Below, piece by piece: positions 1 to 64,000 of a DNA stretch of 64,000 bases. Origin of the DNA: Cyanophora paradoxa CCMP329. Lineage: Eukaryota; Plantae; Glaucophyta. The position numbers and the translations under genes were made by a program. Under the pieces are notes generated by a model. The model had not been told where the DNA came from. It worked only from the letters and a program-made list of their open reading frames with translations, and searched no databases. The stretch is taken from positions 1 to 64,000 of the forward strand of contig QPMI01000601.1 in assembly GCA_004431415.1 (NCBI GenBank), in the 5' to 3' direction. Each line of letters opens with the position of its first letter. Positions within the stretch are counted from its first letter, which is position 1.

Positions 1-2147
1 TGTGACACATGCTTATCTCGATTCAGGTCTGAGGCTAAACTCACTGCTCATGTGGACTCAAATAGATGCATTGATTGGAGACTCTCAAAGGGAATCACAC
101 CTAAACCTGAGACCACCATAGAGTTTGGACTGAAAAACCTCAGGAAAACTGTTTGGCTTCCTGTTGTGGTTTACTGCAAGATTGAACATAGAAGCATCCC
201 ATTGATGCATCAAAATCTAAGAGGGAAGTCTCAGCAGTCAACCTGAGAGTAGTCACTGGGCAGATGTTCAGGAGTTTCGATTTGAGGGTCAGGATCCAAT
301 GGGAGGTCTCTTTGAATGCTTGGAGTCCAAAGCAAGAGAACTAATCGATTCCTGTTTACCAACATTCCTATGAATGAACTCACAGATGAGCAGAAAGCAA
401 TTTACAGAGCTACCAAACACTGTTACCTTTGCAGTGAGAGGTTCACTAAGGAGAACTTCAAATGCAGGGATCATGATCACCACACAGGTCATTACATTGC
501 ACCTGCATGCAGAAACTGCAATCTCCATAGGAGAATCTCAAAGCAAACAAAAGTAGCAGTGGTTGTTGACCAAATGGATGACTGTGGGACATTCATTTTC
601 AGAAAAATAGCAGGCATGGGTGATAAAAGCGAATCGAAATCCTTTCGAAAAACTTTGATCAATACCTTTCATTGCAATGGGTCTTTACAAGTTCATTGAT
701 GCAAGTAATTTTATGGAATTTGGGCTGCTGATGTAGATGAGTTAATGGACAAATTCCAAGCCTTCAGAAGGCTTTCACACTCAGTATATGGATTGGACCC
801 AGTTCATTATGTATCTGCACCTGGGTTATCTTGGGATGCTATGCTTAGGACCACCAAGGCAAAATAGAGCTTATAAGTGATGTAGAGCAATACGAATTTG
901 TTGAGAGGGGAATCAGGGGTGGCTTTGCAACAATGCCTTGTAGGTATGCTGAGGCTGATGGTGAGAACTCCCATATAATGCTGTTTGATGCTAACAACTT
1001 GTATGGCTACTGTTTGAGTCAGCCAATCCAGTTGGTGATTTTAGATGGGAGACCGAATTCAACCCACAAGATAACAGATCCAGTTTCCTGGAAGTTGATC
1101 TGGATTACCCAATTAGGCTATATCTAGACCACAGTGATTTCCCCTAATTATTAACAAGAAAATAATAGATTATGCCGAATTATCACAATATCAAAAGAGC
1201 CTATTAGATCTCTCAGGAGAAGAGCTTGATAAGACCCTAAGCTAACTGCAACCTTTGGTTCTGTGACCAACTATGTGATTTCTGAGCCTCTTCTACAGTA
1301 TCTGTTGGACAAAGGGGTGAAACTAAAGAAGGTTCACAGGGTCCTATCATTTACTGTGGCTCCTGTAATGAAACCCTACATTGAGCTGAATACTGAGATG
1401 AGAAGGAAAGCAGTGAATAAATTCGAGGCTGATTTCTATAAACTCATGAATAACTCAATCTATGGGAAATGCATTGAATCTTGCAGAGGTAGATCTGTGG
1501 TTAAGATTGCAAACAGTGAGAAACTGTTTATGAAATATGCAGCCTCCCCATTGGTGAAATCAACAAGTCCCATAAACGAAAAAGCAGTTGCCTTTGAGTT
1601 TTACACAAAGCATGTGAAGCTAGATAAGCCAGTTGCTATTGGGGCTTATGTTCTGGATGCAGCCAAACTGCATAACTACAAGTTCTTCTATGATACTGTA
1701 AGGTCCAATGGACAAAAGCAAAGTTACTATTCCATGATACTGACTCCTTTTGTCTATATATCGAATCTAAGACCTACAAAAAGATATAGAGAATATATCC
1801 TTTAATCTGGACTTAGGAGGACCTAACAGAATGACCCAGGTAAATACAAAAATGAAATGCCAGGTTCTGCTATATTGGAGTATGTGGGTCTCAGAGCCAA
1901 AGTTTACAGTTTCAGAACTGCTGAGATTGAGAGAAGTAAGCTATCTGGGACTTCCACTGAGGAACTCCAATTTAATGATTTTAAGCAGTGTTTATTTGCA
2001 GGTATCAGCAAGACTGTGACTGCAAAGCAGAAGAGAAGGGCAGATCACACAATAATAGATACTGTGAGTAGAAGGGTTGCCCTAAACTGCTTTGATGCAA
2101 AGAGATACATCTTACCAGATGGTATTAATTCTGTTCCTTTTAATTAA
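1..2147 (+). CDS. Protein-primed-type family B DNA polymerase (pPolB) of element A, 5'-partial, broken into ORF pieces by 1-bp indels
   Basis: Pieces carry an HNH/EndoVII-like insert (CYLC..RDHDHHTGHYIAPACRNCN), motif A (LFDANNLYG), motif B (YKLMNNSIYGK) and C-terminal DAKRY. Motif C (HDTDS) reads intact in the second copy. Homologous to 12991-16086. Confidence 0.85.
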
Positions 2148-2150
2148 GAG

Positions 2151-3533
2151 ATGCCAGCAACTGGAAGAATAGTTAGAAGAACCACTGAGCAACTGCAAGG
2201 TAACCTACTGCCCATCACAATTCCAAAGGAGGAAAAGGGGAATCTCGAATTGTAAAAAAGTCAGAGATGAAAGAGCTTGTCCCAGTAGAGATCCCAGTTG
2301 CTATTGCAGTGAAAGAAACCAGCAAGATTGCCAAGAGATTCTATGATGTGAGAACTGGTTACAAAGGGCTTCAAGCTATGAGGGCTGAGTTACCTGATGA
2401 ATCCTATAAGCAGTTGCAAGAGTTCTATAAAAAACAAGAGGTAGTTCAGATCAATGCACCAGCTATATCTAGAAAGAGAGATCCCATGGTCCCAATTAGG
2501 CAACCCCTTGATACCTATGTGATTGATTTGCTCTTTTTCCCAGCTTATAAGAAACAAAACAATGGCTATGATACATTTATGACTGCAATGGAATCAACAC
2601 TGAGAACTGGGTATATTATACCTATAAGAGATAAATCAGCTCTCACTACATTGGCTGCATTTAAACAGCTTGAGATGAGAGTGGCAAGACCAATAGTAAA
2701 GGTTCAATCAGATGCTGGAAGTGAGTTCCAAAATCGAATATTCCAGGAGTATTTATCTAGTAAATTCATAGAACACCAAGTGAGTGGAACTGCTGACCAC
2801 AGAAGCCAAGGTCGAATTGAAGCCTTTAACAAGCAGATTAAGAGACTGATCACAAACTACTGCATAGCTAATAACACAGCTAGATTCTTTGATGTGTTAG
2901 GTGATATTGAGTATAATTACAATAATACAGTTCACTCAGCTACTAAGATGAAGCCAGGCGAAACTACAGAGGAGCATTATAGGTATATAGTGGGATTAGA
3001 AGATGAAAGATTCAAGAAATCAATAGCTTACCTTGATACCATGCAGCCTGGCATGTTTGTTAGAGTGAAAGTTGAGAAGAACCCCTTTGCCAAACAGGGT
3101 AACAATTGGTCTAGGATAGTTTACACTGTTGATAGTAGGGAAGGCTTTAAGTTTAAGCTAAGGAGTCCCACTGGAGAGATCATAGATAACAGGTTTGCAT
3201 TCCATGAGCTGTTGCCTGTGAATGCAGTTGAATATCTAGAAACCCTACAGTGGATGCCTTAGAGCAAGCCAAAGAGGAAGCTAGGGTTGATGCTGCTATA
3301 AGGAGAGAGGGCATAGAAGCTGCTAATGAAGTCCCAGATAAGCCTTTGATAGAGGCTAGGAAGGAGAAGGCTGGAAAAGTTAGCAGGGAACTCAAAAAGC
3401 TCACTATAGCAGGGACACAGAAGCTTTCAGAAGTGAATAGCCAGAGATGGTATAATGACTTTCAGACTACTAAGGAGTCATATACAGCCCTAAACCTCAA
3501 AGAACACTAAGAGAAAGGACCAAAACTAGCTAG
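2151..3533 (+). CDS. Retroviral-type (rve, DDE) integrase of element A, copy 1 (three 1-bp homopolymer deletions)
   Basis: Matches the intact copy 5969-7354 except for single-base losses in G/C runs (~2240, ~3245, ~3490). Confidence 0.85.
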
Positions 3534-5079
3534 TTTCATAGCCGAAAACTCGTTTTTTCCAAATATATGTATGTGTGATATACATATATGCATATGATAT
3601 ACACATCAACGTGTAGATCTTCTCAAGCGCTTCACAACGCTATGCAGAACGCTGCAAGTTGACTATCTGGTGATGAGATACAAGCGTTTGAAGATGCCGA
3701 TTATCGATTTTTCGAGATTTCGGAATGATGCATCATAATGATGTAATAATGATGTATCATAAACATATAACATATATATATCGCCGTGATCGTCATGATC
3801 TCCCGAGTTCGATGGTGTGTCATATATATCATATACATTTGCATCGTCATTATGACATCATTTCGTAAAATTACACGTCCGTCATCGTCTTTTTCCGCAG
3901 CGAACAGATAAGTGAACAGTTAAGGAGACAACTATTGTAATAGTGGACTGCAACAACAATTGAAAACAAGATCTGTGGGAAAGCTATTGAAAGACAATGA
4001 AGCAAATTGCGAACAATTAAGTGAACAGTTAAGTGGACACCTGTTGGGAGTAGGCAGTGTCTACTCGTTTATCGTGAAACGGTGTCCACTTAACTGTTCA
4101 TTTAACTGTTGACGAAAACCCATGCATTATGACATCATATCATTAAACCCCATACAAAACACTAAAATGCATGTATCTCTTCACCAACTCATCATCTTAC
4201 AAAGATAAAAACAGATTCGGAATCCTCTTAACGAGACCAGCGTGACTATGTAAGTATCATAGGCTCAATAATTCATATGTTAATAAGCATCTCCCCTTCA
4301 TTCCCCCTATTATATAATATTTATATTAAAGTGGACTCAAGGTTGACTCATATTAATCGTAAAAGTAGTAATAGTATATGGATTTTGTTACGAATTCAAT
4401 GCAAGGGTTGACTAAGTGGGTTGAGTTGACTCAAATTTCACAGGAAATATTTGGGACCTAAAGTTTTCTAAAAAGGATTTGAAAAAATGTGTCAACTCCC
4501 CCCACTTAGTCAACCCTGACCATAAACAGTAAGGATTTGAGCTAACAAGTATCACAAAGTGAACATTTTGAGTCCACTTAGAAGATCCACTTTTGAAATC
4601 CAAGTTGATTTTGCTTGAAATTTCAAAGTTGATCTAAAAGTGAGTCCACCCTGATTGATTATGGTAACAAAGTTGACTAAGTTGACTAAGTTGAGTCATC
4701 TTAAGAAATTCAAAGAGACTAAGAGTTCAAAATGTTTATGAAAAGTGAGTCAACTTAGACCACTTCTGATAACAAAGTTAAATATTTAATTGATTTAATC
4801 GGAAAAGAACATGATTTAATCGAATTTATTGATATAATTCCGATTAGATTCATTTAGGATTCAATTAAGATCAATCGAAGTTATTGATATAATTCCGATT
4901 AACTACAATTAAGATACAATATCGATTAATCGAGTTTATCGATATAACATCGATTAAATTAATTGAAAATGCATTTAAAAATATGAAAATTCATGTGAAA
5001 ATTCAAATAAATTAATCGATTTTATTGATATAACATCGAATCACACATATGAATATTCATATTTTAATCCTGAGGCGGA

Positions 5080-5965
5080 GACCAACTATGTGATTTCTGA
5101 GCCTCTTCTACAGTATCTGTTGGACAAAGGGGTGAAACTAAAGAAGGTTCACAGGGTCCTATCATTTACTGTGGCTCCTGTAATGAAACCCTACATTGAG
5201 CTGAATACTGAGATGAGAAGGAAAGCAGTGAATAAATTCGAGGCTGATTTCTATAAACTCATGAATAACTCAATCTATGGGAAATGCATTGAATCTTGCA
5301 GAGGTAGATCTGTGGTTAAGATTGCAAACAGTGAGAAACTGTTTATGAAATATGCAGCCTCCCCATTGGTGAAATCAACAAGTCCCATAAACGAAAAAGC
5401 AGTTGCCTTTGAGTTTTACACAAAGCATGTGAAGCTAGATAAGCCAGTTGCTATTGGGGCTTATGTTCTGGATGCAGCCAAACTGCATAACTACAAGTTC
5501 TTCTATGATACTGTAAGGTCCCAATGGACAAAAGCAAAGTTACTATTCCATGATACTGACTCCTTTTGTCTATATATCGAATCTAAGACCCTACAAAAAG
5601 ATATAGAGAATATATCCTTTAATCTGGACTTAGGAGGACCTAACAGAATGACCCCAGGTAAATACAAAAATGAAATGCCAGGTTCTGCTATATTGGAGTA
5701 TGTGGGTCTCAGAGCCAAAGTTTACAGTTTCAGAACTGCTGAGATTGAGAGAAGTAAGCTATCTGGGACTTCCACTGAGGAACTCCAATTTAATGATTTT
5801 AAGCAGTGTTTATTTGCAGGTATCAGCAAGACTGTGACTGCAAAGCAGAAGAGAAGGGCAGATCACACAATAATAGATACTGTGAGTAGAAGGGTTGCCC
5901 TAAACTGCTTTGATGCAAAGAGATACATCTTACCAGATGGTATTAATTCTGTTCCTTTTAATTAA
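5080..5965 (+). pseudogene. 3' fragment of element A pPolB created by the duplication
   Basis: Open frame with motifs B (KLMNNSIYGK) and C (FHDTDS) but no N-terminus or motif A; begins at the duplication junction. Confidence 0.85.
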
Positions 5966-5968
5966 GAG

Positions 5969-7354
5969 ATGCCAGCAACTGGAAGAATAGTTAGAAGAAC
6001 CACTGAGCAACTGCAAGGTAACCTACTGCCCATCACAATTCCAAAGGAGGAAAAGGGGGAATCTCGAATTGTAAAAAAGTCAGAGATGAAAGAGCTTGTC
6101 CCAGTAGAGATCCCAGTTGCTATTGCAGTGAAAGAAACCAGCAAGATTGCCAAGAGATTCTATGATGTGAGAACTGGTTACAAAGGGCTTCAAGCTATGA
6201 GGGCTGAGTTACCTGATGAATCCTATAAGCAGTTGCAAGAGTTCTATAAAAAACAAGAGGTAGTTCAGATCAATGCACCAGCTATATCTAGAAAGAGAGA
6301 TCCCATGGTCCCAATTAGGCAACCCCTTGATACCTATGTGATTGATTTGCTCTTTTTCCCAGCTTATAAGAAACAAAACAATGGCTATGATACATTTATG
6401 ACTGCAATGGAATCAACACTGAGAACTGGGTATATTATACCTATAAGAGATAAATCAGCTCTCACTACATTGGCTGCATTTAAACAGCTTGAGATGAGAG
6501 TGGCAAGACCAATAGTAAAGGTTCAATCAGATGCTGGAAGTGAGTTCCAAAATCGAATATTCCAGGAGTATTTATCTAGTAAATTCATAGAACACCAAGT
6601 GAGTGGAACTGCTGACCACAGAAGCCAAGGTCGAATTGAAGCCTTTAACAAGCAGATTAAGAGACTGATCACAAACTACTGCATAGCTAATAACACAGCT
6701 AGATTCTTTGATGTGTTAGGTGATATTGAGTATAATTACAATAATACAGTTCACTCAGCTACTAAGATGAAGCCAGGCGAAACTACAGAGGAGCATTATA
6801 GGTATATAGTGGGATTAGAAGATGAAAGATTCAAGAAATCAATAGCTTACCTTGATACCATGCAGCCTGGCATGTTTGTTAGAGTGAAAGTTGAGAAGAA
6901 CCCCTTTGCCAAACAGGGTAACAATTGGTCTAGGATAGTTTACACTGTTGATAGTAGGGAAGGCTTTAAGTTTAAGCTAAGGAGTCCCACTGGAGAGATC
7001 ATAGATAACAGGTTTGCATTCCATGAGCTGTTGCCTGTGAATGCAGTTGAATATCTAGAAACCCCTACAGTGGATGCCTTAGAGCAAGCCAAAGAGGAAG
7101 CTAGGGTTGATGCTGCTATAAGGAGAGAGGGCATAGAAGCTGCTAATGAAGTCCCAGATAAGCCTTTGATAGAGGCTAGGAAGGAGAAGGCTGGAAAAGT
7201 TAGCAGGGAACTCAAAAAGCTCACTATAGCAGGGACACAGAAGCTTTCAGAAGTGAATAGCCAGAGATGGTATAATGACTTTCAGACTACTAAGGAGTCA
7301 TATACAGCCCCTAAACCTCAAAGAACACTAAGAGAAAGGACCAAAACTAGCTAG
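5969..7354 (+). CDS. Retroviral-type (rve, DDE) integrase of element A, intact copy
   Basis: 461 aa; YVIDL, VQSDAGSEF, GRIEAFNKQIK and YNNTVHSATKMKP motifs typical of Polinton integrases. Confidence 0.92.
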   Translation: MPATGRIVRRTTEQLQGNLLPITIPKEEKGESRIVKKSEMKELVPVEIPVAIAVKETSKIAKRFYDVRTGYKGLQAMRAELPDESYKQLQEFYKKQEVVQINAPAISRKRDPMVPIRQPLDTYVIDLLFFPAYKKQNNGYDTFMTAMESTLRTGYIIPIRDKSALTTLAAFKQLEMRVARPIVKVQSDAGSEFQNRIFQEYLSSKFIEHQVSGTADHRSQGRIEAFNKQIKRLITNYCIANNTARFFDVLGDIEYNYNNTVHSATKMKPGETTEEHYRYIVGLEDERFKKSIAYLDTMQPGMFVRVKVEKNPFAKQGNNWSRIVYTVDSREGFKFKLRSPTGEIIDNRFAFHELLPVNAVEYLETPTVDALEQAKEEARVDAAIRREGIEAANEVPDKPLIEARKEKAGKVSRELKKLTIAGTQKLSEVNSQRWYNDFQTTKESYTAPKPQRTLRERTKTS

Positions 7355-7831
7355 TTTCATAGCCGAAAACTCGTTTTTTCCAAATATATGTATGTGTGAT
7401 ATACATATATGCATATGATATACACATCAACGTGTAGATCTTCTCAAGCGCTTCACAACGCTATGCAGAACGCTGCAAGTTGACTATCTGGTGATGAGAT
7501 ACAAGCGTTTGAAGATGCCGATTATCGATTTTTCGAGATTTCGGAATGATGCATCATAATGATGTAATAATGATGTATCATAAACATATAACATATATAT
7601 ATCGCCGTGATCGTCATGATCTCCCGAGTTCGATGGTGTGTCATATATATCATATACATTTGCATCGTCATTATGACATCATTTCGTAAAATTACACGTC
7701 CGTCATCGTCTTTTTCCGCAGCGAACAGATAAGTGAACAGTTAAGGAGACAACTATTGTAATAGTGGACTGCAACAACAATTGAAAACAAGATCTGTGGG
7801 AAAGCTATTGAAAGACAATGAAGCAAATTGC

Positions 7832-7931
7832 GAACAATTAAGTGAACAGTTAAGTGGACACCTGTTGGGAGTAGGCAGTGTCTACTCGTTTATCGTGAAA
7901 CGGTGTCCACTTAACTGTTCATTTAACTGTT
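7832..7931. repeat. Imperfect inverted repeat (stem-loop) in A subterminal region (also at 4011-4110)
   Basis: TGAACAGTTAAGTGGACACC ... GGTGTCCACTTAACTGTTCA. Confidence 0.8.
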
Positions 7932-8224
7932 GACGAAAACCCATGCATTATGACATCATATCATTAAACCCCATACAAAACACTAAAATGCATGTATCTC
8001 TTCACCAACTCATCATCTTACAAAGATAAAAACAGATTCGGAATCCTCTTAACGAGACCAGCGTGACTATGTAAGTATCATAGGCTCAATAATTCATATG
8101 TTAATAAGCATCTCCCCTTCATTCCCCCTATTATATAATATTTATATTAAAGTGGACTCAAGGTTGACTCATATTAATCGTAAAAGTAGTAATAGTATAT
8201 GGATTTTGTTACGAATTCAATGCA

Positions 8225-8338
8225 AGGGTTGACTAAGTGGGTTGAGTTGACTCAAATTTCACAGGAAATATTTGGGACCTAAAGTTTTCTAAAAAGGATT
8301 TGAAAAAATGTGTCAACTCCCCCCACTTAGTCAACCCT
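8225..8338. repeat. Inverted repeat with GTTGACT iteron-like motifs (also at 4404-4517)
   Basis: AGGGTTGACTAAGTGGG..GAGTTGAC ... GTCAACTC..CCCACTTAGTCAACCCT; further GTTGACTAA copies nearby. Confidence 0.75.
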
Positions 8339-8599
8339 GACCATAAACAGTAAGGATTTGAGCTAACAAGTATCACAAAGTGAACATTTGAGTCCACTTA
8401 GAAGATCCACTTTTGAAATCCAAGTTGATTTTGCTTGAAATTTCAAAGTTGATCTAAAAGTGAGTCCACCCTGATTGATTATGGTAACAAAGTTGACTAA
8501 GTTGACTAAGTTGAGTCATCTTAAGAAATTCAAAGAGACTAAGAGTTCAAAATGTTTATGAAAAGTGAGTCAACTTAGACCACTTCTGATAACAAAGTT

Positions 8600-8862
8600 A
8601 AATATTTAATTGATTTAATCGGAAAAGAACATGATTTAATCGAATTTATTGATATAATTCCGATTAGATTCATTTAGGATTCAATTAAGATCAATCGAAG
8701 TTATTGATATAATTCCGATTAACTACAATTAAGATACAATATCGATTAATCGAGTTTATCGATATAACATCGATTAAATTAATTGAAAATGCATTTAAAA
8801 ATATGAAAATTCATGTGAAAATTCAAATAAATTAATCGATTTTATTGATATAACATCGAATC
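8600..8862. repeat. AT-rich subterminal degenerate repeats of element A
   Basis: Recurrent AATCGA.TT.ATTGATATAA..(T/C)CGATTA units; a similar block lies at the left end of D (56424-56740). Confidence 0.7.
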
Positions 8863-8935
8863 ACACATATGAATATTCATATTTTAATCCTGAGGCGGAA
8901 CGCCGAGGGATTAAAATATGAATATTCATATGTGT
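8863..8935. other. Terminal palindrome/hairpin of element A
   Basis: 28-bp arm ACACATATGAATATTCATATTTTAATCC (8863-8890), 17-nt centre TGAGGCGGAACGCCGAG, perfect reverse complement at 8908-8935. Confidence 0.92.
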
Positions 8936-10956
8936 GACGACGCTTGAGCTTCTTGCACCAGCAGGTGCCGAAACAACAAATTAAGATGGCAACTCCGCCG
9001 GCGCCGCCAACACCCATGGCAATCGCTGTCGTGTTAGAATCATCGCTACTCTCCTTGTCGTGCGTGGTGGCCTGCTGAGGCCTCGGTTTCAGGCTTGCGG
9101 CACTTGGCTCCGGATTCATAGCCGGCACAGGGGACGGCGTGAACGTTGGCATTATGAATGGAGTCGCGCTGCGCGGGCCTTCTTCTTGCCCGGAAACAGG
9201 TCCTACCCACGAACATGAACGTTGAAGCTCAGCAGAATTGGAAATCGCAGCAATTGCAAGGGCTGACCTTGGACAGATCCACCGAGGAAGGGGAACTCGG
9301 GCCCCAGATCGAAAAGACCCGCATCCATTTGTGCTTGAGCGCTCCACGCAACGTACTCCGCAGACACCGCTGCTTCGTCCGGATCCGCATGTACCTATGC
9401 GTGTAGAGCTCATCATTTAATGATAAGCGACCTCACTATTGCAATCGGCTTGCCTCAAATTCAACGACCGTGCTGCCTGCTCGGTCGGTGACAAGTCGGA
9501 GTCGCTTATGTGCCACCTGCACGCTCCAATATATGCATATGAGTAATTGTAAGATATTGCTCCAATGTTTTAGCTCCTACGCACCCCTAATACGTACGCA
9601 AGAATGCTTGAGAATCGAAACACGGCATCTAATTCTGGATCGGCCCAGGAGCTGTATTTGTAGTCTACTGTGAACGCCAAAAGAGTAGAGGCAGAAGAGA
9701 CGTTGAATTTGCTGCGAGTTTCCGTTGTGATTTCAGGCGGCGCCGCCGAGCTCACCTTCGCGTCTGCGCAAGCGGGATAATACGCGCTTATTATTAATGC
9801 AAATATTTGCATCTTACTTATCATATATTTGCGTTAATGCAATATATTTGAGCGCACCATGTGAATTGCATATCAGACGGAGCTGAACATCGTGGAGCAT
9901 CTCTCTCGAGAACGACCAGACCGTGGAAGAGTTACCGTTTTCCGGTAAATCGAGTTCAAAGAAGAGATAGATCGAAACAAGTGCGTCCCGCGCGACAGAA
10001 CAATTCGCATAAATTGTCATCGCAACAAGGCTGCCAGCACGAATAGATGCTGACGATGCGGCCGGCCAAACAAAGCTGCGCGCCTCTTCGGGCAGAATTC
10101 CGACGGTAAGGTTCGCTGCGACTGTGCACGAATTCGATATGTACACGGTGGCGTTTAAAACGTCCATTGGATTCGATCTTCGAACTGGACCGCTTATCTG
10201 AATAATCCTCGGTCCTGCAAAAATTGCCGGTGCTGCACCTGATCATGAGTGGACGTCGTCAGGATATCGATCCGAACACATGAAGTTCAAGCTTAAGCTT
10301 AAGATGCCGCTGTGCAGATTTACATACCTGGCGACTGCGACTTCCACCTGTCTTGTTCATGATCGTCCAGGGGGTCAACAGCTTTCCTTCGGAGGTTGAC
10401 GTTATCGACTTTGGCGCAGATAGACGTTGCGCGATGCGACTTCATTTCTCTGAAAGCGGAGTTGCGGTACTCAATCTCATCGTGCAGAAAAAAGCTTTTA
10501 AAGACCGTGGAAGCGCTAATGCCTTCGGTTTCTGAGCTTATAAACTGCTGGAAATCCTGAATCCATGATTGAGCCGTTGAGGATTGATGAATATTGCGGC
10601 GGGTGCGCCTCCACAATCGAAAGTTTTGTATATTTGTCTTGAAATTGTTGAATGCGCTCCCCGCGTTCGTTACAAAGGCTACGACGGGTTGCGTCACGGA
10701 TGCAATTGCAGACCGAACCTGATCTCCAGCCTGCTCGAGCTTTTCTGACGCTGACGATACAGCAGACGAGATCGTTGAGCCGAGTTGTGCTACAGCTTGC
10801 CCCACTTGGGCCACGGCCTGTGTGACGCCTTTTCCCGCTTGTGTTACACCCTGTCCCACTCCAGCCGCCGCACTTGCGAACGTTTCGTGCACTTGAACTG
10901 CCGCCGTTCTAACATCTTGCACAATTCGTACGACGGACGTCGCTGCTCCAGTTGTC
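8936..10956 (-). CDS. Fragment of a probable intron-containing host gene for a single-pass membrane protein, cut by element A at one side and element C at the other
   Basis: GC- and CpG-rich. Minus-strand open segments include an Ala/Val/Gln-rich helical repeat (10320-10956) and a Pro/Thr-rich stalk plus TM segment (AIAMGVGGAGGVAILICCFGTCWC) followed by KKLKRR. GT..AG intron-like gaps are present; exon structure not resolved. Confidence 0.45.
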
Positions 10957-11197
10957 GCTCGCATGCAGGTCACCCCCACCAATTCGCGCGACCATTTTCA
11001 ATAAGCACATTTACAGCATCGCGAATCTCAGTCACAAAATCGTTAAAAAATCATAAATTCGCACTGAGCCACACTACATTTTTCAAACATCTAACCCTTC
11101 CTTACTGAAACCAATCACGAAACCCTTTAATTCTCCATTTTTCTAATTCCTTACCATTCTCAGTAAGCCCTTTAACCCTCCCCCAATCTCTCAGTAA

Positions 11198-11348
11198 ACA
11201 CATAGGGATACCCCTGATCCAAGCCCTCCGGCCTTCGGCCTACAGGCTTGGATCAGGGGTATCCCTATGTGTGCGCGTTTCAGGTACTAGGGTAGTAAGC
11301 ATTTATTTCAGGTCTTAGGGTATTAATCATGTCTTTTGGGCACCAGTA
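11198..11348. repeat. Left TIR of element B, including terminal hairpin 11198-11272
   Basis: 28-bp arm ACACATAGGGATACCCCTGATCCAAGCC, 19-nt centre CTCCGGCCTTCGGCCTACA, perfect return arm. The block is the reverse complement of 38835-38971 with 2 mismatches. Confidence 0.95.
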
Positions 11349-11393
11349 TGTTGGCCCCCTCTGGGGTATTGAACACATGAGTTTGGCATCAGC

Positions 11394-11600
11394 AGGGTGA
11401 ATGGGGTGAACGGGTTGTTTGTATATTTTCTTAGGAAAAATGCCTTCTCACGGGAATTTATACAAACAACCCGTTCACCCCGTTCACCCCGTTCACCCCG
11501 TTCACCCAGTTCACCCCGTTCACCCTTACACCCTTTACACCCTTTACACCCTTTACACCCTTTACAATCTTAACAATCTTAACAATCCTTAACAACCTTT
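11394..11600. repeat. Subterminal stem-loop with 9-bp tandem arm repeats (CCGTTCACC)n, followed by (TTACACCCT)n and (TTAACAATC)n
   Basis: GGGGTGAACGGGTTGTTTGTATA ... TATACAAACAACCCGTTCACCCC. Confidence 0.85.
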
Positions 11601-11609
11601 ACAGATGTC

Positions 11610-12979
11610 TCATCCTGCCCTCCTCCTTGATCTCGTGGAAATTGCTGGAGCTTCATAGGTCTCCTTTGAATTCGAGAAATCTCTATACCACCTTACTGCC
11701 TCTGCTCCCCCTGCTAATCTCTCTGTTCCCGCCACCCTCAATCTCTCCAACTCTCTCCCTTGTTTCTTCTTCTTCCCTGCTCTGTCCTCCAATAATGGTT
11801 TATCTGGCACGTTTGGCGCCCTCTCAATCCCCTCTCTGGCCAAAAGTCGCTCTGTTCTGGCCTCTTTCTTTGCCTCTTCAATGACATTTATTGATGGCGC
11901 CTCCAAGAACTCCACGGTTTCCACTTTCTGTAATTCGTAGTGGGCATAAAGTCGATCTATTAGTTTGCCAGAAATGTCCCTTAGTTTAAATTTGAACCCC
12001 TCCACTCCTTCTATTGTGAATATTTCGCGGCTCCAATTATTCCCTTGTTTGGCAAATGGGCTCTTCTCTATTTTAGTTCTCACGTGGCTCCCTGCTGGAT
12101 AGTCCTTTAGATATTCAATTGACTTCATGAATTTCTCGTTTTCTTTTGCGAGTATGAGGGGAACATGTACCTCTGTGGTCTCTGCTGGTTTCATCCCTGT
12201 TGCTGAGTGGATGGTATTATTGTAGTTGTAGGCAAAATCTTGGAGCTTGTCGAAAAACTTTACAGTATTATTCGCTATACAATACGAGTTAATTAGCTTC
12301 TTTATTGTGCGATTAAAGGCTTCTATTCGGCCTTGGCTATTGTGATCTCCAACCTGCGAAACTTGGTGCTCAATCATCTGGGCTTCTAAATGGTCTTTAA
12401 ATACCTTGTTCAGGAATTCGCTCCCAGCATCACTTTGTATCTTCACAATTGGACGCGGGACTTGTTGCTCAAGCTCCTTAAATGTGTTCATTGTGCTCTC
12501 TGCTGTCTTGCCCCTCATGGGAATTATAAAGCCCAGTCTGGTGGTATTTTCTACAGCTGTGAGGAACGTGTTGTAGCCTTGATTCTGTTTGCTGTACGAA
12601 GGATAAAAGATTAGGTCTATGGCATAGCAGTCGAGTGGCTGTCTTATTGGGATATAGGCAGTCTTCTTGGCAGATGGGAGGGGTTTATTTATCTGGTTGA
12701 TTTCTTGGGCATCATAGAATCTACGGATTGTCTTTCTTGGCACATCTGGAAGCTCTTTGGCCAATGAAGCAAGGCCTTTAAATCCTACCTTGGTGTCATA
12801 GAATGTCCTTGCTAAGGGATCCAAGTGGGCACAGCAATGGCAGTTGGGATATCCGCAGGAACTAAAGCTTTGAGGTCACTCTTTTTCTGAATGCGACCCC
12901 CTCTCTCCTCTTGAGGGATTGGGATTGGCAATATACTCACATCGTACTCTGTTTGTCTGCGTGTGATCTTTGATGACAT
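11610..12979 (-). CDS. rve (DDE) integrase of element B (one apparent frameshift near 12825)
   Basis: YAIDL, IQSDAGSEF, GRIEAFNRTIK, YNNTIHSATGMKP. The upstream frame gives MSSKITRRQTEYDVSILPIPIP, homologous to the N-termini of the A and C integrases. Confidence 0.9.
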
Positions 12980-12990
12980 CTATATTGGGA

Positions 12991-15900
12991 TTAGAAAGCA
13001 ATCTTTGACATCTTCACATTGAAGGTCTCATTTTCAAGCTTCTTTTGGACAGTCATTTCGATTTGCTTGGGTTTTTGGTGGAGCACATGGTCTTTATAAT
13101 CTTGGAAAGAAAGATCTGTTTGAATGGTCTCCTTACAAACACCTGCCAGCTTTTTGATTTCCTCATCATCTGTTTTAATGCTGTAGCATTTCGGCCTTAC
13201 CCCAGCATATTCAGTAATGGTTCTGCCCTCAAACTCATCTTTGAACTTGCCAAGCTCTGTGGGGTGGGTGTCAATGTCTTGTAGGTCTTTCGCTATAGTT
13301 TTCGAATTTATTTGAAGGCAAAGCGAATCTGTATCAGTAAAAAGCAGTTTACAGTCTGGCCATTTCCGCTTGATGGTGTTATAATAATAATCAAATAGCC
13401 GCAGCTTGGCAAGATCTAAAACAACTGCCCCAATTGCTATGGGCTTATCTAACTTGACATCTTTTTGTAGCATTTCGAAGGCTACTGCTGAATCGCTTAG
13501 TCTTGTTTCTGCTTTGAGTAGGGGCGATCTGGCGTATTTCATAAATTGCTTTTCGTTGGTGGCAATCTTGACATTAGACCTTCCTCTCACTTTCTCAATG
13601 GTTTTGCCGAAAAGGCTATTGTTCATGATTTTAAAGAAGTCCTTTTCGGGTTTGGAAGGGGCTGCTCTGCGGTTTTGGGCATTGGATTCGACGTAGGGCT
13701 TCATAAAGGCAGCCTGAGTAAATGTTAGCACCCTGTGGATTTTGGTGACCTTTAAGCCTTGTGCTACCATGAATTGGAGCAAAGGTTTCGACACCACAAA
13801 GTTGGATATGTCTTGGCAGGCTGCTTGTAGCCCATCTTCTGTTCTCTTGATAACAAGAGGTAGCTCTTTGTGGAGTTGATGGAGGTGCTGGGGATAATGG
13901 ATGTCAACTTCTAAGATGGCCCCCTCTGCTGATGACAGGTCGTAATTTGAGGGTTCTGGGGACCATTGGAAATTCGAGAGGGGTAGCGTTTGGGACAGGG
14001 CATATCCATATAGGTTATTGGCATCCAAATATATAATGTGTCTGTCCCTTTCCTTTTTGGCATATTTATGATTCATAATCGAAAGGCCTCCCCTGATCAT
14101 GCCTTCAACCATGTTGTACATATCAAGGTTGGAAAGAAGCTCGATTTTAGGCTTGGTAATCGATAGCATGCTGTCCCACGAAAGCCCCGGACTTGAGACA
14201 TAGTGGGCAGCATCCATCCCAAAAGTTTTGTGTGATTTCTGGCGGAAAAGCTGGAACTTTTCTTGAAGGTCATTGACATTCTGGACGCCATAATCAATAA
14301 AGTTTTTGATGTCAATGAATTTGAAACAGCCCCAGGTGATCGACATGTAGTTGTCAAACGATTTCGCGAGGACTTCCACCCTTTTTTCGGGATTTAAGGC
14401 GACTGCCTTGAATATCTGCGTTCCAGATAGGGACAGATCATTGGTCACTATGGGAATCTTGGTGAGATTGCTGGTGCGTCTGTGGAGATTACATTTGCGA
14501 CATGCTGTGCCTACAAAATCGCCAGTTTGGTGGTCGTGATCCCTCACTTTATAATTGTCTTGGGTGAAATCACCTTGGCAGATGTAGCAGGTTTTAGCAA
14601 GGTAATGGGTACGTTTCTGCTCTTTGGTCAGTGACATTGGGATGTTGGTAAATAGGGCTTTGAATAGCTCTGGGGCTGTGCTGTCGAGGGTACTCAGGAG
14701 CTCAAAGATGTTGGAGGGGGTTTTAGTGAGTACTACTCTATTATTATGAAGAGCTGTCAGTGAGATTGATTTGATCTTGAACATACCAGAAATATCTGTT
14801 TCATAATCGAAATAGCAATAGGCAATCACGGGGAGGAATACAGTCTTTGAGAGATGTTTAAGACCAAATTCAATGAATGTGGGTTGTTTTGGGGTCTCTC
14901 CAGCACTTGTCTTCCAATCCACACAACGTTTGCTTTGAATGTGGGATTGAAGCTTCTCCTCAGTCTTGAAGTGGTTGGAACAGGTTTTACAGAAATGGAG
15001 TCGCTGCTTATCATTCTTAGCTAAGACTCTGGACATGCTGAATATTGTGGTATAATGACTGTTACCATTTTCGTCTGTAATTAGCAGCAGATCCACTTGG
15101 TGTTTCCTGTTCCTTGAGGAGCTGTTGTGGAGTAGATTAATTTCTTCTGTAGAGTTAGAGGGGTCGTAAATATTAACAGAGATTGCTGGATTGAGATTTT
15201 CAAAGAGATCAATAGTATCAGCATCTGCCTTTACAGGAAACTCAATACCCTCGAAATTTAGTTCTTTTTTGAACCACCTCCTGTATTGGGAAGTCTCATT
15301 GCGCTTGTGGCTATTTACTTCGTCCTTGTGAATATAAGAAAGGATAGCATACTCAAAGCATCTATTGTCCTTGTTATTAACATTGACAATGGCTCGTTTA
15401 TTTTTGAGCCACTCTGGGAGTGGGATAAAAGCACCTCCTGAGATGGGTTTAAAGGACAGAACAATCACTCTCAAAGCCTCAATGCTTTGGAGTTTATAGC
15501 TGTCTGTGACATTAATTTGCGACTGGCATTCCTTAGCCAATTTCGCAGTTTCTTTAGTGAGGGTTCGAGATCTTGTCATGATAGCATAGGTGCTGTAAAT
15601 GTGCTTGGTAATAAAGTCTCTCGAATTGTTTGCTTTTGAAAAGCGACAGACAAACGTAAAGCGAGTTTTAATCGACATCTGTGAATTGATGGCATCTTGG
15701 AGCCTTGTGTGGAGTTCCTCAGAGTAGGTGTCTATAAACTCTTGAGTGGTCAGGATCTGGTGGTGAGCCCTGATGGTAAAATCAATGTATTTATTATTAA
15801 GAGCACGATGTTCATTTATTAAGGTAGTGTATTCATCTCCTCTGACTTGAGTTGTGGTAGTTTGTTCGACTTGGATTTGGCCTAACCTGTCTCCCTCATC

Positions 15901-16086
15901 AAGGGTCTCGATTTTCCCTAATAGCTCTCGATTGAGAGCTTGAAGCCCCTTGAGCTTCTTGTTGGTTTGGCTTATGTATGATTCATATTCGCTTTCACTG
16001 ATGGAGTGGTTCGCAAGGAGGAAGGCCAGATTTCCAAGAATCTTGTCCTGAAGCTCCTTAATTTGGTAGTGGCTGGGGCGGGGCAT
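12991..16086 (-). CDS. pPolB of element B with N-terminal region, vOTU-like domain, C2H2 finger and HNH/EndoVII-like insert
   Basis: NKDNRCFEYAIL...NSHY (OTU-like Cys/His), CKTC..H, CYIC..RDHDHQTG..ACRKCN, YLDANNLYG, FKIMNNSLFGK, FTDTDS. Likely ATG at 16086 (MPRPSH). Confidence 0.92.
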   Translation of the reverse strand: MPRPSHYQIKELQDKILGNLAFLLANHSISESEYESYISQTNKKLKGLQALNRELLGKIETLDEGDRLGQIQVEQTTTTQVRGDEYTTLINEHRALNNKYIDFTIRAHHQILTTQEFIDTYSEELHTRLQDAINSQMSIKTRFTFVCRFSKANNSRDFITKHIYSTYAIMTRSRTLTKETAKLAKECQSQINVTDSYKLQSIEALRVIVLSFKPISGGAFIPLPEWLKNKRAIVNVNNKDNRCFEYAILSYIHKDEVNSHKRNETSQYRRWFKKELNFEGIEFPVKADADTIDLFENLNPAISVNIYDPSNSTEEINLLHNSSSRNRKHQVDLLLITDENGNSHYTTIFSMSRVLAKNDKQRLHFCKTCSNHFKTEEKLQSHIQSKRCVDWKTSAGETPKQPTFIEFGLKHLSKTVFLPVIAYCYFDYETDISGMFKIKSISLTALHNNRVVLTKTPSNIFELLSTLDSTAPELFKALFTNIPMSLTKEQKRTHYLAKTCYICQGDFTQDNYKVRDHDHQTGDFVGTACRKCNLHRRTSNLTKIPIVTNDLSLSGTQIFKAVALNPEKRVEVLAKSFDNYMSITWGCFKFIDIKNFIDYGVQNVNDLQEKFQLFRQKSHKTFGMDAAHYVSSPGLSWDSMLSITKPKIELLSNLDMYNMVEGMIRGGLSIMNHKYAKKERDRHIIYLDANNLYGYALSQTLPLSNFQWSPEPSNYDLSSAEGAILEVDIHYPQHLHQLHKELPLVIKRTEDGLQAACQDISNFVVSKPLLQFMVAQGLKVTKIHRVLTFTQAAFMKPYVESNAQNRRAAPSKPEKDFFKIMNNSLFGKTIEKVRGRSNVKIATNEKQFMKYARSPLLKAETRLSDSAVAFEMLQKDVKLDKPIAIGAVVLDLAKLRLFDYYYNTIKRKWPDCKLLFTDTDSLCLQINSKTIAKDLQDIDTHPTELGKFKDEFEGRTITEYAGVRPKCYSIKTDDEEIKKLAGVCKETIQTDLSFQDYKDHVLHQKPKQIEMTVQKKLENETFNVKMSKIAF

Positions 16087-16234
16087 GGTTGGGGGGTTGT
16101 ACTTATATCTAGGTACGAAAATAATCTTTAAATGTTTATATTGTGGACAATTCGCAGCGCTCAATGAGAATAAACCCCGCGACCCCTATTTAAAAAGAAA
16201 TCTCAACTATACTATAAGGGGAACACATCAAGCA

Positions 16235-16426
16235 ATGGCGTACACCAAGCAAATGAGGTACATCAGGCGCAGGATCCAAAACGATCCAGAGTTTCGCGAG
16301 CTCCACAAAAAATACGTGAGGGTCAGCACATACAAGGCTGGGGCTCTCCTGTGTATTAGGTATCTGTTTGAGGAGGCGACCCCGGATAGGAGGGGGCGGC
16401 CGAGAAAGCGGGATCCCTATGTGTGA
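16235..16426 (+). CDS. Small basic protein with AT-hook
   Basis: 63 aa from ATG 16235; NDPEFRE helix and RRGRPRK; similar to 21173-21403 and 46566-46979. Confidence 0.6.
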   Translation: MAYTKQMRYIRRRIQNDPEFRELHKKYVRVSTYKAGALLCIRYLFEEATPDRRGRPRKRDPYV

Positions 16427-16540
16427 GGGGGAGGGGGCAGGGGGGAGGGGGGTCCGAAAAATTGATTTGAGTTACTCCTTTTTTCGAAAAGTACTTAAGG
16501 GTATAGTTCACTGAAATAATTATCTCACCCCTATTGTAGA

Positions 16541-18892
16541 ATGGCTCCCTCATTCAGCTCAACCAACCCCAATGGCCACACTTTCACTCTCACTGAGCGC
16601 ATCCACAAAGCTAAGCTCAGGTGGGTGCTGGAGAATTTTGAGAAGCTTCAATTCAGGGCTTGTACTGACAAGACCCAGACCAAGACACTGGCCAAAAAGC
16701 TCTACAAGGAGACATCTGCCAATGGATCCCACACCTGTACCTACAAACAGGCCAAACACAACACTGGGAGGTACTTTGTGGGTGAAAAGCACCCCAGTCT
16801 CCAAGGCATTTGTAGGGAAATTCGCCACACCATCTCAAGGGATTTCTATGAGGATATTGACATTGTGAACTGTCACCCTGTGCTGCTGCTTCAGTACTGC
16901 CAGAAAAATGGTATTGCCTGTCCTACCCTCCTCAGCTATGTCCAGAATAGAGCACAAATTCTGGATGAGATCTGCTCAATTAGTGGAGAGGACAAGGAAA
17001 CCTGTAAGCAGAGTCTCCTCAGCATCATCAATGGAGGTGCTGGAAGAGACATTTCCAAGCAATTGGAAGGTCACAAGTGGTTCACTGATCTCAAAGCTGA
17101 GATTGTGAACATCCATCAACTGGTGGCCACAAAGGAGGTCAAATTCCATGCCATTGCCAAGAGGAAGAAGGAGAACAACTTTAATGTTCTTGGCTCTACC
17201 ATGAACATGCTGCTCTGCTCTCTGGAGAACACAGTTCTAATGGCAATGTGTGAGTACTTCAGCTCCATTGGCCTTCAGGTTGATGTGCTGGTCTTTGATG
17301 GGTGTATGGTGCGCCAAGATCCAAAGATCATCAGCTGCCTCAAGGATGCCTCCATCTACATTCAAGCCCAGACAGGCTACAAGGTAGATCTCATCATCAA
17401 GCACATGATGTCAGGATTCCAAGTGCCTCCTGATCTTGAAGATGTTGAGGATGGTGCCCCTGCCAGATTTGCCAAAGATGACAATGAGGCCTCACAGCTT
17501 TTCATGGATGACATCAAGCACATTGTCAAGAAGTGTGAGGGGAGGGTCTTTGTCAAGACTGACAACCTGTGGACTGAAAACAAGAAGCAGGTTGAAAGCA
17601 CTCTAATGAGGATGGCACTGACATCCAACATATGTAAGTTGGGCCCAATGGGGCAGGAGGAACCTTACAGTGGGAATGTGGCTCAGGCCAAACACATCAT
17701 TGAGGCAACCCTTGCCAAGCTTGTAGACTCCCCTACTTTCGTCAAGGATATGTGGGAATCCACCAATGGGAAGCTTTGCTTCAGGAATGGTGTCTATGAT
17801 TTCTCATCCAAGCAATTTAAACCCTATGATGTCTGCCCTGAGGTTATGACCTGTGTGAGGGTAGAAAGAGATTTTCCAGTCCATGAAGATGGTTCCATCA
17901 AGATACCATCTACTGAGGCTTTGGACACTCTCTATAATGTGATTCTTAATCCAATTTTTGGAGAGGAAGCAGCTCCCCAGTACCTTGGGCTGATCTCCAG
18001 AATGATGGCTGGAAAAGTGGGTGACAAGCTATGGGGGGTGAGTGTTGGTGAGAGAGATTGTGGAAAGGGTGTGAGTGTTTGCCTAAATGAAGCTACATTT
18101 GGGCATGGATATGTCAAGACAGTAAATAGTGAAAACTTCCTGATGTCAAGAACTGGACATGGAGATGAGCAAAAGAAGCTGTCTTGGATGCTGGATAGCG
18201 AATTTGCCAGGCTTACATTCACTCAAGAGATGACAATTGATGTTGAAGACAAGAACATCAAGATTAATGGCAACATGATCAAGAAGTTTGTGAGTGGTGG
18301 TGATACCCTATGTGCCAGAAAGAATTACAGAGATGAGGTTAATTTTAAGGTTCAAAGTGGGTTGTATATGATGTGTAATGATCTCACACAGATGTCACCT
18401 GCTGATGCTTATGAGAATATGGTGGTTATCAAACATCCAAATAAATTCGCCTCACAAGAGACATTGGATGCCCTCCAGCTGCCATTCCTCAAGTTGGCAA
18501 GGGATGATATCAAGATGTTGTGCCAACAGGAGGACATCATGAATGCCTATATGTATGAGCTGTTCCAAGCCTACAAACCCAAGAAATTTGAGCCATATGG
18601 AAGGGTTTTGGAGGACATCAAGAACTACAGGTTGGAAGGTGGTGATGAACTGCTGATCATGAAGGAGTTCTTCATCATTACAGGGGACAGGGATGATACC
18701 ATCACAAATGATGATGTTACAAGATTTATCAGAAGCAAGAGGCTCAACATTACTGTAAGCAAGGTTAGAGATAGGCTGGAGAGAATGGGTGCTAAGTATG
18801 AGAAACATATAGGACAGAAGAAAGGTATATCCTCTGGTGTTAGAGGTTTCAGTGGGGTAAAATTGATGTCTTTGGAGGATGTAGATGAGTAA
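16541..18892 (+). CDS. TVpol-like (PolA-related primase-polymerase) fused to D5-like superfamily 3 helicase
   Basis: 783 aa; GRYF..SLQG..REIR, EDIDIVNCHP and LVFDGCMV motifs in the N-half; LCFRNGVYD, Walker A-like GERDCGKG, and motif C-like MMCND in the C-half. Confidence 0.8.
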   Translation: MAPSFSSTNPNGHTFTLTERIHKAKLRWVLENFEKLQFRACTDKTQTKTLAKKLYKETSANGSHTCTYKQAKHNTGRYFVGEKHPSLQGICREIRHTISRDFYEDIDIVNCHPVLLLQYCQKNGIACPTLLSYVQNRAQILDEICSISGEDKETCKQSLLSIINGGAGRDISKQLEGHKWFTDLKAEIVNIHQLVATKEVKFHAIAKRKKENNFNVLGSTMNMLLCSLENTVLMAMCEYFSSIGLQVDVLVFDGCMVRQDPKIISCLKDASIYIQAQTGYKVDLIIKHMMSGFQVPPDLEDVEDGAPARFAKDDNEASQLFMDDIKHIVKKCEGRVFVKTDNLWTENKKQVESTLMRMALTSNICKLGPMGQEEPYSGNVAQAKHIIEATLAKLVDSPTFVKDMWESTNGKLCFRNGVYDFSSKQFKPYDVCPEVMTCVRVERDFPVHEDGSIKIPSTEALDTLYNVILNPIFGEEAAPQYLGLISRMMAGKVGDKLWGVSVGERDCGKGVSVCLNEATFGHGYVKTVNSENFLMSRTGHGDEQKKLSWMLDSEFARLTFTQEMTIDVEDKNIKINGNMIKKFVSGGDTLCARKNYRDEVNFKVQSGLYMMCNDLTQMSPADAYENMVVIKHPNKFASQETLDALQLPFLKLARDDIKMLCQQEDIMNAYMYELFQAYKPKKFEPYGRVLEDIKNYRLEGGDELLIMKEFFIITGDRDDTITNDDVTRFIRSKRLNITVSKVRDRLERMGAKYEKHIGQKKGISSGVRGFSGVKLMSLEDVDE

Positions 18893-18898
18893 GGGGGA

Positions 18899-19039
18899 AG
18901 GTAGGGCAGGTAGGGCAGAAAAAGTGCCCTAATCGAAAAAAATTTATAGAAGTTGAGTTTGTGTTTTTAAAAAACGAAGATTGGCCATTGAGAAATTTTT
19001 TTCGATTAGGGCACTTTTTCTGCCCTACCTGCCCTACCT
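18899..19039. repeat. 47-bp perfect inverted repeat right after the primase-helicase gene (candidate origin or terminator)
   Basis: AGGTAGGGCAGGTAGGGCAGAAAAAGTGCCCTAATCGAAAAAAATTT, 47-nt loop, reverse complement at 18993-19039. Confidence 0.9.
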
Positions 19040-19123
19040 CCCCTGCCTTCCTGCCTTTTGGTTGTTCAGGACCTCCCCAACACCACTTAAAGACATCTTG
19101 GTATAGTATACCAAATAGGAGCC

Positions 19124-19435
19124 ATGAACCACAATAATACTACCATCCCAGATGATGAAATGAGTGCTCAGCTTGAGACAGCCATTGAGAAAAAGAGACA
19201 GTCAATGCCCCCAATAACCATTCATGATGACATGGTTTTGGATGCGAGGCTTCGGGCAAGAGGATTATCCCTCTTCCAAATGTCAAGGGGGCAAAGAAAG
19301 GCTCAACAGAGAAGCTATCTTAGTGCTGGATTTATTAGTGAGCAGCAGAAGATCAGCGAATTCAAAAAGGGTCATGTCCCCATACTTGTTGCTGACCGTC
19401 TCCGCAAGAAGCTGGAACAGCGACGTGCCACATAG
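19124..19435 (+). CDS. Hypothetical protein (103 aa)
   Basis: ATG preceded by ACTTAAAGA..TATAGTATA motif; composition like neighbouring genes. Confidence 0.6.
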   Translation: MNHNNTTIPDDEMSAQLETAIEKKRQSMPPITIHDDMVLDARLRARGLSLFQMSRGQRKAQQRSYLSAGFISEQQKISEFKKGHVPILVADRLRKKLEQRRAT

Positions 19436-19774
19436 AGAGAAAGGTTGAAATAAAATTCCAGAACCTCTTTTCAATTTCGCCGATTCACTCCTTGCCGCTA
19501 TCACCGTTGGATTCCTCGTAAAAAGTAGATATTTATAGACCCCAATATCATAGCCCTACGATGATCTGGTGACGAGCTACGAATATTTTCAGGTTCGCAT
19601 ATACCATATATATATACCATAATGATATATGTATATGATATATTATGATGTCACATGACATATATATATAACATAGCTTTCCGGACTCGCCGCGTCATGG
19701 CGATCACGGCGCTGTAGTTAGTGCGAAAACGTGTTTTTTTTTTTCATATATATCATATACATATGTACGTTCGC

Positions 19775-19968
19775 GCGTACTGAGCTACGGTACGCACAGT
19801 GGCCTGCGTACTGCGCTACGGTACGCACAGTGGCTTGCGTACTGCGCTACGGTACGCACAGTGGCTTGCGTACTGAGCCACGGTACGCACAGTGGCCTGC
19901 GTACGGCGCTACGGTACGCACAGTGGGCTGCGTACGGCGCTACGGTACGCAGAGTGGGCTGCGTACCA
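19775..19968. repeat. Tandem array 1: ~6 x 31 bp with internal palindrome
   Basis: Unit GCGTACTGCGCTACGGTACGCACAGTGGCCT; GTACGCA-N8-TGCGTAC. Confidence 0.92.
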
Positions 19969-20235
19969 GCTAAAGTACGCACATTAAATCTTATAAGACC
20001 ATATAAGATTTTAGAAAAGAATTCTATATAAGACAACTCTTATAAGACCTTATAAGACTTCAATTTGAGCGACTTGTATATACCATAATGATATATGTAT
20101 ATGATATATCATAATGTCACATGACATATATATATATCATAGGTTTTCGGACTCGCCGCGTCATGGCGATCACGGCGCTGTAGTTTTTACCGAAACTTGT
20201 TTTTTTTCATATATATCATATACATATACACGCGG

Positions 20236-20445
20236 GCTGCGCAAGCCTGAGATTGCTCCTTGTATGGCCGCGCAAGCCTGAGATTGCTCCTTGTATGGCC
20301 GCGCAAGCCGGAGATTGCTCAGTGTGTGGCTGCGCAAGCCTGAGATTGCTCCTTGTATGGCCGCGCAAGCCGGAGATTGCTCAGTGTGTGGCTGCGCAAG
20401 CCTGAGATTGCTCCTTGTATGGCCGCGCAACGCTGAGATTGCGCA
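20236..20445. repeat. Tandem array 2: ~6.5 x 31 bp, two unit variants
   Basis: GCGCAAGCCTGAGATTGCTCCTTGTATGGCC and GCGCAAGCCGGAGATTGCTCAGTGTGTGGCT. Confidence 0.92.
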
Positions 20446-20638
20446 GCTATTTCCTTATAGAGCTCTATAAGAACTTTTCTAAAACTTTCAATTAGAGCCA
20501 CTTAAGGAACTTCAAACGCGAATATCTCGGCACCAGATTGGCCGTTTTGAGCGCTCTTTTTTTTCCTGTGAAGCTCTCATCAAGCTCTACGCAGAGCCGC
20601 CCCTTTCGCATTTTTATGCTGCCTAAAAGTAGATTATT

Positions 20639-20875
20639 ATGACAACTCCCATCCATACTCGCCTTGTAGAGGTCTCCTTTGAACTCTCATATTTGGCGCT
20701 GACGTCTCCAAGCTCAGAACTGAGTAACTCCATACATCGCCTCTCTATAGAACTGTACAACCTTGGTCATCGAATAGCCCCCCTGTCTCCACATATCAAA
20801 GCAGCTTTACAAAAAATATCAAACGACCTTCTAATGCTTGGAAACGAGATAAATACCCTCCCTGATGGCAGATAA
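20639..20875 (+). CDS. Hypothetical helical protein (78 aa)
   Basis: ATG-initiated, Leu/Ile heptad pattern, converges neatly on the next gene. Confidence 0.5.
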   Translation: MTTPIHTRLVEVSFELSYLALTSPSSELSNSIHRLSIELYNLGHRIAPLSPHIKAALQKISNDLLMLGNEINTLPDGR

Positions 20876-20880
20876 TGTGT

Positions 20881-21147
20881 TCAATGTAGACGGTTTCCTT
20901 GGTACTCATCCCAAGCGCTGCTTACAGCCTGAGCAAATTGCTCCCCTGTCACCTCTTCAATGCTCTCCAAGCTTACCCTTTGCCCCTCAGTTGAGCCTGT
21001 CCTATCATAGGGAGACCCACTCCTGGATCCACTTGGGGAGGAAGATCCAATGCTGACGTCAATAGTAGTATCACAACAGCTACATTTATAATTGCTGGTC
21101 ACATGTATATGAAACATATCCAGCAATTGTTGGAGCCATTGCCACAT
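20881..21147 (-). CDS. Small conserved protein with amphipathic N-terminus and SCCDTT motif
   Basis: MFHIHVTSNYKCSCCDTTIDVSI aligns with MFHLHFTSTCHNSCCDTTVEVDI in 47104-47517. Confidence 0.75.
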   Translation of the reverse strand: MWQWLQQLLDMFHIHVTSNYKCSCCDTTIDVSIGSSSPSGSRSGSPYDRTGSTEGQRVSLESIEEVTGEQFAQAVSSAWDEYQGNRLH

Positions 21148-21172
21148 CTTACAAGTAACAGGACAAAATAAC

Positions 21173-21403
21173 TCAGTTGCTGCTCTCCGTGGTCAAATAA
21201 TGTTTAATTGGCCTCCCTATAGGCCTCACAACATCTTTTTGTGCCCTTCGACGATAATATGATGCCAAGGCTTGTTGTTTCTTAAACTCTCTATATGCTG
21301 GGTCTTCCCTGTATCGTTTTTGGTTTGCTACAGCGCTCTTAATATAACTCTCACTTACAGGACTATCAACGGTGAACTCAACCAGACTGATGGTATCATC
21401 CAT
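21173..21403 (-). CDS. Small basic protein with AT-hook-like motif
   Basis: YREDPAYRE helix and RPIGRP. Confidence 0.6.
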   Translation of the reverse strand: MDDTISLVEFTVDSPVSESYIKSAVANQKRYREDPAYREFKKQQALASYYRRRAQKDVVRPIGRPIKHYLTTESSN

Positions 21404-21431
21404 TTATAATAGAAAAACGTTTAGTTTTTTC

Positions 21432-22166
21432 TCAAAGCCAAACCCGTCGTTTATACACTGTGGGAGCTACACCTTTGTCCACCTCAGCCTTTGTAGCACC
21501 TGGCTCAATAGTCCCCTTTTGGGTCTTTGTTTTCATTTCATCAACTGCTTGCTCATCAATTTGGGTCTCTTTCTTGGCAATAAACTGTTTATCTGGAATC
21601 CCAGTGATCCCCATTTTGAACACCTCCTTTCTAAGCATCTCCTTGAGTTTGGATCTCTCTCTTTTCTCAGTTACATACTGCTCCAAAGCACTGGACTTGG
21701 CTTCCAGATCTTTAAGTTTGGCAGTCATTTCGTCCCATTGAGCCTTGGGAACTCTATGAATATTCTGGGTGGGAGCAGTCTTGTATGTGACTTCACCCGC
21801 CATAGACTGGATAACCTTGTCTGATTCTTTACTGAGGCCTTCACCTTTGCGAGTAAGTGATAGATCTTGAAGCCCAAGACCTTTGTCATCAGCAGCACCT
21901 ATAATTCGCCTGGCACCCTCACCCACAGCCTTCATTTTAGAAGCTTCAGGGGAGATGTTGAGCTGATCACTGGTGGACGTCTGTGGGGCTTTGTCATCAA
22001 AAGATTCCTCATAGGCGGCATTAAGGGGATCCTCTTGCTGTTGTGAGGGCTTTATCTCATTCATTCCATTGAATTTAAGCGGGTCTGTGTTAATGGAGCC
22101 ATTGTTACCACCGCCTGAATAACCAACAGCCCCAGCAGGGATGCCTATTTTGCGTTTGGGGGGCAT
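21432..22166 (-). CDS. Conserved hypothetical coiled-coil protein downstream of the ATPase
   Basis: Homologues in the same position in C (47722-48405) and D (63831->64000, MPPKR..PAGA..YSGG..NGS). Confidence 0.8.
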   Translation of the reverse strand: MPPKRKIGIPAGAVGYSGGGNNGSINTDPLKFNGMNEIKPSQQQEDPLNAAYEESFDDKAPQTSTSDQLNISPEASKMKAVGEGARRIIGAADDKGLGLQDLSLTRKGEGLSKESDKVIQSMAGEVTYKTAPTQNIHRVPKAQWDEMTAKLKDLEAKSSALEQYVTEKRERSKLKEMLRKEVFKMGITGIPDKQFIAKKETQIDEQAVDEMKTKTQKGTIEPGATKAEVDKGVAPTVYKRRVWL

Positions 22167-22194
22167 TGTGTCTTTATTAAAGTGAGAGATATTT

Positions 22195-22977
22195 TTATAG
22201 ACCGCGTTTATATCGCATTAACTTATTACTATGAACTTGGCTTTTGACTTCTTTTCGCCCTTCTTCTTTCTCTGGTGGTTTAAGCTCATCTTCTTTCTTC
22301 TTTGGCTTCCTGTGGAACCGTGGAAATGGGAAATCTTTGACCAAATCCGCTTTATCTACGAAATATTTCACAGAATAATCGGCGGATGACCAAATTAGAA
22401 ACTGATAGGAATGTACATATTCTTCAAACATTTTATAGAAAACATCTTTGTCCCGCATTATATTGTATTCTTCCTCAATGGCTTCAAGCTCCTTTCTATT
22501 GGCAGCGCTTAGGAACATAGCATAATCTGAGTTGACGCGAATTGTTGATGAGACCTTCCTTAGCTTTTGTGTGATACAGATGATGGATATTTTCAAATGT
22601 CTGCCCATAGAGTACAATTTGTTGATTATTTTATCGCGAGTGAGGTCGACCAAGTCATTATCAATTAGGTCGTCCAGTACAACTAAGAGTTGATTAATCG
22701 GCTCTCCTTTTTCTATTTTCTCTTGTCGATTTTCCAAAACCTTTTCGATGTAAGGAGCATCCCATTTGCCAAGCTGAACACTTGCTACCTTGTTCCAAAA
22801 GTTGTTAAAAGCCGTTCCACTGATTACAAGGACGACATCAATCTTTTTGGCGTCATGGAGCTGCTTGAGCCAATACTTTACAGCCTCTGATTTACCAGTT
22901 GCTGATTTCCCGATAGCCAAAACACGAAAAGGAGGGTTTATCATCTCACCAGCCACGAATTCATCCAGGTCACCCAT
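22195..22977 (-). CDS. A32/FtsK-like genome packaging ATPase (element B)
   Basis: Walker A GKSATGKS, Walker B LVVLDD, GRH..IS...TQ, IRVNSDY. Confidence 0.92.
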   Translation of the reverse strand: MGDLDEFVAGEMINPPFRVLAIGKSATGKSEAVKYWLKQLHDAKKIDVVLVISGTAFNNFWNKVASVQLGKWDAPYIEKVLENRQEKIEKGEPINQLLVVLDDLIDNDLVDLTRDKIINKLYSMGRHLKISIICITQKLRKVSSTIRVNSDYAMFLSAANRKELEAIEEEYNIMRDKDVFYKMFEEYVHSYQFLIWSSADYSVKYFVDKADLVKDFPFPRFHRKPKKKEDELKPPEKEEGRKEVKSQVHSNKLMRYKRGL

Positions 22978-23037
22978 GCTTCCTTCTATAAAGAACCAGA
23001 TAAAAATAATACGATGTGACTGAATATGGTTTATAGA

Positions 23038-23988
23038 TCAAAGACTTGATAAGAATCGATTAATACACCCCTCTATGTCAGTTTCAGTGTATGGGATTCG
23101 CAAAAGTTTAATATTGTTGGCTTCGCAGTAACGAGTTTTGATCTGGTCACGTATTTGAAGTTGCTCAAATGCTTTCTCTCCACCAAAAACTTCCACAGGT
23201 CGAAAATGTTGCTGTCCATCGTATTCAATTGCGATTTTGAGGGCTGGTATATAGAAATCGAATGGAAGAGCTTTTGTTTTGCGACAATCTTCAAATTTGA
23301 ACTGCCTTTTGTAGTCAAAACCGATTTCTTTCAAGATTGCTTCAATCTCAAGTTCACCTTTGGAGTTCTTACAGCGGGGGCAACCTTTATTGGATAGGTG
23401 ATTGTAAGGTTCCTGATCAAACTCATTGGAGCATTTCCTACACTTGATGGTCACTTTGATTTTTTTGTTGACATACTTAACTTTTGAGTAATCATAGAGA
23501 TCACCATGAACAGCTTTTGCTTTTTCAATAAAGATCATTGTATTATCCCGCCTATGACAACCGTTTTGTTTCAAGAAACACACCCTACACCCTTGCCCTC
23601 TTAAATGGGCATATGGTGCTTGTTGGAAAGTTCCATTACAATTCCTACATTTTAACTGTACTTTAGTATATGCGTTTTTATATATGACATTTTCATAATC
23701 ATACTTGTCTCCATGAACTTCAATAGATTGCTTCACAAACAAATCTTGTGGTTTCTTGCGGTCATTATGAAGTTGCTTATTTCTACAAGTAAGACACCCA
23801 CCATTATTGGTGCGTTTAGCCATACAAAGATGGCTCCCAGCTTTAATCTCGAAATAGTCCTGACATGCTTTACAGAAGAGCACTACTTTTTCATTGTATG
23901 ACCTGTAAACAACTCGATCATACCCAAACTTATCACCATGGGCAGCTTTGCTTTTCTCAATGAACTGATCAAGAGTTAGGGGCTTCAT
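23038..23988 (-). CDS. Putative free-standing endonuclease: three HGDKYDY/CxxC repeats plus C-terminal Vsr/DUF559-like PD-(D/E)xK domain
   Basis: FDFYIP..KIAIEYDGQQHF...RDQIK..YC..NNIKLLRIPY. Confidence 0.8.
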   Translation of the reverse strand: MKPLTLDQFIEKSKAAHGDKFGYDRVVYRSYNEKVVLFCKACQDYFEIKAGSHLCMAKRTNNGGCLTCRNKQLHNDRKKPQDLFVKQSIEVHGDKYDYENVIYKNAYTKVQLKCRNCNGTFQQAPYAHLRGQGCRVCFLKQNGCHRRDNTMIFIEKAKAVHGDLYDYSKVKYVNKKIKVTIKCRKCSNEFDQEPYNHLSNKGCPRCKNSKGELEIEAILKEIGFDYKRQFKFEDCRKTKALPFDFYIPALKIAIEYDGQQHFRPVEVFGGEKAFEQLQIRDQIKTRYCEANNIKLLRIPYTETDIEGCINRFLSSL

Positions 23989-24087
23989 TGTTATCTTATT
24001 GTACACACATTTTCTTTAAGTAGAAATCGATGATGAAAAAACAAATCCAATTGTGAGCAGAACAGTAAGACAAACATACATTCCTGA

Positions 24088-25456
24088 TCATAGATTGATC
24101 CGCCGCAGCCCGTCCTTGTCCACTATGATAAAGCTGTGCATGAGAGCGCGAACATTGACATCAATTGCCTTGTCAGTGGGCATGTAGAGAGTGAGGAATG
24201 AAGATGAAGAATTGGTCAGGTCAACATAGCCAGACTGGGCAATATTGCGAATTGCCTTCTCACCATCAAGACAGAAACTCATACCCGAAAGAACATAGCG
24301 ATCAGCAACCTTATCCATATTAGAGCATTTGAAGACATCAGCAATTAGCTCAGCACCTTTGAGGAGCGAAATTGGCTCAGTGGCAAAAAGTCGCTGGCCG
24401 TTTATTTCAATTGTGAATGTGATCTCTTTGGAGTTGGAGTAGGTCTTGAGAACACTGTGGGAACCATCAGCTTTGTCAACAGTAGCGTTATCACGAACTG
24501 AAACAAGCAGAGCATAAACGAGACCTGAGATTTGGGAGAGGTTAACTCGATTTGGTTGGGCACCACCCTTGGCTTTCATATCACTGACATCCACAAATCC
24601 AATATCCAGAGCAGGGATAGCCATGCCAGTTGTCTTTACCTTCTCAATAACAGTAGCGAAAAGCTCATCAGACACATTAACAGCATACATATAAAGGCGA
24701 GGAGAAGTAATTTTAATTTCAACGTTTGGCGCACCAAGATTGAAAGTGGTGATGTTTTGGCCAACATGTGCCAGCACAGATTCAGCAGGTGCGACGCCAA
24801 GCCCATCGTCCTTGTCCCCATCAATGGCTGTGTCCCCAGCCTTAGGAAGAGTACGACCACCATAAGAAGTCTCAACATAACCCTTCCCTACATCCTTGAA
24901 CCAAACAGTTACTACCATTTCACCAGACAGAGCACCAAGAGGTAGGTAGTGGTTTAGCCAAGGCACAGGAATTTCAACAAAGAATGAGCCACCAAGTCGG
25001 TTGGTTCCATGGCGGGGATGCCGTGAAGCATGCCCATTGATCGCTTCTTTTTGGCAAGCTGATCCTCACTATAATAGACAAGAGGGAAATGAGCAAGGAA
25101 ATCAGAAGGGATATGGTAGGTGTATGACCCATAGGTAATTTCAAGTCGCTGAACCAAAGCACCAACTGGGCGAGTATACCCATTTCGAACAAGATCAGCA
25201 TCACCAAAAGTGATAGCTGGAAGGTCGAAGGCAAGTTCAAGTTTGCCACAGAAATTGTAGCGAGGGAGTTTGAATGAAATGCGATTTCCAACACTATTTT
25301 CAAAAGTATTGCTCGGGTTCACAACAACAAGAACGGGCTTAGACTTGGATTCAAGACCAAGCATTAGGGAGTTATCCAGAAAGAAGGCCTTGGCCTCCTC
25401 TGGGTTGTTAGGGCTTCTTTCAACGAAAGGCGCTGGAGGGTCGACGTAATATCCAT
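24088..25456 (-). CDS. Major capsid protein of element B (two apparent 1-bp frameshifts)
   Basis: Joined frames are collinear and highly similar to the intact 466-aa D gene 60753-62153. Size, beta-rich pattern and position between penton-like genes and the ATPase fit a double jelly-roll MCP. Confidence 0.75.
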
Positions 25457-25510
25457 GATTTTCTCTTTTATTATACTGTAACATAAAAAAATTACGAATG
25501 AACCTAGTGT

Positions 25511-26521
25511 TTACCCAAAACTCGCAATGATTGGATATGTTGGATGACTTTGTGACATCCGCATCTTAAAGTATTCATAGACAGGGTCGCCTGCTGGCTC
25601 CTCCCCATATCGAATTTCAAATGTGAGGTGGACAGGTTGACCCTCAAAATCGATTGGTTCGTTTATAGCATTTACTATATCCACAGAGAATGTAGACAAA
25701 CCCATTTTTTTGTTATAGTACTTGTAAAGTGGGTGAGATTCTGTTGAATTGTAAACCACATGCTCACCATAGTCCTTGTCAGGAACCACGATTTTGTGGA
25801 AGTAACCAGTCAGGAGACCATCCCCACACTGAACCAGATCACCCAACTCTTTTACTCTGACAAATAAAACACTGTCCCTTGTCTTTTCAGGCTCAAACGA
25901 AGATATAATACCATTCACCCGTTCACCAGTAAAGATGCCATCAGTAAGAGCATTATAAACCTGTGATTGGATTGGGGAATTTCCATATCTTCCGGGATCA
26001 AGACCAAGCAATCGGGCAGCGCTCAGCAACTTTTGGATCGTTTTCTGGTTTGGATTTCCAGCGTTAGAGAAGGCTAAATAGAAAGGTTTCTCTGAGTGGA
26101 ATATAATTCGTTTTAGTGACTCATCCCATTTACAGCGAATAGATGGTTCCGGCTCTCTATCATCGAATTTCGCATTAATTACATTTACCAATTGCTGGTG
26201 GCTTTGAATGGGTTTTTTGCGACTTATGATTAATTGCTTCCAAGGTTCAAAGCCGGCCGCTGGTCGAGTAGTTGGAATGCCATCAATGCCAGCACCATCG
26301 AATTCTTCACTCCAAAAAATGCTGAATGAATTATCAATTGTAATATCCCCTGGTTGCGTTTCACCACTCACCATAGGGATACTATTATAAAATTCGGCCG
26401 AGACCAGCCTGACAGCCCTCACATTCTCATATATGTTTGGAAGTCGAGCTACAAAGCTTGAAGTAGGACCGTCACCAGAGATTGTATTAAAAGAACTCAC
26501 CTCAATGTAATCCACGGGCAT
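25511..26521 (-). CDS. Minor capsid (penton-like) protein 1 of element B
   Basis: F...LP..YENVRAVRLVSAEF at the N-terminus and IDFEGQPVHLTFEI at the C-terminus, typical of PLV/NCLDV single jelly-roll minor capsid proteins; homologue 59694-60698. Confidence 0.75.
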   Translation of the reverse strand: MPVDYIEVSSFNTISGDGPTSSFVARLPNIYENVRAVRLVSAEFYNSIPMVSGETQPGDITIDNSFSIFWSEEFDGAGIDGIPTTRPAAGFEPWKQLIISRKKPIQSHQQLVNVINAKFDDREPEPSIRCKWDESLKRIIFHSEKPFYLAFSNAGNPNQKTIQKLLSAARLLGLDPGRYGNSPIQSQVYNALTDGIFTGERVNGIISSFEPEKTRDSVLFVRVKELGDLVQCGDGLLTGYFHKIVVPDKDYGEHVVYNSTESHPLYKYYNKKMGLSTFSVDIVNAINEPIDFEGQPVHLTFEIRYGEEPAGDPVYEYFKMRMSQSHPTYPIIASFG

Positions 26522-26550
26522 TCTCCTTTTATCTATATTCATATATTAAA

Positions 26551-27485
26551 ATGAACCGGCTTGTCAATGTTGATAGCAGGGATCGCAGCCAAGGTGAAAC
26601 CGAAAACTCTTACAGGGTTGCCCTCACAACACCAGTAGAGAGACCTCGAGAGTGTAGGGTTATTTACGCAGAAATTCCAAACAGCATTTACAATAGTGTG
26701 GGAACAGATCATTTAATAGTGGAATTCACCTATCAGGATAGTTCTGTCACTGAAACAGTAACTTACAACATCTCCCCCCTGCCAACCGGTTATATCAATC
26801 AGGGACATTTTGGGGTCACCCAACCATACAACTATGGATTGAACTATGTGTTCTATGAGGAAACTATAGCAGGAAAAACAGTTGCTTTCGAATTCAAATT
26901 ATTTTACAATCCGACCACTTATAAAGTGGAGTTCTACAGTAACAGATTTTTCCGTATAAGAGCAAGCAATAAGCGTATTGGTAAGCTTCTGGGTTAAGCT
27001 CAACTGAGTTCCAGTCTTCATTTATGGATGACAATTCGCCCTCTCAATCTCCATATCGCCCTGAGAATTTTCTAAAGTATGATGGCAAACCTATCACACT
27101 CAATCACCCCTTGTGGGGAACTACCTTTTCGGGATCCAGACTTTCATCCACACCTCTTAGATATGTTTATTACAGCAATAAGATGGCAGACATGAACGCT
27201 GAGCAGTACCTTTATTTACATGTCAAAGAACTTGCTCCCTTTGCCAGCAGACATAATATAGTCCCAAAATCACAGCCACAAAACCAAGGCGCCATACTGA
27301 GACTCCAATTAAGCAAGGATATAGGAGGCTATGTTTACTATAATGGTGAGCATGGGGAATTTATTCGAATTAACGACCGACATCTGGTGGTAAGGGAATT
27401 AACAGTTGAGTTTAGAGACTACTTTGGTGAAACCATTGACATGAACGGAATTGACAATTCTTTTCAGCTCGAGTTTATCGAATAA
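26551..27485 (+). CDS. Minor capsid (penton-like) protein 2 of element B (frameshift near 26995)
   Basis: VNVDSRDR...EIPNSIYN...YLYLHVKEL...LTVEFRDYFGETIDMNGIDNSFQLEF; intact homologue 58763-59665. Confidence 0.8.
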
Positions 27486-29030
27486 ACGCACCTGTAAAAT
27501 CGACTCTCATTGTGGGAGCATTCACATAGACAAGGGGATAAATGCGAACATACTTGATTCTCAAAGAGAACCCTACGTAGAAAGCATCCTTGATGGTGAG
27601 AGGGTAACCATTTAATAAAGCTACATCGCCGGAATTATTAGCATTGTTTATATTCTCACAAACAAATGTTTTGTTCTGCCCTTCTGCTCGAATAAAAGAC
27701 CAGTTGACCCCATTAGTTGATGTAGCCACACTGAAAGTCTTTATAAAAGCATTGGTGTCCCCTGACCCATAGGCAACCACTGAAGAGAGTTCAAAAGTGT
27801 ATGGGAAAGCAACTTGAAGGTACTCAGTGGGGGTCTCCATATCTGCTCTGGAGCAAATGCCCCAGCTTCCCAGCCAAATGATGAAGGTCGAGCCATGTGG
27901 GGCTCTTTACCTATCACAGAGGAGGAGGCAGTAAAGGCATCATCAGCAAGTTTGTACCAATTAGCATCCAAAGGTGGTGACAGGGTGAGAGTGGAAGAGA
28001 TGTATGCTTTTGATGGGTTCTTTAATTCATAGTTTGCTACCAGCAAATCGCAAAGCTTATTAATCATGCTGTTGTTTGCTGCTATGTATGTCTCGGTGAA
28101 CGAAAGCATGTCAGGGATTTTAGAGGTATCATCAAGGGACCTGACTATGTGATTTGGAAGAGGAACAGATAGCCTATAGTACCTTCCATAATCCTGATCG
28201 TAGTTATAAGGTAGCAACTCCTCCATCTTGTCAAGAGCCGACAGCTCACTTGCTGCCATGAGCATGTTAATCAATGGGCTTCCATCTGTTGAGGCAATCC
28301 ATGAGAGAATGCCCCAACTGTTCACAGTCTCATAAGCATAGCCGAAATAATCAGACTCTAAATATGGGTCTACCTCACCACAAGAGATGCTTATAACTAT
28401 AATGTCATCATCATCACTGTAAATCTTCCTCGCATGGCTATAGCCACACACGCTGGGGTTATTGTTTCCTGAGATAGCACCATCAATAAGGCAAGCAGTT
28501 ATCCCATGATTGAAGTCAACTATACTCACAGGTGAAAAGTAGGTGGGAGCAGCAGAGGTAGCCCTTGCTGCTATTTTACAGGGCAGAAAGTTGTAGTTGT
28601 TATCATTTGTGATAAATATAGGTTTCATGTACTGAGTATCAAACGAAGTAATCACAATGTCCTTTAAGGAATCTTGAATGAGAGATTCGCCAGTAACAGA
28701 ATAGATTGCGCTTTCCAAAGGAGCCACATCATACTTGGTGTTAAAAAGGGCATTTTCGATTATATTTCGAGGATTCGCGAAAATCAAGGGCAGCTGAGTG
28801 AGGTATATATTATGTAAATCACTGGCTGTGAGTTTGGGTTCGCCTGCCCTATCTGGATGCCTGATGTTCAACCCAATGGCAATGATCCCACCCGTGGAAG
28901 TTCCACTAACAAGATCCACAAGGTCAATGATTCGCCTGCCAGTTCGATTTTCGATTTCTTTAAGCAGTCTGGTAATGATAATGCCCCTTGCCCCGCCACC
29001 TGACAAACTAAGGACTATTTTGTGAGGCAT
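27475..29030 (-). CDS. Patatin-like phospholipase with C-terminal F5/8 type C (discoidin)-like domain (frameshift near 27840)
   Basis: GGGARG, GTSTG, ATSAAPTYF and IDGA motifs; then FTASS...EYLQV.F...FSVATSTNGVNW...KYVRIYP....PTMRVDF. Confidence 0.85.
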
Positions 29031-29073
29031 CTAATACTTATAAGGAATTTTATAAATCCATATAGTAAAAGCC

Positions 29074-32000
29074 ATGAGCTTTAACTACCCCCCTAATCTG
29101 GAAACAATTCAAGATGATAATTCCAGCAGCACAAAGCATGTGAACTTTGATAATATAAAAGTGAAAGGTTCAATATCAATCGACCACAGCTCTGACAGTT
29201 CTTCAAAGACTCAATCAAGGGAGCATGCTCTTTCCTTAAATCAGACCGATCCAGACAAGGAGGATGTCAGTATAGCTTTTAGTTTGGGCAATGTGAAAGC
29301 CAACCAAGTAGCAGAGATCAAGGCAACCAGAAAGAGACCCAGAAGACTCAAACCAAGTGGAACCCATCCAGACATACCATCAAGGTGTGATAGTGGCCGT
29401 TTGATTTTCAATGTACAAGATGAGCAGGGCAAACAGAACACGGGTTTAAGAATTTATAATGAGGGCAGCACCACAAAAACAGAGGTTCCCCAAGTATTAC
29501 AAGTGGGCCATTTCCAGAACACGAATCAAGTCTGTTCAACTAATGATGTATACCCCAAGGATATAACATATGACTTTGCGAGGAATGAGCCGTTTGGGTT
29601 TTTTACTCCAAATGATGTCCACCAGAAAAAGCCATCAATTACCATCAACAGCAGCCCCACTCAACCAGTAGCAATCCATTTACACCCTGATCTTGTCGAA
29701 ATGGATAGGCACCTTTTACCTTTGGTCACAAACACAAAAGACCTTGGAATCAGGACGAGGCAGTGGCGAAATATCCATGGAAGCAATGTGTATGCCAATG
29801 GTGAAAAGCTTGTCAGTGAGAAAACTATAAGGGAAATCTTTGAGCATTACGGTCCTGTTCCTGTCCCCTTTCCGCTTCCGTGGGATCCACCTGACCTTAC
29901 ACCAAAGAAGCAACCTGGGAGGGAATACACAGCAGAGGAAAATGTAGCCTTTGGGCAGCACATAGTTAGCTGGGAAAAAGTCAGAAACAAACCAGTATTT
30001 ACAGATTACAAACAACCAGCTGAGGAGCTTTTATCACCAGATGTAAATGTTATACCTCTTGAAGATAGGCGATTTGAAGAGGATAATGTCTTACCAGATG
30101 GTTTCGACCCAAATCTTGTAACTTATGATCGCTACGAGCCTTTTGATGAGCAGCTTTTACCTGATGGTTTCGCACCTGATCTATTCGATTTCATAGTGGA
30201 TTGGGAGGACATTCGAAATAAACCACAAACATATCCACCTGATCCCCATGGCCATGATTGGGACGAAATCGAGAATAAACCTGATAGATTTCCGCCTGTG
30301 GATCATAGGCATGATTGGGGAGAAATCGATGGAATACCAGAAGAATTTCCACCAGCAGACCATAGACACACTTGGGACGAAATTGATGTACCAGAATTGT
30401 TCCCACCAGAAGACCACAGACACGATTGGGATGAAATCGACCAGCAACCTACTTTCGCATCAGCAGGTAATGCTGTGAATGATGGGCTACATGGTGTGAG
30501 TCTGTATAAAAATATAGACACAGAAGAACGATTACTATTAGATACATATTATGTCAATCGCCACGGAATTAATGCTGGAACCACAATGGAAGGCGAACTC
30601 TATATTAGACCACCTACAAGAGTTAATTTAGTGGCAGCTGGTGGAGGTGTTGAAATAAAAGACACCAAACCAGGTATCTATTTAACAAGTTACTACCCTG
30701 ACGACATCCCAATGACAGCAACATTACCACCTATACCATCTCTTCCAGCCAATCCAATTAATTATGTAGACAAAGATGCGACTCTTCAGATTAATGTGAC
30801 TGATGTTAGCGCTTTTGATGGATCAAGACCAAAGCTAATATTTAGCCGAGAACGGCTCTTACCTGATGATTTAGTTGGAGATCGAGACGATTACAAGCAA
30901 TGTGAGATAGGGTGGAAGAAAACGAACTATAATGATGTTGATAAGCAAGGTGTTTTAGAAATAAATCAGAGAGCAGCAGCAAAAAACATTCACAACGAAA
31001 ATATATCACGAGTGGTCACAGAGGATTATTTAGAAAATAAGAATTACATAGATGGAACCGAATTAACTACTATACTCAATGATTATGTAACAGAAACTGA
31101 ATATGCCACAACACTGGCAGCAGCATTAATACCCTATGTGACAGAGACTGAGCTTGATGCTGAACTTGCTAAATATTTACCATTGACAGGTGGCACCATT
31201 ACAGGTGATCTTACAGTCAATAGAGAACTGGAGGTAAAGGATAAGATTGTTATAGGGAACAATGAGATTTCAAGAGCCCCTTTAAACTTCTTAAATTTCG
31301 ATGTTGGGGGTTTGTCTCATTGCCTTCTAAGATTTAATGCGAGTTTGGATGATGCTTGGGAAAATAATGTACTGGTCTATGAGCTTGTTAATAAAGCAAA
31401 TGCTAATGTTATTCAAAAACTGATACAGTCAGGAAGTGTAGTATTCAGAAACTCAGGAGGTCCTAATAACAAACCCTACTATGATGTAGCAGACACCAAT
31501 AGCTTCTCTACTTTCCGTTATTCCTTCACTTCTACAAATTCAGCAGGCTATGAAACCATCGATTTCAGTGGAGGAATAACTGTCGCATTTGTGATTAAGT
31601 TAAGAAATGCTGAACCGCTTGAACCTATTTTACAGTTTGATGGGTCTTCTACACTTGGTAGTAATGGGCAAATTTGGAGTATTTCCAAAGGTCAATGGGG
31701 TGATGGTTTCGTTTTGAACATCAGTAAATTAGACCAATCTACTTTCAGGGTTCCACTCACAATTGACGAAGTAGATTCTTGGACAATCTATGACATCACA
31801 ATCACAAGCACATCCGTAAAAGTGGGTGTTAATGCGAAAGAGAGACAGACCTTTTCGATTACAAATGGTTCTCATCTGCCCCGAAATGATGTAAAGTATG
31901 TATATTTGGGAAGTCAATACTCGAAATTCGACCTGTGCGAATTCTATTGTTTCACAAGAGCCTTAACAGCTGCTGAATTATATAATCTACGGTGGTATCT

Positions 32001-35000
32001 TCATCAGTTCTACGGATTTGTAGAAGACTCTTCAAACCCAATACCAAGAGATGATAATAAACTACTCATCAAGACTCAGGAACTACAAGTAACAGGGATG
32101 AACTTAGCAACCACCAATGGTGTAGTAGCATTATTGACAGATCGCACAACCTCGAATGTTGTAAGAGGATGGTTAAATGAATACACCACTTCAAATGTTG
32201 TGAGGGGTTGGATAGCAGATTCAGAAGCGTTGTTAGATAACTACTTACCATTAACAGGTGGAACAATCACAGGAAATCTTAACGTGAGCAATCAAGGAAA
32301 CACTGACAGCAAACTCAAAATATATGAGAACACTTTCAAATTGGATTATTTGGATGTTTCGACGTTTAATGTCCTTTCAGTTCTTAATGTTTTCGTTTGG
32401 GTCAGAGCAAGGGACAATATGAAAGATGGAACGATAGTGAGTGGACTTGGAAACGGAGCAGGAGACGTTTGGTTTGATAATAACCCTGAGACACCGAATT
32501 TTCTTCTTGGGTTTGGTAATGTTGCTGGGAACTCGACACAAATTAAGAATAATGGAGGTCCTAACAACAAACCTTATTTTAATTCGTATCCTACAATTAA
32601 CTTCAACTTTTCAGCCTATAATACGTGGGGGCTGAGTGTGAACTTTTCATGAGCCAAACTTCACAGCAACATTTAACTGTGTTTTTCGTCGCGAAATTCA
32701 CAGATACAGCACCTCCAAATGTAGAGAACGTTTTATCTTTGAGTTATGGAACCACAAATTGGAGCATCAATAAATGGAACAATGGTGCGACTTGTTATAT
32801 TCAGGTTTCTAATGGGGTTGGAGCAGCAGGATTAGGTGAAAGCACTTCACCAAGTAACGCAAAAGCAGAAATTACATACTCCGAAATGACGACATGGACA
32901 CTCTACGAAGTAACAGTCTCTCCTTCCACTGTTACATTTGGGATCAATGGTAGCAATAGAAGTGTTGAAAATGTTACAAACATGTTCCCCAATAACCTTG
33001 TTACTGAAAGTCGTATTGGCTCTTCAACCTCCAAACAAGATTTAGCAGAGCTAATAGTGATTATTAAACCAACAACAGAAATCGTGAAGGACAACATACG
33101 AAGTTATCTCCTCCAAAAATACGGCTATCCTGAGCCATTGGACAATCCTTTCGCCAGTGACCCTAACAAACTTCTTCTCCAAACAAACAGCCTTCGAGTA
33201 ACAGGAAGTCTTATAGCTAACAACCTCCAATATACAGCACCAGCACCAGGAGGTGGTTTTATTATCAAAGATTTCCAAACAAGCTCAAGTCTTCAAGAGG
33301 CAGAAATAACTGCCATCAATGCCCAGATTACACAGATACAAGAAAGCATAGACAGTATCAATACCAATATAGAACCTTTAACCACTTCCAATGTAGTTCA
33401 CGAATGGGTAGCTCCACTGACTGCTTCCAATGTAGTTCAGGAATGGATAGCCCCACTCACCTCATCTAATGTGGTACAGGAATGGATAGCCCCGTTGACT
33501 TCTTCTAATGTAGCTCAAGAGTGGATAGCCCCATTGACTGCTTCCAATGTGGTTCAGGAATGGATAGCCCCGTTGACTTCTTCCAATTTAGTTCAAGAGT
33601 GGTTAGCTCCCAAGGCTGATACAGAAACCGTAAATTCCCGAATAGCCCTGCTGACATCTTCCAATACAGTTCAGGGCTGGTTAATCCCCAAGGCTGATAC
33701 AGAAACCGTAAATTCCCGAATAGCCCTGCTGACATCTTCCAATACAGTTCAGGGCTGGTTAATCCCCAAGGCTGATACAGAAACCGTAAATTCCCAAATA
33801 GCCCTGCTGACGTCTTCCAACACAGTTCAGGGCTGGTTAATCCCCAAGGCTGATACAGCAGCTGTAAATTCCCAAATAGCCCTGCTGACATCCTCCAACA
33901 CAGTTCAAGCTTGGTTAGCCCCAAAGGCTGAGACTGCCTTTGTTAATTCCCAAGTAGCCCTGCTGACCTCTTCCAACACAGTTCAGGGCTGGTTAGCTCC
34001 CAAGGCTGATACGGCTACAGTCAATACCCAAATATCTCCACTCACATCCTCAAATATAGTTCAGAGCTGGTTGAGTGACTATTTGCCCAAATCAGGAGGG
34101 ACTATCACATCCAATCTTTCTGTTTCGGGCAGCCTTTACACAAATAACATAAGAAGTGGTAGCCAATCCATAGACTTGGTTCTAATCCAAAACTTGATAC
34201 CTCCCCTGGAACGCCTTTCAGCATACACAAATCCACTGTCTACACCAAACTGTGTATTCCACTGGTATCCTTTAAATGAGCCATCAGGCACAGCAATACC
34301 AGAACTTACCAATAGGGCATCTGGGCAACCCAATGCTTTGCCTTCTTGGCTTAAAGTGTCAACTGGGGCCTTCGTGCTGAGTGCCTCTTTAATCAATGGG
34401 AATAAACTATTTGGGGTTACAGGGGTAACAACCTATTTGGCGCAACCAAGTCCCTACATAGCAAACCCATTCAGCAATGGGATGACAATGTTCTCTGTGA
34501 GAAGGAACTATTCAACCTCTGCCAGTCCTTCAGCTCATCTAACCATTTACAGTGACCCTACATCAAGTAGATATATAAGATTCGGAACCACAGGAGAAAC
34601 ATCTATTGGAATAACGAGTTATCAAACAAATGGAGTGTATCAAGCAACTTCCACAGCATCCACAGCCACAAGCTTTTACAACAATTGGACTTTGTTTGAC
34701 TATCATGTCACTTCAACCGTAACCACAGTAGGCATCAATAGTGTTGATTTATCCCCCACATTATCTGGCAACTACAATTTAAGTGAAGTGGCAAATCTCA
34801 CAATCCAAAAGATTGGGATAGAAAGCTTCCAAGGACAAATGGCAGAAATAATCATTTACAATCGGGCTCTATCAGCTGATGAGAAGGGCTTTATCCGCTA
34901 CTATCTATCACAAAAGTATGGTCTGAGCAACCCAATTCCCCAAATCAGCCCAGCCTACTCCTCAAATGAGTTCCTACAGGTGTCCACCCCCAATCTTATA

Positions 35001-36470
35001 CTTAATAAGCTGACTGTGAATAGCAATGTAGCCTTGCCAAATATCCCCACATCAAACATTGTTCAAAACTGGCTTCAACCTTACACCACTTCAAATGTCG
35101 TTCAAACATTGATAGCTGAAAAAATTAATCCACAACTTGTTACTTCAAATGTTACAAGGGACTGGCTCAGCAGCTATCTGCCCCGAACGGGAGGTACAAT
35201 AACATCAAACCTTGTAGTTTCAAGCAACCTTTACACTCCTTCAATCATAAATGGTGAGCAGTCCATCAAGTTCTATCCAATTTCTACATCGCCACCAATT
35301 GACCAGCTCCTTTCATATACTAATCCACTTTTCACATCCAATTGTGTGTTCCACTGGTACCCAAATTCAACTGATGTCAATGGCTCGTTGTTAGAAACAA
35401 TGGTCAACAGAGCAGAAGGGCTCCCACTTGCCTTACCAAACATGAGCCCTGGGTTCACTTTATCCAAGAACTCAATAAGCAGTGGGACAGCATTGAATGG
35501 AAATAAATACATGGTCAGCACAAGTAGTTCTTCTGGATATCGGCATCAGTACACCACAGCATTATCAAACATTTTTGCCAGTGGCATGACTGTATTTTCA
35601 GTGAGAAAGCACACTGCCACAGGTAACCAATCACATTTTGTAGTTACCAATGATGACACAAGTGACCCTACATACGGGAGATATATCACACTGGGAGCAG
35701 TTAATGGAAATTCCCTTGGTATTATCACTTCCACATTAACACAAGTCTCAACAACAAGCTTCTTGAATTCTTGGGGGTTGTTCGACTTTCAATTAACCCC
35801 TACAACACTAACTATGGGGTTGAATGGCGCAGATGTATCTCCCTCAATTACTGGAAGCTTCCTGTGGTCAAACACGCCGACCATAAAAATAAAGGAACTC
35901 TCATTCACTTCCTATGTAGGAGAGATAGCCGAAGTTGTAATTTTTAATCGGGCTTTATCTCCAACTGAAAAGAGTTTCATGAGATATTACTTTAAGCTCA
36001 AATTTGGGCTTGACTTTCCATACACTTATCCCGAAACATACACTCAGCTCTCAGCAAATCTTTTGGTAGACAAGCTCAGTGTGAACACCAATGTTTACGC
36101 AAGGTCTTTCTATGAGGTGGCCACTGGAACTACAAATAGTCTAAGTAAAATCCCGACATGGAATGAAATCAGGCAACGATTTCTATCTGGGACTTTCCAG
36201 ATGAGTATAGGACCCCTCAACGCCAATAGCCGTGGAGAAGCCACTTATATTTTAAATTGGAACCCAGCATTCAACACGAAACCACCTGTCATTAGTTTAG
36301 TAATGGAAGGAACCCCTGTGACAACCCAAGCGCTTGGCTATAAATTTGGATTATCGAATTCAAGTTCTTCCTCGTCCACAGTTCATGTTACCTTGCTAAC
36401 TGATGCGACTGCTACAGCAAATACGACATATACCTTCACAATTCACTGGACAGCATATGGAATTCCGTGA
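29074..36470 (+). CDS. Giant fibre/spike-like protein (~2450 aa if ORFs 29074-32652 and 32625-36470 are joined)
   Basis: HxHxWDEI..P..FPP repeats, four YLP.(T/S)GGTIT.(D/N)L segments each followed by a LamG/ConA-like beta domain, and 13/26-aa repeats. The frame change falls inside the second such domain. Confidence 0.75.
33374..34075 (+). repeat. Coding tandem repeats: 39-bp (PLTSSNVVQEWIA) then 78-bp (PKADTETVNSRIALLTSSNTVQGWLI) units
   Basis: Visible in both DNA and translation. Confidence 0.9.
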
Positions 36471-36509
36471 TGAAGCTTTATTTTTCTATCCTTCTTAATA
36501 GAAGAAGTA

Positions 36510-37355
36510 ATGGGCGAATATAATCGAGTCCAATTACCAGTTTACGCATTGGGGAGTCCAGCAATTCATTTTAGACAACATGAAGTGTCTGATGAAGTTC
36601 GTGGAATGGAATCAACAGAACGGGCAAATTCAGGTAATGCTTTTGACAAGAATAGTATGATTCGTGTAAAAGAACTGAGAGCTGATAAAAATTCGGGAGT
36701 GGTGAAAACAACTCAACTTCTTGTAACAAATGCGAATTTTCAATCAGCAAATGGACAACCTGATGCGTATGGTGTAGATATCAAAGCATTTGAATTTGAC
36801 AATACAAGGGCTGCTGCTGTTATAAGATCAGGAGGAGCAATAATTGGTGGTGGCTGTAGAGTATCGGGAATGCTTGGCTCTTCTGCTGCCTTTAATGATT
36901 TTCCGGACACTTTACCTGAACATGCTGATAATCCCCAAAGAATTCGCATGTTTCTTCCATGCGGGGATTCCCCGTATGCTTTTGGTATCATTAGAGCTAA
37001 TGTAAATACGCAAAATGCCACTCAACCCCAAGGTATTGCCGGACCATGGAAATTGGCTAATCAGCTTCTACCAAAGGCAATGTATTCTATGTGTCGCTCT
37101 CAGAATGGAGGATTAGAAGGTTATACTTTCTTTGTTCAAGCAGTAGGCCATGGTGGGCGTGGATGGATCACAAGAAATCCTGCCACACAACCAAACAGTT
37201 TCGATTTTTGGGCATCAGAGGTAGGGGGTTATGATATTTTAATTTTTGGATATCGTAATGATGAAGCAGCATGGGCTGTTGCCAACTGTATAAATCCTGA
37301 TTCGCAGGTCTCGAATTTCTACAATGAACCATTTCCGAATGATCCCATTCCGTAA
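36510..37355 (+). CDS. Hypothetical protein, paralogue 1 (281 aa)
   Basis: Shares KELR.DKN.GVVKTT.LLVTNANF with the next gene. Confidence 0.8.
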   Translation: MGEYNRVQLPVYALGSPAIHFRQHEVSDEVRGMESTERANSGNAFDKNSMIRVKELRADKNSGVVKTTQLLVTNANFQSANGQPDAYGVDIKAFEFDNTRAAAVIRSGGAIIGGGCRVSGMLGSSAAFNDFPDTLPEHADNPQRIRMFLPCGDSPYAFGIIRANVNTQNATQPQGIAGPWKLANQLLPKAMYSMCRSQNGGLEGYTFFVQAVGHGGRGWITRNPATQPNSFDFWASEVGGYDILIFGYRNDEAAWAVANCINPDSQVSNFYNEPFPNDPIP

Positions 37356-37374
37356 TTATGTTTCAGTATATTAA

Positions 37375-38220
37375 ATGGCAGCACCAGCACCACCAGAGCG
37401 CATTTTAACAGCGCAACTATCATTAGCTGCTCCAGCTAACCACGTCTTACAGCATGCTATTATTGATAATATTGATGGTCTCGAATCCACAGAGATAGCC
37501 CCAACTCTGAATACTTTTGGTGACACTCACATGCTAAGACTAAAAGAGTTAAGATGTGACAAAAATAATGGGGTCGTTAAAACTACTAAACTTCTTGTAA
37601 CAAATGCGAATTTCAATGCGTTTCATGGAGATCCTGATAGTTACAATGATGACAACAAGGTAACAAACTTTGCCTATGAGGCAAGAAGGGGAGCAATTAA
37701 ATGTAGATCAGGAGGCGCCTATATTGGAGATGGTTTAAGGGTTGGTGGAATTATTGGAGCGCCCCTGTTAGTAAATGATCAACCCAATCCTGATGATGTA
37801 AATACAAGAATCAGGACATATGTCCCAGGTATGAATGAGCCCTACATTATAAAAATCAATACGATTATTATAAACCTTCAAACAGCCGTTCTGGATGTAT
37901 TAGAGCCTTTGGGAAATCATTATAGGTATATTGAGACATTGCCTGCTGATATTTACTCATTATGTAGACGAACTGATGGAGCAAGACCCCGTATTACAGT
38001 CCAAGTAGTCCCAGTAGATAATTTCGGTCTTGCTTTTCATTCATTGCCCCTGCTTGACACACAAGATGACCAATATATTATAAGAGCCACACAACAAGGG
38101 ACTTACACAGTAATTATGTATGCTGAAAGAAATGATGAAATCGCAAGAGGAAATCGATATGGACAGTATCTAACCACCAATTTATACAATCCCATTGGTG
38201 GAAGTGATCCTTTGCCTTAA
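37375..38220 (+). CDS. Hypothetical protein, paralogue 2 (281 aa)
   Basis: Tandem paralogue of 36510-37355; N-half conserved, C-half divergent. Confidence 0.8.
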   Translation: MAAPAPPERILTAQLSLAAPANHVLQHAIIDNIDGLESTEIAPTLNTFGDTHMLRLKELRCDKNNGVVKTTKLLVTNANFNAFHGDPDSYNDDNKVTNFAYEARRGAIKCRSGGAYIGDGLRVGGIIGAPLLVNDQPNPDDVNTRIRTYVPGMNEPYIIKINTIIINLQTAVLDVLEPLGNHYRYIETLPADIYSLCRRTDGARPRITVQVVPVDNFGLAFHSLPLLDTQDDQYIIRATQQGTYTVIMYAERNDEIARGNRYGQYLTTNLYNPIGGSDPLP

Positions 38221-38265
38221 ATCGTCAGATGTCTTATTGTTTTTTCTATTCTATTGGTAATCAAA

Positions 38266-38664
38266 ATGCTTGCCAAAGGTTACCATGTGATGCTTGATTT
38301 CCAATTCAGCCAACCAATTAGCGACCATGTGGGGCTCTCTAAATGGCTCATGACTGTCAGTGAAGACATCATCAAGAAATATGGAATACAGGTTGTCCAC
38401 AAACATGCTGAGATTTTTGATGGCACCAAATCACCCCCTGGATTTGCCCAAGTATTATTATTAGATGAAAGCCATTGCTCTGCTCATTGCTACAGTGATC
38501 AAGGCATGTTGGCAATAGATATATTCAGCTGTGGAAAACAGGCAGAAAGGAATACAAGTTTAATTGCTTTTGAGCTGGAGGAGGAGATAAACAAATATGC
38601 TATTGGATTTGGGGCAGTGATCAAAAAGAGATTACACCATGAGAAGAAGAGATTTGAAGTTTAA
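38266..38664 (+). CDS. speD: Prokaryotic-type S-adenosylmethionine decarboxylase proenzyme family protein (element B)
   Basis: GYHVMLDF...PPGFAQVLLLDESHCSAHCY...AIDIFSCG: ESH autocleavage site of pyruvoyl-dependent class 1B AdoMetDC. Confidence 0.88.
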   Translation: MLAKGYHVMLDFQFSQPISDHVGLSKWLMTVSEDIIKKYGIQVVHKHAEIFDGTKSPPGFAQVLLLDESHCSAHCYSDQGMLAIDIFSCGKQAERNTSLIAFELEEEINKYAIGFGAVIKKRLHHEKKRFEV

Positions 38665-38666
38665 GA

Positions 38667-38825
38667 GAGAGTGAGAGGGTAGAGAGGGTAGAGAGGGTAG
38701 AGAGGGTAGAGAGGGTTCTATGTTGAGGGTAGAGAGGGTAGAGGGTTGTATGTAAAACTTCCCGCGAGAGGAGTTTTCCTAAGAAAGTTTACATACAACC
38801 CTCTACCCTCTCTACCCTCTCTACC
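38667..38825. repeat. Right subterminal stem-loop of B with (GAGGGTAGA)n arms
   Basis: GGTAGAGAGGGTAGAGGGTTGTATGTAAA ... TTTACATACAACCCTCTACCCTCTCTACC. Confidence 0.85.
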
Positions 38826-38834
38826 TGTTTCCCC

Positions 38835-38971
38835 TACTGGTGCCGAAAAGACATGATTAATACCCTAAGACTTGAAATAAATGCTTACTACCCTAGTACC
38901 TGAAACGCGCACACATAGGGATACCCCTGATCCAAGCCTGTAGGCCGAAGGCCGGAGGGCTTGGATCAGGG
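38835..38971. repeat. Right TIR of element B; outer hairpin arm truncated
   Basis: Reverse complement of the left TIR. Inner arm 38911-38938, centre TGTAGGCCGAAGGCCGGAG, outer arm only 14 of 28 bp. Confidence 0.92.
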
Positions 38972-39559
38972 TACCTGAAGTACAATCGAAGATATGCTCG
39001 CACTGCAAGATTGAGAAGCTTGCAAGTGAGTTTAATAAAAGACAAAGAACGAAGGATGGTCTCAACTATCAATGCCGAGAGTGTTATAGCAAAACTCGTA
39101 AGAGTTAAACAGAATTTAATTGTATAGTTTTTAAAGCAAGTTTGTGCATGAGCAAGCATGCCGAAAATGCCCACCTGCACAAACTTGCGAGATCAAGGTA
39201 AGCCCCACCGACAAAGTACGACGATAGACCACGTTAAAATACACTCGCGCCCCGCCCACTATGCAAGATACATGCAAACTACATGCGAGTTATATGAAAA
39301 ATAAACAATTCAGTCATGTATATATTTCGTATATATGTCCGAACCTCCGTGTGTGTGATCCCGCACAACTTTGAATTTTTTGTGTTGTTTTTTTGTTTTT
39401 TTCTCATATGACGACATATACATATATATACCGGCGTCACCGACGTATTCGGGGTCATCACATCGCGGCGATTCCGAAAACATATAGCATGCCACAAAGT
39501 AGTATTTTATGTGTTTTTCGATGTTCGACCAATCAGAAGCCACTAGAAAGGGGGGAGAC

Positions 39560-39670
39560 CGGTTTTGTGGACACCGGGGATACCCATTTTGTGGACATTT
39601 GTGGACACCGGGGATACCCATTTTGTGGACACCGGGGATACCAGTTTTGTGGTTATTTTGTGGACAAAAT
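39560..39670. repeat. Short array of ~24-bp TTTTGTGGACACCGGGGATACCCA units in element C (also ~51535-51640)
   Basis: Three full and several partial units. Confidence 0.85.
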
Positions 39671-39911
39671 GCAAAAAACTGAAAAACAAACAAAAACGAA
39701 AAACAACGAAAGACGTAAAAAAACCAATTCGAAAAACACTTCAAAAACTCGAAAAACAAACGAAACCGCCACGCAAACCGACAAATCGCTGTATCTCTTC
39801 ACCAACTCATCGCCTTGCAAAACCAAAAATAGCGCCGTGACCGTCTTGCCAAGACCAGCACGCCTGTGTAGGTATCATAGGGTCATTAAAATATGTGTCA
39901 AATAATTAATA

Positions 39912-40304
39912 ATGGATTCCCGATACCGCGGCTACCACGTTATGCTCGACTATATAACCGACCCGTTTACTGAGTCCCCGGAGGCATGCGCCGAGTGGAT
40001 CACAGCGAACCTATCGCAATATATCACAGATCGCAATATGCGCATCGTGCACCAGCACACATGCATTTTCGATGGCTCTATTTCCCCTCCCGGTTTCGCG
40101 ATCGGCTTCTTATTAGATGAGTCGCATGCGACAGCTCACTCTTATAGCGACCAGGGGCTATTAGCGATCGATATCTTTACATGCGGGTTAAATGCCGAAG
40201 CGAAGACGATGGGTATAGCACGGGACATTAACGAACTCATACAAGAAAGGCTGAAAGTTCGAAAGTGGGACTTCCAGGTCGAGCAAAGGTTCCCAATTTC
40301 ATAA
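39912..40304 (+). CDS. speD: AdoMetDC proenzyme family protein (element C copy 1)
   Basis: GYHVMLDY...PPGFAIGFLLDESHATAHSYSDQGLLAIDIFTCG. Confidence 0.88.
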   Translation: MDSRYRGYHVMLDYITDPFTESPEACAEWITANLSQYITDRNMRIVHQHTCIFDGSISPPGFAIGFLLDESHATAHSYSDQGLLAIDIFTCGLNAEAKTMGIARDINELIQERLKVRKWDFQVEQRFPIS

Positions 40305-40329
40305 AAAATGAAAAAAACGACAGATATAT

Positions 40330-40644
40330 TTAATGCTCCTTGATCGGAAACTTGCCCATTAGCGGGTGATCGAGACCCATGACATACCAGGATTTCATAA
40401 CGGGATCCCAGCGGGCTTTCTCAGCCTTCGCTTGATCCTTAAATTCATAAGGAATATCGAGGTAAACCTTCACGTTTCTTTGATACACTTGCTCATAGCT
40501 TAGAGTTTTGAACTGAGAGCATAGAGAGTGATCTTTCTTCGTGACATACCAGCATGAATTCTCACGATCCCACTTTCCACCGAGGGATTTCGCAACGTCT
40601 TTTTTATCATAGGGAATATCAACATAATACTTTTCACCCTCCAT
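40330..40644 (-). CDS. Protein of two DUF5710-like repeats
   Basis: YVDIPYDKKDVAKSLGGKWD....WYV and YLDIPYEFKDQAKAEKARWDP..KSWYV. Confidence 0.8.
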   Translation of the reverse strand: MEGEKYYVDIPYDKKDVAKSLGGKWDRENSCWYVTKKDHSLCSQFKTLSYEQVYQRNVKVYLDIPYEFKDQAKAEKARWDPVMKSWYVMGLDHPLMGKFPIKEH

Positions 40645-40683
40645 CTCTTTTATATTTACCGGAGAAAATAATTTCGGGGTTTG

Positions 40684-42066
40684 TTATGAACGAGAAGACC
40701 GAAGAATGCGCGTAGTAGGGGCTGTGTAGCTTGCGCTCTGATTCTTGAATGATTTATACCACCTCTGACTGTTTACCTCAGAGAGCTTCTCAGTTCCCGC
40801 GATCGTTAATTTGGCGAGCTCTCTAAGCGCCCTCTTTGTCTTTTCTGCGCGATCTTCCAATAGAGCGCCTTTTGGAACACTTGCGGCGACATCTATGCCT
40901 TCTTTTTGAACCTGCCGGATCGAAGCGGCTTCTATTTCGGCTGATTTAATTGCGTTGCCTGATGGTTCCACCACAGCCTCGACCTCTGTAATGATTTGCA
41001 ATTCGTGCGGCTTAAAAAGCTTCGGCATTACGTTCCCGGCTGCATCTTGCACCTCTATCGCGTTTCCTCTCCTTCCCGCAATTTTGTAGACCTCTCGGCT
41101 ATACCTTTGTGTTGCTCCTTTATCAAACTTTGATCTCGGCAATAATACACGGACGTGGAGACCCGGCTTAAAGTCGCTGAATATATCCTTTACGATTGTG
41201 TTCTTCCTTGAAATAATAGCCGCTCGGATCCGCTCCATATCAGAAAGCTTAACATCCCCGGGTTTCATTCCTATGGTTCTGTGAATGGTGTTATTATAAT
41301 TGAAAACGAAGTCGTCCAATTTGTCCATGAATCGAACTGTATTATAAGCGACACAGTAATTGTTTATCATCGTTTTTAAGGTCAAATGAAAGCGATTCAT
41401 TATTCCCAGAGAAGTGTGATCTCCGACCTGTTTAAAGCGGTGCTCTATTCCATTATTTTTTACGACCTCCTGAAACTCCTTCGCGATGAATTCCGAGCCG
41501 TTATCTGTCTCTAATCGAATCATCGGAGCCGGGAGCTCTGTGAGCATCTCCGCAAAAGCGGCGGCAACACTTGCGCCCTCCTTATTCTTTAACTTCTTGG
41601 CATATGCTTTTCGGCTCGTCATCTCGATGAGAGTAAGGACTGCAATGTAGCCGGAATTATAATTGCCATATGAGAGATAAAAGATGAGATCCGCTTGATA
41701 GCACCACGGCGGGGCTGTGATGGGAATAAAAGCTGTTTGGGTTGGTGCGGGGGGCTTCTTGTTGATCTGCATAAATTCTTGTTTCGCTGCGACATCTTGC
41801 ACTTCTTTCAGTGTGAGGGTCTTGTCCTCTTTTCTCAGTTCTTCGTACAATGCCGATGGGTTCTTAAAACCTGTCTTTGGGTCATACATGCGGCGCACGA
41901 TCTTAGAGGACGGGTTAGCAATGCTAAAAGGAACATCTCCTAATAAATTTGATTTTGCTTGGCGTTTTGTGATTTTTTGGGGGACTTGCTCAGTTTCAGG
42001 AACCGCGATAGGTAGTATGGTGGTCTCTGTCTCCTCTCCCGCTACCCTTCTGACGATCCGTGACAT
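40684..42066 (-). CDS. rve integrase of element C copy 1
   Basis: YQADL, LETDNGSEF, YNNTIHRTIGMKP. The third catalytic position reads GIMNRF rather than GRIEAF. Confidence 0.88.
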   Translation of the reverse strand: MSRIVRRVAGEETETTILPIAVPETEQVPQKITKRQAKSNLLGDVPFSIANPSSKIVRRMYDPKTGFKNPSALYEELRKEDKTLTLKEVQDVAAKQEFMQINKKPPAPTQTAFIPITAPPWCYQADLIFYLSYGNYNSGYIAVLTLIEMTSRKAYAKKLKNKEGASVAAAFAEMLTELPAPMIRLETDNGSEFIAKEFQEVVKNNGIEHRFKQVGDHTSLGIMNRFHLTLKTMINNYCVAYNTVRFMDKLDDFVFNYNNTIHRTIGMKPGDVKLSDMERIRAAIISRKNTIVKDIFSDFKPGLHVRVLLPRSKFDKGATQRYSREVYKIAGRRGNAIEVQDAAGNVMPKLFKPHELQIITEVEAVVEPSGNAIKSAEIEAASIRQVQKEGIDVAASVPKGALLEDRAEKTKRALRELAKLTIAGTEKLSEVNSQRWYKSFKNQSASYTAPTTRILRSSRS

Positions 42067-42085
42067 TTCTTCTAATTAAACCTGT

Positions 42086-45000
42086 TTATTTTTTGCTGCA
42101 ATTGCACCCGTGATGCGCGAGTTGACAATTGTCTTTAAGATGTGGGCGCCTGTTGTTTATGCGATCCACGACGAGCTTGTAATTCGGATCTTGCGGCTCA
42201 ATCGGAATCGGAAGGGAACAGAGCGCACAGGCGCCCTTCTGTTGCTTCTTGCGCTCTAATATCCACTCCGGCGTAATATAATCCGCCTCGTCGAAATCGC
42301 GCCCGGCACGCTGATCCTGGCATTTATAACCGCGGATCTTCGTTTTCAGATATTCGATGTAGTCATGCTTTCCTTGGAACTTGTGAATCGGTGTATAAAT
42401 CAGCACAGTAGACAGATCGCGGTTACGAGTGAGCGCGGTATAGAACCATTCGCGAGTGGTATAGCGGAACGTAGCCTCACAAATGACAATGCCCGAATCA
42501 AGTGTGAGACCTTGCGTTGAATGACCTGTTCCTGCATAAGGGAGAGAAAAATGTTCTAACATCGCGCACGGAACCTCGAACGTGACGCCATCGAAAACGT
42601 CAGTTAATGTGACCATTTGCTTTGTGATTTTGGTGATTCGATAGGTGTAATTCGTGTATGCGTTAACAGACTCGCCCTCAGACCGCGAAATGCGTAGATA
42701 CCTGCGACAAACGACTTCCAGACCTTTGTAGAATTTGATGCCGTTGACCTCTACGGTTGCAATATTTACTTTTCGTCTATCGTGCATCAGTTTGTTGTAG
42801 GCTAAGGTCATTTCGTTTCTGTAAGCGATGCCAAAGTAGCCGTCGGGAATAGCGTTTAGATCATTAATTGTCGGCAACCCGTATTTCGAGATAATCTGTG
42901 CGGCTTCCAGTCCGTTTTCGAAGAGATCCTCTTTAATCGCCCGAATTAATTCACGGTCTGTCTCCTTCTTGTGCCGCTTGTTAATGCGTAGACTCAGAAC
43001 GTTCGGGAACATGCTTTGCACCGCACGCTTATAGTAGCCCTTGCGATCAGAAACCGATAGCTCATCATTAATCGGTTCATTTTGATAGGTGTCGCCATTA
43101 GCTAAATATTTGATATCCGGATAGCGATCGATAAACGACTTGATCTTAGCGAGATCTTTTACAGAATACGCGAATATCTCGTCGAACATAATGTGGCTGA
43201 ACTCGGAGACGAACGCCCTCTGGTCTTTTTCGCTCATAGCCTCTTCGTAGGTCTGATCATTGGAGACACGGATCCCGAGAACATTATACAAAGTACGAAC
43301 GGTAATATTCTCGATTCCGCGGACTTTGAGAGAGTCCCTTAGCTCTGCGCACTGTTTGTTATAGGGGCAAATAACTAAGCAATTCGACTTTTGAGATGCG
43401 AAACAGTTAACTCCGAGGGTCGATTTTCCACTACCGGGCATGTCAGCAAGGACAAGCATACGATTATGGAGCTCCGCGACCCGATTAAAGCACTCCGGAT
43501 TAAATTCGTCCCTCAGCGAGAACCGGTTAATGAGTGTGTCGGGATCCTGAATTTCGAGAGTTACACCCCGTGGTGGGCGGAGTGCATTCTCAGGGCATCT
43601 TTTCCCGGGAATATAGCTGAATTTGCCCATGTTCTCAAACGCATTTCGGTCGAACTCTTTCTTACTTGTCCATGAACCTTCGATATATAGGCAATCCGTT
43701 CTGATCCCGGCAACCTTGTGCCCGCGCGCTGTCAGGCGCTTGTATTGCGCGAACATATTAGCGCGGTTACGATCGTAAATATGAAAGTGGATAGGAAGGA
43801 ATCCGTTAACGAGCTCGCGGTGGGAGCTGATCTTAACGAAATAGATGTGACCTTCGAATTCGCTAAGAGCTTTGACACGTTTCGAATTCTTAGGATTGAA
43901 AGTAAACACCTCTACTGTTCCTCCGCATTCTTGGGCGAACCTTTCAGCCTCGGCACGGTTGTAGAACATTTTCGTGGATGTTTGCGAGTCTTGGAATTTG
44001 CCGAGCATTCCGATCTCTTTCACTAAAATGTGCTTCTTGTCCGTGTTTTGAATGTCGCTTGACAGCACTTTCTTCATCTCAGCGATCGACGTATTGGGCA
44101 CCAAATGCGAAGGCTCCGCGACCGCGATAATCTCTATCTTGTCCTTTACGTCCGCCCAGTGCATGGCGAGAGTGTAGCCTGTCATGAAATTATAACAGCG
44201 ACCACTCACTGAAAATGCGCGATCCAGAATAATTTCGACTCCATCAATCTTGCGAGACATGGCGGCATCATAATCTACATCCTCATCGTCGGCGAAAGTC
44301 GCTTGCTCTCTCTCAAACGCGACCACACGCACGTAGTAGATCGCGTATTCGAGAATATCGCTTCCCACTTTAAAGGGAACGAAGTCATCGAATACATTGT
44401 ATTTCGGAAGATATTGCATGCCTTTCAGTATCGAAGGGTAGCACTTCGCCATATCGACGGCTGTGTAGGTGGCTTTCGGGTTCGGCTTATAGAAATAGCC
44501 GCTTAGTGCGGATCGCTTGTAGTGCGTGAGAATTTCGCGCATGTTCGGACTGTAATGTGAGATATTCGTCGCATTTAGAAGCGACTCGCGGAAACCCTTC
44601 CCGATTTCACAGACCTTATTATAATACTCCTCTGTTTCGAAATCTTGCTCAATAAAGTGGTCTGTTGTGCGCGGATCTTTGATAGAGAACATGGAGCCAT
44701 TAGCTTTGAATGTGATGCTGTCGATCTGTTTCGATGGTGTAAGCTTCACAGCGGGCTCATATCGCATTTTCAGGAACGTAAATAGAAGCCCTTCCAGACC
44801 TTCGCGCCCAGTATAAAGAATGCGGATGAAACTGCGCTCGTCAGGCGATAGTTTAAGTTGCGTGATCTTTAACAAATCCTTGGATGTGTGCGCGAAGATA
44901 TCGTAAGTAAGACACGTCGGAATTTTATAGAGTGCTAACGAAGAGTTGGACTTAGGAACATGATTATCGAGCTCTTCGACCTCCATCTTTGCCATGCGCA

Positions 45001-46396
45001 TTTCGAGCGACTTGATGTTATCGTTGAATATATAGATGTGCTTGTTGTGAATCATAAAGTGAATATTGCGGGGAAAGATGTTTTTGTTAATTGATTCCGC
45101 CGCGAATTTGTATATTAACTTACCGTCGACATCAAAGACGCGGAAGCCTGTCTGAATTCTCTTACAGAATTTCTCGATATGGCGGAGGGTGAGAGCCAGA
45201 GAGTCGCCAGGTGTGCGTTCGCGACCGTGAAAGAATTTATAGAGACCGTCGTACGACATAGTTAAGTCAGTATATCGCGGTTTTGGCGCCTCCTGACACT
45301 TCTTAATGGACGCTCCCCATGTGGAGATGATCATATCATAGCCGCAAGCGTTAGATGTCGATGATTTGGGAAGCTCAATAACATCTTCGAACTCAGACGC
45401 GTTTGGATTTAATGTATAGTCTGTGAATTTGCTCATAATCGCGGTGCATCGCATACTGTCCATGAGCTCCTCATCCAGAAACGCGTAGCGATTTCCAGGA
45501 ATAGCACCGGCTCCGTCATCTTCGACACCTTCGTCCCCATCGATCGCGATCTCATGAACAGTTATAAAGGCATCATCGACACTGCCGCCAAAATCATCGA
45601 AACCTTTGCGTAGTTTTTTCTGTTCCTCGGTTGGTGGTGTCTTAAAGAAGAACATCTCGTATGCTTGTCCGAAAGTTCCCAGACGAATCTTCAATTCATC
45701 GTAGTTTTCGAGTAAATCGAAGATTGAATCTCTCTCTTCCGAATAATAACGATTTTGAGCGGTGAGAATTCCATACACTCTATCGATTTTTGCCAGAGCA
45801 AAGTTTCTCAACACCCTCACCGAAACTGTCTCTCTTATATTGCGGTAGGTGACAAAGGTTCTGTCTGGTATATTTAATTCGGGAATTCCGGGAATAACAA
45901 TTACCTCCGTCGACCGAGCACCGGATCCAGGCGCCCACATCTTGAACGTAATTGTTGCGAGAGTTTCCGGATCGTATGCGGCGATTGGGTCGAGAATAGT
46001 GCGTTTAATCGCATCCTCTACCGCTTTTAGTTTACCTCTCTGCTGCTTCGCTTCGAGTTTCGCTTCTTTCGCTCGTTTCTGTTCTTGCTTGCGATCGAAG
46101 CGCTGTAAACGCTTAGCCTCTTGTTCTTTTTGCTTCTGCTTTTCTATATTAACTTGGGTGCGAGCGGCGCGCTTTTCTTTCCGCTCTGCCCTGCGGAAAA
46201 CGCGGGGATTAATGATTCCATTCAGAGTATCCCGAATGTCGATCAGCGTTTGGAGCTTGGGCTTCCGATTCATTGTGTTGTGCATCGCCCAATGCGCCTG
46301 TTCTTCGGTTAGCAAATCCTGACTCAATCCCTGCATAATGTATCCGATAATCTCCTCCCGAACATTGTTAGCGATTCTGTTGGCTGCGCGCGGCAT
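42086..46396 (-). CDS. 1436-aa fusion: divergent family B polymerase + SF1 (RecD/Pif1-like) helicase + C-terminal HNH nuclease
   Basis: AVDMAKCYPS (motif A), KHILVKEIG (B-like), GIRTDCL (C-like); MPGSGKST, MFDEI, GDTYQNEP, TGHSTQGLT, FYTALTR; CALC...VDRINNRRPHLKDNCQLAHHGCN. Confidence 0.8.
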   Translation of the reverse strand: MPRAANRIANNVREEIIGYIMQGLSQDLLTEEQAHWAMHNTMNRKPKLQTLIDIRDTLNGIINPRVFRRAERKEKRAARTQVNIEKQKQKEQEAKRLQRFDRKQEQKRAKEAKLEAKQQRGKLKAVEDAIKRTILDPIAAYDPETLATITFKMWAPGSGARSTEVIVIPGIPELNIPDRTFVTYRNIRETVSVRVLRNFALAKIDRVYGILTAQNRYYSEERDSIFDLLENYDELKIRLGTFGQAYEMFFFKTPPTEEQKKLRKGFDDFGGSVDDAFITVHEIAIDGDEGVEDDGAGAIPGNRYAFLDEELMDSMRCTAIMSKFTDYTLNPNASEFEDVIELPKSSTSNACGYDMIISTWGASIKKCQEAPKPRYTDLTMSYDGLYKFFHGRERTPGDSLALTLRHIEKFCKRIQTGFRVFDVDGKLIYKFAAESINKNIFPRNIHFMIHNKHIYIFNDNIKSLEMRMAKMEVEELDNHVPKSNSSLALYKIPTCLTYDIFAHTSKDLLKITQLKLSPDERSFIRILYTGREGLEGLLFTFLKMRYEPAVKLTPSKQIDSITFKANGSMFSIKDPRTTDHFIEQDFETEEYYNKVCEIGKGFRESLLNATNISHYSPNMREILTHYKRSALSGYFYKPNPKATYTAVDMAKCYPSILKGMQYLPKYNVFDDFVPFKVGSDILEYAIYYVRVVAFEREQATFADDEDVDYDAAMSRKIDGVEIILDRAFSVSGRCYNFMTGYTLAMHWADVKDKIEIIAVAEPSHLVPNTSIAEMKKVLSSDIQNTDKKHILVKEIGMLGKFQDSQTSTKMFYNRAEAERFAQECGGTVEVFTFNPKNSKRVKALSEFEGHIYFVKISSHRELVNGFLPIHFHIYDRNRANMFAQYKRLTARGHKVAGIRTDCLYIEGSWTSKKEFDRNAFENMGKFSYIPGKRCPENALRPPRGVTLEIQDPDTLINRFSLRDEFNPECFNRVAELHNRMLVLADMPGSGKSTLGVNCFASQKSNCLVICPYNKQCAELRDSLKVRGIENITVRTLYNVLGIRVSNDQTYEEAMSEKDQRAFVSEFSHIMFDEIFAYSVKDLAKIKSFIDRYPDIKYLANGDTYQNEPINDELSVSDRKGYYKRAVQSMFPNVLSLRINKRHKKETDRELIRAIKEDLFENGLEAAQIISKYGLPTINDLNAIPDGYFGIAYRNEMTLAYNKLMHDRRKVNIATVEVNGIKFYKGLEVVCRRYLRISRSEGESVNAYTNYTYRITKITKQMVTLTDVFDGVTFEVPCAMLEHFSLPYAGTGHSTQGLTLDSGIVICEATFRYTTREWFYTALTRNRDLSTVLIYTPIHKFQGKHDYIEYLKTKIRGYKCQDQRAGRDFDEADYITPEWILERKKQQKGACALCSLPIPIEPQDPNYKLVVDRINNRRPHLKDNCQLAHHGCNCSKK

Positions 46397-46415
46397 CTCT
46401 ATTAGTTCTTTTAAA

Positions 46416-46438
46416 ATAACCGGAGAAAATAATTTCGG
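46416..46438 (-). promoter_or_regulatory. Putative promoter motif of element C genes (minus strand: TATTTTCTCCG)
   Basis: CGGAGAAAATA recurs at ~40660, ~46421, ~46990 and ~47548, each 10-35 nt upstream of a minus-strand ATG. Confidence 0.65.
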
Positions 46439-46565
46439 CGCAATCTACCAAATCCTCCTTTTCATACCCTTGTTGTTAATTCCTTAAATGCTTTTTCGAC
46501 GGATACGGGGAATAAAAAGGGAGGTAAAAAATTAATCATTTTTTGCGTCGTACGGATACTTTCCG

Positions 46566-46979
46566 CTACGAATTTTTCGCGTTCTCGACGACATGCTTTC
46601 GGGGTCTCCCAGCGGGCTTTTGCGGCTGGGGCTTCACCGGCGGATTCAGCTTTCGTTCCGCTCTTTTTCTGCGTTGGTATTCCCGTGCCTTTTCCCTGAT
46701 TTTCTCCCGATACTCTTCATCGTCTTGGTATCGCTGCTGTTTACGAATTGCGATCTTTTGTAGCTGCTCCGGGGTAAATACGGTCGCTTCCCCTGCGGCT
46801 AATCGCTCTTGCTTTTGTCTCTGATGCTTGTTTCGCTGCCGCTCTGCATCTTTCTCGCGTTTTAGTCTTAATCTCTCCGCTTTCTCCTCTTCTGTGATCA
46901 CCTTCTTCGGTCGCCCTGGTCTGCGCTTTTCTTGCTGTGCCGCCATTGCCTCTTGGTTTGAAATCTTGGGTTTCGCCAT
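46566..46979 (-). CDS. Basic helical protein with two AT-hooks
   Basis: RRPGRPKK and PAGRPRK flanking a K/R/E-rich helix with YQDDEEYRE. Confidence 0.7.
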   Translation of the reverse strand: MAKPKISNQEAMAAQQEKRRPGRPKKVITEEEKAERLRLKREKDAERQRNKHQRQKQERLAAGEATVFTPEQLQKIAIRKQQRYQDDEEYREKIREKAREYQRRKRAERKLNPPVKPQPQKPAGRPRKHVVENAKNS

Positions 46980-47103
46980 TTACTATAACCGGAGAAAATA
47001 GTTTTTTGTCACTCTGTATTATTTCCCTTGCCCTTATATACCTTTTACCGAAACCTTCAATTTTTGCCCTCGGATCGATAGGAGCACCACCGAAATTCAC
47101 CGC

Positions 47104-47517
47104 TCAATAACCGTTCCAGACGGTTCTTTCTTGTTGCTGAGGATATACATAAGGGTTTGTTAAGCTGTCATCGTCGCCTAATGCCATTTGATCCAATCTA
47201 TACATCGGATAAGGTGAATCAGCGCGCAAATGCCCTTCCACAAATTCGGGACATGATCGCCTTCTAATATGCTCTACATGCACGTCCTCTATCTGAGCGG
47301 TTTCAATATTAGAACTCATAGCCGCGGGCACAGGCGAGGGCGATCGAGATCTTGGGTGGTTGTGATTGTCGCTGTGGTTAGAATATACAGAAAGGCGCCT
47401 ACCTCCATTGTCTTCATCGCTTATATCAACCTCTACGGTTGTGTCGCAGCAAGAGTTGTGGCACGTGCTTGTGAAATGCAAATGAAACATTTCAATGCAT
47501 TGTGTGATGAAATTCAT
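47104..47517 (-). CDS. SCCDTT-motif small protein (homologue of 20881-21147)
   Basis: Conserved first ~33 aa, then a Ser-rich disordered tail. Confidence 0.75.
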   Translation of the reverse strand: MNFITQCIEMFHLHFTSTCHNSCCDTTVEVDISDEDNGGRRLSVYSNHSDNHNHPRSRSPSPVPAAMSSNIETAQIEDVHVEHIRRRSCPEFVEGHLRADSPYPMYRLDQMALGDDDSLTNPYVYPQQQERTVWNGY

Positions 47518-47721
47518 CGACCCTACAAATGGGCAACGTATTAAATATCGGAGAAAATAAAAGGGAATGAGGGCTTTACTTGCTCGTGTGTTCCCCTACG
47601 AATTGGTCGACCTTATAATGCTGTTTATGGAGCCGACATGCCCGTTTTGCAAGGGCATTCATATTAAGACCCGCTCTAAATACGGGCGGATTCAGCTTTG
47701 CCTTGCGGATATTCACAGCCA

Positions 47722-48405
47722 TTAGCGGATATGGCGTTTACCACCAAGCATTGCGGCATAATTTACGGGTGCAGTCGGCACTATATGTGCATATTGCGGG
47801 GCGACCGATTGCTGACGAGTCACGGCTTGCGCATCTGTCTTTTCCTCCTTTTTAATCTCCTCTACGTCGACCTTTTGCTTTAATCCGAGTTTCGAGATCT
47901 CTTTCTTTACGAGCCCCTTTAATTTCTTGCGTTCGTTATAATCTTGCATCCATTTCTCGTAGTTTGACACTTTCATTTCAAGATCTCGCACTTTCTCTTC
48001 GAAGCTCATGACAACGTCGACTGGAACAGTGTGTTTTTGATAGGATCCGCGCTTTTTAAGCTCGGTTTCGGCGGCTTTCGGGACGTCTTGTGTCTTGTGC
48101 TGGCTTGCAACAACTTGCGCTTTGAGTACTTTGTCGGTTGCTTCATCAACAGAGCCGCCTCCAATCTGTGGTTTTACAGTAGCTAAATCCTCCATTTGGC
48201 GTTTACCGCTATCTTGGTTTCCCTTGTCCGCGGTGGCACTCGCAATAATTGCCTCTTGCTTGGCAACCTCCTCTGGCGAAGTGTCTACAAGATATTCGGG
48301 CATTTCGAGACCGCCACCCGACGTTAATCCAGACTCTTCAAGTCCGCGATTTGGATTACCAGAAGCGACCGTTTGAATGGTTTGAGGCTTCTTTCGGTAG
48401 ACCAT
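47722..48405 (-). CDS. Coiled-coil protein downstream of ATPase (homologue of 21432-22166)
   Basis: DKV......H.VP......KV.DLE.K.S..E.....ER.KLK....KE..K.G shared with the B gene. Confidence 0.75.
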   Translation of the reverse strand: MVYRKKPQTIQTVASGNPNRGLEESGLTSGGGLEMPEYLVDTSPEEVAKQEAIIASATADKGNQDSGKRQMEDLATVKPQIGGGSVDEATDKVLKAQVVASQHKTQDVPKAAETELKKRGSYQKHTVPVDVVMSFEEKVRDLEMKVSNYEKWMQDYNERKKLKGLVKKEISKLGLKQKVDVEEIKKEEKTDAQAVTRQQSVAPQYAHIVPTAPVNYAAMLGGKRHIR

Positions 48406-48407
48406 GA

Positions 48408-49274
48408 TTATCTTCTCTTACATTTGATTAACATTTTCTTTTTCTTAGGCGAAATTTGGGAAAGTTTTGGGATACCTTCAAGCTCACGTTCAAATTTGGA
48501 TAAAGTTTTACAGACAGTTGTCGAATCTTTGACAGGCGGCGGTTTTGTAGCTTGCTCCTCTTGCTGTTTGCGCTTCTTTTCTTCAAAAGCCGCCCGCTTG
48601 TGGAATTTAGTAAACGGATGGTCATCGATCATATCGGCTTTTTCGACCCACCATCGCACAGAATACCCGGTATTATCGTGAATGATCGCTTGGTAGCTAT
48701 GACAGAATTCTTGGAACATGCGCTTGAAACTCTCTTTATCCATGTTCCCGAATTCCTCGTGATATGCTTCAAACTCTCGCATGTTTGACCAGCTTAGGAA
48801 TATGATATACTCCGCATTGCTGCGAATGATCGTTGACAGCTTTGTTAGTTTCTGCGATATTAAAGCGACGCTACAAAACGTATGACGACCTTGCGCCATC
48901 AATTTATTTAGCAAATGATCGCGCGAAAGATCGATAGTTCCGGACTCCAAACAATCGTCGAGCACGATAAGAATATTCTTTGGTTTCTTACCCGCAATGA
49001 TAGCCTTTTTGCGGGCTTCTATGATCGACTCTACGTATTCCGGTTTCCAGGTATCATGCACTTCGTCTGTTATTTGACCCCAGAAACCGTTAAAACTCGT
49101 AGGACAGAAAACCAGAACATACGAGATCTGGTCTTCGAGTTCTTTGATCAGCCACTTTAAGAATACCGATTTACCACAATTGGTTTTCGCCAATAGGAGA
49201 AATCGTGCGGGAAGTTTCACCCTTTGTTTCGGGTTCCATTCTTCGAGATCCATGGGCGTCGTCCCTTTTTGCAT
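48408..49274 (-). CDS. A32/FtsK-like packaging ATPase (element C)
   Basis: AKTNCGKS, LIVLDD, QGRH....ISQ, IIRSNAEY; likely start at 49274 or 49253. Confidence 0.9.
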   Translation of the reverse strand: MQKGTTPMDLEEWNPKQRVKLPARFLLLAKTNCGKSVFLKWLIKELEDQISYVLVFCPTSFNGFWGQITDEVHDTWKPEYVESIIEARKKAIIAGKKPKNILIVLDDCLESGTIDLSRDHLLNKLMAQGRHTFCSVALISQKLTKLSTIIRSNAEYIIFLSWSNMREFEAYHEEFGNMDKESFKRMFQEFCHSYQAIIHDNTGYSVRWWVEKADMIDDHPFTKFHKRAAFEEKKRKQQEEQATKPPPVKDSTTVCKTLSKFERELEGIPKLSQISPKKKKMLIKCKRR

Positions 49275-49332
49275 TCTTTCACTATAAAAACAATAGAAAA
49301 ATAAGACTGACTGTGGTAATCTCACGAATTCC

Positions 49333-50356
49333 TTAGCTACTTACTCTGCGAATACCATCAGCTCCGATTATCATGATATTATGAGCGAGGGCAATGCACT
49401 GAATTTGCATCTTCTGATAAGCGGCACCCGCATACCACTCCTCATTACCGACTCCACCGGCTGTGACACCATTGAATTCGAAGACCAGATCGAACGCCGA
49501 TGTGCCTGTGGCATCGATGTAGCCCGTGTTCTCTTGGTTGAGAAGCGACGCCTTTCCGTTTCCAGCACCGAAGTAAATGCCAGTGAGAGCGGGGTAGCTT
49601 GTGCTCTCGGTAAAGATCGCCGAATTATATTTATCTTGAAGTTCGGTCGCGGCAATCATGAGAGGAAGCGAAGTATTCGAGTAAAGGCGGTTATTGTTGA
49701 GTTCCACATAGAAGTTCACAGCGTTGGTTCGGAGTGCACGAGGAGCCAGAACCGAGAGAGTTCCGTTGTTCACCTTCGTCTTCGCGTTTTGGCGCACAGA
49801 GAATACGAGAGTGTGGATGAGACCCGCACCTGTGAGTTGCGAGAGATTGACTCGCGAACCGGAGGCGGTCGGCTGGAAATCTGTGTGGAGGAAACCGATT
49901 TCGTTGTAGGGATCGCGATACCAGTCGATTTTACACGGGCAATGGTCTCAGATACAACCGCCTCATCGGCATTTACGACCTTGCAGATAATGCGGGTTTC
50001 AGCACTTGAAGGGAAGCGCCATTGTTGGTAACCGCAATATTGGCAACATTGTTAGTATCCTCAATGATACCATCACCAATCGCCTTGAATTCGATTTCGA
50101 CCACGATCTCAGAGTTCAGAGCGCAAAGTGGGAACATCGCCTTCTCGAAAGGAGAGGGTAAATCGATTTCGTAGGTTCCACCGACAGTGTTACCAGCGGT
50201 TCCGACAAGACCACCCACATAGCGAAGTTTCTTATCGAGTTCGCCCTGTTCGGTCATCAGTAGAAAATACTGGGTGACGAAATCCTCTGGGACAACGTAG
50301 CGGAATGAAGCGTGAGAGATTTCGATGCGCTTAATCAGCGATCCAATAACGCGAAG
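49333..50356 (-). pseudogene. 5'-truncated major capsid protein gene of element C copy 1
   Basis: RVIGSLIKRIEISHASFRYVVPEDF aligns with RPVGALVERLEFSYGSYTYHVPSDF of the D MCP, and the C-terminus ADGIRRV with KDGIRRI. Roughly the first 95 codons are replaced by the end of copy 2. Confidence 0.75.
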
Positions 50357-50758
50357 GCTCGCATGCAGGTCACCCCCACCAATTCGCGCGACCATTTTCA
50401 ATAAGCACATTTACAGCATCGCGAATCTCAGTCACAAAATCGTTAAAAAATCATAAATTCGCACTGAGCCACACTACATTTTTCAAACATCTAACCCTTC
50501 CTTACTGAAACCAATCACGAAACCCTTTAATTCTCCATTTTTCTAATTCCTTACCATTCTCAGTAAGCCCTTTAACCCTCCCCCAATCTCTCAGTAAGGA
50601 CAGTAAGACCCTTATTTTTACGAAATGTTCCCGATCGTTTCCAAACTGTTTACAGTTACCCAAATTGAAAAATCAAGGTGACCCCCACCGATAGCTCAAA
50701 TCAACATATAAAATGCGTTGATCCCCACTTAAAGGTTTCCCGCTATTTAGCTATAAAG

Positions 50759-51082
50759 ATGCCGAGCAATCAACTCCCACTACCCAAACGTAAGCAATGC
50801 ACTATCTGCAAAGTAGATAGACCTGCATCGTGTTTTGGTTTGCGTAAATTAAAAACTGGTAATGTCACATTAAATCCGCGATGCATCGAATGCGACCGTG
50901 ACTATCACGTTGACCTGTATCACAATGTCTTAAAAACGCGTCCGAAGATCGAAGTACAATCGAAGATATGCTCGCACTGCAAGATTGAGAAGCTTGCAAG
51001 TGAGTTTAATAAAAGACAAAGAACGAAGGATGGTCTCAACTATCAATGCCGAGAGTGTTATAGCAAAACTCGTAAGAGTTAA
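50759..51082 (+). CDS. Small protein with two CxxC...CxxC zinc-finger repeats (only a 3' remnant, 38977-39108, in copy 1)
   Basis: CTIC..F......PRCIEC and CSHC..EF....KDGLNYQCREC. Confidence 0.75.
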   Translation: MPSNQLPLPKRKQCTICKVDRPASCFGLRKLKTGNVTLNPRCIECDRDYHVDLYHNVLKTRPKIEVQSKICSHCKIEKLASEFNKRQRTKDGLNYQCRECYSKTRKS

Positions 51083-51884
51083 ACAGAATTTAATTGTATA
51101 GTTTTTAAAGCAAGTTTGTGCATGAGCAAGCATGCCGAAAATGCCCACCTGCACAAACTTGCGAGATCAAGGTAAGCCCCACCGACAAAGTACGACGATA
51201 GACCACGTTAAAATACACTCGCGCCCCGCCCACTATGCAAGATACATGCAAACTACATGCGAGTTATATGAAAAATAAACAATTCAGTCATGTATATATT
51301 TCGTATATATGTCCGAACCTCCGTGTGTGTGATCCCGCACAACTTTGAATTTTTTGTGTTGTTTTTTGTTTTTTTCTCATATGACGACATATACATATAT
51401 ATACCGGCGTCACCGACGTATTCGGGGTCATCACATCGCGGCGATTCCGAAAACATATAGCATGCCACAAAGTAGTATTTTATGTGTTTTTCGATGTTCG
51501 ACCAATCAGAAGCCACTAGAAAGGGGGGAGACCGGTTTTGTGGACACCGGGGATACCCATTTTGTGGACATTTGTGGACACCGGGGATACCCATTTTGTG
51601 GACACCGGGGATACCAGTTTTGTGGTTATTTTGTGGACAAAATGCAAAAAACTGAAAAACAAACAAAAACGAAAAACAACGAAAGACGTAAAAAAACCAA
51701 TTCGAAAAACACTTCAAAAACTCGAAAAACAAACGAAACCGCCACGCAAACCGACAAATCGCTGTATCTCTTCACCAACTCATCGCCTTGCAAAACCAAA
51801 AATAGCGCCGTGACCGTCTTGCCAAGACCAGCACGCCTGTGTAGGTATCATAGGGTCATTAAAATATGTGTCAAATAATTAATA

Positions 51885-52277
51885 ATGGATTCCCGATACC
51901 GCGGCTACCACGTTATGCTCGACTATATAACCGACCCGTTTACTGAGTCCCCGGAGGCATGCGCCGAGTGGATCACAGCGAACCTATCGCAATATATCAC
52001 AGATCGCAATATGCGCATCGTGCACCAGCACACATGCATTTTCGATGGCTCTATTTCCCCTCCCGGTTTCGCGATCGGCTTCTTATTAGATGAGTCGCAT
52101 GCGACAGCTCACTCTTATAGCGACCAGGGGCTATTAGCGATCGATATCTTTACATGCGGGTTAAATGCCGAAGCGAAGACGATGGGTATAGCACGGGACA
52201 TTAACGAACTCATACAAGAAAGGCTGAAAGTTCGAAAGTGGGACTTCCAGGTCGAGCAAAGGTTCCCAATTTCATAA
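51885..52277 (+). CDS. speD: AdoMetDC proenzyme family protein (element C copy 2)
   Basis: Same translation as 39912-40304. Confidence 0.88.
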   Translation: MDSRYRGYHVMLDYITDPFTESPEACAEWITANLSQYITDRNMRIVHQHTCIFDGSISPPGFAIGFLLDESHATAHSYSDQGLLAIDIFTCGLNAEAKTMGIARDINELIQERLKVRKWDFQVEQRFPIS

Positions 52278-52302
52278 AAAATGAAAAAAACGACAGATAT
52301 AT

Positions 52303-52617
52303 TTAATGCTCCTTGATCGGAAACTTGCCCATTAGCGGGTGATCGAGACCCATGACATACCAGGATTTCATAACGGGATCCCAGCGGGCTTTCTCAGCCT
52401 TCGCTTGATCCTTAAATTCATAAGGAATATCGAGGTAAACCTTCACGTTTCTTTGATACACTTGCTCATAGCTTAGAGTTTTGAACTGAGAGCATAGAGA
52501 GTGATCTTTCTTCGTGACATACCAGCATGAATTCTCACGATCCCACTTTCCACCGAGGGATTTCGCAACGTCTTTTTTATCATAGGGAATATCAACATAA
52601 TACTTTTCACCCTCCAT
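52303..52617 (-). CDS. DUF5710-repeat protein (copy 2)
   Basis: Same translation as 40330-40644. Confidence 0.8.
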   Translation of the reverse strand: MEGEKYYVDIPYDKKDVAKSLGGKWDRENSCWYVTKKDHSLCSQFKTLSYEQVYQRNVKVYLDIPYEFKDQAKAEKARWDPVMKSWYVMGLDHPLMGKFPIKEH

Positions 52618-52656
52618 CTCTTTTATATTTACCGGAGAAAATAATTTCGGGGTTTG

Positions 52657-54036
52657 TTATGAACGAGAAGACCGAAGAATGCGCGTAGTAGGGGCTGTGT
52701 AGCTTGCGCTCTGATTCTTGAATGATTTATACCACCTCTGACTGTTTACCTCAGAGAGCTTCTCAGTTCCCGCGATCGTTAATTTGGCGAGCTCTCTAAG
52801 CGCCCTCTTTGTCTTTTCTGCGCGATCTTCCAATAGAGCGCCTTTTGGAACACTTGCGGCGACATCTATGCCTTCTTTTTGAACCTGCCGGATCGAAGCG
52901 GCTTCTATTTCGGCTGATTTAATTGCGTTGCCTGATGGTTCCACCACAGCCTCGACCTCTGTAATGATTTGCAATTCGTGCGGCTTAAAAAGCTTCGGCA
53001 TTACGTTCCCGGCTGCATCTTGCACCTCTATCGCGTTTCCTCTCCTTCCCGCAATTTTGTAGACCTCTCGGCTATACCTTTGTGTTGCTCCTTTATCAAA
53101 CTTTGATCTCGGCAATAATACACGGACGTGGAGACCCGGCTTAAAGTCGCTGAATATATCCTTTACGATTGTGTTCTTCCTTGAAATAATAGCCGCTCGG
53201 ATCCGCTCCATATCAGAAAGCTTAACATCCCGGGTTTCATTCCTATGGTTCTGTGAATGGTGTTATTATAATTGAAAACGAAGTCGTCCAATTTGTCCAT
53301 GAATCGAACTGTATTATAAGCGACACAGTAATTGTTTATCATCGTTTTTAAGGTCAAATGAAAGCGATTCATTATTCCCAGAGAAGTGTGATCTCCGACC
53401 TGTTTAAAGCGGTGCTCTATTCCATTATTTTTTACGACCTCCTGAAACTCCTTCGCGATGAATTCCGAGCCGTTATCTGTCTCTAATCGAATCATCGGAG
53501 CCGGGAGCTCTGTGAGCATCTCCGCAAAAGCGGCGGCAACACTTGCGCCCTCCTTATTCTTTAACTTCTTGGCATATGCTTTTCGGCTCGTCATCTCGAT
53601 GAGAGTAAGGACTGCAATGTAGCCGGAATTATAATTGCCATATGAGAGATAAAAGATGAGATCCGCTTGATAGCACCACGGCGGGGCTGTGATGGGAATA
53701 AAAGCTGTTTGGGTTGGTGCGGGGGCTTCTTGTTGATCTGCATAAATTCTTGTTTCGCTGCGACATCTTGCACTTCTTTCAGTGTGAGGGTCTTGTCCTC
53801 TTTTCTCAGTTCTTCGTACAATGCCGATGGGTTCTTAAAACCTGTCTTTGGGTCATACATGCGGCGCACGATCTTAGAGGACGGGTTAGCAATGCTAAAA
53901 GGAACATCTCCTAATAAATTTGATTTTGCTTGGCGTTTTGTGATTTTTTGGGGACTTGCTCAGTTTCAGGAACCGCGATAGGTAGTATGGTGGTCTCTGT
54001 CTCCTCTCCCGCTACCCTTCTGACGATCCGTGACAT
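52657..54036 (-). CDS. rve integrase of element C copy 2 (three 1-bp homopolymer deletions)
   Basis: Otherwise matches 40684-42066. Confidence 0.82.
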
Positions 54037-54055
54037 TTCTTCTAATTAAACCTGT

Positions 54056-56316
54056 TTATTTTTTGCTGCAATTGCACCCGTGATGCGCGAGTTGACAATT
54101 GTCTTTAAGATGTGGGCGCCTGTTGTTTATGCGATCCACGACGAGCTTGTAATTCGGATCTTGCGGCTCAATCGGAATCGGAAGGGAACAGAGCGCACAG
54201 GCGCCCTTCTGTTGCTTCTTGCGCTCTAATATCCACTCCGGCGTAATATAATCCGCCTCGTCGAAATCGCGCCCGGCACGCTGATCCTGGCATTTATAAC
54301 CGCGGATCTTCGTTTTCAGATATTCGATGTAGTCATGCTTTCCTTGGAACTTGTGAATCGGTGTATAAATCAGCACAGTAGACAGATCGCGGTTACGAGT
54401 GAGCGCGGTATAGAACCATTCGCGAGTGGTATAGCGGAACGTAGCCTCACAAATGACAATGCCCGAATCAAGTGTGAGACCTTGCGTTGAATGACCTGTT
54501 CCTGCATAAGGAGAGAAAAATGTTCTAACATCGCGCACGGAACCTCGAACGTGACGCCATCGAAAACGTCAGTTAATGTGACCATTTGCTTTGTGATTTT
54601 GGTGATTCGATAGGTGTAATTCGTGTATGCGTTAACAGACTCGCCCTCAGACCGCGAAATGCGTAGATACCTGCGACAAACGACTTCCAGACCTTTGTAG
54701 AATTTGATGCCGTTGACCTCTACGGTTGCAATATTTACTTTTCGTCTATCGTGCATCAGTTTGTTGTAGGCTAAGGTCATTTCGTTTCTGTAAGCGATGC
54801 CAAAGTAGCCGTCGGGAATAGCGTTTAGATCATTAATTGTCGGCAACCCGTATTTCGAGATAATCTGTGCGGCTTCCAGTCCGTTTTCGAAGAGATCCTC
54901 TTTAATCGCCCGAATTAATTCACGGTCTGTCTCCTTCTTGTGCCGCTTGTTAATGCGTAGACTCAGAACGTTCGGGAACATGCTTTGCACCGCACGCTTA
55001 TAGTAGCCCTTGCGATCAGAAACCGATAGCTCATCATTAATCGGTTCATTTTGATAGGTGTCGCCATTAGCTAAATATTTGATATCCGGATAGCGATCGA
55101 TAAACGACTTGATCTTAGCGAGATCTTTTACAGAATACGCGAATATCTCGTCGAACATAATGTGGCTGAACTCGGAGACGAACGCCCTCTGGTCTTTTTC
55201 GCTCATAGCCTCTTCGTAGGTCTGATCATTGGAGACACGGATCCCGAGAACATTATACAAAGTACGAACGGTAATATTCTCGATTCCGCGGACTTTGAGA
55301 GAGTCCCTTAGCTCTGCGCACTGTTTGTTATAGGGGCAAATAACTAAGCAATTCGACTTTTGAGATGCGAAACAGTTAACTCCGAGGGTCGATTTTCCAC
55401 TACCGGGCATGTCAGCAAGGACAAGCATACGATTATGGAGCTCCGCGACCCGATTAAAGCACTCCGGATTAAATTCGTCCCTCAGCGAGAACCGGTTAAT
55501 GAGTGTGTCGGGATCCTGAATTTCGAGAGTTACACCCCGTGGTGGGCGGAGTGCATTCTCAGGGCATCTTTTCCCGGGAATATAGCTGAATTTGCCCATG
55601 TTCTCAAACGCATTTCGGTCGAACTCTTTCTTACTTGTCCATGAACCTTCGATATATAGGCAATCCGTTCTGATCCCGGCAACCTTGTGCCCGCGCGCTG
55701 TCAGGCGCTTGTATTGCGCGAACATATTAGCGCGGTTACGATCGTAAATATGAAAGTGGATAGGAAGGAATCCGTTAACGAGCTCGCGGTGGGAGCTGAT
55801 CTTAACGAAATAGATGTGACCTTCGAATTCGCTAAGAGCTTTGACACGTTTCGAATTCTTAGGATTGAAAGTAAACACCTCTACTGTTCCTCCGCATTCT
55901 TGGGCGAACCTTTCAGCCTCGGCACGGTTGTAGAACATTTTCGTGGATGTTTGCGAGTCTTGGAATTTGCCGAGCATTCCGATCTCTTTCACTAAAATGT
56001 GCTTCTTGTCCGTGTTTTGAATGTCGCTTGACAGCACTTTCTTCATCTCAGCGATCGACGTATTGGGCACCAAATGCGAAGGCTCCGCGACCGCGATAAT
56101 CTCTATCTTGTCCTTTACGTCCGCCCAGTGCATGGCGAGAGTGTAGCCTGTCATGAAATTATAACAGCGACCACTCACTGAAAATGCGCGATCCAGAATA
56201 ATTTCGACTCCATCAATCTTGCGAGACATGGCGGCATCATAATCTACATCCTCATCGTCGGCGAAAGTCGCTTGCTCTCTCTCAAACGCGACCACACGCA
56301 CGTAGTAGATCGCGTA
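54056..56316 (-). pseudogene. 3' half of the PolB-SF1-HNH fusion gene of copy 2, interrupted by element D
   Basis: Matches 42086-44347; identity stops at GATCGCGTA|ACACATA. Confidence 0.88.
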
Positions 56317-56423
56317 ACACATAAATAAAAACAAATTTTAATCCCTCGCTCTATCGCTCAATTCGCGCTTCGCGCTCATTTCGCTCTGTCGCTCAGGATT
56401 AAAATTTGTTTTTATTTATGTGT
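56317..56423. other. Terminal palindrome/hairpin of element D
   Basis: 28-bp arm ACACATAAATAAAAACAAATTTTAATCC, 51-nt centre, perfect return arm at 56396-56423. Confidence 0.92.
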
Positions 56424-56788
56424 AAATTAATCGAAAATATTTAAAAAATAAATCAAAATTTTTAATAAAATCAATTAAATTTAAATAAATTCGATTAAAT
56501 TAATTGGTATAATATCAATTAAATTATGATTTTATAAAAATTATATAAATTTTTGATAAATTACATATTTCTCGATTGATTTATTGATATAAACGCGATT
56601 AATTTGTATTGAAATGAAAAATACGTATTTTTCGATTGATATAAACGCGATTAATATGTATTTTATGCAAATTCGATATAATCTCGATTGAAGGAACATA
56701 AATTTATGATATAATCACGATTGATATAATCACGATTGAAGTAGTCCACCGCCCATTCTATCGGAAAACGCAAAAATTCACACAGAGT

Positions 56789-57498
56789 TGCATTATGTCC
56801 AATTAAACAATCGATGAGATTGCGGCGTATTTTGTTGGATTAGATGGCTACTGCATTATGTCCAATTAAACAATCGATGAGATATCGGTTGAAAATAATT
56901 CACTCGTTACTGCATTATGTCCAATTAAACAATCGATGAGATATCGGTTGAAAATAATTCACTCGTTACTGCATTATGTCCAATTAAACAATCGATGAGA
57001 TATCGGTTGAAAATAATTCACTTGTTACTGCATTATGTCCAATTAAACAATCGTTGAGATTGCGGCGTATTTTGTTGGAAGGGATGGTTACTGCATTATG
57101 TCCAATTAAACAATCGATGAAATATCGGATGAAAATAATTCACTCGTTACTGCATTATGTCCAATTAAACAATCGATGAGATATCGGTTGAAAATAATTC
57201 ACTTGTTACTGCATTATGTCCAATTAAACAATCGTTGAGATTGCGGCGTATTTTGTTGGAAGGGATGGTTACTGCATTATGTCCAATTAAACAATCGATG
57301 AAATATCGGATGAAAATAATTCACTCGTTACTGCATTATGTCCAATTAAACAATTGATGAGATTGCGGTGTATTTTGTTGGATTAGATGGTTACTGCATT
57401 ATGTCCAATTAAACAATCGATGAGATTCGGGTAAGATTTTTACTGTATCAAAATTGACCCCAGAGTTGCATTATGTCCAATTAAACAATTGATAAGAT
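56789..57498. repeat. Array of 12 x 32-bp direct repeats with 27-31-bp (last ~40-bp) intervening segments
   Basis: Repeat TGCATTATGTCCAATTAAACAATCGATGAGAT; the intervening segments fall into two recurring classes. Confidence 0.92.
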
Positions 57499-57551
57499 TG
57501 GATTCTGTTTTTTACTGTAAAAACATTGTATCTTAGGTGTATCAATCTCAA

Positions 57552-57910
57552 TTAATCGAGGGTAACAGAGGTAACGGATTTTTCCCAACCTCTCCCCTAA
57601 GATCGAGATTTTCAAAAAGTTGCGCAAAATCCGTTACCTCTGTTACCCTCGATTAAATCCGTTACCTCAATTAAAATCTGTTACCCTTACTGAAAATAAG
57701 AATGAATCTGTTACCCTTACCATAATAAGTAATGAGTTCTTGAATAATTAATCTTTGTTTAATGATAAACAATTGAGGGTAACAGAGGTAACGGATTTTT
57801 CCCAACCTTTCCCCTAAGATCGAGATTTTCAAAAAGTTGCGCAAAATCCGTTACCTCTGTTACCCTTACTGAAAATAAGAATAAATCTGTTACCTTTGTT
57901 ATCTGTTACC
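57552..57910. repeat. Two copies of a stem-loop with GAGG(G)TAAC iteron-like arms
   Basis: GAGGGTAACAGAGGTAACGGATTTT ... AAAATCCGTTACCTCTGTTACCCT at ~57557-57650 and ~57775-57866, plus extra TGTTACC copies. Confidence 0.85.
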
Positions 57911-58161
57911 ATTTATAGTAAGAAAACAATAAATTCTTTGTTTTATAAGTAAGATTAACTCGGAAATCGCGCTGCTATCTGCTTCTCCGCTTTCTCCAAC
58001 CCTGAAAAGATCTCTGTTATTCTCTCATCTATCAATTTAGATATTACGGAGGTCTTACTTTCAAAAAAATGATGCTCGTGGGCAACCCAAAATGATTTAA
58101 GGAAGAAGCGACAGTATAGAGTAAACCGGGTAAAAGATTTTCTCAGACGTAATTCAGTGTC

Positions 58162-58779
58162 ATGGCGTATCTCTTCGAAGGTGAGCCGATCTTCTCGGTT
58201 CCGATTGCTGAAATGCGATTTGGTGTGAAGGATATTCTTGATCTTGCTGAAACTATTGAGGTTTTGCATCGAAAGATTGGAACATACTCTTATCCTGGAA
58301 TGGATCAAATGGTTTGTTTTGGTTATTTTCGGAGAAATTCGGATCGGATTTGTGCGAGAACTCGCGATGATCGGTTCTTCTTTAATCATGTGAATTATAA
58401 TGATCATGGTAAGTTTAGCCATCTTAATGAAGTGCGTAATGCTGAACTTGATTTCATCGTTGTTGTTAATTTTCATGATCTTCTTTTCAACACTACAAAG
58501 ACTCACGATGACGTAATTAATGCAATTGGGATATGCTATGGACAAGAAGAACATCGTGAACGTTACTATTTCCACATTCCAAGAGATCTTCGTGCTTATC
58601 ATGCTAAGTTTGAAGAGCATGGATGGAAGATTGTGAACCGAGCGACTCTACGTAAATACCTTAAACAAAATGGCGCTCGTTGGGTTCGCGAAAACAACAG
58701 ATGGTATACAGAGGATCAGAATGGTGTTGTCGCTGATATCTTCAAACCATATATCCCAATAGTTAATCGTATCCAATAG
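58162..58779 (+). CDS. Hypothetical protein (205 aa)
   Basis: ATG-initiated globular-looking ORF converging on mCP2; no recognised motif. Confidence 0.65.
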   Translation: MAYLFEGEPIFSVPIAEMRFGVKDILDLAETIEVLHRKIGTYSYPGMDQMVCFGYFRRNSDRICARTRDDRFFFNHVNYNDHGKFSHLNEVRNAELDFIVVVNFHDLLFNTTKTHDDVINAIGICYGQEEHRERYYFHIPRDLRAYHAKFEEHGWKIVNRATLRKYLKQNGARWVRENNRWYTEDQNGVVADIFKPYIPIVNRIQ

Positions 58780-59665
58780 CTACAAACTCCAACTGAAACG
58801 AATTATCGATACCATTCATATCTACAAGATCACCAAAATAATCACGAAATTCAACTGTTAATTCACGAATAACAAGGTTTTTGTCTGTTATTTTTATGTA
58901 TTCACCATGCTCTCCGCTATGGTAAACATACTTCCCGATGTCCTGACTCAATTGTAATCGCAAGATCGCGCCTTGATTCTGCGGTTGCGATTTCGGGACT
59001 ATATTGTGGTTCGATGCAAAAGAAGAGAGTTCCTTGATATGCATATACAAGTATTGCTCAGCGTTCATATCCGCCATCTTTGGACTTGTTGCTTTATGTT
59101 GCAACGGCACCGGATCTGCACCATCAAACGTTATTCCCCATTGTGGGTGATTAGGTGTTATTGGTCTTCCTGCATAGGATAAGTAATTCTCAGGAGCAAA
59201 TACAGACCTGTTATCTTCTAAATTATGTTGCTGGCTTACCAATAATGTAGAACTCAGACCAAGTAGTTTGGCGATTCTATTGTTTGACGCTGCTATTTCA
59301 AATGGAACGCTGCTATAAAATTCTAACTTGTATGTTGTCGGGTTGTAGTATATCTTAAAGAATGTATTTTCAAGAACTTCGTAGTTTAAACCGTAATTAT
59401 ATGGTTGAGTAACTCCAAAGTGTCCTTGGTTGATATAACCACTCGGTAACGGAAATACTTGCTGGTTAAGGATGAAACCACCAATGTTATAACGAATCAT
59501 AATATAATCGGTTCGAATCGAATTATAAATGCTGTTGGGAATCTCAGCATACAAGATACGACACTGTCGCGGTCTGGTTATTGGTGTGGTTAGTGAAACC
59601 TTGTAAGCGTTTTCTTTCTGTCCATCTAATCGATCTCTACTATCGACATTGACAAGCCGAATCAT
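58763..59665 (-). CDS. Minor capsid (penton-like) protein 2 of element D
   Basis: VNVDSRDR...EIPNSIYN...DMNGIDNSFQLEF. Confidence 0.82.
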   Translation of the reverse strand: MIRLVNVDSRDRLDGQKENAYKVSLTTPITRPRQCRILYAEIPNSIYNSIRTDYIMIRYNIGGFILNQQVFPLPSGYINQGHFGVTQPYNYGLNYEVLENTFFKIYYNPTTYKLEFYSSVPFEIAASNNRIAKLLGLSSTLLVSQQHNLEDNRSVFAPENYLSYAGRPITPNHPQWGITFDGADPVPLQHKATSPKMADMNAEQYLYMHIKELSSFASNHNIVPKSQPQNQGAILRLQLSQDIGKYVYHSGEHGEYIKITDKNLVIRELTVEFRDYFGDLVDMNGIDNSFQLEFVAIGYD

Positions 59666-59693
59666 TTTATTATATGGTTATAGATAAAAGAAG

Positions 59694-60698
59694 ATGCCTG
59701 TGGAATACGTTGAAGTGTCTTCCTTCAAAACGCTACCTAATCTGGATGCTCCAACATCTCGGTTTGTTGCGGATCTTCCAAAGACGTATGAGAATGTAAG
59801 AGCGGTTCGCCTTGTCTCCGCTGAATTCTATAACTCCATCCCGCTCATTAGCGGTGAGACAGAACCTGGGGATGCAACAGTAGAGGATGCCTTTATTATC
59901 AATTTCAGCCAAAAGTCCACATCCACCGGTGCAAATGCTCCTGAGATTCTATATGATAGTTGGCGTTCTATTAGACCTGGTGCAGGTCTAAAAACCCCAA
60001 TCAATACTCATCAGCAACTCGTTGCCCGAATCAATAACCGTTTTGAGAATCTCTCGCCTCCTTCTGCAATTCGCTGTGGTTGGGATGTAACCCAAAAAAA
60101 AGTAATCTTTTATGCTCCTATGGAGTTCTATATTTGCTTCTCATATGCAAAAGATCCTTCTGTTTCCGCAATCGAAAAAGCGCTACGACATGCTCGAATC
60201 TTGGGTTTGGATGCTGGACGCTGGGGAAACAAGTTTATTAAATCACAGACCTATGGAACAGATACAAGCTCCGTTTTTACAGGTGCAAATGTAAACGGTA
60301 TTATCTCAACATTCCCCACTGAAACCTGCAAAGATAACGTCTTTTTTGTGAGAGTAAAAGAACTGGGTGACCTCGTCCAATGTGCCGATGGTCTCCTTAC
60401 TGGATACTTCCATAAACTCACGGTTCAAGATAAAGACTTTGCGGAACACGTTGTTTACAATTCGACGGAAGCAAATCCGCTGTATAAATATTATAATAAG
60501 AAACTATCACTATCGCAATTATCGGTAGATGTTGTGAATGCTCAAAATGAATTAATTGATTTCGAGGGGCAACCTGTGCATCTGACATTCGAGATCCGCT
60601 ATGGTGATGAACCTGCCGGCGATCCGATTTATGAGTATTTCAAAATGAGAATGAGAGAAACCCACCCCTTCTATCCAAATATTGCCGGATTCGCGTAA
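59694..60698 (+). CDS. Minor capsid (penton-like) protein 1 of element D
   Basis: Homologue of 25511-26521. Confidence 0.78.
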   Translation: MPVEYVEVSSFKTLPNLDAPTSRFVADLPKTYENVRAVRLVSAEFYNSIPLISGETEPGDATVEDAFIINFSQKSTSTGANAPEILYDSWRSIRPGAGLKTPINTHQQLVARINNRFENLSPPSAIRCGWDVTQKKVIFYAPMEFYICFSYAKDPSVSAIEKALRHARILGLDAGRWGNKFIKSQTYGTDTSSVFTGANVNGIISTFPTETCKDNVFFVRVKELGDLVQCADGLLTGYFHKLTVQDKDFAEHVVYNSTEANPLYKYYNKKLSLSQLSVDVVNAQNELIDFEGQPVHLTFEIRYGDEPAGDPIYEYFKMRMRETHPFYPNIAGFA

Positions 60699-60752
60699 AT
60701 TAAGGATCATTCACAGAATTTTTATATTTTTGTATAGTAAAAGCAAAACAGA

Positions 60753-62153
60753 ATGGATGTTACCTCGACCCTTCAACGTCTTTCTCTGAAAGAGGCGCTT
60801 ACAACGCCCGAGGAAGCCAAAGCGTTCTTCCTCGATAACTCGCTTATGCTTGGTCTTGAATCGAAGACGAAACCCGTTCTGGTAACCGTTAGTCCATCGA
60901 CAACCTACGATAACAACGTTGGTCAACGCGTTTCTTTCAAACTTCCCCGCTACAACTTTGTCGGTAAAATCGAACTCGCTTTCGATCTTCCCGAACTAAC
61001 TGCTTTTACTGGTGATGACGACCTGGTGCGAAATGGTTACACTCGTCCCGTCGGTGCGCTTGTAGAGCGTCTTGAATTCTCGTATGGCTCGTATACCTAC
61101 CACGTGCCGTCTGATTTCCTGGCGATTTTCCCACTGGTCTACTATTCTGAGGATCAACTGGCGAAAAAGAAGCGTTCAATGGGAATGCTTCATGGTATCC
61201 CCGCTCACGGAACCAACCGTAAAGGTGGCGCTTTCTTCGTCGAAATTCCGGTGCCGTGGTTGAACCATTATCTACCACTTGGCGCTCTCTCGGGCGAAGC
61301 CGTTATCACTGTGTGGTTTAAGGAAACTAACAAGGGTTACCTTGAAACTTCTTATGGTGGTCGCTCTCTTCCGGTTGTTGGATCCACTGCTGCGGATAAA
61401 TCATCAGATGATGGACTTGGAAATGCTACGAGCGTTACACTTGCTAATGTTGGTCAAAACATCACCACAGGCGGTATTACTGGGTTCGAAGTTGCCGGAA
61501 CTGTTCCACCAATGACCCATTACATCTCCATTAAGTCTCCTCGTCTCTACATGCATGCTATCAACGTTTCTGATGAACTGTTCGCAACTGTTATTGAGAA
61601 GGTTAAGACCACAGGGATGGCTATTCCCGCTCTCGACATCGGTTTCGTCGATTCTATCGCTGTTGCTGCAAAAGGTAACACTCAACCCAACCGAATCAAT
61701 CTTAGCCAAATCTCTGGTCTGGTTTATGCTCTTCTTGTCTCTGTTCGCGATGCCGATGGTGTCGATACTTCCAATGGTTCTCACAGTGTCCTTAAAACGC
61801 TTGCGAATGCGAAGGATATCACGATGACCTGTGAGATTAATGGACAGCGTCTTTATTCGACGGAGCCGATCCCGCTACTCAAAGGTGCGGAACTCATCGC
61901 CGATGCCTTCAAATGCTCGAATATGGACAAGGAAGCAAACCGTTACGTCCTTACTGGATTCCCATTCTGTGTTGATGGTGAGAAGGCGATTCGCAACATT
62001 GCCCAATCTGGATATGTTGACCTTACGAACTCGTCTTCATCATTCCTCACTCTATATCTTCCTGCTGATCGCACAATTACTGTTAACGTTCGCGCTCTCA
62101 TGCATTCGTTCATTATTGTCGATAAGGATGGAATTCGTCGTATAAATTTGTAG
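60753..62153 (+). CDS. Major capsid protein of element D (466 aa, intact)
   Basis: Most conserved gene among B, C and D. VSFKLPR...KIELAFDLP N-terminus, VEIPVPW.NHYLPLGAL..E..ITVWF, and size and context fit a double jelly-roll MCP. Confidence 0.78.
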   Translation: MDVTSTLQRLSLKEALTTPEEAKAFFLDNSLMLGLESKTKPVLVTVSPSTTYDNNVGQRVSFKLPRYNFVGKIELAFDLPELTAFTGDDDLVRNGYTRPVGALVERLEFSYGSYTYHVPSDFLAIFPLVYYSEDQLAKKKRSMGMLHGIPAHGTNRKGGAFFVEIPVPWLNHYLPLGALSGEAVITVWFKETNKGYLETSYGGRSLPVVGSTAADKSSDDGLGNATSVTLANVGQNITTGGITGFEVAGTVPPMTHYISIKSPRLYMHAINVSDELFATVIEKVKTTGMAIPALDIGFVDSIAVAAKGNTQPNRINLSQISGLVYALLVSVRDADGVDTSNGSHSVLKTLANAKDITMTCEINGQRLYSTEPIPLLKGAELIADAFKCSNMDKEANRYVLTGFPFCVDGEKAIRNIAQSGYVDLTNSSSSFLTLYLPADRTITVNVRALMHSFIIVDKDGIRRINL

Positions 62154-62226
62154 TAACCTTACTGTTTATCGTAAGACATTTAAGGAAAAAATGATTAGTT
62201 ATTTTTGGGGTTTCTTATAAAATAAA

Positions 62227-62958
62227 ATGCCTGTCACGATTGAAGAGTTTGTAGCTCGTGCAAATGCCCAGCATAACGGTAAATTTGATTACTCAAAAGT
62301 TCAATTTGAAAAATGCAAGGATAAGGTTCTAATCACTTGTTTGACCTGTAAGGTAACATTTGAACAACGTGTTGACCATCACCTTAGGGGATCAAGTTGT
62401 AAAAAATGTAGCTTTCAGCGTTTAGGAAATGAACGGAGAAAAGAGATGGACACTTTCATAGAGCAAGCAAGAAAAACACACGGTAACAAATATTGCTATG
62501 ATAAAGTGGAATATGTTAAAGCCCAAACACCGGTATGTATTAAATGTAACTCTTGTAACAAAGAGTTCATGCAACCCCCTATAATTCACATTCGGAATAC
62601 CGGTTGCCCCTTTTGTAGAACTTCAAAAGGTGAAGACGAAGTCTGTAAAGTGTTAGATTCTATTGGATTGGACTACAAACAACAACATATATTCAAAGAT
62701 TGCCGAAATAAGTTTCCATTGCGATTTGATTTCTTCATTGAATCTCTAAGGCTTGCAATCGAATATGATGGAATTCAACATTTTGAGCCAAGGAAGTTTT
62801 GGGGCAATGAAGATGCCGAAGAGCGGTTTAAACAAGTTCAAATGTGTGATGGAATAAAGAACCGCTACTGTGAGGCAAACAATATTAAACTTCTAAGAAT
62901 TCCATACACTGAAAAAGATATCAGTGGATGTGTTACACGGTTTCTGTCTTCACTTTAA
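62227..62958 (+). CDS. Putative free-standing endonuclease (two repeats + Vsr/DUF559-like domain)
   Basis: FDFFIES..LAIEYDGIQHF; homologue of 23038-23988. Confidence 0.8.
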   Translation: MPVTIEEFVARANAQHNGKFDYSKVQFEKCKDKVLITCLTCKVTFEQRVDHHLRGSSCKKCSFQRLGNERRKEMDTFIEQARKTHGNKYCYDKVEYVKAQTPVCIKCNSCNKEFMQPPIIHIRNTGCPFCRTSKGEDEVCKVLDSIGLDYKQQHIFKDCRNKFPLRFDFFIESLRLAIEYDGIQHFEPRKFWGNEDAEERFKQVQMCDGIKNRYCEANNIKLLRIPYTEKDISGCVTRFLSSL

Positions 62959-63019
62959 ACCATTATCAGTAAGATTTCGTTATTTTTATCTATCTTTATT
63001 AAGAAGAATCTACTACGCC

Positions 63020-63802
63020 ATGTCTGACGTTCCCGAATTTAATGCTGGTGAGATGATTAAACCCCCTTTTCGCGTATTAGCAATCGGAAAAAGCGCAACG
63101 GGCAAGTCAGAAGCGGTGAAGTATTGGCTAAAACAACTTCACGATGCGAAAAAAATAGATGTGGTTCTCGTTGTAAGTGGGACGAGTTTCAATCATTTCT
63201 GGAATGATGTTGCTACATTACAGCTTGGTAAATGGGATGCGCCTTACATTTCTAAACTTCTCGATGAAAGACAAGAGAAAATAGAGAAAGGAGAACCTGT
63301 AAACCAACTATTAGTTTTGCTCGACGATTTAATAGATAATGAGTTAGTCGACCTCACCCGTGATAAAATCATTGGTTCTTTGTATTCCCGTGGTCGCCAC
63401 TCGAATATATCGATTGTCTGTATCACACAGAAACTGCGTAAGGTTTCTTCAACCATTCGCGTCAATTCAGATTATGCAATGTTCCTAAGTGCCGCCAATC
63501 GCAAAGAACTGGAAGCCATTGAAGAAGAATACAATATCATGCGGGATAAAGACGCTTTCTATAAGATGTTTGAGGAATACGTTCACTCCTATCAGTTTCT
63601 CATTTGGAGTTCTGCGAATTATTCGGTGGAATACTATGTTGATAAAGCGGAACTCGTTAAAGACTTTAAGTTTCCTCGGTTCCATCGCAAACCAAAAAAG
63701 AAAGAAGATGAATTAAAACCGCCTGAGAAGGAGGAAGCGCCGAAAGAGATTAAAAGCGCTGTTCACACGAATAAGTTGATGCGATATAAGAGGGGATTGT
63801 AA
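63020..63802 (+). CDS. A32/FtsK-like packaging ATPase (element D)
   Basis: GKSATGKS, LVLLDD, GRH; nearly identical to the B ATPase. Confidence 0.92.
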   Translation: MSDVPEFNAGEMIKPPFRVLAIGKSATGKSEAVKYWLKQLHDAKKIDVVLVVSGTSFNHFWNDVATLQLGKWDAPYISKLLDERQEKIEKGEPVNQLLVLLDDLIDNELVDLTRDKIIGSLYSRGRHSNISIVCITQKLRKVSSTIRVNSDYAMFLSAANRKELEAIEEEYNIMRDKDAFYKMFEEYVHSYQFLIWSSANYSVEYYVDKAELVKDFKFPRFHRKPKKKEDELKPPEKEEAPKEIKSAVHTNKLMRYKRGL

Positions 63803-63830
63803 AATTATCTCTGTATGTTATAAATATACA

Positions 63831-64000
63831 ATGCCGCCGAAACGTAGAGGTGTTCCCGCTGGTGCTATGTCATATTCCGGCGGTGAAAGTAATGGATCTC
63901 TCAACACTACACCGATGAAATTCAACGGAATGAGCGAAGTGAAACCATCGCAACAGGAAGAAGACCCCTTAAATGCGGCGTATGAAGAAGCGCCCGGTGA
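63831..64000 (+). CDS. Homologue of 21432-22166, 3'-partial
   Basis: MPPKRRGVPAGAMSYSGGESNGSLNTTPMKFNGMSEVKPSQQEEDPLNAAYEE. Confidence 0.8.
   Translation, partial: MPPKRRGVPAGAMSYSGGESNGSLNTTPMKFNGMSEVKPSQQEEDPLNAAYEEAPG

Follow-up and report, generated by a model that had tools for sequence, protein, structure and literature searches.

An intact Tlr1-like pPolB-S1H fusion gene in a polinton-like virus of Cyanophora paradoxa

A 64,000-nucleotide stretch of Cyanophora paradoxa CCMP329 DNA (contig QPMI01000601.1; here, the window) holds a nested cluster of elements, A to D, one of which, element C, carries a replicase read as a single chain. What is this protein, can its polymerase palm still make DNA, and how would it copy the element? 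The gene is a Tlr1-like helicase, or pPolB-S1H, fusion of an integrase-bearing polinton-like virus (PLV). Virologists described this fusion gene in 2016 and 2024, and its vOTU protease, absent exonuclease, motif C without its first Asp and C-terminal HNH nuclease have all been reported before (PMC5499653; PMC11161782). The preliminary description, made from the sequence, had implied that the fusion was new; because the gene, HNH tail included, is already a described PLV gene (PMC5499653; PMC11161782), the claim of novelty falls. The family is large, with 1,360 clusters at 50% identity, and the gene is an ordinary further member of it. Its closest relative is only ~32% identical.

The earlier division of the protein into PolB, SF1 helicase and HNH was right in every part, as was its tentative OTU. 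All quoted motifs are present in one intact 1,436-aa frame: NACGY (349–353) and NKHIY (451–455) in the OTU domain; DMAKCYP (648–654), KKHILVKEIG (787–796) and IRTDC (898–902) in the palm; Walker A (988–992), FDEI (1071–1074) and motifs III–VI (1101–1324) in the helicase; and CxxC (1390–1393), DRINN (1411–1415), H1419, N1423 and HxxC (1428–1431) in the nuclease. These motifs are not chance, since every one of 133 full-length homologues has C351, H453, D648, K788, G796, D901, K991, E1073, Q1105, Q1295 and R1324. Conservation counts throughout refer to these 133 full-length relatives, gathered with a query that contained the nuclease and favoured nuclease-bearing matches. An AlphaFold2 model combined with fold searches places the OTU, PolB core and SF1B helicase at the motif positions (Table 1), and the central region models as a phi29-like PolB core. 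Pfam returned weak helicase families only for the whole 1,436-aa protein and nothing informative for four separate N-terminal and central domains or the C-terminal domain.

Table 1. Positions in the window of the replicase gene, its domains and other parts of element C
Feature	Positions	Strand	Details
pPolB-S1H (Tlr1-like helicase) gene	42086..46396	-	1,436 aa, intact; frame open over 4.3 kb
Putative alpha/beta domain in the position of the terminal-protein-equivalent domain	45497..45979	-	~aa 140–300; position as in PMC11161782
vOTU cysteine protease domain	45008..45439	-	~aa 319–463; C351 and H453
Probable exonuclease-fold remnant without catalytic residues	44507..44911	-	~aa 496–630
Protein-primed-type PolB palm	43577..44479	-	motif A D648; motif B K788, V792, G796; motif C R899-T900-D901
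SF1B helicase, RecD2/Pif1/Dda type	42383..43519	-	~aa 960–1338
Zinc-binding His-Me finger (HNH) nuclease	42089..42364	-	PacI-like pattern D1411 R1412 H1419 N1423 N1432
rve (retroviral-type) integrase, directly downstream of replicase	40684..42066	-	PF00665, E 1.7e-13
A32-type packaging ATPase, element C	48408..49274	-	PF04665, E 1.7e-10; 39% to ATPase of B
Major capsid protein gene, element C	49333..50356	-	tblastn to capsid-like gene of D, E 2e-15
Probable left end of C, first copy	10957..11197		241 bp, identical to 50357–50597; no hairpin
Second, partial C copy	50357..56316		5,371 bp at 99.9% identity

Among solved structures, phi29 DNA polymerase is the best match of the core (Z 15.4, rmsd 4.9, 364 aligned residues, 9% identity); the next PolB reaches Z 8.1, and RNA-primed PolBs score Z 8.1 or less. 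All nine Foldseek matches in the PDB at E <= 0.001 were phi29 polymerase chains (best E 1.5e-6), and most named matches in BFVD at E <= 0.001 were protein-primed PolBs, with mavirus at rank 3. The A–B insertions and long B–C hairpin of the model, candidates for the TPR1 and TPR2 subdomains, lie inside the phi29-aligned range. The phi29 enzyme has an active exonuclease and a separate terminal protein, and carries neither a helicase nor a nuclease. What C's polymerase core shares with it (PDB 1xhx, 2pyj) is the fold.

The first Asp of motif C is R899 here, and Asp is absent from the six commonest residues at this position, which cover 130 of the 133 relatives. Both the Asn and the Tyr of motif B are missing. 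Val in place of Asn sets C's replicase apart from typical pPolB-S1H proteins, and the Asn is also lost in 11 of the 133 relatives, which are clustered; copy-specific decay was rejected as the source of the change on account of these relatives. The polymerase had been called degenerate, which is likely wrong because both metal-binding Asp residues (D648 and D901) are kept throughout (133/133). The steric gate is likewise aromatic in all relatives (Tyr in 128, Phe in 5). Since no relative departs from the catalytic residues of the protease, the palm or the helicase (133/133), the palm is likely active. An active palm has been predicted for the identical architecture (section 9 of PMC11161782), and active PolBs without the first Asp of motif C are cited in the same paper. 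The same authors have judged palm activity both ways, inactive in 2016 (PMC5499653) and active in 2024 (PMC11161782); no biochemical assay of any pPolB-S1H was found in the literature searched.

The reported lack of exonuclease motifs holds: residues 471–644 contain no invariant acidic residue, the best D/E column reaching 103 of 133. The model seems to retain a fragment of the exonuclease fold, as the structural alignment with phi29 (364 pairs) begins at protein residue 496 (chain residue 5). This remnant is read from the structural ranges, as profiles gave it no support. We found no exonuclease-fold remnant in print, where the figures or supplements of the cited papers may show one. The replication module of C had also been described as wholly different from that of B, an overstatement since both elements carry pPolB-type palms. 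Profile–profile comparison of C's family with B's pPolB family gave E 0.032 for the palm (probability 1.6%, motifs A and C in register) and E 0.09 for the vOTU, with reversed controls at E 0.23–0.66 and no support in the exonuclease-remnant and HNH regions; at such weak values, homology of the two palms is not established by sequence.

The helicase matches RecD2 (Z 25.9, rmsd 4.3, 333 aligned residues), Pif1 (Z 25.0) and Dda (Z 23.7), with a profile match at E 4e-12. On the other side of the palm, many OTU chains match at Z 4.2–5.7, each middling and all over aa 319–463 (model residues 200–344). The N-terminus is less well defined: only one column across residues 1–300 is conserved at 50% or more, and the alpha/beta domain at about aa 140–300 is a low-confidence prediction (pLDDT ~35–65). 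No terminal protein appeared among the fold matches listed, and all scores in an Atlas search with the N-terminal domain were below 0.9. The terminal-protein position is reported to hold at least three different folds (PMC11161782).

At the C-terminus, three of four matches in a PDB profile search were His-Me finger nucleases (McrA, DraIII and PacI), all weak (E 0.4–1.1), and Pfam HNH matched 3 of 47 family members (best E 0.02). A single-sequence PDB search with the nuclease gave no match, and an Atlas search with the C-terminal domain scored below 0.9 throughout. Of the 133 relatives, 121 retain H1419, N1423 and the final Cys at ~30% identity, a count favoured by a query that included the nuclease; 113 of 133 carry the full pattern D/N/Q-R-x6-H/Y-x3-N-x4-CxxC-N/Q. 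Two relatives encode GIY-YIG in place of HNH, and three stop 10–11 residues past helicase motif VI. Judged by these residues, the nuclease looks PacI-like, with Arg at the usual His site and a His in the loop. Like PacI-type His-Me fingers (group 20 of PMC5714182; PDB 3ldy), it has Asp-Arg for the usual Asp-His, and in the PacI alignment, a weak match (E 1.1), H1419 lies opposite the loop Tyr. Unlike PacI, the pPolB-S1H nuclease has His for that Tyr (His in 122 of 133 relatives, Tyr in 4) and is fused to a helicase. We found no link between PacI and this nuclease in print, where figures or supplements of the cited papers may show the residues. H1419 is a single residue for testing a PacI-like nuclease against the published homing/intein reading.

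Element C bears the hallmarks of a polinton-like virus, an A32 ATPase (PF04665) and a capsid gene found by tblastn. The capsid gene is frameshifted in the window, its 5′ end cut off by the second C copy. That copy holds the left end, a zinc-finger ORF, a SAM decarboxylase, the integrase and the 3′ half of the replicase before it is cut at 56316 by the hairpin-ended element D; it differs from the first copy by five one-base homopolymer changes. As reported earlier, the integrase, ATPase and MCP families are common to B and C (40%, 39% and 28% identity, the capsid compared with that of D), and the visible end of C has no hairpin (−4.7 kcal/mol at the one end seen, against values between −20.8 and −37.5 at the termini of A, B and D). 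This left end, at ~10957/50357, is the only one within the window and does not adjoin B's right end; B starts at 11198, right after it. A literature search for hairpin-ended polintons returned nothing relevant. B-like and C-like elements may plausibly have exchanged modules, which is an established pattern (PMC11161782; bioRxiv 10.64898/2026.10.13.758929), and DDE integrases are found alongside pPolB in such viruses (bioRxiv 10.64898/2026.10.13.758929).

The broken and truncated capsid gene and the cutting of the second copy by D could mean that the replicase ORF is what is left of a dead insertion and is decaying, or that it arose through misassembly of the nested cluster. In the duplication at 38977–56316, copy 2 could be a long-read artefact, as the copies differ only by homopolymer indels. 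For the gene itself this reading is largely refuted, and we regard it as very improbable. The 4.3-kb frame is open, and of the 25 differences listed among copies, 15 are synonymous, compared with 21.6% expected (p 3.5e-5), with no stops. Half or more of the gene's words occur in 20 of 24 listed sequencing runs from 18 studies, and all four runs examined cover all 30 bins of 40000–50950. The listed runs include no RNA run and are uninformative on expression. A second alternative, unlikely in our judgement, is the 2016 view that the palm is an inactive scaffold or DNA clamp and that a polymerase of the host or of a giant virus partners the helicase. It fits the loss of the first Asp of motif C, the Tyr of motif B and, here, the motif B Asn; inactivation was argued in PMC5499653, and PMC7031253 assumes that transpovirons encode no polymerase. 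However, D648, K788 and D901 are invariant and the steric gate stays aromatic, active PolBs share the missing Asp (PMC11161782), and the visible part of C holds no second polymerase gene.

We consider it probable, with some reserve, that the fusion copies the linear DNA of the element from its ends, by strand displacement with a protein primer. Known families suggest that the vOTU would release the N-terminal priming part from the polyprotein and that the palm, lacking proofreading, would extend from this primer with two carboxylates where three are usual. The 5′-to-3′ SF1B helicase would ride the displaced strand, moving the same way as the fork. The weakest step concerns the C-terminal nuclease, which probably does not initiate replication and has been retained in an accessory role, processing ends or cutting competing DNA. 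Retention of the nuclease (121/133) exceeds the expectation for a passenger and counts against an accessory role, subject to the query bias. Motif B without Asn and Tyr also counts against this explanation, and the putative priming domain weakens it, as the N-terminus is poorly conserved and poorly modelled. The rival scheme has the His-Me finger nick near an end, an active palm extend the 3′-OH and the helicase displace the strand, with no protein primer. It would suit the widespread nuclease residues, the poorly conserved N-terminus, the at least three folds in the terminal-protein position (PMC11161782) and a visible end unlike the hairpin termini of the other three elements. Yet the invariant vOTU Cys and His (133/133) argue that cleavage frees an N-terminal product of some use, some relatives have lost the nuclease or carry another in its place, no such domain was found in transpoviron proteins (PMC5499653), and the core is nearest to a protein-primed enzyme. 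We therefore find nick initiation quite improbable and protein priming likelier, since the vOTU and phi29-like core are kept while the nuclease is not always. Equally doubtful is the related idea that the C-terminal domain, instead of being a homing passenger, is a domesticated PacI-like nickase with its general base shifted to the loop His, making the initiating 3′-OH or freeing an integrated copy; if true, one chain would excise and copy the element, and hairpin-free ends would belong to that chemistry.

The discovery value of the gene is small, the fusion being published and common, and what remains is test material for palm activity. An intact gene, in an element found in many isolates of one organism and from a group without the motif B Asn, makes a stringent case. 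Like the Tlr1, PLV and transpoviron pPolB-S1H proteins (PMC5499653; PMC11161782), it belongs to a 1,000–1,400 aa class with a variable N-terminus, vOTU Cys and His, palm motifs A–C without the first Asp of motif C, no exonuclease motifs and an SF1B helicase; like those of PLVs, it ends in an HNH. As in Tlr1, the replicase is paired with an rve integrase, but it has HNH where Tlr1 has GIY-YIG. Canonical Polinton/Maverick pPolBs differ from it in having exonuclease motifs and a full DTD motif C. Judged by their description in PMC13215967, pMVRE groups 2 and 3 are similar, with a palm-retaining truncated pPolB fused to an SF1 helicase, endogenous in eukaryote genomes; mavirus pPolB is among the top structural matches. 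The OmPLV fusion of Oxyrrhis marina also joins SF1 helicase and pPolB in one ~1,500-aa chain, but with reverse domain order and an intact exonuclease, and is described as an independent fusion (PMC12721341). Likeness to it was rejected because the domain order is opposite. A profile search with the family alignment added one further protein, and an IMG/VR scan gave 16 loci, each matching a short helicase stretch only (E 1e-5 to 8e-4). A FastTree tree joined the query and P0033, flagged as a long-branch join. The 999-aa viral protein H6WBE3 is a structural match to both halves of C's replicase.

The element C replicase, ORF 42086-46396(-) of a nested polinton-like virus (PLV) element, runs for 1,436 codons without interruption, contains all the motifs quoted in the preliminary description, and almost certainly belongs to pPolB-S1H, the newer name for the Tlr1-like helicases (pPolB, protein-primed PolB). 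Excerpts of PMC5499653 describe Tlr1-like helicases of 1,000–1,400 aa with a pPolB palm, no exonuclease and a substituted motif C; after the helicase, those of PLVs carry HNH and Tlr1 carries GIY-YIG. The excerpted PMC11161782 adds a vOTU with intact Cys and His and renames the family. Elsewhere, again in excerpt, many endogenous elements carry a pPolB-helicase fusion (PMC13215967), cryptophyte PLVs have helicase-nuclease fusions (PMC12220804), the known fusion is restated beside a separate one with its domains in opposite order (PMC12721341), and replicase exchange is common, with pPolB associated with DDE integrases (bioRxiv 10.64898/2026.10.13.758929). The preliminary description was correct and sharp on the gene, but the novelty that it implied falls away, since the architecture is in the excerpted text of PMC5499653 and PMC11161782.

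When 1.84 billion cluster representatives were searched with residues 237-1436, 1,360 proteins passed E ≤ 0.001, of which 808 also passed 1e-10 and 385 passed 1e-30; among the best 150 of these 1,360 matches, the closest is ∼32% identical. The alignment took 133 of the 158 collected homologues, all of at least 1,150 aa, and excluded 25 shorter ones. C351, H453, D648, K788, G796, D901, K991, E1073, Q1105, T1290, Q1295 and R1324 are invariant in all 133, and the N-terminal 300 residues are weakly conserved and poorly modelled. The gene is present in 20 of 24 runs among the matches listed (18 studies, all of one organism).

Predicted folds bear out the PolB and SF1 helicase parse. Among solved structures, the model of residues 120-960 (mean pLDDT 78.3) comes closest to phi29 polymerase (Z 15.4, rmsd 4.9, 364 aligned), whereas RNA-primed PolBs reach Z ≤ 8.1. 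The model of residues 950-1436 (pLDDT 92.3) matches the SF1B helicases RecD2 (Z 25.9), Pif1 (25.0) and Dda (23.7). All nine Foldseek matches of the polymerase half in the PDB at E ≤ 0.001 are phi29 polymerase, and the named ones among 32 viral structure matches at E ≤ 0.001 are mostly protein-primed PolBs, including mavirus. H6WBE3, a 999-aa viral protein that we take to be from a transpoviron, ranks first structurally for the polymerase half and seventh for the helicase half. Many OTU proteases match residues 319-463 (Z 4.2-5.7), a span that includes the invariant C351 and H453, and the Cys/His pair tentatively called OTU-like is upheld.

The phi29 alignment covers chain residues 5-498 in 364 pairs, beginning at replicase residue 496. 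With the phi29 exonuclease domain assumed to end near residue 189, at least 55 aligned pairs lie within it, and the replicase may retain a fragment of the exonuclease fold without catalytic residues. The homologue alignment contains no invariant acidic residue in this region, which agrees with the initial report of no clear exonuclease motifs, and profile comparison of the putative remnant gave no support. Excerpts of PMC11161782 describe mavirus with an exonuclease remnant and pPolB-S1H as without the domain.

The first motif C Asp is replaced family-wide (of 133 homologues, 87 have K, 22 N, 12 R and seven H). In motif B, the Tyr site is occupied by I, T, S, L, V or F; Asn remains in 122 of 133 rows and is substituted in 11 (V in seven, C in two, L in two). 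On a FastTree tree the Asn loss takes 3 changes; shuffled labels need 11.6, and none of 500 shuffles gave a value that low. Ten of the 11 Asn-less rows share a 16-row group (support 94) with the query, which carries a long-branch warning. Because the changes are few and cluster with the query, the replacement is a lineage trait; decay of this copy was rejected as its cause. Among 25 listed differences within the ORF in other isolates' copies, drawn from the best-supported 40 of 330 rows, 15 are synonymous versus 21.6% expected (p 3.5e-5) and none is a stop codon; that the ORF is a relic or artefact is very improbable. We infer that the palm is active, as the excerpted PMC11161782 predicts for pPolB-S1H although the first motif C Asp is missing. 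The substituted motifs would also suit a palm serving as an inactive scaffold, which we consider unlikely.

At the C-terminus, 121 of 133 homologues retain all three of H1419, N1423 and the final Cys, in a set biased toward nuclease-bearing matches by a query that contained this domain; the other 12 have GIY-YIG (two), Tyr at the His site (four), or an early end or difference (six). A 16-row nuclease profile gave four PDB matches at E ≤ 10, three of them weak matches to His-Me finger nucleases (McrA, E 0.43; DraIII, 1.1; PacI, 1.1), consistent with the HNH originally proposed. In the weak PacI match, its Asp-Arg aligns with D1411-R1412 and its loop Tyr with H1419; excerpts of PMC5714182 and PMC3384342 agree that PacI has Tyr in place of the catalytic His. 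H1419 is probably the general base. A literature search for PacI, polinton and helicase found no published link. Retention of the nuclease in homologues at ∼30% identity suggests selection for some role, contrary to the published homing or intein reading. A nuclease of this kind could start replication with a nick, as first suggested, which we regard as quite improbable. We favour, somewhat above even odds, a scheme in which the vOTU would process the replicase polyprotein, a putative priming domain would support protein priming at the ends of element C, the palm would synthesise DNA without proofreading, and the helicase, predicted to be 5′-to-3′ because it is an SF1B member, would move on the displaced strand.

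Elements C and B share genes for integrase (40% identity), ATPase (39%) and SAM decarboxylase (43%), and also three small genes in conserved order. The reported sharing of integrase and ATPase families therefore stands; for the capsid protein, the comparison was with element D (28%). B has separate pPolB-type and D5-like helicase genes, read from motifs. Elements A, B and D have ends that fold into hairpins; the visible (left) end of C does not, as first noted. The two ends of B repeat each other in inverted orientation (137 bp, 98.5%) with apparently reverse-complementary loops, the right end being cut short, and this hairpin-ended element still has a pPolB gene whose product shows an apparent vOTU Cys. 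Our literature search did not find hairpin termini in pPolB-plus-integrase elements. The AT-rich arrays near the D and A ends are candidate origins or protein-binding sites. B's palindrome and repeat arrays stand between its replication and capsid genes.

Features of the nested elements and of related proteins
Feature	Location
241-bp stretch, identical at two sites	10957-11197 and 50357-50597
Repeat, five one-base homopolymer differences	38977-44347 = 50951-56316
Near-perfect hairpin ends of A, B, D	11198-11272, 38911-38971, 8861-8937, 56317-56423
AT-rich 55-63 bp repeat arrays adjoining hairpin ends of D and A	56730-57530, 4815-5060, 8635-8880
SAM decarboxylase genes in B and C (PF02675 for C)	38266-38664, 39912-40304, 51885-52277
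B: 149-bp palindrome, after D5-like helicase gene	18895-19043
B: two arrays of tandem 31-bp units, past palindrome	19744-19991, 20204-20482
B: ORF patatin-like by its motifs, two long fibre-like ORFs that contain tandem 39-bp units, two paralogous 281-aa ORFs	27741-29030, 29074-36470, 36510-38220
GIY-YIG (PF01541), as in Tlr1, where the replicase has HNH	P0005, P0006

The window contains integrated elements nested in one another. On the simplest reading, C would start near 10957, B (11198-38976) would lie within C, which would have lost 353 bp, a second C copy would start near 50357, truncating the first copy's capsid gene, and D would start at 56317, interrupting the second replicase. B's apparent insertion within 10957-50356 shows the 353-bp loss and no target-site duplication, which differs from the usual product of an rve integrase. 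The end of element A (pPolB 3′ part, integrase, repeats; 1265-8899) has a 3.8-kb tandem duplication (99.8%) resembling that of C, and either duplication could be a long-read artefact. In all four runs examined, a contig matches the window up to 50357 and then diverges for at least 255 letters, as would be expected if other C copies continue there. Between 728 and 1,102 contigs per run match an 11-kb stretch at 90-100% identity. This points to numerous diverged copies; the depth itself does not give a copy number.

Follow-up and report, generated by a model that had tools for sequence, protein, structure and literature searches.

Nested virus-like elements and their genes

The window, i.e. the whole 64-kb stretch of DNA that was analysed, contains four nested virus-like elements, termed A, B, C and D. 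The sequence of C is the insertion target of both B and D. The elements are arranged as follows:

before base 1 to 8935: element A, with a 3.8-kb tandem duplication inside
11198-38971: element B
56317 to beyond the window edge: element D
element C: rve, a pPolB-S1H-type helicase and an ATPase; in part duplicated

Two areas, 1265-8899 and 38977-56316, are tandem duplications with 99.8-99.9% identity and with frameshifts, and each area contains one broken hairpin. These duplications may be genuine or may be errors of long-read assembly. The left part of B was present in 20 of 22 sequencing runs among those listed, all from one organism. Contig depth relative to unique flank, which serves as a rough guide only, was ~40x for A, 12-15x for B and ~8x for the D centre. 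In three of four runs a contig of about single-copy depth linked an A-type end to a B-type start (8935 / 11198), which suggests insertion beside the ends of other elements.

The following genes for replication, integration and virion formation were identified in A, B and D:

5969..7354, plus strand: A rve integrase, D-D-E kept
11610..12824, minus strand: B rve integrase, D-D-E present, 54% identical to that of A
1..2084, plus strand: A pPolB pieces with EndoVII domain; the N-terminus precedes the window, and the gene is broken in this copy
12991..16164, minus strand: B pPolB with terminal-protein-like fold, vOTU Cys/His, EndoVII motif and eroded exonuclease
16541..18892, plus strand: B second replicase, D5-like helicase with an N-terminal domain carrying PolA/TV-Pol-like motifs (read by eye)
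22195..22977, minus strand: B A32-type packaging ATPase
24088..25484, minus strand: B major capsid protein gene, in pieces, 75-79% identical to that of D over two long pieces
60753..62153, plus strand: D major capsid protein, nearest look-alikes in double-jelly-roll-type clusters
62924..63802, plus strand: D A32-type packaging ATPase

Among the genes of Polintons/Mavericks, pPolB (in B, with related pieces in A), rve (A and B) and the ATPase and capsid protein (B and D) are thus present, while a maturation protease gave no Pfam or PHROG match among the ORFs scanned. The only relative found for the D capsid protein was a EukProt gene model (57%), which makes a microbial eukaryote the probable host. 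For an HUH Rep/NS1 nickase there was no family match in the 46 of 93 ORFs that were scanned, A and D being incomplete in the window. The preliminary description of this sequence had presented A, B and D alike as integrase-encoding; rve genes are indeed found in A and B, but the integrase and replicase of D lie outside the window.

The B pPolB is predicted to have a phi29-like fold; its N-terminal alpha/beta domain is positioned as is the terminal-protein domain described in PMC11071308. For that domain, the linking Ser or Tyr is assigned to the loop that connects helix 2 with strand 4, where a Gly or Pro is close by (PMC11071308, excerpt). In B this loop (residues 218-222) reads N-V-T-D-S, and Thr220 and Ser222 remain. 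When B was aligned with 24 relatives out of 120 listed, the position of its Asp221 was Ser/Thr in 23 of the 24 and the next position was Gly in 22. Furthermore, ExoII of the B enzyme is altered and ~100 residues around ExoIII are absent; the A pPolB span is equally short. The vOTU Cys/His are intact in B. The D-H..N motif of EndoVII (HNH) is also intact in B, as it is in 24/24 aligned relatives and in 18 of 28 viral loci. One locus with this motif, L022, starts with AGTATAGT and has a plain end, a GSGW loop, an rve gene and no hairpin. Resolution of the ends by the pPolB HNH domain, as proposed earlier, is therefore unsupported, because the motif is general among relatives, including the plain-ended L022. 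Such nuclease inserts of pPolB are treated as homing endonucleases (PMC11071308, excerpt).

The second replicase of B had been overlooked before. It matches the D5-like helicase in PHROG (E 1e-11) and in Atlas, and represents a non-pPolB replication gene, as in the Halocafeteria elements discussed below. The PolA/TV-Pol-like motifs were read against PMC2579912 (excerpt). The model of the PolA-like domain is of low confidence (pLDDT 42.5) and does not confirm the fold, and the domain had no sequence match in the PDB.

Several further features were observed. The rve integrase of C (40684-42066) has Asn at the position of the third catalytic Glu of A and B and may be inactive. C also encodes a 1436-aa Tlr1-like polymerase-SF1 helicase fusion (42086-46396), the second copy of which is cut by D. 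Genes for S-adenosylmethionine decarboxylase are found in B and C (38254-38664, 39912-40304), and B carries a gene for a patatin-like phospholipase (27741-29030). An inverted 12-nt copy of the B end (ACACATAGGGAT) is located at 16413-16424, immediately upstream of pPolB. Because of this copy, the rve and pPolB block at 11198-16424 is flanked by inverted end motifs, and it may be a captured module. Directly after the stop codon of the B primase-helicase there is a 47-bp perfect stem with a 47-nt loop (18899-19039), followed by two 31-bp tandem arrays (19744-19991, 20204-20482). Long subterminal inverted repeats are found in each element (8225-8338, 11395-11489, 38725-38819, 57552-57656, 57771-57866); the loops of those in B and D have a common TCTTAGG/CCTAAGA core. 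Origin or promoter function of these repeats is possible.

Terminal palindromes, their position and their strand polarity

The ends of A, B and D consist of the following palindromes and repeats:

8863..8935, plus strand: A right terminal palindrome, 28-bp arms, centre T-GA-GGCG-GAA-CGCC-GA-G
5043..5079, plus strand: partial A end, broken within the GAA loop, at the junction of the 3.8-kb tandem duplication
11198..11272, minus strand: B left terminal palindrome, 28-bp GC-rich arms, 19-nt centre TGTA-GGCC-GAA-GGCC-GGAG
38911..38971, plus strand: B right terminal palindrome, outer arm limited to 14 bp; oriented towards its end in the same way as the left palindrome
11212..11348, no strand: B terminal inverted repeat (TIR), partner 38835-38971, 98.5%; weaker similarity further inward
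56317..56423, minus strand: D left terminal palindrome, 28-bp arms, 51-nt centre, five GA/GA registers, tip GCGC-GAA-GCGC (includes GCGAAGC)

Rechecking reproduced the coordinates and sequences of the A, B and D ends given previously, as well as the 28-bp arms with differing interiors in A, D and B left. The full palindrome claimed for both ends of B was confirmed for the left end, but the right end keeps just 14 bp of the outer arm. The partial end at 5043-5079, broken in the loop, is additional to those in the preliminary description.

The arms of A, B and D are perfect over 28 bp, from ACACATA to CC; in the present copy of A the perfect stretch is 30 bp, because two flanking bases pair too. 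Compared pairwise among the three, the arms are identical at 15-21 of 28 positions and, in the middle 19, at 6-12. The centres differ threefold in length (17, 19 and 51 nt), and the loop is GAA in all three full ends. The D centre has five GA/GA dinucleotides exactly opposed, plus one T.G and one C.A, and its GAA loop is on the minus strand. A has a single GA/GA register. The G.A zipper ascribed to all three elements does not hold for B, which has T.G, G.A, T.G and A.G and no tandem GA/GA. Short internal palindromes are present in the arms of A (8866-8881) and B (11204-11215), which could permit a branched fold; the D arm contains none.

Several lines of evidence place these palindromes at the very ends of the elements. 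An uninterrupted copy of the D target is preserved in the window, and it resumes at 44348, exactly where D begins (empty site 44347|44348). The empty site of B is at 50597|50598. Other insertions of D on public contigs have differing flanks and begin at the same base of the element. The palindrome extends to the last base of the element. AATGTC occurs directly before ACACATA on one D flank contig and directly after TATGTGT on another; it probably represents a 6-bp TSD abutting the full palindrome, if the two contigs are taken as one site. The palindrome sits inside the TIR and adjoins the presumed TSD, as in the Halocafeteria elements. A TIR together with a 6-bp TSD, as in Polintons/Mavericks, is represented here by the TIR of B and by the 6-mer of D with its presumed pairing. 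In short-read contigs, the junction of A with unique flank was found as one contig with zero differences in 4/4 runs. The D centre was recovered as one difference-free contig plus a minor one-letter variant, in runs other than X5 and X18, where a gap in cover carries no meaning. Two variants of the D stem, similar in depth and each differing by a single letter, also occur in the contig data; no conclusion is drawn from them. Each of the three families of integrated Polinton-like viruses truly ends in such a palindrome.

Outside the loop, the symmetric ladder of the three full ends has 19 non-Watson-Crick positions, namely 14 G.A or A.G, 4 T.G and 1 C.A. These counts refer to the strand whose 3' end is terminal; the opposite strand has T.C and a TTC loop. 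In 5/5 ends GAA and G.A are located on the host-joined 3'-terminal strand, with one orientation throughout. Together with the D empty site, this bears out the earlier claim of a strand-specific structure at true termini. Tandem sheared G.A pairs between G:C pairs form stable DNA structures (PMC10085684, excerpt), and GNA triloops are stable in DNA, with nuclease-resistant GNA mini-hairpins (PMC13037366, excerpt). A palindrome built with G.A would fold strongly on one of its strands and weakly on the complement.

The number of GA/GA registers in the D centre was compared with shuffled sequences. Five registers were obtained in 2 of 200,000 shuffles (p about 1e-5); with GA dinucleotides held intact, the figure was 139 of 500,000. 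The single register of A is by itself not significant (p=0.07). DNA energies calculated with ViennaRNA, which scores tandem G.A as loops, favoured the 3'-terminal strand in 3/3 elements by small margins (0.4-2.7 kcal/mol). Long inverted repeats are frequent in these elements (15 rows with stems of at least 16 bp). A signature scan for a GNA loop with G.A pairs and a long stem gave only four matches in the window, each at an end and each on the 3'-terminal strand, and 0 matches in 111 related loci (1.47 million strand-bases). The palindrome feature is real and selected-looking.

A search for relatives of these ends gave no further example. The full end pattern had 0 matches in viral contigs, and the B integrase as sole query yielded no viral locus. 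No such hairpin was present around relatives of pPolB (28 loci), of the integrase (3 viral loci and the best 80 of 141 metagenomic ones) or of the primase-helicase (2 loci). Most of these loci are short or break off ahead of an end, so the lack of a match does not show that such ends are absent elsewhere.

Models for the hairpin ends

The preliminary description had suggested a fold-back 3' end or a hairpin telomere. The former is the best reading, to which we assign a probability of roughly 0.5: the G.A-rich centre would fold back stably, but only on the 3'-ending strand, and so cap that end and prime DNA synthesis, and rve would join TGTGT-3'. A lone genome strand, displaced or excised, would have the G.A hairpin, which is the strong form, at the 3' end, and its weak T.C counterpart at the 5' end. 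The 3' hairpin would prime the second strand, and the polymerase would read through the weak 5' copy. Each new 3' end would regain the G.A form, and therefore no flop isomer and only one orientation would be expected. The inner arm would be the template for re-copying the outer arm, so that the arm stays perfect while mismatches in the centre persist. The rve integrase would then attach TGTGT-3' to the host with a stagger of 6 bp; on closed ends it would nick after TGTGT, and repair would copy the hairpin out as a palindrome. The 28 bp from ACACATA to the first T.G/G.A step could act as a ruler for an end-binding protein.

This fold-back is supported by the polarity, with G.A or T.G at 18 of the 19 non-Watson-Crick positions when the 3' strand is read, by the small energy margins in favour of that strand, by the known stability of sheared G.A blocks and GNA triloops, and by the arms, whose length and edges are kept while their middles diverge. 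It is also supported by the palindrome abutting the target (D empty site, other D flanks, AATGTC), by the D centre forming one difference-free contig at ~8x unique depth, a rough figure, and by one A copy being broken inside the loop. Further support is provided by the genes of B, since its pPolB has T-D-S where relatives keep Ser/Thr and Gly, and its D5-like primase-helicase is a replicase of the type that a preprint ties to palindromic ends. Against it, the evidence consists of integrated copies, and no free genome, nick or primer was seen. The terminal-protein domain of B still folds and keeps Thr220/Ser222 and the vOTU Cys/His, which leaves room for protein priming. The ACACA end would suit slide-back priming. 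In addition, the three families come from one organism and B has no tandem GA/GA; the D replicases and the N-terminus of the A pPolB lie outside the window, and no nickase was identified. Relatives elsewhere showed no such end, though few of their loci reach one. We tentatively consider it possible that this lineage swapped protein priming for a polarised hairpin end, with neither flip/flop nor an HUH enzyme, and that its rve integrase opens the hairpin 28 bp from the cap.

Rather unlikely, in our view, is protein priming on open duplex ends, where the 3' hairpin would serve only to shield the displaced strand and to restore a short duplex origin instead of a long-range panhandle. It would yield the single orientation without an extra enzyme and fits the phi29-like pPolB of B with its TP-like fold and its vOTU Cys/His, as well as the nuclease resistance of GNA mini-hairpins (PMC13037366, excerpt). 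However, B lacks the Ser/Gly conserved in the linking loop, extension of a base-paired 3'-OH would be expected, and palindromic ends in bioRxiv 10.64898/2026.07.28.741278 (excerpt) occur mainly with non-pPolB replicases, one of which B has. The single orientation in 5/5 integrated ends also makes the telomere alternative of the preliminary description improbable, namely a free genome with covalently closed, poxvirus-like flip/flop telomeres, of whose concatemer junctions, cut by a resolvase such as EndoVII, the integrase would take the G.A isomer alone. A perfect duplex with a mismatched loop cap does recall poxvirus telomeres, where mismatches matter for packaging (PMC8956199, excerpt), and the catalytic motif of the B EndoVII is intact. 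Yet EndoVII is also found in the plain-ended Polinton L022, a flop form would carry T.C mismatches, and no strand-switch joints occurred among those listed in contigs of 8 run comparisons, which is a weak test.

Alternatively, the hairpin could act on single-stranded DNA as a signal recognised by the primase-helicase, integrase or packaging machinery, as in phages G4 and N4, and its 3'-OH would be no primer. GCGAAGC-type hairpins are found at G4 priming sites and in N4 promoters (PMC13037366, excerpt), a primase-helicase is predicted in B, and the fixed arm length suggests a protein footprint. We nevertheless hold this to be quite improbable, as it leaves the perfect outer arm up to the last base unexplained and sits poorly with the threefold range of centre lengths (17, 19, 51 nt). 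That the palindromes are functionless, either accidental fold-back products or assembly artefacts, is largely refuted and very improbable: arm length, edges, loop and polarity are identical across three families despite diverged arm middles, and the A junction and the D centre were unchanged in short-read contigs from independent runs. The near-identical tandem duplications and frameshifts of the window would speak for it, and accidental annealing is named as an alternative in bioRxiv 10.64898/2026.07.28.741278 (excerpt).

These ends make the hairpin-priming model sharply testable, since strand, primer 3' end, integrase joining site and 28-bp spacing can all be read from the sequence. If the fold-back reading is true, tandem sheared G.A pairs would serve here in nature to restrict the function of a palindrome to one strand, a DDE integrase would act on hairpin ends, and the elements would capture a transition from protein priming to self-priming.

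Comparison with known systems

The general idea of terminal palindromes and hairpin priming is not new and is contained in a 2026 preprint. There, terminal palindromes within TIRs and beside TSDs are described for virophages (subtypes 1, 2, 5 and 6) and PLV subtype 4 of Halocafeteria seosinensis, tied to non-pPolB replicases and certain RVE integrases, and hairpin priming is proposed (bioRxiv 10.64898/2026.07.28.741278, excerpt). The elements described here share the palindrome in the TIR next to the TSD, the RVE integrase and, in B, the non-pPolB replicase, but A and B carry pPolB as well. The excerpted main text of the preprint contains 0 occurrences of mismatch, flip, GAA or sheared; its figures or supplements may show similar centres. 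Its screen, which allows a gap of at most 10 and no more than 4 mismatches (excerpt), would miss D, and palindrome screens with short gap limits overlook such ends.

G.A-polarised ends of Polintons, PLVs or virophages were not found in the literature searched, which covered few subscription papers, and the excerpts of PMC11296320 and PMC12747079 contain nothing on terminal hairpins of PLVs. The 'hairpin' of bioRxiv 10.1101/2022.05.25.493380 (excerpt) refers to protein beta-hairpins, and this work was rejected as a precedent. The G.A polarity, the single orientation and the fixed arm length were thus not found in print.

Polintons/Mavericks with an EndoVII-containing pPolB (PMC11071308, excerpt) have TP, vOTU and nuclease insert, rve, A32 ATPase, capsid protein, TIRs and a 6-bp TSD in common with the present elements. 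Unlike them, B has an eroded linking loop and exonuclease and a second replicase, and no maturation protease was found among the ORFs scanned. Polinton termini are simple, AG...CT, with short AGT-type repeats. AGT-type repeat ends were seen in loci L022 and L023, whereas the ends described here are not simple but ACACATA...TATGTGT palindromes.

Individual traits of the hairpins have counterparts elsewhere. The d(GCGAAGC) mini-hairpin and the CGAG blocks (PMC13037366, PMC10085684, excerpts) resemble the D end, as GCGAAGC is part of its tip and its stem is made of pyrimidine-GA-purine-like blocks, but they were described for phage origins, promoters and oligos, not for the ends of integrating viruses. 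The left-end hairpin of parvoviruses (MVM, LuIII; PMC1185569, excerpt) has the 3' fold-back primer, a GA/GAA purine mismatch bubble and a single flip orientation. Parvoviruses are, however, small ssDNA viruses with the HUH nickase NS1, whereas no such enzyme was found among the ORFs scanned here and integration is by rve with a TSD. Poxvirus telomeres (PMC8956199, excerpt) are likewise perfect duplexes closed by an incompletely paired tip in which mismatches are important, but poxviruses carry both the flip and the flop isomer, while the present ends have one orientation and G.A-specific mismatches.
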